Shown: one piece after another, positions 1 to 64,000 of the stretch
How positions within the stretch are numbered: position 1 is the first letter of the stretch
Layout: every line of letters starts with the position of its first letter
Assembly (NCBI GenBank): GCA_964016885.1
Contig: OZ024740.1
Span: forward strand, 352,532,001 to 352,596,000
Length of the DNA stretch: 64,000 bases
Direction of reading: 5' to 3'
DNA from: Eledone cirrhosa
Taxonomy: Eukaryota
Made by a program: the position numbers and the translations under genes
The notes under the pieces: model-generated
What the model saw: only the letters and a program-made list of their open reading frames with translations
Databases searched by the model: none
Told to the model about the DNA's origin: nothing

Positions 1-2025
1 TTGAACTCCTCTGTTATAGCCTGAAGGGCAATAATAAATAGTAGGGGGCTAAGAACAGAGCCCTGATGGACACCAACTTTTACGCTAAACTCTTCACTAT
101 ATTCGTTGTTAATTCTAACCTTACTGACTGTTTCTTTATACATGGCTTGTATAGCTCTCACAAGCCATTCGTCAACACCTAGTTTTCTAAGAGACCACCA
201 GATAATGGAACGGGGGACTCTGTCGAAGGCTTTCTCCAAGTCGACGAAAGCTAAGTATAGGGGTTTACTTTTAGCTAGGTACTTCTCCTGTAGTTGTCGT
301 ACAATGAAAAGAGCGTCTGTGGTACTTTTGCCTGACACAAATCCGAACTGCATTTCATCTAGATCAATTCTCTCTCTGATTAGTTGCGCTATTACTTTTT
401 CCGTGACCTTCATGACCTGGTCGATTAATTTAATGCCTCTATAGTTACTCCTATCTAGGGCATCTCCTTTTCCCTTATAGCAGTTAACGATGATGCTGCT
501 ACGCCAGTCCTTCGGAACAACCCCATTCTGTACGACTTGGTTAACTATCCGGGTGACCATGGTGTGTCCACCGAACCAGATGCCTTCAGCATCTCAGCAA
601 CTATTTCCGAAGGACCAGCCGCCTTACCCGTCTTCATATCTTTGATTGCCTTGCTTATTGTACTACCCTGGACTAACACTGCTGGTCCCTCTATTGGGTT
701 GATGCGGGGGAGACTGTCTTTCTCCCATTTGTTCTCCTCATTTAGAAGCCTTTCGTAGTGACACTTCCAAGCTACCTTCTTATCAGCGTCGGTGATGGCA
801 AGTATGCCATCATCGTTAAGTACACACTTCTCCCCGACAATATCATGGTTTTTCTTGACACATTGCCTGGCAATCCTGTACACCTCACGTTGTAGAACAT
901 GCTTGAACTTTCTTTCCTCTGCTTCCCTTCTTGCGAAGTACACTTGTCTCCTAGCTTCCCTCCTGGCCACCTGATAGTCTTCTCTACTTCCCCCATCCCG
1001 CCATGCTTTCCAAGCCTGCTTTTTGGCCTTAATTGACTCCTCCACCTTACTGTTCCACCACCATGTTACTCTCCTCCTACCTACAAGCCTGCTCCAGCCA
1101 CAGACTTCATCTGCCGCCGTCAGCAGGTTTGCTCTCAGGAATTCCCACTGTTCCTCTATATTATACGACTCTAATTGCTCTTCCTTACTGTCGAAAGCGT
1201 CAAGTAATATGCTTTGAAATTTATTTCTGACTATGGGGTCCTTTAGCTTCCATATTTTTCTCCTGAGGATAGTCCTCTTCCGCTGTCTAGTACGTCTCGT
1301 CCTGACTATGAGGTCGCTAATTATCAGTCTATGTTGGGAGGTGAATTCTTCATGGGGGAGGGATTTAGTGTTAACAACAGACACTCTGTCACGTCTTCTG
1401 GTAAGGATATAATCTACCTGGCTTGTGTGTTCCCCCGATCTATAGGTGATCAAGTGATTGTCTCGTTTTTTGAAGTTAGTGTTACAGATAGTTAAGTTAT
1501 TTGCGTCGCAGAATTCCAGGATTCTGGAGCCTTCCTCATTTCTAGTACGAACCCGTAGCCTCCATGGATTCCGTCATAGCCGTCACAATGTTGTCCAACG
1601 TGACCATTTAGGTCGCCTGCAATAACTCTATAGTCACTGTCGGTTATTTGGGAGGTAGCGAGCATCAGTGTCTCGTAGAATCTGTCTTTTATAGCACCGG
1701 GCAGTCCGGATTGTGGTGCGTACGCAGATATTACTGTCACCGTAGTTTTATTGAGGACAAGTCTTATTTAATTATTCTGTCGTTCACTCTATTTACGTCT
1801 ATTATCTTATCTGCCCACTTTTCTGCTACCATGATTCCTACCCCACCCAGAAAAGCTTATAGCATCGTTCTTTACCCACGATGAATCTAGCCGACCCACC
1901 CCTCCACCTGGTCTCTTGAATACAACAAACATCGACCTCCTTACGTTCAAGCATTTCTACAACCTCGTTAGAGCGACCCTTTAAGGTGCCTACATTCATG
2001 GTACCAACTCTGAAGTTTTGGATTG
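1..2025 (-). mobile_element. RTE-clade LINE, APE endonuclease plus N-terminal RT, frameshifted; continues off the left edge
   Basis: Minus-strand translation near 2020 gives VGTMNVGTLKGRSNEVVEML..DVCCIQETRW (APE N-terminus). ORFs 1492-1740 (VISAYAPQ, IAGDLNGHVG) and 545-1453 (SQVDYIL, SQHRLII, TWWWN, GKAAGPS). [12 protein letters not shown] near 210-255. Confidence 0.92.
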
Positions 2026-2328
2026 CGTTTGGAGGGTGGGAACGGTGAGCGCGGGGGGGGGGGGGTTATGTTAGCCATCCTGGGCCGAAACAAGGCGGAG
2101 TGCTTTCATTCTCGTCCACGAGGTGAATTTGTCTTTATCTTTGGCATTGTCGCTGAGCGTCCACATTTTTCTCTCTTCAACTCTCCAGAATTCCGTAGTC
2201 CATCCATCATATCGAAAAGCAACCAGTTAAGCGATAGTATGGGCCTCTGACTTATGATTGGTCCACGTAATAATGGTGGTGCGTGGGGGCGGGTGGGAGG
2301 GATGATGGTTGTTAGCGAGAATGTAAGG

Positions 2329-2612
2329 TTTAAGATAAGATCGCCGTATTTTGGGCATAATTTAACAATAAACGAAAATACAAGATTTGTTTTGTTTAAG
2401 AAAATACGATAGAGAAAATGCGGTGATAGGGAAAATATGATTTTTAGAGAAAAAATATGATATAGAATGGTTTAAGATAAGATCGCCGTATTTTGGGCAT
2501 AATTTAACAATAAACGAAAATACAAGATTTGTTTTGTTTAAGAAAATACGATAGAGAAAATGCGGTGATAGGGAAAATATGATTTTTAGAGAAAAAATAT
2601 GATATAGAATGG
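2329..2612. repeat. 142-bp tandem duplication
   Basis: TAAGATAAGATCGCCGTATTTTGGG at 2331 and 2473. Confidence 0.9.
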
Positions 2613-2995
2613 TGAAAATATGATATAGTGTGAAATTAGGACATAGAATAGTGATTGAATGAATGGATTCGAATGGAGAGAAGAATCAAGAAAAAAATAT
2701 GATATATAATGGTGAAAATATGATATAGTGTGAAATTAGGACATAGAATAGTGATTGAATGAATGGATTCGAATGGAGAGAAGAATCGAGAAAAAAATAT
2801 GATATAGAATGGTGAAAATATGATATAGTGTGAAATTAGGACATAGAATAGTGATTGAATGAATGGATTCGAATGGAGAGAAGAATCGAGAAAAAAATAT
2901 GATATAGAATGGTGAAAATATGATATAGTGTGAAATTAGGACATAGAATAGTGATTGAATGAATGGATTCGAATGGAGAGAAGAATCGAGAAAAA
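2592..2995. repeat. 100-bp minisatellite, 4 near-identical copies
   Basis: GAATGGAGAG recurs at 2671, 2771, 2871 and 2971. Confidence 0.95.
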
Positions 2996-3315
2996 TATTT
3001 GAACGTTACTTTATACCGCAAGAACAGCCATCCCTGAAATAGCGAGTTGGCGATTGTGATTAATTTTGGTAGGGTTTATCTTATATGTATAGAGAGGGAT
3101 GGGGGGGGCAGGAACCAGCATGATGTATGGGTAGGGGGTAGAAGATGGGATGGAGCAGAGGTTAAGAGTTTAAATAGGTACTAGAAGTTTGCGTAGAACT
3201 TAGCAAGGTTTAACAAAATAGATTTAAAGGATATATATAGTGATTTGTTTTTGTTATGAAATACGACAGAATAAAAAAATATGACAGAATGTAAGCGAGA
3301 ATGGTAGGGGTTTAT

Positions 3316-7953
<4,638 letters not shown>

Positions 7954-8666
7954 ATGGTGGCTGCCAACTCGTTTTCGAGTACGGCCACTACTTTATATCC
8001 ATGTAGGAGAACCCCTACCGATGCGCTGAACGAGTGTGACTTTTTAGTCCAGCCAGCGACTTGAAAACTCTGGTACAAACACCACACCTGTGACAATTAT
8101 TGACACATAGTGCTGGGCCCATGGTACCATGTGACGACAAGTGCAGAGAGATCTCCAGATATAAAGCAATGCCTGTGCCGTGAAGCTTTTATAGTGAGCA
8201 AAGGCACTGCACAAAGCCAGTCCCACTCTCTTAACCAAGATGATATTTACCAAAAAGAACAAGTCAACATCATTGGATACCATCAGAGTTGCAGGTGTTA
8301 TATCAGAGTTTTCCTTCTCCTAGAATTCTTCCTAGACAAAGGCTAAGGGGTCATCTCTCTCGGTGATTTTGGATTGCCATTGACTCTTAAGAGCTCCCTA
8401 GCCCTTTGACAGGTTTTGTTTTTAGTCCTGCAGGATGTCTAAAGTCACCCTCCTCACCAAGAAACCTTGGTGGGGTTGCCAGTTTAGTTGCCAATGACTC
8501 GACCATGAGACAGGTTGTACTGGGATACATATATACATATATACATACATATCTATAGATACATACATCTACATACATACATATAGATACATACATATAT
8601 ATATATACATACATACATACATTTACATACATACATATATATATACATGTATATATATATATACAT

Positions 8667-10321
8667 TTAGCTTTTGTAGGCCTGGAGAAAGCCTTTGACA
8701 GAGTCCCCCCGTTCCATTATCTGGTGGGCTCTTAGAAAACTAGGTGTAGATGAATGGCTTGTGAGAGCTATACAAGCCATGTATAAAGAAACAGTCAGTA
8801 AGGTTAGAATTAACAATGAATATAGTGAAGAATGTAGCATAAAAGTTGGTGTTCATCAGGGCTCCGTCCTTAGCCCCCTCCTATTTATTATTGCCATTCA
8901 GGCTATAACAGAGGAGTTTAAGACCGGCTGCCCATGGGAACTCCTATACGCAGATGATCTAACTCTCATAGCTGAATCTATGGCTGAACTAGAGAAGAAA
9001 TTCCAAACATGGAAGCATGGCCTACAATCAAAAGGCCTTAAAGTTAACTTGTCTAACACTAAAGTGTACAAAGGAAAATAGGGCACAGGTGCCCTCCGGG
9101 AAATGGCCATACTCAGTGTATAGAAAAGGAGTAAGTAGAAATTCCATTTTATGTCCCAAATGCTAACTATGGGTACATAAAAGATGTAGTGGGATCACAG
9201 GTAAACTGTCTAAGAACGTAGACTTTATATGTGGCCAATGCTCAGGTGCAATAAGTAGCAAGTGGTCACAGGATACTAGCTCCTTCTATTGTCCAGATGG
9301 TTCTATAGAAATACTGGACACTTTCCGTTACCTGGGTGACAAAATCAGCAGTCGTGGAGGTGGTTCTGAAAGTACAGTAGCCAGAGTCAGAACGGGATGG
9401 AAAAAGTTCAGAGAGCTTATACCGCTGTTGGCCACAAAAGGTTTCTCTCTAAAAATGAAAGGCAGATTGTATGATGCCTGTATATGAACAGCAATGCTAC
9501 ATGGCAATGAGACATGAGCATAGTGTGGAGAGGACCTGCACAGACTGGAAATGAATGAAGCATGCATGCTCCGTTGGATGTGTAATAGTAATATACATGA
9601 ACGGCAAAACAAATGAACTAAGTGAGAAATTAGGAATAAGAGGGATCAGATGCTGTTTACTTGGGAGAAGACTACGTTGGTATGGTCACGTGATGCGCAT
9701 GAAAGACGACAGCTGTATAAAAAAGTGCAGGACGATCAAAATTGATGGAAGTTACGGAGTAGGTAGACCCAGTAAAACCTGGGACAATTTGCTCAATTCC
9801 GACCTTACACGCTTACACCTCTCTAAGACAATGTCACTGGACCGAGGTCTTTGGTGCCACACAGTAATACAGAAGACCCGCGTTCCCTTCGTGCAAAGTT
9901 AACCTACAGTCAGAAGGCCCCTCCAAACAAAACACATCCAAACCCACTACCCCTACTCCACCCTTCCACTCCCGACAACACCACCCTTTCTCTATAAAGT
10001 TATGTTGGTACCACAACATCCGGTCCAAACTAATGAGGTCGTGTAGTGTCACAACAAAAAAAGAAAAAAAGGGAAAAGAGAAGAAAGAGAAAAAAAATAG
10101 TCCACGCTGTAATGTGGCCGTGTAGGTAACATGGTAAAAAGCTCCCAGTCCACACTGTAAATGTGGTTGGTGTTAGGAAGGGCATCCAACCGTAGAAAAC
10201 CTGCCAGATAGTCCTATACAAGCGAGACACAGTCGCCCAACCAATCTTACCTCAATTGGGGCAATTCCCGTCTAACCCATGCTAGCATGGAAGATAGACG
10301 TTAAATGATGATGATGATGAT
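8667..10321 (+). mobile_element. 5'-truncated RTE LINE (RT, Cys-rich insert, 3' UTR, (ATG)n tail), decayed; same family as 1-2025
   Basis: LEKAFDRVP; VGVHQGSVLSPLLF; ELLYADDL; RRLRWYGHVMRM; GRPSKTW. Ends GCTAGCATGGAAGATAGACGTTAAATGATGATGATGATGA. Confidence 0.92.
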
Positions 10322-10748
10322 AACACATATACACACGACAGGCTTCTGTAAAATTTGCATCTATCAAATTCTACTTAAAAGATATTGGCCAACCCAAGGC
10401 TTCAGTAGAAAACATGTGAAGTAGGATTAAAATAGGACCTATGTGATTACAAACAAATATTCTTACATAGTATATATAATAAAAAACACACACACACATA
10501 TATATTTGTATATAATAACTGAGAATATGCAAAAATGACTGGGAAATACATAAAAAACACTAGGTGGATTATTATTGCAAATAAAAAAAATTACAAATGT
10601 ATTAAATTTTATATTGGTCTTTGTGAACAATAGTGTCATGACATGAGTAACAAGGGAGTATTTGTAAGTAGATATAGAGCAAAGAGACTTGAGAATATAC
10701 CACTTTTTGTTTTTTCATCAAAGTTTACTTGCTTTTCCTAAATATATA

Positions 10749-11355
10749 TCTGTATATATATAAATCTGTAGTTTTCTGTATGTATGTGTATATGTGTGGA
10801 CAATTTTTAATGAGGGCTCATATATTCTAAACCATTCATGCAATTTCTTTGAAATTTTTTACAGAGCTGCTTCTTGCACAAAACCTGTACATGATCTACA
10901 AAGGCTTTCAAAAATCGATATTGGGGCCTTTGGAGACATTAAAAATGTTTCGGTTGTTTGTGTGAATTTTCGTGATTAAGTAAGACAAGAGTTATCTTTC
11001 GTAATTCGGCTCATATGGATTTTAATTTACTCTTTGTACTTGAAAGAAAGAGACTAACAATATCATTTTGTATATTTCACAACCAGCAATTTCTAACAGA
11101 TTACTAAGTTAAGTTATAGATTTGACATTGTATAATTTATCGTTTCAAGGTTGATGTTCATACATTAAATGATGTCATAACTTTTACAATATTATGCGTA
11201 AATTTATCTAAAATTATTTCACTGGAATAGTGCCTAAGGTTTTCATGTTTACATAAAGTACGTTTTTCTTCTATGTATTCAAATTTACTTTGTTTAGTTT
11301 AATGAGCTACATCGAAAGCTACTTGAACCGTCCAAGGGACGGGTAGTTTAGCTAG
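10749..11355 (+). mobile_element. Non-autonomous Helitron (~607 bp)
   Basis: A|TC start (TCTGTATATATATAAA...), 3' hairpin CCGTCC-AAG-GGACGG at 11328-11342, then CTAG|T at 11352-11356. Confidence 0.7.
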
Positions 11356-11816
11356 TTATATATAAACATATATATATATATATAGTATTAGTTATACTAT
11401 TTATGGTTATGTAAATACAAAACCTTATGCAGTTATAAGTATTTTTTATACACACCCTAAATAGTGGTCGGCAGTAATTTAAGTAGCTCAATGTAAAAAC
11501 ATCAGATGATTTACAGAGCAGTTATATGAAATATAAGAAGTGCCTCTACCACACATATCTCTCTGCCACACTATATAAACAAGATGCACATGCTTGCCAC
11601 ACTTATAACATTTGCACTATATAACCGCTTATCTTCATGTTGTATTTTAACCTGTATTTTTGATTTTTGATTGTACCTCTTAATATGAATGTAATCTCGA
11701 AGTGTGTACTGCCACTCTAAATTCTGTAATGAATGTTAACCCACAATATTTGCATATGTATCGGTATGTCTCTTGGCTGAAAAGGAGGTCATATAACTGT
11801 CCATGCATTAATAAAT

Positions 11817-11863
11817 TGCTCCGAAGAATCCAAACCTCGGTTTGGAGGAAACAGCTGTAAGCA
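11817..11863 (+). ncRNA. Type-I hammerhead motif, degenerate core (CCGAAGA)
   Basis: TGCT-CCGAAGA-A-TCCAAAC/GTTTGGA-G-GAAA-CAGCTG-TA-AGCA; palindromic helix III ACAGCTGT. Confidence 0.7.
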
Positions 11864-11894
11864 CAATAATGTTTTGAACAGTTCTTTGATTCTT

Positions 11895-11927
<33 letters not shown>

Positions 11928-12129
11928 TACTAGTACAGATTAAAGTTTAAGTTTTAGAAGATTCCGTAATAGGGTGAAAGCAGCAATTGTTTGCTTAAAC
12001 TTTATTCTGTTCTAATAATAAATATTTGCTCTACAGGTTTATATATACTTTTTTATTATATATATATATATATATATATATACAATCCTTACCAAGCCCT
12101 CTTCGGATTTTGGTCTATGTAATTATTAT

Positions 12130-12177
<48 letters not shown>

Positions 12178-12338
12178 TGGGGCTAAAGTTATGGTGGAAG
12201 ATATTTGCCCTCAGTGCCATGAAGTGGGATTGAACTTAAAACAACATGGTTGTGAAGTGAACTTCTTAACCAAACAGCCAAATAAAAATATTAGAAGTCC
12301 AATATATAAAGCTGTTGAAAAAGACAAGAATAACTTAC

Positions 12339-12431
12339 GTAGAGCGTATATTTTCAGGAGGGTTATCAAGCAATGCATATTTGACAATAACAACAATCAC
12401 TACATATATTACAGCCACAACCCCTAAGCCA
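12339..12431 (-). CDS. SLC38A7: SLC38A7-like transporter, coding exon 5
   Basis: TTTTCAG|...|GTAAGT; (S)GLGVVAVIYVVIVVIVKYALLDNPPENIRS(T); phase matches the previous exon. The next exon was not found in the window. Confidence 0.85.
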
Positions 12432-13129
12432 CTGAAAATATATAGAATATAGGAATTAATAAAGTATTGGCAATCAAAGAAACTTCAAATACAAATTCCA
12501 GTAAAATATTTGGATAATTCTAATAATAATAATTGTTTAAATCACACACACACACACATATTATATACATACTCTGACATACAAATTTTATTTTATTTTG
12601 TGATAGTATTATATACTATACTTAAGGTTAAAGTCTGTCTCATGTCTGGAGACTTATCAGACCAGAGCTTATCCCAGTTTCATTGGTGTTAAGTGACTAG
12701 AGAGAACATGACAAGATACCAGTCTATTGCAGGATTAACCCTCAGCTGCCGCTGGAACTTTTAGTGAGCTGGTTATTAGAAACTTATTTCAGCTGAGTTG
12801 ACTGTAACAATATAAACTGAAGTGTTTTGCTAATGAACACGTGCAACCGGATCCAGGAATCAAATTTACAATACTACAATCATAAGCCCACCATGCTTCC
12901 TTCATTATCCATACTTTTAGTGCAACTGTTGATTCTGGGTATTAGCCACATGAATTTCATAAGCCAAGATGTTGACCCCATTTCTTCACCAGTTTACATA
13001 GAAAAAAAATATTACTCTTTATGTGGAATCATCATCATTGTCATTTTTATGTTTGCTTCTCTAGGCTAGCATGGGTTGGATGAGATGGTTCAAGACAATG
13101 TTTTACAGCCAGATGCCCTTTTAGTCACA

Positions 13130-14115
13130 TCTAATGAGACACGGATACAGTATACCTATCCTAAAAGCCAGGATACACAAAATCCAGCGTCCACATACTC
13201 CCTCCACAACACTGATATCAAAAAGTTCTCTCGTGAATGTGACCTGGGCATTACTGTCAGCAATGATTTGCGTTGGACAAAGCATGTCTCTAAGATTGTC
13301 AAGAAGGCCGAGGGTGTCTTGGCATCACTCAGCAAGACCTTTGTTAGCCGCTCTCCAGCCATCTATTTAAAACTATATACAGCTATGGTACGACCACACT
13401 TGGAATTCGCATCATCAGTCTGGAACCCCTATCTTGCTCAGAACATTGACCTCCTGGAAACTGTTCAGAGATGTGCAACCAAGCGCATACCCTCCATCAG
13501 ACACCTACCATACTCTGAACGCCTTGCTTCCCTGGGCATGGATTCATTGAAGCTCCGACGTCTGGCAATGGACTTGGTGAATACCCACAAAGTTTTTAAC
13601 CATCTCGCCAATTGCAACCCTGAGCGCCTCTTTGACCTCCATGTGTCTAACACACGTGGACATGCCTACAAGATCAGAAAACAGCACAGCTCCCATGACT
13701 TTCGTAGACATTTTTTCACGCTCAGAGTTGCTGAAGCATGGAACAAACTGCCTGCGTCAGTTCTTAGCTGCCGAGACACTGCATCCTTAAAGACACTCAT
13801 GCTTCCCGAAATACGCCAAAACTACACCTGATGTACCCCTTCCATACACATGCAGACGTGTGTATCATGACTCGTGCACTGTTCATTTTACTGATGTTTG
13901 TGCATTGCCCGATTTACTGTACATGCACTTTTTTGATGAGTTGTGGTGCACCTGGGCACTGTACACAATATTTCATTATTGTTATTATTATATCATGACT
14001 CATACACTGTTCATTTTCCTGACATTTGTACATTATTCTATGTACTATACATGCACCTTTGATGAGTTGTAGTGCACCTGAGCACTGTACACAATAATTT
14101 CATTATTATTATTAT
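13130..14115 (+). mobile_element. CR1-group LINE 3' fragment with duplicated 3' tail
   Basis: ECDLGITVSNDLRW..LYTAMVRPHLEFASSVWNPY..NTRGH..FFTLRVAEAWNKLP. The tail block GATGAGTTG..GCACTGTACACAAT..(ATT)n occurs twice (~13935, ~14061). Confidence 0.88.
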
Positions 14116-14190
14116 AATACTACTCATGATAATATAATACTACTATTTATAAATATTACGTAAATGAAAAGAAGTAATTTTAATACTAAC

Positions 14191-14329
14191 CTAGCATATT
14201 TCAGGAAATCTATCTTCTTAGGGAAACAAAATGGTAAAATGAGTACTGTTGAGGTCACTATTATAGTGAATATTCGATTCATATACCAAGGATAGGTACA
14301 GAAAAGGCTCTTATTAACAAAGATAAAAA
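14191..14329 (-). CDS. SLC38A7: SLC38A7-like transporter, coding exon 4
   Basis: TCTTTTCAG|...|GTTAGT; FIFVNKSLFCTYPWYMNRIFTIIVTSTVLILPFCFPKKIDFLKYA. Confidence 0.9.
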
Positions 14330-14737
14330 CTGAAAAGACAAATATATATACACATATTAGAATTAATTTTTGCATTAAAATGTTTCAGCTTAAATTGAAT
14401 ATGTAATAATTATGAAGATCAAACTTTTAAAACTTTTATCCACATACTGGAGTGATGTCATAGCTTGAAAAGTACATGATACCATTAAACTAAAGTACTA
14501 GACTATATATTCAAACCTTACAATAGTTGTATTGTGCTCTTTAATGTCTCTTGTCAGTCTAATTGACTGATAATTAAGTTCTACTTCAGCTTCAAGGTTT
14601 AATGGGTATTGTAATAGAGCATGAAGCTGTAAAAACAATACTTGTACAAAAATGGATTAACCCTTTGATACCAACTCACCCAAAACTACCCCAAGTCTAT
14701 GATGACAAACCTCTTGTTTTAAACTATTCTTATTTAA

Positions 14738-14936
14738 CCCTTTAGCATTTAAACCAGCCAGAATTATCTCACCTTTTTTCTGTTCAAACTGGCTGCAACT
14801 AGCTGCTCATACCTACATTAAAGTATTATTCTCAAAATAAATAACATCAAAATTTCGTAGATTCAATATTATGTGAGATAAAGCCTTTACTGTGAAAATA
14901 CAATAGTAAATATAGAATAATGTAAATGCTAAAGAG
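14738..14936. mobile_element. piggyBac-like MITE
   Basis: TTAA|CCCTTTAGCATTTA ... TAAATGCTAAAGAG|TTAA: terminal inverted repeats with TTAA duplication. Confidence 0.75.
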
Positions 14937-15114
14937 TTAAAAAAATAATGTCATGTTAGAATATCTTTGTTAAGCTATGTACTAAACATCAACTTTTAAT
15001 ATGGTTAGTTATTTTACTAAATCCCTTCAAATTGTTGATTACTTATAAAACATAGGTGGTGTATTTCATTAAAATTAAGGTAATGAAAGTGTTAAAAAGA
15101 ATTTTATTACTTAC

Positions 15115-15313
15115 ATTCTTGCCACTGGTCACCAATGATGATAAGAAAAGTGATGCAGGTACCATAGCAATAAAGAGTGATTGCAATAGAGCACCACAGC
15201 AGACCTTGGTGGCCACACAAATAGAAAATAACTTCTTGGTAGTTAGAACTTTGGTTTTTATCAGAGCAATACACTAGAATTAATAAAGCTGCTACCACAA
15301 ATATCATCAAGAA
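15115..15313 (-). CDS. SLC38A7: SLC38A7-like transporter, coding exon 3
   Basis: TCTTTTAG|...|GTAAGT; 199 bp; LILVYCSD..SNYQEVIFYLCG..LYCYGTCITFLIIIGDQ, matching the SLC38A7/8 motif GTCIAFLIIIGDQ. Confidence 0.93.
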
Positions 15314-15711
15314 CTAAAAGACAAATAAAATACATTTCTTTAAGGTTGGTTATATTACAAATAAAATACATTTCTTTAAGCAAAGAAATGTTTTTAAAAT
15401 CTCACATCATTCAGTGAAGAATTTACATTGGCAATAGACTTTAAATTTAACATTGATATACAAAGTTTTATCACCATATACATTTTCTGTTAGCAACTAT
15501 GTCCTTTAAACAAGATACAGACTTCAGTAGACAAAAGGTTTCATTTATAGAGCTTTGGGAATTTGGTTATATCAGTAATGAAGTAGTAGTATTATTAGTT
15601 TGGCACCACACTTTGATCTTAGCCAAAATGATGAGAAGTGATTAGTTTAGTATGAGGTCAATTCTTGATCTAATAGACCTACAAATAAAACATGAAAAAA
15701 GTTATATTTAC

Positions 15712-15836
15712 TGCTTGAATGAGTATGCCAATCAAAATCCCACCAGCTTGGTAGTAAGACTCTGGGAAATTAAGAAGACCAGCACCCAATGCAGCATTGA
15801 CAACCAGGAATACAGCAGCAAACCAACTTGTACCTA
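15712..15836 (-). CDS. SLC38A7: SLC38A7-like transporter, coding exon 2
   Basis: GTSWFAAVFLVVNAALGAGLLNFPESYYQAGG (TM1 signature); donor GTAAAT; tandem acceptor TTAG/TAG. Confidence 0.93.
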
Positions 15837-15943
15837 CTAATAAAAAAAGAAAGAAAGAGAATTGAATATATATATATATATATATATAACAAAATGAGAA
15901 AATATGAAACTGAAGCAAGTTAAGTATAATATCTATCATTATT

Positions 15944-16126
15944 ATTGGCAGTATCGGTAGAGGGTCGGACGCCATGCTTTCCAGCATAGTTATGTCCCTT
16001 TACGATCTGAGTTCAAATCCCGCCGAGGTTGACTTTGCCTTTCATCCTTACGGGGTCGATAAAATAAAGTACCAGTAATGCACTGGGTAATTGCTGGCCT
16101 TGTGCCTAAAGTAGAAAATTATTATT
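15944..16126 (+). mobile_element. tRNA-type SINE
   Basis: A-box TGGCAGTATCGG, B-box GAGTTCAAATCC, core GCCTTTCATCCTTACGGGGTCGATAAAATAAAGTACC, (ATT)n tail. Confidence 0.9.
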
Positions 16127-16464
16127 AACCATTGATACAAAATCAGAAAACAGCACAGCTCCCATGACCATCCTTTAAAACCTCCATGCTTCCTGAAATT
16201 CCCCAACACTCCACCCCCCAAAACAGCCAAATCACACCCTACTATCTTAAGAATAGGATATGCTATGCCTAAAATACGGGATGGCTATGGTTGGAATGCC
16301 TCTAATCATAGTCAACTTCAGTGGAATTTGAACTTAGAACATATAGAAACATAACTAAAACAATACAAAATTGGGAATGATAGTAACATTTGATAACACA
16401 CCAGTTTTAACAAGCCTGTTTTTAAAGCTAAAGATATGAAATATCTTTATCTAACACTGGAAAC

Positions 16465-16580
16465 TTGTAGTTAAACAAAATAAGTACTGGGGTCAATGTG
16501 ATTAACTAAAATCCCTTTAAGGCTGTATTCCAACATGGCTACAGTCTAATGACTGAAACCAGTAAAAGAATAAAAGACAG
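16465..16580 (+). mobile_element. SINE 3' fragment (different tail type)
   Basis: AATAAGTACTGGGGTC...CATGGCTACAGTCTAATGACTGAAACCAGTAAAAGAATAAAAGA. Confidence 0.5.
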
Positions 16581-17534
16581 TTATTTAATACCAGTTTACT
16601 AGGCATTAATTGAGTAATTTACCTCAAAGATTAATTGATTTAAAAACTGCTAAGTTTCATACCTTCTAATGTATAATATTTTACACCTATTTAGTGATTC
16701 TCTCATCATTACTTTGATTTTTAGAGCTTTTTGCATTACCAGCAGATCACAATACCAGCAGATCCAATACCAGCAGATCTCCCATCAACATGATTCAGAT
16801 ATCCACAGGAATATTTATATGGAGAATATTTATTAGAGAACTAGATGATAAAAAATTTATTAATTGATCCTCAGGGATGACTACTAAGCCGAGGAGGGGG
16901 TGGTGCTTCTGCATAAGAATGGGATAATGAAAACATTGAGCGAGTATCCCTATTCTGAGGAAGAAACTAGCCAACTAACCATCCACTTGTCAACAGGGAT
17001 GAAAGAGGCAACAGAATGTGGTATTTTTACATCGATGATAATTAAGGATTGACCTTTCCTCAGTAGGTCACCTGATGTCAACTGGTACCGAAATGAGGAC
17101 AATATTGAGCAGCAGATTGTGCCTGTAGCAGTTTCAGGAACCTGGTACTTTTCTTGGAGAAAACTTTTGACCTCTGTATACACCACTCCTAGGTAAATTA
17201 TATAACAGTAATAAACGCTATTTCTTCGTTCTATTTAAAGTATCCTGCAAAACTATTTAAAACAATAAATAAATAAAAACACTAATTGTTCAACCCGATC
17301 AAAATAATTAGTTACAATTACGTCTGACATTTTTGTTGTTTAGCTCTAGTATTAACACTGTGATATAACTATAAAATACATGTTCGTGAAATAAAATGTA
17401 ACTGAACTATGTAGATGTTTCATAATATTAGTACAATTAACAACGTAAATAGACAATAACGGGAGACATGAGTTTTTGTGCGTTTTTTTTAAAGGGTTAG
17501 GAGGCCTAGACACCCCCCCCCCCTCCTCACTTAT

Positions 17535-17722
17535 ACGGGGAATACTGGTGTTAACCAGTAAATTTTTTTGAAGCAATGCCCAAACACTCATAGCATTACC
17601 ACAGGTGGTAGCGTGGGCTACGACCTGCAACAGCCAAGTCCCCTCACGAGTTTCACTTAAGACTTCATTAAGACGGGATGCTAACAATAACAAACCTTCG
17701 TTGTCAGTGGACCGCGCCACCG
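17535..17722 (-). mobile_element. CRE/RLE-type LINE C-terminal remnant
   Basis: LASRLNEVLSETREGTWLLQVVAHATTCGNAMSV resembles the RLE-LINE ending (REGxFLxQRLSxAxQRGNAxSV). A homologous diverged copy lies at 18605-18795. Confidence 0.55.
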
Positions 17723-17888
17723 AACTGATTGTTATCTTGATAAAATATACATAACGAAGGGTATATAAATGAAGGAAGATAGGTAATTTAAGATATGAAG
17801 ATGTATATCATTTCAGTTCGAACAAACAATTGAATAGAAGCTGTAAAATAAGAAAAGAATTTATCACAGAAAATGTTATTTATGTTAC

Positions 17889-17988
17889 CTTCAGGCGAAC
17901 GCACCACAAATTCCTCGCTATAATTGATAGAATTTTGTTTCGTTTCCACGGTTGCTTCATCTTTTTGATAAGAACTTTCCTCCTCCAT
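17889..17988 (-). CDS. SLC38A7: SLC38A7-like transporter, probable first coding exon
   Basis: ATG..MEEESSYQKDEATVETKQNSINYSEEFVVRSPE, G|GTAACA donor in phase 1, compatible with exon 2. Confidence 0.7.
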
Positions 17989-18089
17989 CTTAAAATTTCC
18001 TATTTAAGTTAGGAAATTTAAAGTAGCTGGCAGAAAATAAAGTCCAGTCTTTAATATTGGTTTACATGTATGACAGATAATACGGTAAC

Positions 18090-18132
18090 GTCCATTTTGA
18101 CAACCATGTGACTATCTCTAGTCATGTGATCA
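18090..18132. promoter_or_regulatory. Two M-box/CLEAR-like E-boxes and a YY1-like CCATTTT upstream of the SLC38A7 ATG
   Basis: CATGTGAC at 18105-18112 and GTCATGTGAT at 18121-18130, ~120-140 bp upstream of the ATG. Confidence 0.5.
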
Positions 18133-18604
18133 GTTCAATTGCGACCTTTACCCCGTAATTTAATTATGAGCATTATCAGCACTTAAATTCGATACCTTAA
18201 TCTACCTATTGACTATTAGAATTTGTTAATTATTGCAACTGTGCCATTAAACGTGACAAATATATTAATGATTCTTTTTGAAGGAATTCTCGTCACTCTT
18301 AACATATTTTCCTAATTTAACTTCGAAGTTGGATGACCTACCCTATTTTTTCTGATATAGGAAATCCTAGACTAATATGTTCTTCCCCCTTTTCAAAACA
18401 GTAGAGAAATGTTTTCTGTGTGGAAATATCTTTTTAATTTTTAAATATAAAATATAAAGCCGTCAAAACGGTTATCCGTAATGCACTGAAATAATTGCTG
18501 GCTTTGTGCCAAGAGTAGAAACAATTATAATAAAGAGGGAAAATAATAATAAAAGAAGGCGAAAAAAAGGAGAAGACCAGTATACACTCAATCACACGGC
18601 ACAG

Positions 18605-18795
18605 CAAGGGGCGCTGGAGTTTCTCTATAATAATTCTTGAGGCAAGCCAACATACTCGCAACTGTGACGCGGGTGAGAGCGAGGCTTAAGCGCTGGAATA
18701 ATTAGGCTCCCTCACGAGCATCACTTGCTACGACGTTAAGATGAATCGCTAACGACGACAGGAACTTCGATGTCAGCGGTCCAGCTCCCCGAAAC
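18605..18795 (-). mobile_element. Second CRE/RLE-type LINE remnant
   Basis: Aligns by eye with 17535-17722 (CCCTCACGAG..TCACTT, TTCGxTGTCAG). Confidence 0.5.
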
Positions 18796-19030
18796 ACCGG
18801 ACAAAATGTCTTAATGTATTTGGTTGCGTCCCTTGACGTTTTGAGTATGCATTACTTAGTTACTTCCCTTAAAATTTTTATTTCAAATTCTGGCGCATCT
18901 TATTTTGCTTTAAAACTAATCATGATAAATAAAATAATTAACTTCATCTACACGAGGCGATTCAATGAATTGCGTGTCGCGTACAGTTTATAAAGAATCA
19001 TTATAACATATGGCTTCAGCTTAAACAACT

Positions 19031-19217
19031 AGTTCTACTTTTGGCACAAGGCCAGCAATTACTCCAGTGCATTACTTGTGATTTGTTTTATCGACCCCAT
19101 AAGGATGAAAAGCAAATTTAACCTCGGCGGGATTTGAACTCAGAACGCAAAGGGCCATAACTCAATGCCGCAAAGCATGGTGTCTGACGCTCTACCTAGA
19201 CTGCCAATCCACCGCCC
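19031..19217 (-). mobile_element. tRNA-type SINE
   Basis: Reverse complement of the 15944 family, full head GGGCGGTGGATTGGCAG. Confidence 0.9.
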
Positions 19218-19397
19218 TTCACCTTAAATGTTAGATATTAGAAGGACTTTTCGTTGCCGTCTTGAATGACTTGATAAATGTTCTCTACCTTACTCCAATA
19301 TATATCTTAACCCCACTATCAGGCTAAATAATTTCTTTAATTTCTTTAGTCAAAATACGGCGATAGCTTACATTTATAATAATTTCAAACCCGCTCG

Positions 19398-19494
<97 letters not shown>

Positions 19495-19648
19495 GATAAT
19501 TTGTATTCCAATGTTACTAAGTAGTTGCATTGGATGGAGTCAACTGACGTCAGAGATTGCTCAACGTATAATAAAGTGTGTTTTAAAATCCGGAGAAAAT
19601 ATGGAGAAAAAATTTACGAAATGGAAATGCGGGTATATAGAATTTATT

Positions 19649-19765
19649 AGGTAACAATTGTTTCTATAGTGTATGAGTTACCTATACCTCGCTATTTGAA
19701 TAATACACAAATATTATCAAAAACCGAAAGTACACTGTAAGCCAACACACCATGTCATCAGACCT
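19649..19765 (-). ncRNA. Type-I hammerhead with ~90-nt helix II
   Basis: AGGT-CTGATGA-CATGGTGTG...TACACTATA-GAAA-CAATTG-TT-ACCT. Confidence 0.8.
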
Positions 19766-21019
19766 TTGTATTAGAATGATATGAAAATATTTTATACACT
19801 AGATAAAAGATAAAGAAGGAGGTAGGAAGAGAAGGGGAAGAGGGAAGTGAGTAAGGTGGAGGGAGTCTTAGGGTTTAAGACTGTCAGACTAGTAGAGATT
19901 GTGAAGAGAGAATGTTTTGGCAGCAGTTAGCTTAATGAGGCGTGTTAAGGTTGGCTGGGAAGTAGATACTTCTAGTGGTGTTGTTCGGACAAAATTTAGT
20001 TAGAGGGGTCAAAGTGGTACAATGTCACAGACAAGTTATTAGGGCTATTCTAAGTGCGTCATTATAATATTCAGCATGCTCGTTGAAGGTCTGCAAATTA
20101 GACGACAGTCGGGAGATCCTTATGGATATATTTTTAGGGATAGATTTAATAATGGAATGAGGATGGTTCGATTTTACATTAACGTACTTAAGATTTTCAT
20201 TAAGTTTGTGAAATGGCTCTATATTACCGTTATTAAGGTTGAAGGTAACATCCAAGAAGTTGACCACCTTAAGATTGTGTTCAAAGGTAATATTAAGCCC
20301 TAGTTCTAAGAAAAGTTTCCTAATGTTTTTACGTCGCCTTTCTAGGTTTTGTTTGTTCATATTCTTGACTAATAGAAGTGTATCGTCGCGGTATATTCCG
20401 CCGTGGAGGTCCGTAAATTCGCTCTGGAGTCTATGGGCTATATAGATCCCAACCAAATCCGTGACCTCCGCCGAATCATTAGAACCCATCGTAATGTCGA
20501 ATTCCGAGGGTCTATCCCTGCGGACCCAATAACTATTTTCAAAGTGCACTACTGTGCGTCTAGCTTCAAGTATAATATTAATTTCCTCGTTTGTGAGGTC
20601 CGGGTTAGTCTTAGCGAAAGAGAGGGCCTTATGCAGGGTTTCGGGTGAAATAGAGGAATAGTATTCATCTATATCGAATTGAATAAAAGAAGATTTGTTT
20701 TTGTCCCTAATGTTATTGAACCATCTTATTGCCTGATGAGTATTACCTCATAATTTAATATCTACCTTAGCCTTAACTTGGGGGATAATACGATCTAATA
20801 TGTACTTACTAATCCTACCTATATCGGACTTTGAAGGACATATTAATCTAATTTTAGGGTTAGTATCGAAGTTATCCTTATGGTCCTTCAGATTAAAAGT
20901 CAGTGTAGCTGGGGATAGGGGTACCGTTCTGTCGTCAATTTTCAGTTTCCTAACAATATCACATGCTGCGTTATTCGTTTGAAAACGACTTTTTCTTTTC
21001 TTTTCTTTTTTTAAATGCA

Positions 21020-21208
21020 TATAATTGTTTCTACTTTAGGCACAAGGCCAGCAAATTACCCAGTGCATTACTGGTACTTTATTTTATCGACCCCGTAAGG
21101 ATGAAAGGCAAAGTCAACCTCGGCGGGATTTGAACTCAGATCATAAAGGGACGTAACTATGCTGGAAAGCATGGCGTCCGACCCTCTACCGATACTGCCA
21201 ATCCACCA
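21020..21208 (-). mobile_element. tRNA-type SINE
   Basis: Same family as 15944. Confidence 0.9.
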
Positions 21209-21605
21209 ATGTTACCTTTTTACACCAACGTTTGCAAATTTCTGTCATAAGATATGACTTTCTATAATAATAGTACTAAACACTGTTTTTCTGGACCCCT
21301 TTAGAAATAACCTGCTACTATAATAGCCCTAATAACTTGTCTGTGACATTGTACCACTTTGACCCCTCTAACTAAATTTTGTCCGAACAACACCACTAGA
21401 AGTATCTACTTCCCAGCCAACCTTAGCACGCCTCATTAAGCTAACTGCTGCCAAAACATTCTCTCTTCACAATCTCTACTAGTCTGACAGTCTTAAACCC
21501 TAAGACTCCCTCCACCTTACTCACTTCCCTCTTCCCCTTCTCTTCCTACCTCCTTCTTTATCTTTTATCTAGTGTATAAAATATTTTCATATCATTCTAA
21601 TACAA

Positions 21606-21722
21606 AGGTCTGATGACATGGTGTGTTGGCTTACAGTGTACTTTCGGTTTTGGATAATATTTGTGTATTATTCAAATAGCGAGGTATAGGTAACTCATAC
21701 ACTATAGAAACGATTGTTACCT
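21606..21722 (+). ncRNA. Type-I hammerhead, inverted copy of 19649-19765
   Basis: AGGT-CTGATGA...GAAA-CGATTG-TT-ACCT. Confidence 0.8.
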
Positions 21723-21760
21723 AATAAATTCTATATACCCACATTTCCATTTCGTAAATT

Positions 21761-21873
<113 letters not shown>

Positions 21874-21894
21874 ATATATATATATATATATTGT

Positions 21895-23151
21895 TATATT
21901 TGGGGAGGGTCATATTTGCGTAATATTGCCAGAATTAATAACAGAACACACTCACTGTTTGGTTGGTTTTCGCTTGTCGCTGTCTTTTATATCTGCGATC
22001 TAACTTACTCGGTCCTCAATGTTGCCATTGACTGACCGGCGGTCAAAAATAATACAGATACAATATAGACACAAACACATATATATAGTTTACATAATTT
22101 ACATAAATCTTTCGTTGCACATCTGCAACATCGTCAGTGGTGTTATATTCATTGTTCCTCCTGTTGTGTTGTATGTCTACGCCATTTTTTATTCAGTCTG
22201 TCTATATATTTATTTATTTATTTGCTTGTTTGTTTATCTTATTTTATTTTGTCTTGTTTGCGTGTGTGTATAGTGTTATGTGTGCTATGTGACTAGTGTG
22301 TATAGTGTTGTGTCTGCTGGGTGACTAGTGTGTGTTTATGTGCTTGTTGTTATTGTGCTTGTGTATGTATTTATTTATCTTATTTTATTTTATTTTATTT
22401 ACTTATTTATACTTCTCTTAGGTCAGTGTTGTTTGTTTGGGTGTTGTTGTTGTTCCACTCATTCTTTCTGTTTAGCTTTGGTCTTCTAATTTCTATTTCA
22501 CTGGCCTCTCTGATTTGCCTATCTGCTGGGTCATTCCTATGTTTAGATATTATTCTAATTTCTATGTTGTCTATGTTACCGTCATGTTGTTGTCTAGCAT
22601 GTTCGTATAGTACTGACCCGTTTTTTCGTCCTTTTAGTTCCCCCCAGTGTTGGTCTATCCTTTCAGCTATGCTACGAGCTGTCTCACCTATGTATGTTGT
22701 TGTCATGTTTCTGCAAGTACCCTCTGTACATCTTATGCTATAGACTACGTTTCTAGTTTTACAGTTTATCCGGGGGTTCACCTTACATATGATACATTTC
22801 CTATTGGTACAGTGGGTTTTCTTAAAAGGGTAGGTTTTGCTGATCAGGGATTTTATGGTGGTTCCTGGCTTCTCTACCACCTTTATTTTTAAGTGGGTAC
22901 CATGATGTGGCCTTCCTTACCTTATGTCTAGCCCTATCTAAGCTGTTCTGGAATAGCTTAGATAGGGCTAGACATAAGATAGGGAAGGCCACATCATGGT
23001 ACGACAACCAGAGATATCAGAGTGTCATGTTTGTGGACGCCACCCCTGGAGGGAAATTAGCTAACCAGTGTAGAAAGGCCCTGAGAAAGACCCACTTAAA
23101 AGTAAAGGTGGTAGAGAAGCCAGGAACCACCATAAAATCCCTGATCAGCAG
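21895..23151 (-). mobile_element. Penelope-like element 3' part (GIY-YIG) with a fold-back at its truncated 5' end
   Basis: ORF 22407-22880 CKTRNVVYSIRC..YIGETARSIAERIDQH..RQIREASEI..PKLN. Palindrome centred at 22949-22950. Degenerate HHR at 22101-22140 (CTGACGA-T-GTTGCA/TGCAAC-GAAA on minus). Confidence 0.88.
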
Positions 23152-23930
23152 CGTGCAAGGACTTATTTGTGCATTACAACTCAGCCCTCCATAGAGGCTA
23201 TGTCCTAAATGAACTTACACGGATCACTAATAGATGCAGCGACCCGATGGGTGGTCTCACCCATACCACGCAATTCCGTAATCCACTCAAGTCTAATGGA
23301 TATCCCAAGCGACTGATTAACGGAATTAGAGACCCCAGACCCAATAGACAGACACCCACTAGAAACTTAGATAAAAGCAGGTGCTTCTTTAAAATCCCCC
23401 ACCTGAGTGAATATACCACGAACGCCATCCGCAGGGCCATACGGAGGGAGGGACTTGACATACATTTGGCCCACACAGGACCTTCGCTCCGAAGATGCCT
23501 CTCCACCAAACCCGACGAGTCAGATGGGACGTGTTCCCTCAGCAACTGCCCGATACGGGGGGCAGATTGCCTACGCACCTATGTCGTATATAAGATTCAA
23601 TGCGATAAATGTAACAAGTTTTACATAGGTAGCACCATCCGACCCCTACATGTTCGTATCAAGGAACATGTCAACACCAACGCATCTTCCTTCCGTAAAC
23701 ACATCCTTAAATGCGGAAACCCACAGCGCAGACCCTTGGTCACAGTCCTAGCGACTGAACGCAGCATCGGATCCTTAAGGATAAAGGAAGCACTTGTTAT
23801 TAAGAACCTCAGACCCCCACTTAACAACCGGGCTGAGAGAAATGAGCTGACATGGCTAATTTAACCATAGTGACCAGTAACAGCCCCTACGGCCTATTAT
23901 CTTTCACACGCACGCACTTATATGTATACC

Positions 23931-23966
<36 letters not shown>

Positions 23967-24540
23967 TCTATATTTATACACGCACACATGTTTATACAAC
24001 CTACCACCTTTCACACCCTTTGAATTCCAGCTTCTACGGCCCACTATCTTTCACACACACACACTCACATACATACACACATACACATATACACACACAG
24101 TTACACACACATATATATTTACACACACATATTTTACGGCTTTCACACGCTAGCGCACCCTATTGATTTAATCCAATTGGTCAGTAGCTTTTGCCACAGC
24201 CTATCACGCGCACGCGCATTCTTTCCCTCGTTTGAATTTTCCCCATAACGGCATTCCTATGTTTTAACGACAATACAACTTTCTCCGGCTTAGCCTGTTC
24301 CCCCCTTTTGGAACTTTCCCCCGTTGATGGGCGTGAGCCCAAAATATTGGGATTAAATCTCCACTACGGTAACCCTTCTACCTTTGTTTTGTTTTCCTTT
24401 TTCGTTTCTCTGAATTTTCACTTTTCTCCTATTTCTCACTCACTTCCTACCTCGAGATTTCCTATCTGCATTGTTGTGGCTTTCTAAACTACATATTTTA
24501 CATATTTCACAATGCTTCAAGCAAACTTTAACACCCTCTC
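23152..24540 (+). mobile_element. 5'-truncated Penelope-like element (thumb + GIY-YIG)
   Basis: ORF 23169-23864: LKSNGYP..VVYKIQCDKCNKFYIGSTIRPLHVRIKEH..LRIKEALVIKNLRPPLN. Confidence 0.9.
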
Positions 24541-24549
24541 ATATATATA

Positions 24550-24933
24550 TATAGGAGGTGAGTTTTATTGTAGTACAATAAAGCAATGCAGATATCGGAT
24601 AAGTAGCACTCTACAGTTTGTAGGACTGGAGTATAAATAATATATAAGATCAAAAGATGGTTAAAAGAGTTCCATGTATTTTATTATGCGCATTTCAAAA
24701 AACAAATATCATCATGCGATGACATTTGCGTTTTCGTCAGATAAAACTTTATATCACCTTGAAAAATCCTTCGCAAACATAAACATTTTTTTGACGTTAG
24801 ACCACCCATCCCCAATCCATTATTTTTTTCTCCCTTTCATCTGACGAAAACGCAAATGTCATCGCATGATAATATTTGTTTTTGAAATGCGTATAATAAA
24901 ATACATGGAACTCTTTTAACCATCTTTTGATCT

Positions 24934-24965
<32 letters not shown>

Positions 24966-25050
24966 GTAGAAGGTGAGTAATATTGTAGAACAATAAAACT
25001 ATGCATATATCAGCTAAGTAGCACTCAACAGTTGGTAGAACTGAAGTATA
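24550..25050. mobile_element. Head-to-head pLTR pair with two HHRs (24679-24746 minus, 24835-24901 plus)
   Basis: TTTTAT-CTGACGA-AAACGCAAATGTCATC/GATGATATTTGTTTTTT-GAAA-TGCGCAT-A-ATAAAA. The spacer 24746-24840 matches 36291-36388 in the 3' UTR of the PLE at 34096. Confidence 0.85.
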
Positions 25051-25051
25051 C

Positions 25052-25849
25052 ATTAAAGAAGAAATTAAAAGATGGTTAAAAAAGTTCCATATATTTTATT
25101 ATGCGCATTTCGAAAACAACATCATCCTGGGAAAAAAATTGTGTTCTCATCAGATAAAATAATTGTTTCTACTTTTTGGCACAAGGCCAGCAATTACCCA
25201 GTGCATTACTGATACTTTATTTTATCGACCCCGTAAGGATGAAAGGCAAAATTAACCTCGACGGGATTTGAACTCAGAATAGCAATTCTATGCGTCAAAG
25301 CATGGCGTCCGACCCTTTACCGATACTGGCAATTCAAAATAATGTAACATGATATGAGGCCTAAAAAAAACACTTGTCAACAAGAAAGTGTCATATGTAG
25401 ATTGGACACTTTCTTGTTGACAAGTGTTTTTTAGGCCTCATATCATGTTACATTATTAACTTTGCCTTTCATCCTTACAGGGTCGATAAAATAAAGTACC
25501 AGTAATGTACTGGGTAACTGCTGGTCTTGTGCCTAAAATAGAAACAATTATTTTATCGAAGGTGGATTGGCAGTACCGGTAGAGGGTCAGACGCCATGCT
25601 TTGGTGCATAGAGTTACGGCCCTTGCCATTCTGAGTTCAAATCCCGCCAAGGTTAACTTTGCCTTTCATCCTTATGGAGTCGATAAAATAAAGCACCAGT
25701 TAATAACTGGGTAATTGCTGGCCTTGTGTCAAAAACTAGAAACAATTATTTCATCTGATGAGAACACAATTTTTGTCCCAGGATGATGTTGTTTTCGAAA
25801 TGCGCATAATAAAATATATGGAACTTTTTAAACCATCTTTTAATTTCTT

Positions 25850-25852
<3 letters not shown>
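25052..25852. mobile_element. ~800-bp fold-back: HHR-SINE-core-SINE-HHR (HHRs 25094-25159 minus, 25749-25814 plus; SINEs 25160-25335 minus, 25456-25552 and 25561-25750 plus)
   Basis: Central inverted repeat 25338-25457; arms carry CTGATGA-GAACACAAT..TTGTTTTC-GAAA-TGCGCAT-A. Confidence 0.85.
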
Positions 25853-25930
<78 letters not shown>

Positions 25931-25935
<5 letters not shown>

Positions 25936-28817
25936 CTCCAGCCTCGGGGTCGCCGACCGCACGGAACCTCTAGACCCACGGACACCATACTTCACACTGA
26001 AGGACCATAAATCCGATTTTGACCGTAAACCCTCCATCAGGCTTATTAACCCAACGAAGTCCGACATAGGGAGAATCAGCAAAAAAATCCTAGACCGCGT
26101 GATACCAAAAGTCAAGCAACACACCCGACTTAGCCTATGGATCAACACCCAGGAAGTAATCTTCTGGTTCAGCAATATGGAGGATAAACGAGAAACTAAA
26201 TTCATACAGTTCGACATAGAGAGCTACTATGCTTCAATCACCTTACCGCTACTTACTGCCGCCTTGGACTTCGCCGAAACACTCGTGCCCATCACCGACC
26301 AGGAAAGAAAAATCATCCTCCACGCCAGGAAGACAGTCTTACTCTTCGACAACTCCAAATGGATAAAGAGAGCTGCCGACTCCCCCTTCGACGTCAGCAT
26401 GGGCGCCACGGATTCGGCGGAGGTCACTGATCTTATAGGATTATTCCTAATAGCCAAACTCACTGATATGTTTCCTGCATTCGGTGGTGGATTGTACCGT
26501 GATGATGGGCTCCTTACCCTTAAAGGGTACAACCCCAGTAGTACAGATCGGGTCCGGAAACAATTAATCAGATTCTTCCGCGACTGGGGATTTAAAATAA
26601 CCCTACAAACGTCCCTGACCCGAGTAAACTTCCTGGACGTAACCCTCGACCTCGAAAACGACATATATACAGGAAACCTAATGACAATCTGCACTACATC
26701 CACCGCCGATCAAACCATCCTAGGAACATCACAAACAACCTGGTCAAAAACATCTCCCTCCGCATATCCCGTTTGTCAGCTAATGAGCGGATATTCGATG
26801 AACATGCGCCTTATTACAACCAGGCCCTCAAGCGGAGTGGTTTCCGGGAGGAAATATCCTACTGTCCAGCTCCCATTAGCGGAACCAGCAGGAGACACCG
26901 CCGCTCACGCAATGTAACATGGTTCAATCCTCCCCACAACGCAGAGGTGACTACTCCCATCGGGAAACTATTCTTTAGGCTCATTGAAAAACACTTCCCA
27001 TTACAACACCGCTACCACAACATAATTAACAAAAATACCATCAAACTCTCTTACAGCACTACACCAAACTTCGCACAAAACATCGTCTCCTCTAACAACA
27101 AAAAACTCAACCCCGATGGCAGAAATAACCTAATTAGCAGTGGAGAACCGACCAGGAGGTGTAATTGCCCGGATAGATCTATTTGCCCACTCGACAATAG
27201 ATGCAGAGACCGTAATGTGATCTACCAGTGCAACGTGAGGACGGATACCTCCAACAAAGCCTATATAGGACTTACCGCATGTGACTTCAAGACCCGGCTA
27301 TACCAACATAGACATACCTTCCGAAACCCGGCCCGGCGTCACGCCACTACACTTTCGGGCCACATATGGGACCTCAAGGACAACAACATCACCTATGATC
27401 TCACTTGGAGATTACTGTCCAGAGCCAATTCTTACACGGGAGGACGCCGTCCGTGCAATTTATGCTCGGAGGAAACTTTACAAATGCTGTTTTCGACGGA
27501 CCAACTCCTAAACAAGAAAGATGAACTGGTTACTGCATGTAAACATAGATTGCGTAGGACTTACCTCGCCCTCAAACCCCATAATGACCCGGGGGGGGGG
27601 GGGGGGTAGACTAGGGCTATAACACCCCAGTTGCCGATTTTGCAATGGGTAACCCCTGCTTGCCAAGGAAGACGTAAGATCTTCTTTGTATTCTTTTATC
27701 GCTTCCTTTATTTCCTTCCCCCCTCTCTCCTTTGTCCTTCTACCCCAGCTCTTCTCCTTTGTCGGCGTCTTTTCTCGCCCACCCGAGGCTGCCCTTTGGC
27801 CCCATGTAGCCTTAGTACCCCCACCGCCCCTCCCCTAGTCTTTGATAGATTTGGCGGACTCCGCCCTTTATAGCAGTTGGCTTAGACCCCGGATATTTTT
27901 CCCCCTTTTACCGACCGCTCCCACTATTCTCTGTGCCCTCTATATTTCTTAGTGGCACATGCCTTATTTTTTCGTTTCAGTATTTCTTGCTTCGCTTTTC
28001 TTCTGGGCGGGGTGGATTCTGAATTTATTTCTCCGTATTCTACCTTTATTTCGTACGAACTTTCATGTAGCTTGTTTTAGATCTTTTAGAGTTAGCATTA
28101 GTATATATTTTTCTCGGGACTCAGAATTATTATCTCGTACAAGTTCACTTTGCTGCACTGGGTCGTTGCTGGCCCGGGATGGAAACCTATTGTTTATTTC
28201 GTGGTAGTCTCTTTAGTATTTTGGCCCCTTTTGTTGACCCGTCACCGTATCATTTACGTACTTATACCTCTTAAAAGGGTCCTTGCCTTATCCGTCCCAC
28301 CTAGTTCTCTTACTTATTTCCTTATTTATTTATTTATTTATTTATTTACTTCTTTCTTTCTTTCTTTATTTTATTCTCGCCTAACAATAGCCTGACACCT
28401 AGGTCGTAGAATTTAATTTACTTTACTTTTTTCTTTACACTTATTTGCTTTTCTTCACTCTCAGTATTTTTTCTTTCCTATTTCTACCCCCCATCGTTCT
28501 ACCTACCGTTCCGACTTCCTCCCCCTCCCCCTCCCCTGTATCCTCTTTGACCTCATGCCCAGCTGTAGCTGGCACTACCAACGCTTGATTGGGTCTACTC
28601 CACCCCCTCCCCTCTTTCTCCTACTGGCAGGTTTAGCCACCATCTCCCCTACTAATTTGCAACCACAGAATTACTACTGATTTTTGACAATCACTTTGAC
28701 CATATATGGAATTACCCCTTGAGAAGATCGGCTATTTAAATACCAGGATAAATTTTCATTTAGTCCAGAATTAGCCGTCGAAACGGCTTGAGCTCAGCTG
28801 TCGGGGTCTTACTGGTT

Positions 28818-28820
<3 letters not shown>
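25931..28820 (+). mobile_element. Penelope-like element (probably Hydra clade), RT + GIY-YIG, one frameshift, inserted in (TA)n
   Basis: ORFs 26099-26917 (FIQFDIESYY, FDVSMGATDSAEVTDLIG, GLYRDDGL) and 26773-27609 (WFNPP, CNCPDRSICPL = CxCx5C, VIYQC..YIG, CNLCSEE). (TA)n at both ends. Confidence 0.95.
28714..28807 (+). ncRNA. Type-I hammerhead, U3-A8 core variant, long helix II
   Basis: ACCCC-TTGAGAA-GATCGGCTA...TAGCCGTC-GAAA-CGGCTTGAGCTCAGCTG-TC-GGGGT. Confidence 0.8.
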
Positions 28821-28852
<32 letters not shown>

Positions 28853-29109
28853 TTTAGTTAATTCTATTGACTGATTAATAGCTTATGTTAATTTTTAAAA
28901 ACTATTCTGTTGAGAGCTTAATTCGTTTTGTGATATTTTGCAATTTTGCAATAACCACACATACTGAATTCATCCGCCAAGACTAAGGGCTGTCTCCCTT
29001 CTAACCCCCCACGTGGGTTTAGATAATGGTCAGTTCCTTAGCTTTGCATAGAACTAAATGCCTGTTGAAAAAGTGACTTCCTTATTCGATCATCATACTA
29101 AAAGCTTGA

Positions 29110-29291
29110 CATTGGCAGTATTGGTAGAGGGTTGGACATGCTTTCTAGCATAGAGTTACGTCCCTTTACGATATGAGTTAAAATCCCGCCGCGGTTAACT
29201 TTGCCTTTCATCCATACGGGGTCGATAAAATAAAGTACCAGTAATGTTCTGGGTAATTGCTGGCCTTGTGCCAAAAGTAGAAACAATTATT
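29110..29291 (+). mobile_element. tRNA-type SINE
   Basis: Same family as 15944. Confidence 0.9.
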
Positions 29292-29587
29292 TGTTTAAGC
29301 AGACAGTACCTGATTTAGGAGTTGCAGAAACCCCATATTGGATTTTACCACCGTTTCCAGGGGTCCGGGTATAATTTTCAATCATATTTTATTATTTGTT
29401 TGACCCGAATAGCTTGGTCGTTTCTATGGCTTTGCGGATAATGGTTTAACCATCGTCTCAATGTGTTTGGCTTTTTAATGTGTTGTTGCTCTAGTTCACT
29501 CGTTCTATGGAGCGCTTGCCACACATCTCGAAAGTTGTTTTTCGCTAATTTCCAATAGCCGAAATGCGATTCTCGCTAATTTATATT

Positions 29588-29654
<67 letters not shown>

Positions 29655-29662
<8 letters not shown>

Positions 29663-31466
29663 CGTAAAATAAGAAAATATTTTTAAAAAAAATTTTAAAA
29701 AATTTTTTTTACTTACTTACTTAAATTTTCACTCCAACTAATTAGTTTCTGCAATGGGATAAAGACAGTTACGTAATTCAACTGTCGAGAATTCATTGCG
29801 TCATCAGGCAGTCTATTCTCAGTTAAGTCTCCAGGCAATGCGCGGACACTGGCGGCTCATATAAAAATAATAATAATTCGGTAGATAGAACAGCTGGCGA
29901 GGACTGGATTCTATGTACCGAAATTCTCACTGCTTCCAGTCAAATGGCCGATTCTAAAGAATCAATCACGTGACATAGAGGCTAGTTAGAAGGAATGGAA
30001 TGGTAAGATGACTGACGCCTACTAACACCCAAAAAAAAAAAAAAAAAATTTTTTTAGAAGTGGTTTTGGCAAGTTTGCTCGACAAATCAGTGATTTGGAG
30101 ATAAATATAGATAATTTAATATATCAACTAACATAAGCGCACAGATGCACGCCCATGCTAGCAAATACACAGGTTATGTCATAGTACCTAGGTGGTTCAA
30201 TGCAGGAGAATGCAGAACAATAATATAAAAGACGTAAAATAAGAAATATTTTTTAAAAAAATTTAAAAAATTTTTTTACTTACTTAAATTTTCACTCCAA
30301 CTAATTAGTTTCTGCAATGGGATAAAGACAGTTACGTAATTCAACTGTCGAGAATTCATTGCGTCATCAGGGAGTCTATTCTCAGTTAAGTCTCCAGGCA
30401 ATGCGCGGACACTGGCGGCTCATATAAAAATAATAATAATTCGGTAGATAGAACAGCTGGCGAGGACTGGATTCTATGTACCGAAATTCTCACTGCTTCC
30501 AGTCAAATGGCCGATTCTAAAGAATTAATCACGTGACATAGAGGCTAGTTAGAAGGAATGGGATGGTAAGATGACTGACGCCTACTAACACCCCCCAAAA
30601 AAAAATATTTTTTAGAAGTGGTTTTGGCAAGTTTGCTCGACAAATCAGTGATTTGGAGATATATATAGATAATTTAATATATCAACTAACATAAGCGCAC
30701 AGATGCACGCCCATGCTAGCAAATACACAGGTTATGTCATAGTACCTAGGTGGTTCAATGCAGGAGAATGCAGAACAATAATATAAAAGACGTAAAATAA
30801 GAAAATATTAAAAAAAAAATTTTTTTTAAATTTGTTTACTTACTTACTTAAATTTTCACTCCAACTAATTAGTTTCTGCAATGGGATAAAGACAGTTACG
30901 TAATTCAACTGTCGAGAATTCATTGCGTCATCAGGGAGTCTATTCTCAGTTAAGTCTCCAGGCAATGCGCGGACACTGGCGGCTCATATAAAAATAATAA
31001 TAATTCGGTAGATAGAACAGCTAGCAAGGACTGGATTCTATGTACCGAAATTCTCACTGCTTCCAGTCAAATGGCCGATTCTAAAGAATCAATCACGTGA
31101 CATAGAGGCTAGTTAGAAGGAATGGGATGGTAAGATGACTGACGCCTACTAACACCCCCCCGAAAAAAAAAATATTTTTTAGAAGTGGTTTTGGCAAGTT
31201 TGCTCGACAAATCAGTTATTTGGAGATAAATATAGATAATTTAATATATCAACTAACATAAGCGCACAGATGCACGCCCATGCTAGCAAATACATAGGTT
31301 ATGTCATAGTACCTAGGTGGTTCAATGCAGGAGAATGCAGAACAATAATATAAAAGACGTAAAATAAGAAAATATAAAAAAAAAAAATTTTTTTTAATTT
31401 TTTTACTTACTTACTTAAATTTTCACTCCAACTAATTAGTTTCTGCAATGGGATAAAGACAGTTAC

Positions 31467-31468
<2 letters not shown>
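29655..31468 (-). mobile_element. Retrozyme-like tandem array: 3.2 copies of a ~565-bp non-coding monomer, one HHR per monomer
   Basis: GACGTAAAATAAG at 29661, 30231, 30789, 31356. HHRs on minus at 29731-29812, 30294-30375, 30858-30939, partial at 31425-31468. (TA)n on both sides. Confidence 0.9.
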
Positions 31469-31539
<71 letters not shown>

Positions 31540-31540
<1 letters not shown>

Positions 31541-32865
31541 TAGAAGCTGAACCCGGGGCCACTTTTTATTAAGTTAATAATTTGAAAAATATTATTGAAA
31601 GTTTATTATAAAGAAGCAGTTTCAGGAAAAAATAGAAATATGCACTTGAGGCTGGACGGTGTACAATGAGAAGTGGCGCGATGTGAAAAGCGTTGTTTAT
31701 TAACAGCGAAATAACAATATCGATGATATGCAATTTGAAAAATACTACTTACTGTTAGTGGTGGTTTACATGTATTAGAATTAAAATTAGATTTTTGATT
31801 TATCTTTTGAACAAAATAAATATTTATTTACAGTTTCTCACAGAAAAACTATGCTTCATTTTTACATGAATATTTATTTACAGTTTTTAAGTTTTTAACC
31901 GAAACACTATGCTTCATTTTTACATGAATATTTATTTATAGTTTTTAACAGAAAAAAAATTGCTGCGAAATACATTTTTTTTTAACACATGATACGTCAC
32001 GAAGGTAAATGTTTCGAAAAAATGTTAAACTGTATATCGCAACAATATATTGTTTAAAGAAATTATTTTTCTGTTGTTTAAAACTGTAAATCTGTTTTTA
32101 AAAAAATGTATTTAACCGAAACACATGAATATTTATTTACAGTTTTTAACAAAAAAAAATTGCTGCGAAATACATTTTTTTAAAAACAGATTTACAGTTT
32201 TTAACAACAGAAAAAAATTTCTTTAAACAATATATTGTTGTGATATACAGTTTAACATTTTTTCGAAACATTTACCTTCGTGACGTATCGTGTGGTGGGT
32301 GGAGCTAATAATTGAATGTCGATGATGATAATTTAGGACACTAAAACCAAGTATCGCCAAGGGTTTAATTTCTTTTGATGGAAAACAGTGACCGTACTGC
32401 AGAATCGATTTCATAAAACGGTACTGTATGATCGTTAAATGTAGAAGGATAATAGTTTATTAACAGCGAAATAGCAATGTCGATGATATGCAAGTTTAAA
32501 AATGCATATTATGAGGGTTTGTATGATAGTTTACACATTTTCCTGAAACTGCTTCTTTATAATAAACTTTCAATATTTTTCAAATTATTGGTACTGTATG
32601 TTAACAGCGAAAGAACGTTGATGAGTTTAAAAATGTGTATGAAATTGTAAATAAGACAAAAGTATTAGAACAGGGGGAAATAACTCACCGAACGCGATAG
32701 TTTTGGGGCCCCAGGGACCACATTTTTCAAGTTAGAGATTTGAAACCTCATCTATTTGCTTCCTTGGCACTTTTGACATAGGTGTGTAAATTTTCATGTC
32801 AGTCCGACCACGTCTACTACCATTTAACCGTGCACATTTGAATTTCAACCACCTCCATTTCACAA

Positions 32866-32875
<10 letters not shown>
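31540..32875 (-). mobile_element. Probable non-autonomous Helitron with internal inverted duplications
   Basis: Minus 3' end ...CCCCGGGTTCAGCTTCTAG|T. Inverted repeats 31991-32113/32168-32290 and ~31573-31632/32537-32590. Confidence 0.5.
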
Positions 32876-32906
<31 letters not shown>

Positions 32907-33042
32907 AGTGTAATTTTCTACACAAAACGAAGGTTATAGAGAAAATTGAGGTTGGTAATGGCACATGGAATATATAAGAGACAGAATACTTTTTTGTGAA
33001 AAAACATAATTTTATAAGGTAAGGAAATAATAAAGGGTATAA

Positions 33043-33090
33043 AAAATGACCGGTTTCGATGGGTCTGCAAAAGCCATCTTTTCAAATGTT
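33043..33090 (-). ncRNA. Type-I hammerhead, U3-A8 variant
   Basis: AACAT-TTGAAAA-GATGG..CCATC-GAAA-CCGG-TC-ATTTT. Confidence 0.7.
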
Positions 33091-33404
33091 GATTAATATT
33101 AAGAAAAATTAATAATACGAAGAGTTAAAATTTGAGATTTGAAAATTCAAGTATAAAATTCATTGTGGGATTTCATAGCAGTTTTCATCTAGGTAGCAAC
33201 AACAGGTTGACTGCTGTGTCCCTTTCTGGTAGTGAATGAGAAGTTATTTGTGGTGTGGGTTATTTTATAAAGGTCAGATTTAGCAATCGCCAACTGGCCA
33301 GCTGCTGGTCAGTGAGGGGGTGGAAGCAATATACATACACATATCTTCCTGTGGTGGGTAGGAGAGTGGAGCGTGATAGAAAGGGATTTAGTGCACTTAC
33401 ACCT

Positions 33405-33554
33405 ATATATACACACATACCTTCATCCACACATACATACATATACATATACATATATATATATATATATATACATATACACACATACATACACACACAC
33501 ATACATATACATACACACATACACACACACACATATATACACATACACCCACAC

Positions 33555-33591
<37 letters not shown>

Positions 33592-33622
33592 TATATATAC
33601 ATACACATACATCCAGATACAC

Positions 33623-33699
<77 letters not shown>

Positions 33700-34000
33700 C
33701 ACCCACACACACACACCCACACATACATACACACACACACACATATATATACATACACACATACAAACATACACACACACACACATATATATACACACAC
33801 ACACACACGCATATATATATATACACATACGCATACATCCAGATATACACATACATACACACACACACACACACGCGCACACACAATACATACATCCACA
33901 TGCACACACATACACACACACACACATATACACATACATACACCCACCACACAGAGAAATGGCCTCCAAATATATATATATATATACATACAGACACATA
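33405..34000. repeat. Compound (CA)n/(TA)n microsatellite
   Basis: Direct reading. Confidence 0.95.
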
Positions 34001-34095
34001 TATTGTTTCCATAATATAAGAAGTTGGGACAGTGAAATTAAAATACAAGTCATTCTGATCACATTGAGTTCTTCATGTATATGTATATGTAGGAG

Positions 34096-36737
34096 GTGAG
34101 TTTTATTGGCCGGTTCAACAAATTGAATAAGAAAAATAAACAAAAATTTATTCAATTTGATATTGCCAGCTACTATTCTTCTATTTCGCCCTCACTTCTC
34201 AACAATGCTCTATCTTTCGCTTACAAATATTCAGACATCACCACAGATGAACTTCACATCATTCTCACCGCACGTAAAACCATCCTAGAGCTCAACAATG
34301 AATATTGGACCAGAGCTGATACCTTTAACAACTTTGACATCACAATGGGAGCATCCGATTCATCCCAATTGACTGATTTAATTGGTATCTTTATTTTGAA
34401 CTCTTTGAATCGGAAAATTCCTCAACTTCGCGGTGGAATTTATCATGACAATGGACTCTTTACTATTTTAAATTGCAACATAGTTAACCTTAATATTATT
34501 AAGAACAATATACGTAATCTCTTTAACCAACATAACTTAAAAATTGAATTTGATAACAGCATCAAACTAGCTAATTTCTTGGATGTATCTCTTAACCTTG
34601 ACACTGGCCTATATTACCCTTACCATAAAAACAATTAGAACCTAAATTATGTTAATTTTAAATCTAACCACCCCACTAATATTAAGAATGCTATAGTTAG
34701 TAATATTGGAAAAAGAATATCTAACCTATCTTCTAATAAAAACATCTTTGATGCTAACGCCAATTACTATAATAACGCGCTTTCTAAAGCCGGTTATCCT
34801 GATAAAATCAAATATAGTAAAGAAGCAAATTCTAGAAGATCTTACAGTAGAATAATTAATCATGATCATTCCAATAACTTTAATAAAAGACCTAGATACA
34901 AAAACATAATCTGGTATAATGCTCCTTTCTCCATCTCTATTAATAATAATTGTTTCTACTTTAGGCACAAGGCCAGCAATTACCCAGTGCATTACTGGTA
35001 CTTTATTTTATCGACCCCGTAAGGATGAAAGGCAAAGTCAACCTCGGCGGGATTTGAACTCAGATCGTAAAGGGACGTAACTATGCTGGAAAGCATGGTG
35101 TCCGACCCTCTACCGATACTGCCAATCCACCGCCCTATTAATAATAATATTCCTAAATTATTCTTTAGTGCCTTAAATAAATGCTTCCCTCCCTCACATA
35201 TCTATAGTAAAATATTTAACAAACACACGATAAAATTCTCCTATTCGACCTCCTCCAACATCTCCAACATTATCTCTAAACACAACAATAAAATACTAAA
35301 TACTAAATCTCTTCCTTCCAACACTGAATATCATAATAATAGTAATAGTACTCCCGACGTCATTGTTAACTCTAGGCTAATTTCTGCAAACCCAAATACA
35401 ACGTCAAACGCAACTTCGCTAAATGTTCTTAATCCCATTCTAAATCAAGAAACTATTATTCCTATCGTAAATAACTTCTCCAATCCAATCTCTTCTATAG
35501 ATAACACTAGGTCACTTGTTAATAACTCTGTTAATCTCTCTAATCGCAATTGCAATTGCCCTGTTAAAAATAAATGTCCTCTCAACAACCATTGTCTTGA
35601 AAAAAACTTAATCTACGAATGTAAAGTTATAACTGACACCAATTCCTTTACCTATTTTGGTCCACTTCCACCTCCTTTAAAGCTCGTTTTTATAATCATC
35701 ATTCGTCTTTTAAATACCAACTTAAAAGAACCAACACGGCACTCTCAGAACTCATATGGTCCTAGAAAGACAAAAATATTAACTATAACATCTCTTGGAA
35801 AAAGGTTTCTTCTGCTTCTTCATACTTGAACAGTTCTCTATCCAAGACATGCAATCTCTGTTTATGTGAAAAATTTACCATTATATCTAATTTAGATTCT
35901 ATAATAAATAGACGCACTGACTTGTTCTCTCTCTGCTTGCATAAATTCCACAGAACATTCCATAAAGTATACAGCTAATATCTAATACTTTACCAATTTA
36001 AAATCCTTTTCTCAAAGGCACACATATATATATATATACATATATATTTCTTTAAAAATATACCCATCTTTCTACCTTATTTCAATGTTATTTATTATAC
36101 ATTATATAATACTAGTTACTCATTCTATTTCACTCCTATTTATCACTTCCCTTTCTTTCTTTTCCCTTTTTCTTTTCTTTTCTCTTTCTTTTAATTTCTA
36201 ACCCCTAATCTGTACCTTTTCTTCCTAGACACTTCTCAATTATCATTGTGCCTAACGTAGAAACAATTATTACACAGCACAATATATTCTTACTTTATAT
36301 CACCTTAAAAAAATCCTTCGTAAACATAAACATTTTTTTGACGTTAGATTATTCATCCTCAATTCATTATTTTTTTCTCCCTTTCATGCTCATCTAACTT
36401 ATACATATTACACTTATTCATCCTCTCTTCTACTTCTTTCACAATATATCCTTAATTACATTACTATTGCTATATTTTTATATTTTTTAATAATACATAT
36501 CAACAATTTCTTTCCATCGCACATATTATTAAACCCTTAAATATTATTCTTAATACATATTAACAATTTCTTTTCATCGCACATATTATTAAACCCTTAA
36601 ATATACAAACCTTAATTTAACATTATTCTAAAATTTTTCTCTTCGTTAATTTTCAAATTCTTTTAATTTATATATTATCTTCCAACGGTTTTTCAACCTC
36701 TCAATGTAAAACAATATATTTTTCTCAGTTATAAAAG

Positions 36738-36783
<46 letters not shown>

Positions 36784-37085
36784 CCCATCTCTCCTCCTAT
36801 CTCATCCTTCCTCATTATACTCCTCCCCCTCCACTTTTTACTCTCATCTCCTCCTCTTTTTCATCCTCTCCAACCTCCCCTCCCTCAATTTTTCCCCAAT
36901 ATCACACATCAATCTAAAACTACTTTTCATATGTTGATTTAAAACTGCACTATTCACAAGTGTGTTTTAACCTTCATATCATGTCTCCCTATTTTATCTG
37001 ACGAAAACGCAAATGTTATTGCATGATATTTGTTTTTGAAATGCGCATAATAAAATACATGAAACTCTTTTAACCATCTTTTGAT

Positions 37086-37090
<5 letters not shown>
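34096..37090 (+). mobile_element. Penelope-like element (Hydra-like), RT + GIY-YIG, disrupted, 3' HHR at 36992-37055
   Basis: FIQFDIASYY, FDITMGASDSSQLTDLIG, GIYHDNGL, CNCPVKNKCPL, CNLCLCEK; stops and frameshifts present. Confidence 0.92.
34951..35134 (-). mobile_element. Full-length SINE inserted in the PLE ORF with 14-bp TSD
   Basis: CTATTAATAATAAT at 34937-34950 and 35135-35148. Confidence 0.93.
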
Positions 37091-37168
<78 letters not shown>

Positions 37169-37214
37169 ATATATATATATATATAATTACATAGTAAACA
37201 ACAAAATATAATTA

Positions 37215-37284
37215 TTCTATTACCCAAGGTTTCAGGAAACTAGACGATCTTAACAGAAACGCCTAGTACGCTCATCAGATGAAA
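37215..37284 (-). ncRNA. Type-I hammerhead (solo pLTR fragment)
   Basis: TTTCAT-CTGATGA-GCGTACTAGGCG...CGTCTAGTTTCCT-GAAA-CCTTGG-GTA-ATAGAA. Confidence 0.7.
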
Positions 37285-37419
37285 TGCTTATGTTATGGAT
37301 ATAAGATTTGAAAATAAAATCTGTTAAAAATGAAAGTGAGGTTGAATTAAAATAATGGAAAAAATACATGTACACAGATTCAGATATACATGCATGCACA
37401 TATACGTAACAATAAAAAT

Positions 37420-37457
<38 letters not shown>

Positions 37458-37518
37458 TAGAAAGAGAGGTTTTTTTTACAAAATGAAAAATAACCGAGGT
37501 GTCCTACACGAGTGAAAG

Positions 37519-37809
37519 TATAAAGAAAAAAAGATGAAATCGAAAATGCAACTGGAGTCTTATTAAAAAAAATATATATATATTTATTTGGTTCCTTTAC
37601 CGGTTTCGCAGTTCTTCTGCTTTTCAAAAGTAGAGTTGAGATGGAGGGTCTGTGGTTTTTCTCACAGATGTGAGAAAAACCACAGACCCTCCATCTCAAC
37701 TCTACTTTTGAAAAGCAGAAGAACTGCGAAACTGGTAAAGGAACCAAATAAATATATATATTTTTAAAAAAATAAGACTCCAGTTGCATTTTCGATTTCA
37801 TCTTTTTTT

Positions 37810-37816
<7 letters not shown>
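37519..37816. mobile_element. ~300-bp near-perfect palindrome with two head-to-head U3-A8 hammerheads (37595-37630 minus, 37705-37740 plus)
   Basis: Centre CTCACA-GA-TGTGAG at 37661-37674. CTT-TTGAAAA-GCAG-AAGAA-CTGC-GAAA-CCGG-TA-AAG. A tail fragment recurs at 58696-58780. Confidence 0.88.
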
Positions 37817-37888
<72 letters not shown>

Positions 37889-38021
37889 AAAATACACATG
37901 CATAACATATATATATACATATACATGCACACATACATATAGTCATACGCACACATATATATATATAACACTCACACATATATAGACACATAAAATACGT
38001 ACGTTCACATATATACATACA

Positions 38022-38320
38022 CTAGCATTAAAGCCCGGTGTTTCTCGGGGTCAGTAAGTTACCAAAGTTAGGTTGCACCACCCATTTTATGGCAGCACTT
38101 TTTTGTCTGCCAGGCACTGAGTGAATGAATTGCAGACCTGGACTGCCGAAGCAGGAGCTGCACCAGCAGTGACAATTGTAATTTCGCCTATAGATATTAT
38201 CTCTGTGCAAAGAAGTGTTGAAATTTATTGTTTCACAATACTTGCGCAACACGTGCGTAGACGATGCCAGCCGAACAACAGAGCTGCGATGGAGTTGTTC
38301 TGCATGGTTGTCTAATGTGT
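38022..38320 (-). mobile_element. Helitron 3' end (5' limit not determined)
   Basis: Minus: CCCGAGAAACACCGGG hairpin, 8 nt, CTAG|T. Confidence 0.55.
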
Positions 38321-38502
38321 GTTTTCTAAATTTAAGACAGTAGGGAGGGGTGTGATATGGGGAGAGTTAGCTGCTGTTTCTAGCAGGTTTAGTGACCTCA
38401 TAGAGGATATGTTTTTTAAATTTAAGACAGTAGGGAGAGGTGTGATATGGGGGAGAGTTAGATGCTGTTTCTAGCAGGTTTAGTGACCTCATAGAGGATA
38501 TT
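38320..38502. repeat. ~91-bp tandem duplication
   Basis: TAAATTTAAGACAGTAGGGAG...GACCTCATAGAGGATAT twice. Confidence 0.9.
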
Positions 38503-38741
38503 ATTGTGTATAGTAAATGAACTGATACTTCTTTCTTCCACGTTCGTTAATAGATGTTTAAAAAAAGATTTATCACTATTTTTTTTTGTTGTTGAATAAA
38601 TTTATCTGTTGCTTTTGAATAATTGTTGTTTCGTATGAAATGTAATAAGTTCTCTTTGTCATTGAAGTAAATAAATGTTTGACCGTTCCACACTCAAAAA
38701 CAAACGTTCCCTCTCTCTCTCTCACTCTCTCGCTCCCTCTC

Positions 38742-38790
<49 letters not shown>

Positions 38791-39129
38791 GTTTGTAAGT
38801 TTAATCGTATATAAGAGAAAGTTGCAGCATGTATGTAGTTTTATCAAATTTTAAGAGAGAGTAAATCAGATTGTATTAGAGGGGTAAAGCGTCATGTATT
38901 TAGTTTTATCAATTATTTCCGTAATTGTTGGTGAGTTTGAATGAAATAAATAGTCGTTGACCTAAGTTGGACCATTTACAACATTCTTACAGACTTTGAG
39001 TCGAATCGGTTTGAAATTGTGCAAACGTATAAACATGGAACATGCACACACACAACAACAATATGCCTTTTATAGATAATGATACATGCACATAAAAATA
39101 ATAACACATAAATATATATATATATATAT

Positions 39130-40095
39130 AAAAATACGGACGAAACCATGGTAGAGATATAATTACGGTATGTACACATTTCTTCTAAGTTTGAATTTAC
39201 ACCTAATTGTGTATGCTTGACGGTATATTTAGTCAGTTTCTACATGCTGTTGAAATGTTGGATAAATACTCTATTGGGGCCACCACGAAGAGGCCGCTTT
39301 CGGTTATTTGTCGGAAATTCCTTCATAGGAGCCATTATTCTTATAACCTGGTCTAATTGATTTTTTTATATGGTTAATTATGCTAATTGGGAGAGGAAAT
39401 GGTATATATTTTATCTAATAATTCTAAGGACATGATTTATGATATATTGCTCTGATTATTTAATTTATTAATTCTTCACTGAGCCACAACGTGACCGGTT
39501 GCAACATATATATCTATGACTTTATGTATATGTAAATCTTTATATTTAATAATCTCCCGTTAGGTTGAGATACAATTGGGCGATATTGGGATGCGCTTTC
39601 TAGCAACAAGCCTACTCGCCGTAAGCAACTAATCACATTCTTTCTAACTTGACCACTGGCACGTCACGATTCTTAGCCATTTTTGAATCTATTTTTGGCG
39701 CGATCACTTTGGAAAATTAAATGTCTAATTTTGAGTTTTTCTCCTGATGAGTCTGTTACTCCGGATATCCTGATAATTGGATGTCTAAAAATACGGACGA
39801 AACCATGGTAGAGATATAATTACGGTATGTACACATTTCTTCTAAGTTTGAATTTATACCTAATTGTGTATGGTTGACGGTGTATTTAGTCAGTTTCTAC
39901 ATGCTGTTGAAATGTTGGATAAATACTCTATTGGGGCCACCGCGAAGAGGCCGCTTTCGGTTATTTATCGGAAATTTCTTCATAGGAGCCATTATTCTTA
40001 TAGCCTGGTCTAATTGATTTTTTATATGGTTAATTATGCTAATTGGGAGAGGAAATGGTATATATTTTATCTAATAATTCTAAGGACATGATTTA

Positions 40096-40100
<5 letters not shown>
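39130..40100 (+). mobile_element. Second retrozyme-like/pLTR tandem: ~1.5 copies of a 657-bp monomer; full HHR 39740-39814, half HHR 39131-39157
   Basis: ACGGACGAAACCATGGTAGAGA with GAAA at 39142 and 39799. TCTC-CTGATGA-GTCTGT...ACGGAC-GAAA-CCATGG-TA-GAGA. (TA)n on both sides. Confidence 0.85.
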
Positions 40101-40127
<27 letters not shown>

Positions 40128-40130
<3 letters not shown>

Positions 40131-42999
40131 GTATAGGATTATCCTAGATGCAGTAATGGTTAATTACTACACTGGATATGGTTGACGTACAGTGAGAGGT
40201 TACTCAACGAGTTATGGAAGAATTGTTGAAGAAACTTAGTTCCTGATCCTTCTGTATTCCGCAGTGTAGATAAAGAATGAATAATAACAGGTAGACATCA
40301 TAAAAAGGTAATTTATTCCGTGTGCTTACAAATGTTTCCACGGTGGTTGTACAGCCTAGTTATGCTATGTGCAAATTTACAACTATTTGCAAAACTCAAT
40401 TATCAAATGCTGTGACCACTGTATCATCAGAGCAGAATGGTTAAAATGTATAATGTAAATACCCTTAAGTGAGGTTATTGGAGAAGATAGAGTAGAAAAG
40501 GAAGAGAGAAAAGAGGAGGAGAGGAAGAGAGAGAGAAAGATATGCAGGGGTTGGAGACATAGGAGAGAGTGGTTTGTAGATATCTTAATCAAAATGTTAT
40601 GGTAGGGGTTTTATTATACTGGTTACTCTTAAAGTGACCACCTTAAGCGATGCATTGATAGTCAAGGTTGGAATTATTTATTGCCCCAGAGGGCAGGTTC
40701 ATAGATGTGGAGAGGGAGGGAGGTAGGCTTAAGGCGAGAGAGAGTGGAATGGATATAGAGGGAGAGATAGAGAGGGGACAGACGAAAGCTATGGGGTAGG
40801 TGAACTTTGGGTTCGTAGTAGTAATCTGCGAATTGCACTAAGTTACCATTTATAGTGATAAGCAGGGTATTGCCTTGTAGTGTGGGGGAAGAGAAGGTGG
40901 TTAGCTAGAAAACAATGTTATAGTTACGGGTTCGAATGTTAAGTTATTTTATAGTGAGAGAATTTAGCTTTTAGTTTGTGGTTACAGTATAATGATCGTT
41001 CGATTCTATCGTTAAGTAGTTCATTTTTGGATTTTAAGATGTAAAAGAGTTCAAGGTTACATAACCTACAGTACTTCAATCCACTCCGATATGCACTTGC
41101 GCTGGAAAGTATATCCCATTTTAAGTGAACTGTTGGTTGCGTTCACGGAGTTGCTAGGTCTTGTTGGCGAGCGTGGTCACAAAACGGTGATCAGGATGTT
41201 TAATTGAGAATCGATGATGGTACCAGCGAGATTTAAACGAGGTGGTGGTAGACCCGATGTAATACCATTTCTGGTCGTTCGATTCAACCGTGCATTGGTA
41301 AACAATGTTGGACTTTAGGCATTTATTCTTTAATGGACATCTTTCAGGTAGATGACAGTTACAGTTTTTGTTGTGGGTAGCGGGTATACCATGGATAGGT
41401 TGTGATAACAGTACAGGTGGGTTGTGTAATACCCGTCTCCCATTTTGGGAGGCAGATATTACGTTCTGCCCATCTGTTATCAAAATATTTTGTTTTGTAG
41501 TGTTGTTTAATTGCTTTAAGTTAAGTTTTTTTATGTATGCTTCAAGGTTTGGTGCCGTGGAATATGATAGTCTAATAGTTTTAGAGTTCAGAATTTTACT
41601 GTATTTATGGGAACTAGGGAAATGCTTGTTGATTAACTTAAAGAATGAAAGAGATAGTTTTGTACTAATCGAGGCATTAAAAATAGGATTATACCAGATA
41701 TACTTTCTACAACGTGATTTATTTGGTGATGATTTTCTATTATTAGTATGTCTGGTGGTACTGCGTGTGTGTGCTTGTATTTTAGTCCCCCGGTTACGTA
41801 TTCCTTGATTTCGTGTAGAGCTATGTGTGTTATGGAGATTCTTATCAATGTATTCTATTGTATCCCGGTGGTTGGCATTCCTTAATGCATTATTATAGTA
41901 TTCAGCGTGTTCATTAAAAATCTCAGTCAGACGATAGGCGAGAGATTCTAAGAGAAATACTACGGGGAACCGATTTGATCATGGAAAGTGGGTGGTTTGA
42001 GTTAAAATTGATATAAGTAAGGTTCTCATTTATCTTGTGGAAGGGTCGTATCAGTCCGGTATTTAAATTAAGAGTTACGTCTAGAAAATTTACTACTTTA
42101 AGATTGTATTCGTATGTTATTTTTAGACCCAATTCACTAAAAGATTTTCTAATAATTTTCCGTAGCCTTTCAAGATTTTGGTTATTTAAGTTATTAACTA
42201 ATAAGAGCTCGTCATCTCTGTATATTCCCCCCTGTAGATTACTAAATTTACTATGTAGTATGTGGGCTATGTAAATTCCCACGAGATCCGTGACCTCCGC
42301 GGAGTCGTTGGAACCCATGGTAATGTCGAAGTTTGTGGGTCTGTCCTTACGTTCCCAGTAGCAGTTATCAAACTTGATAATAGTTTTTCTAGCCTCGAGA
42401 ATAATATTAATTTCGTCCTCCGTTAGGTCGGAATTGACTTTAGCAAACGATAGGGCATTTCGTAAAGTGCCGGGTGAGATTGAAGAGTAGTATTCGTCTA
42501 CGTCGAATTGTATAAACTTAGATTTATTCTTGTTCTTAACGTTATTAAACCAGCGAATTGTTTCGCTAGTGTTGCCCCATAATTTAATTTCAATTTTCTT
42601 TTTCACTTGAGTTATTACTCTGTCAAGTATATGTTTGCTAATTTTTCCTATGTCTGATTTAGAAGGGCATATAAGTCTAATCTTAGGGTTAGAGTCAAAA
42701 TTTACCTTATGGTCCTTCAGGTTAAAGGTGGGGGTTGCGGGTATAATCGGCTCGGTTCTATCGTCTATCTTGAGATTCTTCACCACTTTGTATGCCTCGT
42801 TGTTAATATTTGCTAGCGTAGTTTCACTTGTTTTTCTATATTTTTGTGTAGTTCATTGCGTATGAAGTTATTGTACGTATCGATATCCATGGTATACACG
42901 TTAGAGGTCTTGTCAGCTTTCACAACAATTCCATTGGTATTTTGCAGTCTTCGGAGTAGTGCTTTCATGTTGCTCTGCAGCTCATTATTTCTATGTTTG

Positions 43000-43000
<1 letters not shown>
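40128..43000 (-). mobile_element. Penelope-like element (Hydra-like), RT + GIY-YIG with frameshifts, related to the 19492 element
   Basis: ORF 41923-42786 (FIQFDVDEYY, GIYRDD), ORF 41154-41483 (CNCHLPERCPL..IVYQC..YIG). (TA)n at both ends. Confidence 0.94.
40323..40434 (-). ncRNA. Type-I hammerhead with branched ~85-nt helix II
   Basis: TGCT-CTGATGA-TACAGTGGT-C-ACAGC...GCTGT-ACA-ACCACCGTG-GAAA-CATTTG-TA-AGCA. Confidence 0.8.
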
Positions 43001-43075
<75 letters not shown>

Positions 43076-43085
43076 TCTATGTTTG

Positions 43086-43120
<35 letters not shown>

Positions 43121-43513
43121 AAAATATAGATAATATATAATAAAAGAATAAAAATTATAATTAAAAAATAGTGAATGAAAAATCAAGGAAAAAAAAACGA
43201 TGCAAATGTAGGCCAGGCAAATACTTGCGCACATATACAAATATAAAAATAAAAACACACACGTATTTATACGTATATTTACACATACATATACATACGC
43301 ACGTGCAATATAAGTCAGTGTTAATAAATATACAAAAAACAAAAACAAAAAAATACGTGGATATACACATATATACACAATTTAAGCAGACAGGCAGGCG
43401 TAAATAAAATAATATAAATACGTACATACATACATACATGCACAAAGGCAACAAATACCCGCATATATACATATAGAAATATATATACACACATAAACTA
43501 TACATACATATAT

Positions 43514-43790
43514 AATAATTGTTTCTAAATTTGGCACAAGGCCAGCAATTATCCCAGTGTATTACTGGTACTTTATTTTATCGACCCCGTAAGGAAAAAA
43601 GGCAAACTTAACCCCGGCGGGATTTGAACTCAGACCATAAAGGGACGTAACTCTTTGCTGCAATCCACCGCCACATACATATATAATAATTGTTTCTACT
43701 TTTGACACAAGGCCAGGAATTACCCAGTACATTACTGGTACTTTATTTTATCGACCCCGTAAGGATGAAAGGCAAAGTTAATAATAGTAA
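43514..43790 (-). mobile_element. Two adjacent SINE copies (43514-43672 internally deleted; 43684-43790 5'-truncated)
   Basis: Same family core in both. Confidence 0.85.
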
Positions 43791-43849
43791 TAAACGAAAG
43801 ATATATACTTTATATCATCTCTATTTATTTCATTATATATATTTCGAAG

Positions 43850-45705
43850 ATGCAAAGATTTATGTATAACATAAACCAGAAGATGTATAATATAAACCAG
43901 AACATATATAATTTTTCATGGTATGCTGGTAGCCAGCGAGCTGGACAGATCGGTGATTCCTTGATTATCATTAGGAGTTAAATCTCTATGAATAGTTCCT
44001 AGATTTCTATTATTAATTTTAGTTATAAAGGCGGTGGATTGGCAGTATCGACTGAGGGTCGGACACCATGCTTTGCAGCATAGAGTTACGGCCCTTTATG
44101 ATCTGAGTTCAAATGCCACCGAAGTTAACTTTGCCTTTCATCCTTACGGAGTCGATAAAATAAAGTACCAGTCATGCACTGGGATCGATTTAATCAACTT
44201 TCCCCAAAATTGCTAGCCTTGTTCCTATATAAAAAAAACCCATTAATTTTAGCTATATTTTGGGCAATGTTCTTAGTGGTTGAGTATGAGAGTTTAATTG
44301 TATGTCTATTAAAATTCTACTATATTTATGCGTTTTGGGGAAGCATTTATCAAGAGCATTGAAGAAAAGGTGAGCTAAGTTTTTCTTGATTCCTAGAAAT
44401 AGTGGTGGAGAATACCATAAAATAGAACGAGAACGAATTCTTTTATATGACTTATTGGTTTTATAGGAGTTATATCGATTATAAGATGATTTGACCTAGT
44501 TCTGTCGCTTAAGTTACGGATATTAACATTATTACAATGGCAGTATCGGTAGAGGGTTGGACGCCATGTTTTCTAGCATAGTTACGTCCCTTTACAGTCT
44601 GAGTTCAAATCCCACCGAGGTTAACTTTGCTTTCATCCTTACGGGGTCAATAAAATAAAGTACCAGTAATGTACTGGGTAATTGCTGGCCTTGTGCCTAA
44701 AGTAGAAACAATTATTACAATTGTTGTGAGATGTATATGTATTAGTATTTATATTAAATGAATGTTGATTTATATACGGGGAGGGGGTGTAAGCATGTTT
44801 ATCTATGTATTCAATTTTATCAGGTTAACCTGTTCTATTTAATGCATCGTTATAGTATTTGGCCTTATTGTAAAAAAATTTTTTATTGGCTGAGAGTGTA
44901 GAGATTCTTTGCTGAATACTATTAACTATAGCCCTTTCAACATATCTAGGGTGGTTTGAATGGAAGCTAACATAATTAAGGTTTTCATGGAACGGGTAGT
45001 AAAAGCCAGAAATAAAGTTTAATGTTATATCTAGGAAATCAACTATTCTATTATTATATTCAATTTCGAGTTTAAGACCGTAATTGTTAAAAAGATCAGT
45101 TATAATTTTCTCTTTTCTATTAAGGGCGCTATTATTATGGTTAATTACTACAAAAAAGAGCATCATCTCGATATAAACCTCCGCCAAGCTCAGGTAATCT
45201 TCTGTGAATTAGGTTAAGAATGAAAATTCCAATGAGGTCGGTGACCTGAGCTGGGTCTGTGGGTCCCATAATAATGTCAAAATTTCCAGGTCTATTGGCT
45301 CTAGTCTATAGATCAACATTGAAATCAATTATAATCTTTCTAGCAGTAAGGATAATATTAATTTTATCAGTCGAAAGACCTGTATGTTTTGTTGCGTATC
45401 ATAAGGCGTTGTTAAGTAACGCCGGAGAAATAGAAGTGTAGTAATTGGTTATATCCAGTTGAATAAATTTGGTCTTGCTTTTACTTTGAAGTTTGGTGAA
45501 CCAGTCGATAACCTCATTGGTACTATTCCATAATTTTAGTTGAGATCGAAACTTTAGAACTGGTATGATTCTGTCCAAGATGTTTTTACTATAAGTCTGA
45601 CAGGTAGCTCGGATTCAAAATTGTCCGTATGATTTTTCATATTTAACTTCGGTATTTTAGGTATAAAATGTTCAGTTCTGCGTTCAATCCCAAGTTTAAA
45701 AACAA
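43850..45705 (-). mobile_element. Decayed Penelope-like RT with two SINE insertions (44030-44225; 44537-44716 with TSD ATTATTACAAT)
   Basis: KFIQLDITNYY, VDFLDITLN, SNHP, SIQQRISTLS, IKLSYSTT on minus; many stops. Confidence 0.85.
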
Positions 45706-45803
45706 CTAGCTGAGGTACCCGGCTTTTCCCGGGAGAATAGTTAAGAGAAGACGGATAAAACGACTGTATTGGATGTGTTGTCTGGTATGAGGTGAGATCA
45801 TAA

Positions 45804-45898
<95 letters not shown>

Positions 45899-46110
45899 AA
45901 AACCCATAATAGAACTTCCTTATTAGGCTTGAGGAGTAAACTGTCGATTAAATGGTAGCATTGGCCTTGGATTTTAAATGTTGTGAAATAACCATAGTCA
46001 GTATGATCTTTTTCGGCTCCAAAGGAAGTATCTGAAACGCATCAATATACCGCATAACATTGCTTTTGAAGTGTTGATTCGTTAGTACTGACTGTAAGTA
46101 ATATATGGAG
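45706..46110 (-). mobile_element. Non-autonomous Helitron abutting the PLE (5' limit uncertain)
   Basis: Minus: CCCGG-GAAAAG-CCGGG hairpin then TACCTCAG-CTAG|T; internal (CT)n(CA)n. Confidence 0.6.
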
Positions 46111-46159
46111 GGTGGATTAATTTCAAATAGTATCAATTTTTCTTTGTTCTATAATAGTA

Positions 46160-48571
<2,412 letters not shown>

Positions 48572-48625
48572 AATATTATTCAAAATGTTAATAAATAAAA
48601 AATATTCTCATAATCAAAATATATA

Positions 48626-48684
48626 TTTTATTATATATATTTCAAAGGTACAATTGTGTTTAAGTACGTTTTCATCAGACAAAA
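48626..48684 (-). ncRNA. Type-I hammerhead (pLTR fragment, same family as 58549)
   Basis: TTTTGT-CTGATGA-AAACGTAC...GTACCTTT-GAAA-TATATAT-A-ATAAAA. Confidence 0.75.
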
Positions 48685-48891
48685 TATATGATTTGATATG
48701 TGACATACCGCTACAGTTTTGATTATTCAATTCCAGTATTGGCAGTCAACTGTTGAGTGCTTCTAATCTATTGTAATATTGTATTCGTTGAGTAATCAAC
48801 GAACCATATTAATCTTTGGTTATATATATACATACATACATACGAACATATATATGTAAACTCGAAACTATTAATAAAGAAGCTTTCGAAA

Positions 48892-48966
48892 TCTATATAT
48901 ATAAAAGAAAGATGTTTATTGGTTGGCTGGTTAGCTGGCTGGTTGGTTGAATCACTCGAAAACTAC
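48892..48966 (+). mobile_element. Helitron 5' fragment
   Basis: A|TCTATATATATAAAAG, (TTGG)n-like tract, AATCACTCGAAAACTAC: typical start of non-autonomous Helitrons. Confidence 0.5.
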
Positions 48967-49117
48967 ACACACACAAACATCTAAAGAGGGAGAGACACAG
49001 AGGGAGAGGCAGAAAGAGAGAGAGATAGGCCGTTATACAGGGAGAGATACAATTAGTGTTAGATATTCAGAGAGATACAAGTGTTAGATATTCAGAGAGA
49101 GAGAGAGAGAGGGGGGG

Positions 49118-49169
<52 letters not shown>

Positions 49170-49173
<4 letters not shown>

Positions 49174-49592
49174 GGCACGTCTACAGGATGAAAGATCATC
49201 GCCTGTCCAGGTCACGCTGTACGGCAAACTCTTCACTGGCCATCACGAGAGGGGGGCACCAAGGAAGCGATACAAGGACTGTTTGAAAAAATCCATTAGT
49301 GCCTGTCCCATCGGCCATCCCCAGTGATTCACCTTAGCTGAGAACCGTGACGCCTGCCGTCTCACCATCAACCACGCTGTGTCCTCCTTCAAAAACACCC
49401 GCTGGGCCACCCTTGAGGACAATAGGCACAAGGGGACACCAACACCAAGTCATGAAACCCTGACCGGACGTTCAGTTGCAGCCGCTGCGGCCTTGCTTAC
49501 CTGCCTCGCATTGGCCTGATCAGCCAATAGTATGCCTGCACACAACGTGCACCAACCCCTTTATAATCTTCGATTGCCAAGTTATGATTATT
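49170..49592 (+). mobile_element. RTE LINE 3' fragment with C-terminal zinc finger
   Basis: GHVYRMKDHRL..LYGKL..RGAPRKRYKDCLK..CSRCG..RIGLIS. Confidence 0.82.
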
Positions 49593-49944
49593 ATGGAGGG
49601 GTAGCCTTCTCGTCACATAGCCGAATCATTTCCGTCTATTCTATCATATTACTTCAGTAATTGTGTATGTCTTGTGCAAAGCTTTTCTTGTAAAGTTATT
49701 TCTATTCTTGTCTCTTACTGATATCCTTAGTATGAACCATAGCACCGCATTTCAAAAACTTCTACTTTGGGTATAACTTGTTTATTTTCTCTTAGCTTAT
49801 TATTCTTCATAGCACGATGTTTCTACAGAGAAATGATGTTTGTTATCTCAGATAAATCAGAATGGATGCAGTAAAAACCTGTTACACCTTTACTCACCAG
49901 AGTACTCGATACTTGGGGTAGTAGAGTGTGGTAATATGAAGGAG

Positions 49945-50035
49945 ATGGAACCCCGACGGCTGAGCTCCTGACGTTTCAACAGCTAGTTCGGAACTAGCTG
50001 TTGAAACGGCAGGTGCTCGGCCTATGGAGTCCCGA
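49945..50035. repeat. Fold-back of a half hammerhead (28714 family)
   Basis: GTTTCAACAGCTAGTTC-G-GAACTAGCTGTTGAAAC, centre 49990. Confidence 0.75.
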
Positions 50036-50038
50036 CTC

Positions 50039-50109
<71 letters not shown>

Positions 50110-50194
50110 GAGGTTATAACTGATATAAAGCACTCAACAGTTTAGTGGAGTAAATACACAATATATGGAAACTATATTTATAAAACCATATTTA

Positions 50195-50256
50195 TTTTAT
50201 TATATATATTTCAAGGGCAACCAAGGAAAATTATGGTGCGCTTTCATCAGATAAAA
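50195..50256 (-). ncRNA. Type-I hammerhead
   Basis: TTTTAT-CTGATGA-AAGCGCACCA...TGGTTGCCCTT-GAAA-TATATAT-A-ATAAAA. Confidence 0.78.
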
Positions 50257-50297
50257 TACAGATTTGTTTTATAAATAAATATTAACATACCCGGAAA

Positions 50298-50672
50298 AAA
50301 AAGACAACCTTAACGGTTGGAGCTTCCTGGATAGACTATCCAGGAAGCTCCTACCGTTAAGGTTGTCTTTTTATTAAACAAAAGACAATTAAAAATGAGA
50401 AAAATTGTTCAACTTACTCTCATTGTTAATCTGCTAGTTGGAAGAAAATAATAATAAGCTGTCGGAACTAGCATAGGTATCACTGCTAGTACCGGTTGCA
50501 TCTCAGCGCACTCAATAGGAAATGTTAAGTAATCTCCCAGTAATACAACGCACGTACTAGCAGTGATACCTATGCTAGTTCCGACAGCTTATTATTATTT
50601 TCTTCCAACTAGCAGATTAACAATGAGAGTAAGTTGAACAATTTTTCACATTTTTAATTGTCTTTTGTTTAA
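50298..50672. repeat. Two adjacent inverted repeats (50298-50372 with 1-nt loop; 50373-50672 with ~118-bp arms)
   Basis: GGAGCTTCCTGGATAG-A-CTATCCAGGAAGCTCC; AAACAAAAGACAATT...AATTGTCTTTTGTTT. The inner part recurs at 51395-51478. Confidence 0.88.
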
Positions 50673-51217
50673 TATACGCTCTAATACCTATTATATATTT
50701 CTCTCTCACTCACATATTGAATTGTACAAGTTGTGAAAGTGACCAGTTTACGCACGTGGTTGGTCGAAATATGTAGAATTCGAACTCTAACCAGCGCGCT
50801 AATTCTATATCGCTGTCTAATCACCTGTTGGCATTTAATGTCCGAAAAGATTTTAGGCACTACCATTGTTACTATCGCACTATTTCTCGCCATGGGACTT
50901 GGAAACTGGAGCCAAATACTAACATTCTAATGTACAGCGATTGGAGACTGAATTTTCTAATAACCGACTTTTCACTCGCTTGTTAATTTTTTTGAGATAC
51001 GTTGGCTAAGTGCTTATGGGGGGGAGCGGAACTATTTGAATTTCGTCTCCTGCCGTTACGTTAATTTCTGAATCCGTAGCCAATCGGTGGACGGCATTGT
51101 GATGACGCGTAGGGATTTCAGTTGCTATTGTTTTACTAAACTGGCCGTCACCTACAGTCATAGCCGACATGGACTGGAATCGAATTCTGTCCATCGATTG
51201 GTTATTGATTAGTCGAA

Positions 51218-51330
51218 ACCCGTTGATGAAGCCACATGTGCCGATTGTGCATTGTTGCATAATAAATGCAGGCAGTAGATGTTGTACACTCTATTGCTGC
51301 ATTAAGTGTGGCCGAAACTCGAGTACGGGT
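51218..51330 (+). ncRNA. Type-I hammerhead with multibranched ~85-nt helix II (core TTGATGA)
   Basis: ACCCG-TTGATGA-AGCCACAT...GTGTGGCC-GAAA-CTCGAG-TA-CGGGT. Confidence 0.8.
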
Positions 51331-51473
51331 AAAGATTGAAGGTACCAATTTACGTGCGTTGTATTGAGGCGAATAACTTTGTGTATACTCTGAGAGTTTA
51401 CTTAACATTACCTATGGAGTACGCTGAGATGCAACCGGTACTAGCAGTGAAACCCATGCTAGTTCCGTCAACT

Positions 51474-51643
<170 letters not shown>

Positions 51644-51719
51644 AAAAGGCAAACAGAAATAACAAAGCAAACGACACAGTACAATGAAGAAATATATTAT
51701 TAATTTTACGCTTAGTCTA

Positions 51720-52095
51720 TGAAGTTGATGTAGACTACGAGAAAGCGTTCGACAGTGTGGACAGTACGACACTGTGGGAGATGCTGATGCAATACGTACT
51801 GCCTGGAAAGATTATCACCCTCATCCGGTGGACCTGAGCAGTTCGAGAACAAGTGGCAAAGATACTGAGGAGGAAATGGAGATGGATTGGACATACTCTC
51901 AAGAATCCAACATCCACACGCCAAGCCCTGACCTGGATCCCTCAGGATGAGAGGAAGACAGGCCGACCCTGCGGCAGCTGGAGGCGTGTTCTGAGGCTGA
52001 ATTAAGAAAGCTAGAAGCCAACTGGAGTTAGTGGCGAGAGCAACCCATGATTGTGTACAGTGGCGGAGGGTCGTCAACGGCCTATGGCCCAGAAA
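51720..52095 (+). mobile_element. Internally deleted RTE LINE fragment
   Basis: VDYEKAFDSVD..LWEML; RRKWRWIGHTL; QALTWIPQ..GRP; WRRVVNGLWP. Confidence 0.8.
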
Positions 52096-52110
52096 GAGAG
52101 AGAGAGAGAG

Positions 52111-52194
<84 letters not shown>

Positions 52195-52198
<4 letters not shown>

Positions 52199-52330
52199 AA
52201 ATATAAACAGAAATAACAACACAAACGGTACAGTATAGGGAAAGAATATATTAGTTTAACGCTTGAAATAGCAGGAAGAGGTCTTAATATTTTGGACCGT
52301 AGTCCTTCATCAGAAGAAAGAATGAGAAAT
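52195..52330 (-). mobile_element. Solo pLTR of the 46160 family with degenerate HHR (52282-52317)
   Basis: Reverse complement of 48400-48530; GAAA mutated to AAAA. Confidence 0.75.
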
Positions 52331-52441
52331 ATATATATATATGGAGAGAGAGGGGTGGGGAGTGAGAGAGAGAGTGAGGGGGGGTTCTTTGATTTACGTA
52401 CTAAGATCTAAAGTAAAATATTTTTTCTGGTTTGCTTTCAG

Positions 52442-52650
52442 GTATGTGTTTCTTCAAAATTGCCCAACTTGTGGATAATAAAAATACTTGGAAAAGGCGA
52501 ATGACTATTGTATCAAGTGTTTTGTTCTTGATTTTAGGATTCATAGTTTTCTGCGTATCATCAACTGCTATGGTGTATGAATATCTTAAATACCAACCCC
52601 ATGATGATATCTGTAAATATGCTTTGAACTCTACTGCCAACTCGTTGTAG
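52442..52650 (+). CDS. Possible terminal exon of an SLC38A7/8-like transporter (last TM helix), orphan in this window
   Basis: TTTGCTTTCAG|GT ATG TGT: (G)MCFFKIAQLVDNKNTWKRRMTIVSSVLFLILGFIVFCVSSTAMVYE..*, resembling the segment after FPG in SLC38A7. Confidence 0.55.
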
Positions 52651-53408
52651 TTTTGAATCTATGGAGTATATTTTGATTTATTAGACTTTAATTATATTTA
52701 TGTTAGTCCAAAAACACTTTCAAATATTATTTACTTAATAGTTAGCATAAAGACTTGACATATTCCTTAGTTTAGAAAAATATATGCCATAAATTCTTGA
52801 AATCTATCTTTCTTAACCCGTAACCCCTGGTGGGGTTCTAGGGACTCCGTAGTGACATGTAGTGTGTCCTGGGTATTTTTTAAACATGGCAGAGCCCATC
52901 ACCGCTCCAGGTCTGAACACTGCTGATTTCTTCAAAAAAAGGTGTGACAGAAGAGAGAATTGGGAGAGAAATATAAAGGAAGAGTTGTTCCCAGTACGAG
53001 ACTGGGATTTTTTTTATATCTACCTCGAAAGGTAGAAAGAAAGTTTACCTTGGCGAGATTCGAACTCACAGCGCAGAGAGCTGAAATGTATATAGATATG
53101 GTTATATATAGTATTTGATTCTCAATCAATTTCTTAGTCAAAATTTAAGTATATACGTCAAACTTCCAACTATATGATTGATAATAATTGTCTTTGTAAA
53201 TTAAAAGAATTAAATTAATATAACGTATCAATATTTTATTTTATTATTAAATAGATGTTATTTTGTCATTTATGTACAAATTTCAGTTATACGTATAAAC
53301 TTCAATGCTCTAATTCCCCTTTAAATCAAGGTGATTTTCATTTGGAATAAATGCATGTCTCCCTCTCTACTCTCTCTATCCCTCTCTCTCCTTCTCTCTC
53401 TGTCTCTC

Positions 53409-53542
<134 letters not shown>

Positions 53543-53904
53543 AATATAAATTTAGCGAGAATCGCATTTCGGCGGGTAGAAATTAGCGAAACGCAACTTC
53601 CATATTGTGCAGACAAACGCTCCATGGATATGAAGAAGAAGATACCAGAGCTATAAACATAAGTTAAAATGGCCATACACGCTGAGACGAAGGTTAAGAA
53701 GCCATTAACCACCATAGCCAAAAAAGCGAACAAGCTAAACGGGTCAAACAAAATGAGATATGATTAAATATATATATATCAGATTGGAGGCGGTAAAAAC
53801 CAGTTAGACCATTACTCACTAGAGTACTCGATACTGGGGGGGGGGGGGGGGTTAGTAGAGTGGTGCGACCCCGGAGCTCAGCCGTCGGGGTCCTGAATGT
53901 TTTC

Positions 53905-53953
<49 letters not shown>

Positions 53954-54083
53954 TGTATATGTGTGTGTGTGTCTGTGTGTGTCTGTCTGTATAGTTCAAG
54001 AATAGAGAAGACAAAAAAGGAAAAAACAAAGTTTTATTAATTTCACGCTTTAGAAGTAAATGAGGGTTTCGAGATGGAGAGTT

Positions 54084-54191
<108 letters not shown>

Positions 54192-54890
54192 GAGAGGGGG
54201 GGGGGGATAAAAGGCTGGAACAACTGGATTTGGGAAAAAATTTAAGAAGGCTGGTGAGGATAGGCGAGTAATCCAGCGTGTGGGCTATTAGTGAGCTTTG
54301 ATACTCTAAAGTTTTACCTGCGCACTTACAGGATCACCAGTCTAGTCTGGTGAGTATGCAGGTGAGACTCCAGAGTAACAAGGCTTAGCCATAATAAATG
54401 AATATTTAAACTTTATTTCGGTATTGAGTTTTCATTCTTTTGTACTGAAGGGTTGTACTGAAGTGGCTAGGGTTTTTGTATTTTTATTAGCTCTATTTTA
54501 AAGGTAGTATATTAAAGGTAGTATAGTAATTGATTATTAATTTCATCCATTGAAATAGTCTCACCTAATAGTTTTGGACTTTACAGTAAAATGAATATAT
54601 CTATTTTTAAATGGTATTTTTAGCTGTATATTTTAAAAATTTAATTTATGGTTATTAATTATGCTCTTATGTAAATATTGGTGGGTATAAATTTACACCT
54701 GTTGCATTAGTCTCTCGTATGTCTTTACAATAAACTACATATAAACCATTACATTATGCTATGTGATTGAGTTCTAATTAAGGTACACATGCATAATTCT
54801 TTAAGGTTTTTCTATAAAAGGAATTCTGACATTGCCATATACAAAGGAAGTTCTTAATATCTTAGTATATCTTGAACTCATTATTAATTC

Positions 54891-55080
54891 TGGTGGAATG
54901 GCAGTATCGGTAGAGGGTCGGACGCCATGCTTTGAAGCATAGAGTTACCTCCCTGTATGATCTGAGTTCAAATCTCGCCGAGGTTAACTTTGCCTTTCAT
55001 CCTTACGGGGTTGATAAAATAAAGTACCAGTAATGCACTGGTTAATTGCTGGCCTTGTGCCAAAAATAGAAACAATTATT
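54891..55080 (+). mobile_element. tRNA-type SINE (short head fragment follows at 55093-55115)
   Basis: Same family as 15944. Confidence 0.9.
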
Positions 55081-55511
55081 AATGCTATTCAGGGGCGGTG
55101 GATTGGCAGTATCGTAGGAATTAAAAAGTGAATTTAACTTTTTTGTCAGCTGAATTTAAGTTGTTAACCTTGGTCTTTTGTCGGCTGCTATTAAGCATAG
55201 CAAACGTCGGATTAAAATATAACTTCATAAGATCAGAAGAATGGTCAGAGAGGAGGGAGAGATTGAAAGAAAGAGAGTCTAAAGCATATGATGAGAAAAG
55301 AGAGAAGTAACAGATAGAGAAGAGAAGAATGATGGAGCAAAATTTTGCTTGTTTTTTTTTTTTTAGAAATACGAAAGAGAAAAAAGCAGTGGGGTAAGGA
55401 TGAAAAGTATAAACCAAGGGGAAACAAAGAAATGTAGTGTCGTAATCACCTCATCAGCTACCTTGCCAACATGATTTCTTGCACTGATCGCTTGAATCCT
55501 TTTCAATTATG

Positions 55512-55581
<70 letters not shown>

Positions 55582-55639
55582 GTACAAAAACATGTATACA
55601 CATGTATAAACATGTACATATATATATATATATATATAT

Positions 55640-55862
55640 GTATGTAAAAGGGATACAGAAATAACAACACAATCGGTACAGTATATGGAAGGGATATATT
55701 AGGTTAACGCTTGATATAGCAGGAAGAGAGTCTTAACATTTCGGACGCTAGTCCTTCATCAGGAGAAAGAATGAGAAATAAGATAGATTGAGGGGACGGG
55801 CGGGTTGGAATTGGGAAAAATGTATTTAGATAAAAATAACAGGTCCATTCATGTTGACATCT
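55640..55862 (-). mobile_element. Solo pLTR of the 46160 family with HHR (55731-55766)
   Basis: CTGATGA-AGGAC-TAGC-GTCC-GAAA-TGT-T-AAGA on minus. Confidence 0.82.
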
Positions 55863-56018
55863 CACACATATATACACACAATTACATATATATATATATA
55901 CATATACAAATGCACACATAAATATACACAGAAATATAAACATATACACACACATAAAAAAAATGTTTTTCACATACATACAATATAAATATACACACAA
56001 AAAATTCATATATGTTAA

Positions 56019-56054
<36 letters not shown>

Positions 56055-56057
<3 letters not shown>

Positions 56058-56213
56058 GAAAGACGTAAAATAAGAAAATTATAAAAATTTATTTACTTAC
56101 TAAAATTTCACTCCAACTAATTAGTTTCTGAAAGAGAATAAACATGGTTTCCGATTGGAACAACATGGAGAAATATCCTTTCGTCATCAGGGAGATCTGT
56201 TCTCAGATCTCCC
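56055..56213 (-). ncRNA. Third variant of the array-type hammerhead (56110-56195) plus tail, inverted against a PLE ORF
   Basis: CTCC-CTGATGA-CGAAAGG...TCTTTCA-GAAA-CTAATTAG-TT-GGAG. The tail ATGAAAGACGTAAAATAAG is shared with the 29655 and 61340 arrays. Confidence 0.85.
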
Positions 56214-57315
56214 ATGTTAGTTTTTATTCTAATCATCCTAAAAGTGTTAAGAATGCAATAGTTAACAGTGTACAACAACGAATATCCAGGCTGTCTGCTT
56301 ATAGATCCATATTTAATAGTAAGGCTGTATATTATAATGAAGCGTTACATAAATATTGAGTATATAGAAAAAATACTGAAAATAAAATTAATTATAATCA
56401 CAGTAATCATAATAAAAATGAATATAAAAACAACTTGATGAATAAATCAGGAAAAAAAATAAGAACTAGATCTATAATTTGCTATGCTCCGCCAGCATCT
56501 TTAGCTATTAAAACACCTGTCGCACATTTATTTTTTAAAGCTTTGGATAAATGCTTCCCTGGGTCACATAAATATTACTCTATCTTCAATAGACACACAG
56601 TTAAACTTTCTTATTCAACAACTATGAATATTGGTCAAAATATAGCAAAAATAAATAATAAAAGTCTTAATTTGAACCAACCTATAATTAGCAATAATAA
56701 CAATAATAATAGTTTTCAACTAGCAATAACCACGCCTCGGATAACCCTCATTGGCTATGGTAACAATACATTAGTTAATGGGAATAACAATAATAATAGT
56801 TTAAACACGAATAATAGTAGAAGACCTTTAAATAATAATGTGAATAGTTTAAGGTCTGTAAATAACATTCAGAAGAAATGTAATTGTAGAAAGAGGTCTG
56901 AATGTCCTTTACAAAATAATTGTCTTGACAAGAATCTAGTATAGAAATGTACCATTAAAACAAATAATAATAGATATAACTACATAGGTGCCACTTCATC
57001 TAAATTTAAGGAACGTTGGTATAATCATAGACATTCTTTCAATAAACCAGATAAGAAATGTTCAACTTCACTTTCACAATTAGTATGGTCTTTAAAGGAC
57101 AATAATATTAAATACTCCATCTCTTGGACGAAATTAAAGATTGCTACTTCCTATCAGAACTCAACTATTTCGCAAATTTGCAATCTTTGTAACCTTGAGA
57201 TTCTACAGATAATTACAAATTATGACAATTTAACAATTATTTAGTAGTTGTCATCATAAAATTGGTAAAAATTTCCAGGCAATGGATAATTTTCGAAAAA
57301 ATATTGACAATTAAT
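56213..57315 (+). mobile_element. 5'-truncated Penelope-like element (Hydra-like; thumb + GIY-YIG), decayed
   Basis: SNHPKSVKNAIVNSVQQRISRLS; VKLSYSTT; CNCRKRSECPL; YNYIGATSSKFKERWYNHRHSF; CNLCNLE. Confidence 0.9.
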
Positions 57316-58548
57316 AATTTAAATATATATATAAGTTTTGCCTTATTGCGATAATAATTTATTGATATTTATATGTATTAGAATAATTTCATTAAGAGTC
57401 TCGTTATCCTATGCTTTGATTAGGACAGTTCAATATTTAATTAGACATCAATTATGATATATACAATAGCTGTTTTATGGCTTTCGAAATATCGCTGGAC
57501 GTGAGAGTAGAGATAAGTTATAAATGTTTGTATATGGTGAATGAATTATCTTCCTTTTGTTTACATTGTCCGTAAAAATTTCTTTTCTTTTTGACTAGCT
57601 TGCTAAAATATATTAAATATGAAATATGTAGATTAATAATATATAGACTATCATTAAAAGGAAACTATATATCAAAATAAGTAAATATAACCTTTCATTA
57701 AATTAATGAAATAAAATTTTACAGTTTAATCCTAGGAATTAAATATAAATTAAAGAATAGTAAAGATTTTATAAAGAAAATATCCTAATTAAATAAAATA
57801 ATTTGGGTAATAAATAATCTAAATATATTATATGTATTGATGGTGATATACGCATGGTATTATATTTTAATACATATTTAATAATTATTTAAATACGCTT
57901 TAAAGATGAATTCTTTTAAAGTTGTAACAAAATATTTATAGAATATCTTACCTTAAAATTAAAAATTATAATAATCTATAATAAGTTAAATTAAATTATA
58001 TAAATTTATAATTAAACTAAATATGTGATTGCTATAGAAAGTAATTTATACTGATTAATTTTGATATAATATATAAGTATAATTAACTAAAGCATAATCA
58101 AATACAAGAGATATTCTATTGTTTATGTGAATAGATTTGATGTCTTATTTGATCTAACATTTGAAAACAACGTTTTTTTATTATCCCCCTCTATTCGATG
58201 TTCCCTTATTTTTCTTTACCCCTCTTTGTTCCCTTTTACTTTCCCCACACCTTACCTCTCTTTTGTCGTTATTCCTCTTTTCTTTTTTGTATATTTCTTT
58301 TATTCATTCATCCATTTATTTTTTTAATCATTTATCTAGTCATGTATGTATTTATTTATTTATTTCTTGCCTTTCCTCTTCTTTACACCTCCTCTTATAT
58401 CTCTAATTTGCTCAACGTCCTTTTCTTCTTTAAGTTTATCTTATTATTTGTGATATAAAAAGGTTGAGATTTGATGAAATAAATCACTGCCAATACTGGA
58501 ATTGAATAATCAAGACCGTAGCGGTATGTCATATATCAAATCATATAT

Positions 58549-58608
58549 TTTGTCTGATGAGGACGTACTGAAAAAACAACACAGTACCTTTGAAATATAT
58601 ATAATAAA
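58549..58608 (+). ncRNA. Type-I hammerhead
   Basis: TTTGT-CTGATGA-GGACGTACTG...CAGTACCTTT-GAAA-TATATAT-A-ATAAA. Confidence 0.78.
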
Positions 58609-58652
58609 GTATATATTTTGATTATGAGAATATTTTTCATTTGTTAACATTT

Positions 58653-58698
<46 letters not shown>

Positions 58699-58933
58699 AA
58701 AATAAGACTCCAGTTGCATTTTCGATTTCATCTTTTTTTCTTTATACTTTCACTCGTGTAGGACACCTCGGATATTTTTCATTTTGTTATTATATATACA
58801 TGTAATTGTGTGTATATATGTACATGTTTATACGTGTGTATACATGTTTTTGTGCGTCTGTGTATGTATGTATATATTCGTGTACGTATGTATATGTGTA
58901 TATGCATGCAACTGTACGTATGCATGTGTGTTG

Positions 58934-58978
<45 letters not shown>

Positions 58979-59096
58979 TAAACGGAATAGAAAATGCTGA
59001 CAAATTGTTCACAGTTGAAAAATGGTTTAATTAGGAATAAAAGAGTATTAGTGATTGTATGGGTTAGTATTCAGTTGTGGTTTTAAACTTAAAAAC

Positions 59097-59153
<57 letters not shown>

Positions 59154-59212
59154 CAAATTATAAAATAAGAAGAAGTAATAGACACAGTTATATACCTGTT
59201 TTTTCTTCAAAG

Positions 59213-59303
59213 TCACGACTGTACAGTTTCGCTGGTCAGTTTGCAACAATTTTACATTATAGATGTGCAATATTGTTGTGAGGCACACCAGGTTTTCAAG
59301 GAT
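59213..59303 (-). ncRNA. Type-I hammerhead, U3-A8 variant with long helix II (helix I weak)
   Basis: ATCC-TTGAAAA-CCTGGT..CAACAAT...ATTGTTG..ACCAGC-GAAA-CTGTACAG-TC; helix III palindrome ACTGTACAGT. Confidence 0.68.
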
Positions 59304-59635
59304 CTCCTTGGGGAAAGTACGCTTTCCAGACACGTTCGCAGCAGGTGAGAAAACCTCAAAGCGGGGGGAGAAATTACCACATGAAACACCGGTCAAGAAA
59401 GGGGACTGAATCCCTTGTCGCAGTGAAAAATATCTCAAAGGCGGAGGGAGAAATTAATACATGATACAGAGTTTACAGGCAGGTGGTAAGGTTGACTGAA
59501 AGCGGTTATAGTGTTTGCTTAAAAGCAGTTACTATACTTTCGGGTTAACTCGACCATGAGGGAGTTTGAGACAATATCATAATGAGAGACACACACATAT
59601 GTGTATACATACATACACACGTATATATATATATA

Positions 59636-59725
<90 letters not shown>

Positions 59726-59784
59726 TTGAAATAAAATGAAAACGAAATTTCATTTCTCACTCTTAGTACGGCACTTACTTAAAT

Positions 59785-60133
59785 GTAAGTATGTGTGTAT
59801 ACGTACATACATATATGTATACAGACGTACAGTAGCATGCATATATATATATATATATACATACAGGTACACATACATATATGCACGTATCAGTTTAGTA
59901 TATACTTTCGAACGTTCAACTATCTGACAGATGGGTATACGGTGCTGATGATAGCTAACAAGCTTGAAACTAGTACATCGTTCCTGTGTCAGTGTTGAAC
60001 AAAAAGGTGACGTGGTTGCCTTAACACCGTACGGCATAAAAATTCAGGCTGTTCAGTTTGTTTACAAACGAACAAAGCGGCGTTATAATAAGCGTCCGCT
60101 AAACTGATACGTGCATATATGTATGTGTACCTG

Positions 60134-60215
<82 letters not shown>

Positions 60216-60268
60216 TGCTACTGTACGTCTGTATACATATATGTATGTACGTATACACACATACTTAT
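59785..60268. repeat. Inverted repeat, arms 59785-59898 and 60099-60268, ~200-bp spacer
   Basis: TAAGTATGTGTGTATACGTAC...GCACGTATCAGTTTAG and its reverse complement; the internal (TA)n differs in length between arms. Confidence 0.88.
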
Positions 60269-60589
60269 ATATATCTCTCTCTGCTCAATAGCCTTCGTTC
60301 GTGTTGGTACTATTCTCTAAGCGCTCATATATTCACCTAGCTTATGCTAAACAGAATAATTTTTGAAGCTTGTTTCTCCCCTACGGTATGCTATATTTTC
60401 TGTTGTTCTCCTGTCTCACTCGCTTTACGCGTTTTAATTGTCCTAATAACTTATTTTGGTTATTATTGCACCGAAGTGAGATATATGATTTTTAATGCAA
60501 TGAAATATCTATGATCTTCGGCAAATCACTGATGAGGGACTTATTTTATTACATGTTACCATGTGCTACCTGCAGTATTTTTCTCTATA

Positions 60590-60651
<62 letters not shown>

Positions 60652-60899
60652 AGTGTGTGTGGTGTCGACCTAAACCAGTTTTGCTCTATGACTACGAGAG
60701 ACAAAATAATCGAAATATTTTTAGTTTCAAAAGATCCCGTTAAGGGTGAAAGCAGCGATTCTTTGCTTGAACTTTAATTTGTTATTTTAATATATATATA
60801 TATATATATATAATTATAGATTCTTGTACAGATATTTTTGCATACACAAAAACAAAATATAAACAAACGTATTTATTTCACGAAATAGCTTTTTTTTTT

Positions 60900-61085
60900 T
60901 TATCTAAAGACATATTTTCCAATTTCACCCCGCCCGTCCCTTCAATCTATCTTATTTCTCATTCTTTCTTCTGACGAAGGACTAGCGTCCGAAACGTTAA
61001 GACCCTTTTCCTGGTATTTCAACCTAATATATTCCTTCCATATACTGTGCCGATTGTATTGTTATTTCTGGTTACCTTTTACATA
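60900..61085 (+). mobile_element. Solo pLTR of the 46160 family with intact minimal HHR (60967-61002)
   Basis: TCTT-CTGACGA-AGGAC-TAGC-GTCC-GAAA-CGT-T-AAGA. Confidence 0.88.
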
Positions 61086-61239
61086 CATATATGTATATAT
61101 ATATATAGTCGGGACTTTGAAGAAAAAATAGGTATATTTTTGTCTATTATTTCCTCATATTTTATAATTTGATATATACATATAATTACCCGATAGATGA
61201 ATATGAATAAGTATTATATATATATATATATATCCATGT

Positions 61240-61288
61240 CATGTTTGATGATCCTGTGAGTGCACAGGTGAAACTTCAGAGCAACATG
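61240..61288 (+). ncRNA. Degenerate hammerhead; partial inverted copy at 63472-63521, related fold-back at 54290-54392
   Basis: CATGT-TTGATGA-TCCTGTG-AGTG-CACAGGT-GAAA-CTTCAGAG-CA-ACATG. Confidence 0.65.
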
Positions 61289-61305
61289 ACTCATCTATTA
61301 GCCAT

Positions 61306-61339
<34 letters not shown>

Positions 61340-61344
<5 letters not shown>

Positions 61345-63146
61345 GACGTAAAATAAGAAAATTAAAAAAATTAAAAATCAACTTACTTACTAAAATTTTC
61401 ACTCCAACTAATTAGTTTCTGTAAGGGGATAAATATAGTTACGTAATATAACTATAGAGAATTCCTTACGTCATCAGGGAGTCTATTCTCAGCTAAGTTC
61501 CCAGGCGATGCGCGGACACTAGGAACCCATATAAAAATAATAATTCAGTGGATGGAATAAAGCTAGCGAGGACTAAATTCCAGAGCACTGAAAAAATTCA
61601 CTGCCTCTGGTCAGTGGCAGATTCTAAAGAATCAGTCACGTGACACTGAGGTTAATCAGTTAGGAGCGGGGTGGTATTATGACAAGAGCTTACTACTACC
61701 ATGAATCAGCAGTAAATTTTGGCAAGTTTTGCTCAACAAATAATTTGGAGATAAATATAGAGAATTAGTACATCTACCAACATATGTGTACAGATGTACA
61801 CCCATGCTAGCAAATATATATGTTATGTCTTAGTACCTTTGTGGTTCTATGCAGGGGAATGCAGAACAATTATATGAAAAACGTAAAATAAGAAAATTTT
61901 AAAAATTAAAAATCAACTTACTAAAATTTTCACTCCAACTAATTAGTTTCTGTAAGGGGATAAATATAGTTACGTAATATAACTATAGAGAATTCCTTAC
62001 GTCATCAGGGAGTCTATTCTCAGCTAAGTTCCCAGGCGATGCGCGGACACTAGGAACCCATATAAAAATAATAATTCAGTGGATGGAATAAAGCTAGCGA
62101 GGACTAAATTCCAGAGCACTGAAAAAATTCACTGCCTCTGGTCAGTGGCAGATTCTAAAAAATCAGTCACGTGACACTGAGGTTAATCAGTTAAGAGCAG
62201 GGTGGTATTATGACTAGAGCCTACTACTACCATGAATCAGCAGTAAATTTTGGCAAGTTTTGCTCAACAAATAATTTGGAGATAAATATAGAGAATTAGT
62301 ACATCTACCAACATATGTGTACAGATGTACACCGCCTGGGAACTTAGCTGAGAATAGACTCCCTGATGACGTAAGGAATTCTCTATAGTTATATTATGTA
62401 ACTATATTTATCCCCTTACAGAAACTAATTAGTTGGAGTGAAAATTTTAGTAAGTAAGTTGATTTTTAATTTTTAAAATTTTCTTATTTTTCGTCTTTCA
62501 TATAATTGTTCTGCACCCCCCTGCATAGAACCACAAAGGTACTAAGACATAACATATATATTTGCTAGCATGGGTGTACATCTGTACACATATGTTGGTA
62601 GATGTACTAATTCTCTATATTTATCTCCAAATTATTTGTTGAGCAAAACTTGCCAAAATTTACTGCTGATTCATGGTAGTAGTAGGCTCTTGTCATAATA
62701 CCACCCCGCTCCTAACTGATTAACCTCAGTGTCACGTGACTGATTCTTTAGAATCTGCCACTGACCAGAGGCAGTGAATTTTTTCAGTGCTCTGGAATTT
62801 AGTCCTCGCTAGCTTTATTCCATCCACTGAATTATTATTTTTATATGTTTTCCTAGTGTCCGCGCATCGCCTGGGAACTTAGCTGAGAATAGACTCCCTG
62901 ATGACGTAAGGAATTCTCTATAGTTATATTACGTAACTATATTTATCCCCTTACAGAAACTAATTAGTTGGAGTGAAAATTTTAGTAAGTAAGTTGATTT
63001 TTAATTTTTTAAATTTTCTTATTTTACGTCTTTCATATAATTGTTCTGCATCCCCCTGCATAGAACCACAAAGGTACTAAGACATAACATATATATTTGC
63101 TAGCATGGGTGTACATCTGTACACATATGTTGGTAGATGTACTAAT

Positions 63147-63148
<2 letters not shown>
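61340..63148. mobile_element. Retrozyme-like array, ~535-bp monomer, tandem then inverted tandem; HHRs 61401-61482 and 61932-62013 (minus), 62358-62439 and 62893-62974 (plus)
   Basis: Homologous to the 29655 array; orientation switches at ~62333; microsatellite on both sides. Confidence 0.92.
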
Positions 63149-63180
<32 letters not shown>

Positions 63181-63247
63181 GTGGTAGAACACTGGAAGGT
63201 AATATCCGTAGTGGTAGAGCACTCAGTCCATGGGACGAGTTAGGTAG

Positions 63248-63395
63248 AAGTGGTTACACAACAGTTAGTTCACCATACCGAGAACAATTGTTTCACCTTA
63301 GCGAATCCTCAGCTCGTAATGGTCCATTACGAGCTGAGGACCCGCTAAGGTGAAACAATTGTTCTCGGTATAGTGAACTAACTGTTGTGTAACCA

Positions 63396-63398
<3 letters not shown>
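63248..63398. mobile_element. 150-bp palindrome with two head-to-head minimal hammerheads (63279-63316 minus, 63330-63367 plus)
   Basis: Centre GTAATGG-T-CCATTAC. CGAG-CTGAGGA-CCCGCTAAGGT-GAAA-CAATTG-TT-CTCG. Confidence 0.85.
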
Positions 63399-63475
<77 letters not shown>

Positions 63476-63810
63476 GGCTAATAGATGAGTCATGTTGCTC
63501 TGAAGTTTCACCTGTGCACTCGATATACGGTAGTTCTTTATACGGTAAATTCACAGATACGGTTTTGGGTAATTACTACCATCAATTCTATTTACGGTAA
63601 AAAATTTCACAGATACGGTTTTTGGTCGTGTTTGGTTTATATTGTACCGTAGCGCCACCTGTAGTAAGCAATAAATTCCCCCTTGAATTCGTGGAAACTG
63701 ACAGCTATTCGAATTCTAGGAAAATTGTGTTACTACTGCTATCATACTAACTGACCTTACCGAGAAACTGGCCAATCACGAGCGAGTTCAGATATTGGTC
63801 GATGACGTAA

Positions 63811-63902
63811 TAACTCTTAACTGATCACTTCAGTTCGGCAAACTAGCGTGTCCTCTCAGTGAGAGAATTTTTGCCGAACTGAAGTGATCAGTTAAGAGTT
63901 AT
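63811..63902. repeat. Inverted repeat, ~32-bp arms
   Basis: TAACTCTTAACTGATCACTTCAGTTCGGCAAAA ... TTTTGCCGAACTGAAGTGATCAGTTAAGAGTTA. Confidence 0.85.
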
Positions 63903-64000
63903 GAAGTCATTCAAAGCAAGAGAAAACCCGACGGCGTGTTTTTGGAGTATAATTATCACGGCATATCTTATAACCCCATATCTCATGACCCCAAAACATC

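Follow-up and report, generated by a model that had tools for sequence, protein, structure and literature searches.

Layout of the locus

The window, i.e. the whole stretch of 64,000 nucleotides that was analysed, consists of AT-rich animal DNA which is dense in (TA)n runs, SINE-like repeats and PLE remnants. Near its right end lies a composite that reaches from one (TA)n run to the next and joins two unrelated 3' ends head-to-head:

56018 to 56057, no strand: (TA)n target run, left edge
56058 to 56114, minus strand: 3' tail of the array (retrozyme) family, its terminus matching the terminal units of both arrays
56111 to 56194, minus strand: type I hammerhead (HHR) motif, from motif and stem analysis
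56190 to 56213, no strand: perfect 10-bp hairpin, of which 56190-56206 is array-family sequence and 56207-56213 the mirror
56214 to 57314, plus strand: 5'-truncated, dead ORF of a Hydra-type PLE, from PLE homology and motifs
56710 to 56761, minus strand: U4 snRNA fragment of approximately 50 nt (Rfam RF00015)
57315 to 58542, plus strand: PLE 3' UTR, multi-copy and pyrimidine-rich in its distal part, from contig depth and C+T content
58543 to 58654, plus strand: likely the PLE's own 3' hammerhead and tail, from contigs and the layout of a sibling copy
58655 to 58695, no strand: (TA)n target run, right edge

The comparison family is represented by two arrays in the same window:

29658 to 31467, minus strand: array A, tandem non-coding HHR units of 563-567 nt
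61341 to 63146, no strand: array B, units of 531-535 nt, an inverted head-to-head composite of one family

An earlier note on this DNA had described a minus-strand HHR and tail joined through a small hairpin to a plus-strand, 5'-truncated PLE ORF, and this arrangement was found as described (HHR and tail at 56058-56206, hairpin at 56190-56213, ORF from 56214). Both outer ends of the composite (56058-58654) are standard family termini at (TA)n. Homology to the array family ends at 56206 and homology to sibling PLEs begins exactly at 56214, and only 7 mirror nucleotides stand between the halves, with neither TA nor any host base as target DNA. These nucleotides (56207-56213) are the reverse complement of 56190-56196 and lie on the strand expected for the first-strand cDNA of an array-type RNA. 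The hairpin has a perfect stem of 10 bp and a loop of 4 nt; its DNA fold of -11.0 kcal/mol was reached by none of 1000 mononucleotide shuffles, and after masking of microsatellites, the window contains only approximately nine separate sites (21 overlapping hits) with a perfect 10-bp hairpin and a loop of 3-8 nt.

Such a perfect hairpin, in a window rich in fold-backs, raises the question of an assembly or amplification chimera, the more so as the junction was unseen in the sequencing runs searched: no piece spans 56190-56213 among the listed contigs of runs X1-X3, which come from one sample and whose contig depth is a rough guide only. However, the window's own copy of the locus seems to be absent from X1-X3, where all contig depth at 56300 and 56944 carries another letter, so that these runs cannot test the junction either way. 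The arms of the other fold-backs in the window are only 80-95% identical, which marks them as old genomic features, and both halves of the composite end at the correct family termini. We therefore consider a chimera very improbable and regard the junction as a real feature, a variant of a known PLE architecture.

The minus-strand hammerhead and its relation to the arrays

The CUGANGA...GAAA...NUH core with stems I-III of a type I hammerhead is present at 56111-56194. Stem I has 4 bp, the CUGAUGA core lies at 56190-56184, stem II spans 55 nt with a C.A pair (position 10.1-11.1) at its base, and stem III is palindromic; the triplet is GUU, with a predicted cut after 56115. The tail stops at ...TTTCA/TTTA-(TA)n, and so do the terminal units at 29658 and 61341. 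In a BLAST comparison 56058-56206 matched all eight array tail ends (8/8) with 70-80% identity; a second comparison gave 70-82%, with some of its matches reaching into the (TA)n. The ungapped column identity to six aligned array copies is only 80-85%, whereas it is 84-88% between arrays A and B and 93-99% among the units within each array. Hence, the earlier claim that tail and HHR are the same as in the arrays holds at the level of the family, and the junction copy is, judged by these identities, a distinct third subfamily.

The fold is well preserved across this family. In the structure test 111 of 112 cells were paired (99%), in contrast to 30-49% in slid controls, and at two pairs of stem II both partners differ among the three subfamilies, in an alignment of 7 rows that represents approximately three independent lineages. 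All three subfamilies have the basal C.A pair of stem II and the GUU triplet, and stem II covaries. The minimum-energy fold of the junction copy itself is not that of an HHR (z +1.0), which makes self-cleavage by this copy doubtful. Additional stem II variants were noticed on the loose ends of contigs (at least on those listed, 24 of 1524), so the array HHR family appears large and diverse. The Rfam hammerhead model matched nothing in the region, and both HHRs, i.e. the junction copy and the one at 58554, were identified by motif and stem analysis. Rfam microRNA matches were rejected as microsatellite noise, and an exact scan with the 25-nt HHR motif gave 0 matches each in metagenome, viral and prokaryote contigs.

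The arrays themselves yielded four cut-to-cut monomers of 531-567 nt with 35-36% GC, whose longest ATG-initiated ORFs comprise 27-42 aa. When folded as circles, these monomers lie 3.4-5.9 SD below 25 dinucleotide shuffles. Arrays A and B each hold at least two tandem non-coding units with one type I HHR per unit, as is characteristic of non-LTR retrozymes, and the most likely reading is that they are non-autonomous retrozymes which some PLE enzyme mobilises.

The truncated Hydra-type PLE

The PLE ORF (56214-57314) retains an RT thumb-like end, an N-rich linker, CNCx5C, GIY-YIG, CxxC and CxH, while the RT core, where the RWK and DKT motifs would lie, was lost through the 5' truncation. It is interrupted by stops at 56357 and 56942 and by a frameshift near 57235, and it ends at 57314. 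The assignment to the CxCx5C, Hydra-like type was confirmed: CNC-x5-C at 56879-56905 corresponds to the CxCx5C linker of the Hydra clade and is unchanged in four copies in the window. The GIY-YIG match to Pfam PF01541 (E 8e-4, 20.1 bits) stays under the gathering cut-off of 22.6, and the EN domain is 39-51% identical to those of sibling copies, consistent with a C-terminal GIY-YIG domain. Inspection by eye placed CxxC (CNLC, then E) at 57179-57190 and CxH (CHH, past the frameshift) at 57249-57257; CCHH is absent, with a single C between the GIY and YIG halves, likewise by eye. Together with the 3' HHR at 58554 and the (TA)n at 58655, both as in the Hydra clade, these motifs identify the right half as a Hydra-type PLE in every respect that can be assessed from the remaining sequence. 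A scan of metagenome contigs for the EN domain gave 415 pattern matches with 0 confirmed, and the protein search with this domain found no relative among 28 candidates; the sibling ORF at 26596 had 17 relatives with 31-44% identity in the protein search. In a relative at approximately 42.9 kb, which belongs to another family, the RT reads DKT by eye. A PDZ match on the RT at 41.9 kb was below the cut-off and was treated as chance.

The U4 fragment (RF00015, 52.8 bits, gathering threshold 46) lies antisense and in frame within the (AAT/AAC)n linker. It is without counterpart in the other copies seen, which skip from 56709 to 56765 or from 56711 to 56761, with net losses of 48 and 51 nt among them, and loose ends of contigs at 56761, at least among those listed (24 of 1524), coincide with its edge. 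The fragment resembles a tailless retrocopy. A 20-bp repeat (56696-56715 / 56783-56802) was considered as its TSD and rejected because the other copies lack only approximately 50 nt. SINE-like repeats at 34943-35136 and 44520-44717 lie inside the AAT-rich linkers of two other Hydra ORFs, i.e. in the same kind of site as the U4 piece.

The probable 3' end of the PLE

Downstream of the ORF a second HHR was found with its core at 58554, which differs from the junction HHR in having a stem I of 11 bp, TATATA as stem III and an AUA triplet. BLAST gave no match between the two and their stems differ, in agreement with the caveat of the earlier note that the downstream HHR belongs to a different family.

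Contigs from X1-X3 cover 30 of 30 bins of 56058-58654. In X1 the summed depth is similar for ORF bins (848-6,550) and UTR bins (717-3,907), climbs to 18,640 and then attains 180,000-277,000 at the 58554 HHR, which is, as a rough guide, the pile-up expected of a PLE 3' end. Three listed contigs run from 58418/58428 through this HHR. Moreover, joints from 58636 to 57101 (X1 and X3) and from 58641 to 57101 (X1) place its tail directly before ORF sequence, i.e. in a partial tandem; such joints were called at 80% likeness and among the joints listed (15 of 24). No piece spanning the whole UTR (57315-58542) was present among the listed contigs. The distal UTR has 77% C+T, compared with 76% in two sibling copies. 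The sibling Hydra copy at 34-37 kb, with 67-69% nucleotide identity, follows the same plan with a 1.0-kb UTR and a distal part of 76% pyrimidines, and its HHR has the AUA triplet together with an almost identical stem I and a palindromic stem III of 6 nt. Since the UTR depth is ORF-like, contigs link the tail to the ORF and the sibling has the same layout, the 58554 HHR is most likely this PLE's own 3' end; the possibility that it is an unrelated neighbour was rejected. Two further observations on sibling ends were made by eye. The 34-kb copy starts with approximately 18 nt (34092-34110) that match the far tail end of its own HHR family (24555-24573) in inverted orientation, and the 26-kb copy ends in an HHR-like fold (28700-28819, plus strand) whose core departs from CUGANGA and which escaped the motif scan.

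This bears directly on the reading in which the inverted HHR represents a pLTR of the Hydra PLE or one of its subfamilies and gave rise to the arrays. Parts of the literature, represented here and below by the accessible portions of each source, lend this reading some plausibility: PLEs as a rule bear an inverted pLTR where their 5' end is truncated (PMC8557442), homology to PLE pLTRs has been reported for Xenopus retrozymes (bioRxiv 10.64898/2026.07.22.740005), and one rotifer PLE family has long unique spacers and variable 3' ends (PMC3846280). In addition, the junction subfamily could come from an unseen autonomous PLE. Nevertheless, we regard the reading as unlikely. The present copy ends in a different HHR, tied by contigs to its own UTR and ORF, and the caveat just mentioned thus decides against a derivation from this PLE. 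No alignment was obtained between 56058-56206 and 58486-58654, so that the left piece has the role of an inverted pLTR but is, judged by sequence, not the element's own 3' end. In five same-family inverted pairs of the window the arms are 88-99% identical, whereas these two ends fail to align. The four array monomers and the junction HHR gave only short AT-rich matches, without real homology, to any of the eight PLE regions in the window (best E 0.03), this PLE's terminus included. Furthermore, 56058-56206 is unlinked to the PLE body among the joints listed (15 of 24). Of the inverted pLTR layout that had been claimed, the head-to-head inversion with a junction palindrome known from PLEs remains; of the alternative that the arrays derive from, or template-switch with, the PLE pLTR, some template switch or end-joining remains, and the derivation is not supported.

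Other head-to-head joins in the window

Five same-family composites stand head-to-head, with arms that are 88-99% identical end to end:

19607 to 21764
24640 to 24940
25057 to 25851
61341 to 63146
63249 to 63397

A second mixed join was found at 21891-24553. There, a PLE (22407-22916, minus strand) folds back in a 106-nt hairpin (22897-23002), re-reads itself to approximately 23150 and then meets another PLE (ORF to 23864, plus strand), with a protein identity between the two of 29% over 105 aa. Mixed joins thus account for two of the seven composites, which were chosen by eye and with heads joining unclassified DNA (37278, 48678, 50250) excluded. As the second mixed join links unrelated PLEs, such joins need no kinship between the partners. 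The proposal that the PLE is the autonomous partner of the arrays therefore lacks support, and the junction leaves the enzyme that mobilises them unnamed.

Fold-back hairpins cap further heads at 22897, 25338, 50295 and 63310. The distance from the fold-back apex to the HHR core is 11 nt at 63323 and 11.5 nt at 56190-56213, compared with 50 to 244 nt in the other cases. At 63249-63397 two HHR-like ends stand head-to-head, with the apex 11 nt upstream of each core and a geometry as at 56190-56213. The composite at 25057-25851 contains a SINE-like repeat fused to an HHR and tail, and this chimera lies in an 88%-identical inverted pair with a 120-nt hairpin; apparently, a SINE travelled with a PLE end.

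Origin of the composite

We favour, with a probability of roughly 0.5, a single insertion of PLE type, during which a TA run was cut and each of its strands was extended on a different RNA. In this scenario the TA run would be cut by a PLE endonuclease, and the plus strand would prime cDNA synthesis on a retrozyme-family RNA at the usual tail start; this cDNA would halt 16 nt beyond the HHR core. Its end could then fold on a 3-bp mini-hairpin and copy 7 nt of itself (snap-back). A template switch or end-joining would finally have connected the snap-back end with the truncated cDNA of the Hydra PLE primed on the opposite strand. The U4 piece, the stops and the frameshift would probably be later additions.

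The standard termini on both sides, the exact join, the capped heads elsewhere and the second mixed join all argue for one event. Several of its elements have precedents. A PLE protein cuts and extends both target strands in vitro, is a predicted dimer and uses internal tail start sites (PMC11167929), palindromes occur at inverted PLE junctions (PMC3846280), and two-RNA insertions in opposite orientation were described for L1 (PMC11702581). However, there is a single junction only, and a TSD is unreadable inside (TA)n, so that a single-event origin stays a proposal. In the accessible part of the rotifer study no cross-mobilisation between PLE families was reported (PMC3846280), which counts against one event. 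Moreover, the identical sequence results if the two parts inserted one after the other and a deletion with snap-back repair came next.

In such a sequence of events the array-type copy would have come first, and a PLE insertion or a break would later have hit the same or a neighbouring TA run; the intervening DNA would have been lost and snap-back repair would have left the 7-nt mirror. This is the most serious alternative, quite conceivable although we would not bet on it. The array-type tail is extremely abundant, with a summed depth of 295,000-384,000 compared with approximately 600-6,500 for the PLE ORF, both families use the same target, three array-type ends adjoin (TA)n within the 64 kb, and a resected plus-strand end would fold back likewise. 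It accounts less readily for a join without any residual TA or host base, and for an apex-to-core distance equal to that of the same-family pair at 63323, with two cases only.

As the PLE likely keeps a different HHR of its own at the far end, the join is probably a mixed insertion, and it is no proof that the repeat came from this PLE. The wider proposal that PLE integration routinely loads two different RNAs, one per strand, at a single (TA)n cut, and that the Hydra enzyme carried the retrozyme RNA in trans, is put forward tentatively and appears to us rather doubtful at present.

Comparison with known systems

The Hydra clade of C-terminal EN+ PLEs (Craig et al., 2021, PMC8557442) shares with the right half, in the accessible text, CxCx5C, a C-terminal GIY-YIG without CCHH, the flanking CxxC and CxH motifs, a 3' HHR, (TA)n insertion and an inverted piece at the truncated 5' end. 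The present locus differs in that the inverted piece is from another family, the RT motifs are truncated away and a U4 fragment sits in the linker. The PLEs analysed by Arkhipova et al. (2013, PMC3846280) share the junction palindrome, there read as self-priming, and an N-rich (AAY)n linker prone to in-frame inserts; in the part of that study available, both arms of an inversion come from one family and cross-mobilisation is not seen, whereas here the families are mixed. The L1 insertions (PMC11702581) likewise have two DNA ends that are extended on different templates and then joined, but they involve ORF2p, cultured human cells and poly(A) priming instead of PLE-type tails at (TA)n.

The arrays resemble the non-LTR retrozymes of Cervera and de la Pena (2020, PMC7229834), as far as the text accessible shows, in that their units are tandem, non-coding and low in GC, carry a single type I HHR and, as circles, fold better than shuffles. 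Their units of 531-567 nt exceed the 170-400 nt given there and fall within the range of 51-972 bp in the available part of Li, Clavereau and Pollet (2026, bioRxiv 10.64898/2026.07.22.740005). They differ from known retrozymes in the minimal palindromic stem III, the basal C.A pair in stem II and the GUU triplet; moreover, they are known here from DNA alone and have no homology to a PLE pLTR in the window. A PLE is the proposed mobiliser of animal retrozymes (PMC7229834; bioRxiv 10.64898/2026.07.22.740005), and the preprint argues in its accessible text for an origin of retrozymes from PLE pLTRs; the general idea of retrozymes arising from PLEs is therefore already in print. Inverted pLTRs, junction palindromes and the link between retrozymes and PLEs have thus all been published. 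For mixed-family PLE joins, we found no description in the literature searched; subscription papers and supplements may hold examples.

The locus bears on how PLEs form their inverted ends and on which enzymes mobilise animal retrozymes. So far, the link between retrozymes and PLEs has been based on their co-occurrence and on homology to pLTRs. A join between unrelated families would record a shared integration event directly, and such joins could be counted in any long-read assembly. If the loading of two RNAs is true, mixed joins would form a genome-wide record that pairs orphan retrozyme families with the enzymes mobilising them, and inverted PLE ends could arise from two independently primed cDNAs. 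The locus, being one dead copy, is a lead rather than a demonstration. It also calls for caution, since an inverted HHR adjoining a PLE need not be the pLTR of that PLE.

Further inverted repeats in the window

Short inverted duplications with 99-100% identity were observed at 61258-61305 / 63474-63521, 59788-59898 / 60099-60265 and 37478-37564 / 58701-58787. They flank (TA)n runs and PLE-end blocks and may be tails or local inversions made at the time of insertion. Long fold-back palindromes with 80-94% identity occur at 31986-32294, 37523-37812, 50295-50674, 49939-50041 and 63802-63910.

Follow-up and report, generated by a model that had tools for sequence, protein, structure and literature searches.

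A back-to-back hammerhead retrozyme array in a TA microsatellite of Eledone cirrhosa, most likely a parasite of Penelope-like elements

Which retrotransposon mobilises animal retrozymes is a question raised by a repeat array near the end of a 64,000-nt stretch of the Eledone cirrhosa genome (assembly GCA_964016885.1, contig OZ024740.1), referred to here as the window. The window is composed of AT-rich, microsatellite-dense DNA. Retrozyme repeats are described as showing no motif that reveals the mobilising retrotransposon (PMC7761336). Mobilisation by Penelope-like elements (PLEs) has already been proposed (PMC7229834; 10.64898/2026.07.22.740005), and the preprint of Li, Clavereau & Pollet (2026) treats retrozymes as non-autonomous PLE derivatives, for which it gives only co-occurrence and the phylogeny of terminal repeats as evidence (10.64898/2026.07.22.740005). 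The array also bears on a second question, namely how PLEs build their tandem and inverted insertions (PMC8557442).

The array at 61341-63150 is composed of a non-coding hammerhead repeat of ~535 nt and, judged from its sequence features, is an animal non-LTR retrozyme with a PLE-type ribozyme variant. An earlier note on this DNA had described about 1.9 copies running one way, a strand switch at ~62333 and about 1.5 copies running the other way, all nearly identical, with four hammerheads and a ~535-bp monomer akin to that at 29655. Self-BLAST and cut-to-cut alignment, with the ribozyme strand taken as sense, agree with this description. They give 1.86 minus-strand units and 1.53 plus-strand units (Table 1), and the copies are 97.1-98.3% identical (E 0 to 1e-80, far beyond chance). 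The units are 531-535 nt long and 76% identical to the 29655 monomer (83% with gaps excluded), and four type I motifs are present, two per arm.

The geometry, ends and target of the array are matters of direct observation. The arms abut by their 5' ends, with the two 3' ends on the outside, each in microsatellite. Each arm contains just one complete cut-to-cut unit. The left arm starts at unit position 139 and ends 65 nt beyond its last cleavage site, and the right arm starts at unit position 434 and ends ~176-186 nt beyond its own, carrying a ~115-nt tail that is missing from the left arm's end. The right-arm end was taken from the alignment, in which the (AT)4 at 119 nt past the cut is internal and not the true end. 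At 62333 the arms overlap by 1 nt (C), or by 3 of 4 nt if one mismatch is permitted.

Table 1. Coordinates of the array, its relatives and the neighbouring PLE fragments in the window
Feature	Positions	Strand	Basis
(AT)n target tract; left-arm 3' end merges in at unit position ~66-70	61309..61340	.	
Left arm, 397 + 531 + 65 nt = 1.86 units	61341..62333	-	self-BLAST, alignment
Type I hammerhead motif, cut predicted before 61405	61400..61483	-	
Complete cut-to-cut unit L1, 531 nt	61406..61936	-	alignment
Type I hammerhead motif, cut predicted before 61936	61931..62014	-	
Head-to-head junction, unit positions 139 and 434 joined	62330..62334	.	
Right arm, 102 + 535 + ~181 nt = 1.53 units	62333..~63150	+	self-BLAST, alignment
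Type I hammerhead motif, cut predicted before 62435	62357..62440	+	
Complete cut-to-cut unit R1, 535 nt	62435..62969	+	
Type I hammerhead motif, cut predicted before 62970	62892..62975	+	
(CT)n(AT)n tract at right-arm 3' end	~63146..63180	.	
Sister array, three complete 563-567-nt units and partial ends	29655..31467	-	
Third relative, 154 nt: hammerhead and common 3' end, 79-82% identical	56053..56206	-	
5'-truncated Hydra-like PLE, ORF fragment 56207-57214, ends in (TA)n	56207..58654	+	
PLE fragments	20043-20954, 25940-27564, 34147-35960		mapped-back protein
PLE fragments	40948-42989, 44212-45679, 56207-57214		mapped-back protein

Retrozymes are recognised by at least two tandem units with a complete type I motif, by the lack of coding sequence and by a GC content below 50%. 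Each arm has two such motifs 531-535 nt apart, as scored with our own pattern scan as against the published rnabob descriptors. Unit R1 has 35.5% GC, a longest ATG ORF of 42 aa and a folding z of -4.75, and the unit has no tblastn match to 31 PLE-like proteins. The 64-kb window contains no tRNA gene. A bacterial promoter scan, which has no bearing on an animal element, stayed at chance level. The array was also considered as an autonomous Hydra-clade PLE and rejected as such; it has no ORF for an RT with a C-terminal GIY-YIG domain and, being non-coding, is not classed as an autonomous PLE.

The marks of a PLE insertion are present. Both arms contain a partial tandem with a 5'-truncated upstream copy, an inverted 5'-truncated copy adjoins the 5' end head-to-head at 62333, and a 3' tail is found at one end only (65 vs ~181 nt past the cut). 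The earlier note had called the tandem-plus-inverted arrangement typical of PLEs, and it does match the published layout (PMC8557442, PMC3846280, PMC8969392). Back-to-back tandem runs in a TA microsatellite are a Penelope-like footprint, which makes the retrozyme most likely a parasite of PLEs.

In the ribozyme of each unit, helix I is open and 4-5 bp long. The core CUGAUGA is followed by an extra C, helix II has 6 bp and a long inner stem, and a further extra A stands before GAAA; helix III is palindromic, and the cleavage triplet is GUU. The core boxes are intact; the base of helix II, which pairs C·A, departs from the canonical core. No Rfam hammerhead model matches the array, either at the gathering score or at E up to 5. 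The conservation of the fold is observed directly: 96% of cells are paired across 8 motifs (5 distinct) from three subfamilies, and slid controls reach 32-49%. Four pairs in the ribozyme helices have two-sided changes across the three subfamilies, compensatory changes occur in helix II and elsewhere in the unit, and 10/139 consensus pairs have two-sided changes when the whole unit is compared with the sister array. The structure was drawn from the same, related sequences, and the covariation is therefore support and not proof.

Folding predicts that the isolated ribozyme motif misfolds, with its core pairing to the palindrome. The active fold of a single motif lies at -14.6 kcal/mol and the MFE at -20.5 kcal/mol (5.9 lower), and the A-U pair adjoining the cut has a pairing probability of 0.11 in the single-motif fold. 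The active dimer at -41.2 kcal/mol is close to two separate monomers at -41.0 kcal/mol, with a dimer MFE of -50.6 kcal/mol. The predicted picture is a monomer that is blocked and a dimer that is feasible. Weak or dimer-only cleavage would let the RT pass the cut sites, as in both arms and in the sister array.

The earlier note had expected transcription from either side to give both long dsRNA and cleavable monomers. Folding supports half of this expectation. The equilibrium fold of the whole plus-strand transcript contains 691 pairs between bases over 250 nt apart, and each of the two ribozyme cores is taken up by its antisense copy. The arms are head-to-head, so a transcript that enters from either flank makes the antisense copy first. 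In this model the read-through RNA would be a hairpin of ~700 bp that would tend to block cleavage and is a plausible silencing trigger. Free monomers would need an internal transcription start or fast co-transcriptional cleavage.

Two relatives of the unit are found in the window. The sister array is tandem only, is flanked by (TA)n and has its 3' end point in common with the left arm. The 154-nt relative is fused head-to-head to the ORF fragment of the Hydra-like PLE. The common 3' end point lies 57-65 nt past the last cut (about 78 in the longer sister unit) at three loci. Outside the assembly, three public sequencing runs of one sample have 2016, 2292 and 2089 contigs that match a single unit at 85% likeness or more. 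A second organism has 39 contigs on the unit, some with loose ends that by eye resemble the sister array. The unit contigs of the first sample have many variant positions, and their depth figures are not copy numbers; the contig counts fit a large, diverse repeat family. This retrozyme family is a new family of a known class.

The candidates for a helper are the PLE fragments of the window, which match full-length RT-EN proteins. A 309-aa RT fragment at 41926-42852 matches 31 of 2641 candidate proteins of 575-806 aa at 35-47% identity, and one of these 31, mapped back, marks six fragments (Table 1). The Hydra diagnostics DKT (in one place), CxCX5C (in four places) and GIY-YIG-like motifs occur among the fragments. 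The neighbours of the array have the features of the Hydra clade, namely DKT, a CxCX5C linker, a C-terminal EN with CxxC and CxH, a hammerhead and (TA)n, an assignment made by comparing motifs with the published description (PMC8557442). A Pfam search on 7 PLE fragments gave one GIY-YIG domain above its cut-off, with RVT_1 and PDZ below theirs. Neptune- or Penelope-like fragments are also present in the window. A relaxed scan found 22 hammerhead-like motifs in the window, some probably by chance.

Against the PLE model stands that the unit's exact hammerhead and 3' end are on no autonomous PLE within the window, and no sense-orientation copy of them occurs at any PLE 3' end there. The Hydra-like PLE at 56207 has its own hammerhead of another family, cut before 58604. 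The sole link between the retrozyme family and a Hydra ORF in the window is the inverted 154-nt piece at 56053-56206. The best tblastn result of Hydra-like proteins against the unit had an E of 0.48, which is no match. The Neptune- or Penelope-like fragments of the window, the non-canonical ribozyme core without an Rfam match and the predicted misfolding of the motif also tell against the model.

The fragment 56207-57214 carries an antisense stretch at 56666-56777 (minus strand) that corresponds to a 5' part of U4 snRNA (Rfam, 52.8 bits). It lies within the asparagine-rich RT-EN linker and leaves the frame of ORF 56360-56944 unbroken. The arrangement recalls the N-rich linker inserts described for rotifer Penelope (PMC3846280). 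At the mixed junction at 56190-56215, a 7-nt stretch is the reverse complement of the preceding bases, like a short snap-back of a cDNA end.

The earlier note had proposed a survey of other loci for the same inversion design, and four more head-to-head insertions were found within the window. The five insertions were picked by eye from inverted repeats, and the motif of the 63160-63470 pair, which is not one of the 22 motifs of the relaxed scan, was also spotted by eye. All five hammerhead-bearing insertions measured have unequal 3' ends, which lie 46/162, 45/131, 43/134 and 34/102 nt past the cut in the four others and 65/~181 nt in the array. The head-to-head architecture is, by this count, ordinary for the Eledone cirrhosa window and genome.

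In the head-to-head insertion at 19490-21850, two 446-nt 3' pieces start at the same base and enclose a 1.27-kb RT fragment without endonuclease; here, too, helix II of the hammerhead pairs C·A at its base. A head-to-head pair at 22407-23150 comes from a different, possibly Neptune-like PLE, has a 10-nt spacer and is interrupted at the right by another GIY-YIG element at 23145-23864. Adjoining the array, a small head-to-head insertion at 63181-63397 contains a 157-nt near-perfect palindrome with a hammerhead-like motif per arm and a ~68-nt tail on one arm. Around the entire nest of insertions, two 48-nt pieces at 61258-61305 and 63474-63521, which are another hammerhead-like relic, are 100% identical and stand tail-to-tail; the pair may be an inverted flank duplication made at (TA)n.

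Other repeats are dispersed through the window. A short family with a compact hammerhead-like motif is found at 48322-48534, 52197-52328, 55640-55861 and 60894-61086 and ends near (TA)n in the copies inspected. The 312-nt direct repeat 39130-39441 / 39787-40097 (97% identity), with a hammerhead-like motif at 39738-39816, is possibly another partial-tandem element. A SINE-like repeat of ~180 nt occurs at 15944-16123 and about 13 further places, with most pieces 81-98% alike; we presume a resemblance to cephalopod SINEs. LINE-like RT fragments at 3-1573 and 8680-9081, inverted, flank a 4.6-kb (ATAT/ATAC) tract at 3320-7955, and a further LINE-like fragment lies at 13070-13831.

The earlier note had attributed the array to PLE machinery, including the inverted 5' copy. 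We infer the same: the target is (TA)n, the tails are unequal, the arms stand head-to-head and fragments of the Hydra type lie nearby, all of which can be seen in the sequence. We consider it likely that the array is a non-autonomous hammerhead retrozyme that was inserted by the RT-endonuclease of a Hydra-clade PLE. A multi-unit RNA, either an uncleaved multimer or a ligated circle, would be bound by the PLE protein. The GIY-YIG endonuclease would cut (TA)n, which has the same sequence on both strands, and both DNA ends would prime RT inside the RNA, downstream of the ribozyme cut. Priming would occur at positions ~66-70 on one side and ~176-186 on the other, aided by short UA-rich pairing. 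Each RT would then pass two ribozyme sites and halt at an arbitrary point, the two cDNA ends would be joined with a 1-nt overlap to give head-to-head arms, and the copies would decay afterwards at scattered private sites. What this model adds to the observations is which enzyme acted, what form the template had, in what order the two primers were used and that the ribozyme is active.

In vitro work offers a parallel. In purified form, a PLE protein cut AT-rich DNA on both strands and extended each of them; its RT began at two internal sites that lie downstream of the hammerhead, and uncleaved RNA was a usable and indeed the preferred template (PMC11167929). The cutting of both strands and the two internal starts fit two primings, one per side of the (TA)n cut. 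The in vitro start site is non-homologous to the target (PMC11167929). In the array, 17 of the 535 unit positions start a TA-alternating run of at least 4 nt, and both outer ends lie at such internal runs. The longest TA run of the unit, at positions 120-127, is unused as an end, and two of the comparison insertions have at most a 1-nt match at the short end; pairing alone therefore does not set the start. Both flanks are microsatellite, so no TSD is visible at the array; animal retrozymes that have a TSD have one of more than 4 bp. Shared variants (1/14 columns) do not separate a circle from a homogeneous multimer as the template.

Neither arm is contained in the other, as each holds sequence that is missing from its partner. 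This, together with the fusion of retrozyme and Hydra sequence at 56206, favours two separately primed cDNAs over self-copying. The junction at 56206 would reflect either two RNAs copied into one break or, if 56053-56206 is the lost terminal repeat of this PLE, the element itself; both readings tie the retrozyme family to the Hydra element. Two successive insertions are also possible there. More generally, PLE inverted copies might be produced by two RT complexes, one at either end of a single (TA)n break and each copying a separate RNA, with retrozyme circles copied for more than one round from both ends. This generalisation is tentative. If it were true, the array and the 56206 mixed junction would be a fossil record that names the Hydra clade as the retrozyme helper, and the two-RT reading would explain the tandem/inverted layout of PLE insertions.

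Other origins of the inversion have to be weighed. The L1-style twin priming model explains inversions by a second primer on the same RNA. Applied here, the same element and enzyme would use one linear multimeric RNA of at least 3.3 units, and the second DNA end would anneal near the point where the first RT stalled. The left-arm 5' start (139) does lie 43-47 nt from the right-arm 3' end (182-186), but on a 535-nt circle chance would give so small an offset with a probability of 0.16-0.18, which is not significant. Two points would suit a long linear template: a PLE RT can take uncleaved RNA (PMC11167929), and a single ribozyme motif is predicted to cleave weakly. However, at 19490-21850 the two arm starts lie 1666 and 400 nt upstream of the cut, neither of them close to where the other arm ends, and two different sequences are joined at 56206. 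Twin priming is therefore unlikely. A later event at the DNA level, in which a tandem insertion folded back, self-primed or was repaired at fragile (TA)n without a second RT event, is more improbable still. Palindromic PLE junctions have been interpreted as self-priming (PMC3846280), near-perfect palindromes occur in the window (63245-63401), the 48-nt flank copies around the nest are fully identical, and the two terminal copies share column 41 of the alignment. The junction at 62333, however, has no hairpin or extended microhomology. With ~115 nt extra on the right and 295 nt of extra 5' sequence on the left, neither arm is a plain copy of the other without an additional between-unit slip.

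The array could also have begun as a solo PLE terminal repeat and become a satellite that spreads by unequal crossover or gene conversion, with the hammerhead as a relic and no RNA intermediate now. The 2026 preprint discusses how a PLE terminus could be amplified locally and reports that 8/9 tested Xenopus dimers were uncleaved (10.64898/2026.07.22.740005), and the array motif is non-canonical and predicted to misfold. Such an origin is very improbable given that the arrays are short and dispersed, have non-integer copy numbers, keep one 3' end point in (TA)n across three loci, and have compensatory changes in helix II and elsewhere in the unit. Finally, the earlier note had named a fold-back assembly or read artefact as what would undo its reading. 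Inverted repeats in microsatellite-rich DNA assemble poorly (PMC8557442), and the junction at 62333 is known here from the assembly. A read fold-back, however, would be expected to yield identical, symmetric arms. The mirrored arms differ by 9 substitutions and one 4-nt indel over 702 columns. With arm-end columns excluded, 13 of 14 substitution columns are private to a single copy, as is the indel, and 8 of the 13 private changes are transitions; the one shared column, column 41, lies at a homopolymer boundary. The right arm extends ~115 nt past the left arm's entry into (TA)n, and the mirror therefore does not reach the flank; the loop is ~290 nt. The asymmetry and the private differences argue against a fold-back artefact, as does the same design in four other insertions of the window, and we give this explanation hardly any credence.

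The public sequencing runs weigh neither for nor against the junction. Part of the array is contained in 8 of the 11 runs listed, and at least half of it in 3 (one sample, one study); no RNA run is among the listed holders, which has no bearing on expression. The joint expected for this junction, 62572/62870, does not occur among the four joints listed from the contigs of four runs; rare forms tend to be lost from contigs, and at many majority positions the sample is unlike the unit. Joints between opposite strands occur at 62435/62500 and at 62443/62554, but each was found in one contig of one run at 85% likeness, near the reference edge, and carries little weight.

As far as its sequence can tell, the array is thus a genuine and well-formed insertion of a retrozyme. 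It carries a PLE-type ribozyme and the full set of PLE insertion marks, and it was probably made by a Hydra-clade enzyme. The class and its PLE link are published and head-to-head insertions are common in the window, which makes the array useful as an example but not surprising. Its layout gives a way into the formation of PLE inverted copies. Many natural events can be counted in one genome with a non-coding family of high copy number whose units are short, whose ends are fixed and which forms mixed junctions, and the unit is a small RNA substrate for in vitro assays with a Hydra-clade protein.

Compared with known systems, the array resembles animal non-LTR retrozymes (PMC7229834; 10.64898/2026.07.22.740005) in its tandem units, which are non-coding, low in GC and carry a single type I hammerhead, its highly paired predicted fold, its co-occurrence with PLEs and its dispersed short arrays. 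Its unit of 535 nt is above the 150-450 bp given in PMC7229834 and within the 51-972 bp of the preprint. Unlike theirs, it has a ribozyme of the PLE variant kind, in which helix II is long and bulged and pairs C·A at its base. Tertiary contacts between loop 1 and loop 2, a mark of the canonical hammerhead, are mostly absent from mussel retrozymes. The text consulted of PMC7229834 and 10.64898/2026.07.22.740005 mentions neither arms inverted head-to-head, nor 3' ends fixed inside the unit, nor a target of (TA)n. The word "inverted" is absent from the former and stands only in the reference lists of the other two retrozyme papers searched. No prior report of inverted retrozyme insertions was identified in the openly accessible literature searched. 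The insertion signature is new for retrozymes as far as that literature goes.

Among PLEs, the Hydra clade and the general PLE layout (PMC8557442; PMC3846280) share with the array the partial tandems, the inverted 5'-truncated copy at the 5' end, the one-end tail, the (TA)n target and a hammerhead close to the 3' end; (TA)n is where Hydra families insert (PMC8557442). The array differs in being without an ORF, in having two multi-unit arms and in lacking a palindrome at the junction, and its tail is ~115 nt as against the 30-40 nt published for PLEs. With the PLE hammerhead variants (PMC4209133) it shares the extra nucleotide after core position 9, the palindromic helix III/loop 3 that suits dimers and the within-family compensatory changes, whereas its second extra base (A) before GAAA is its own, the conserved G-C pair lies one step outward, and its helix III has 3 bp and a loop of 4 nt. 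The non-autonomous elements of Chlamys, such as MRC1 (PMC8557442), are also non-coding PLE derivatives with multicopy head-to-tail insertions. The MRC1 type depends on PLEs with an N-terminal EN, mostly without hammerheads (PMC8557442), whereas the Eledone array carries a hammerhead and sits among Hydra elements with a C-terminal EN.
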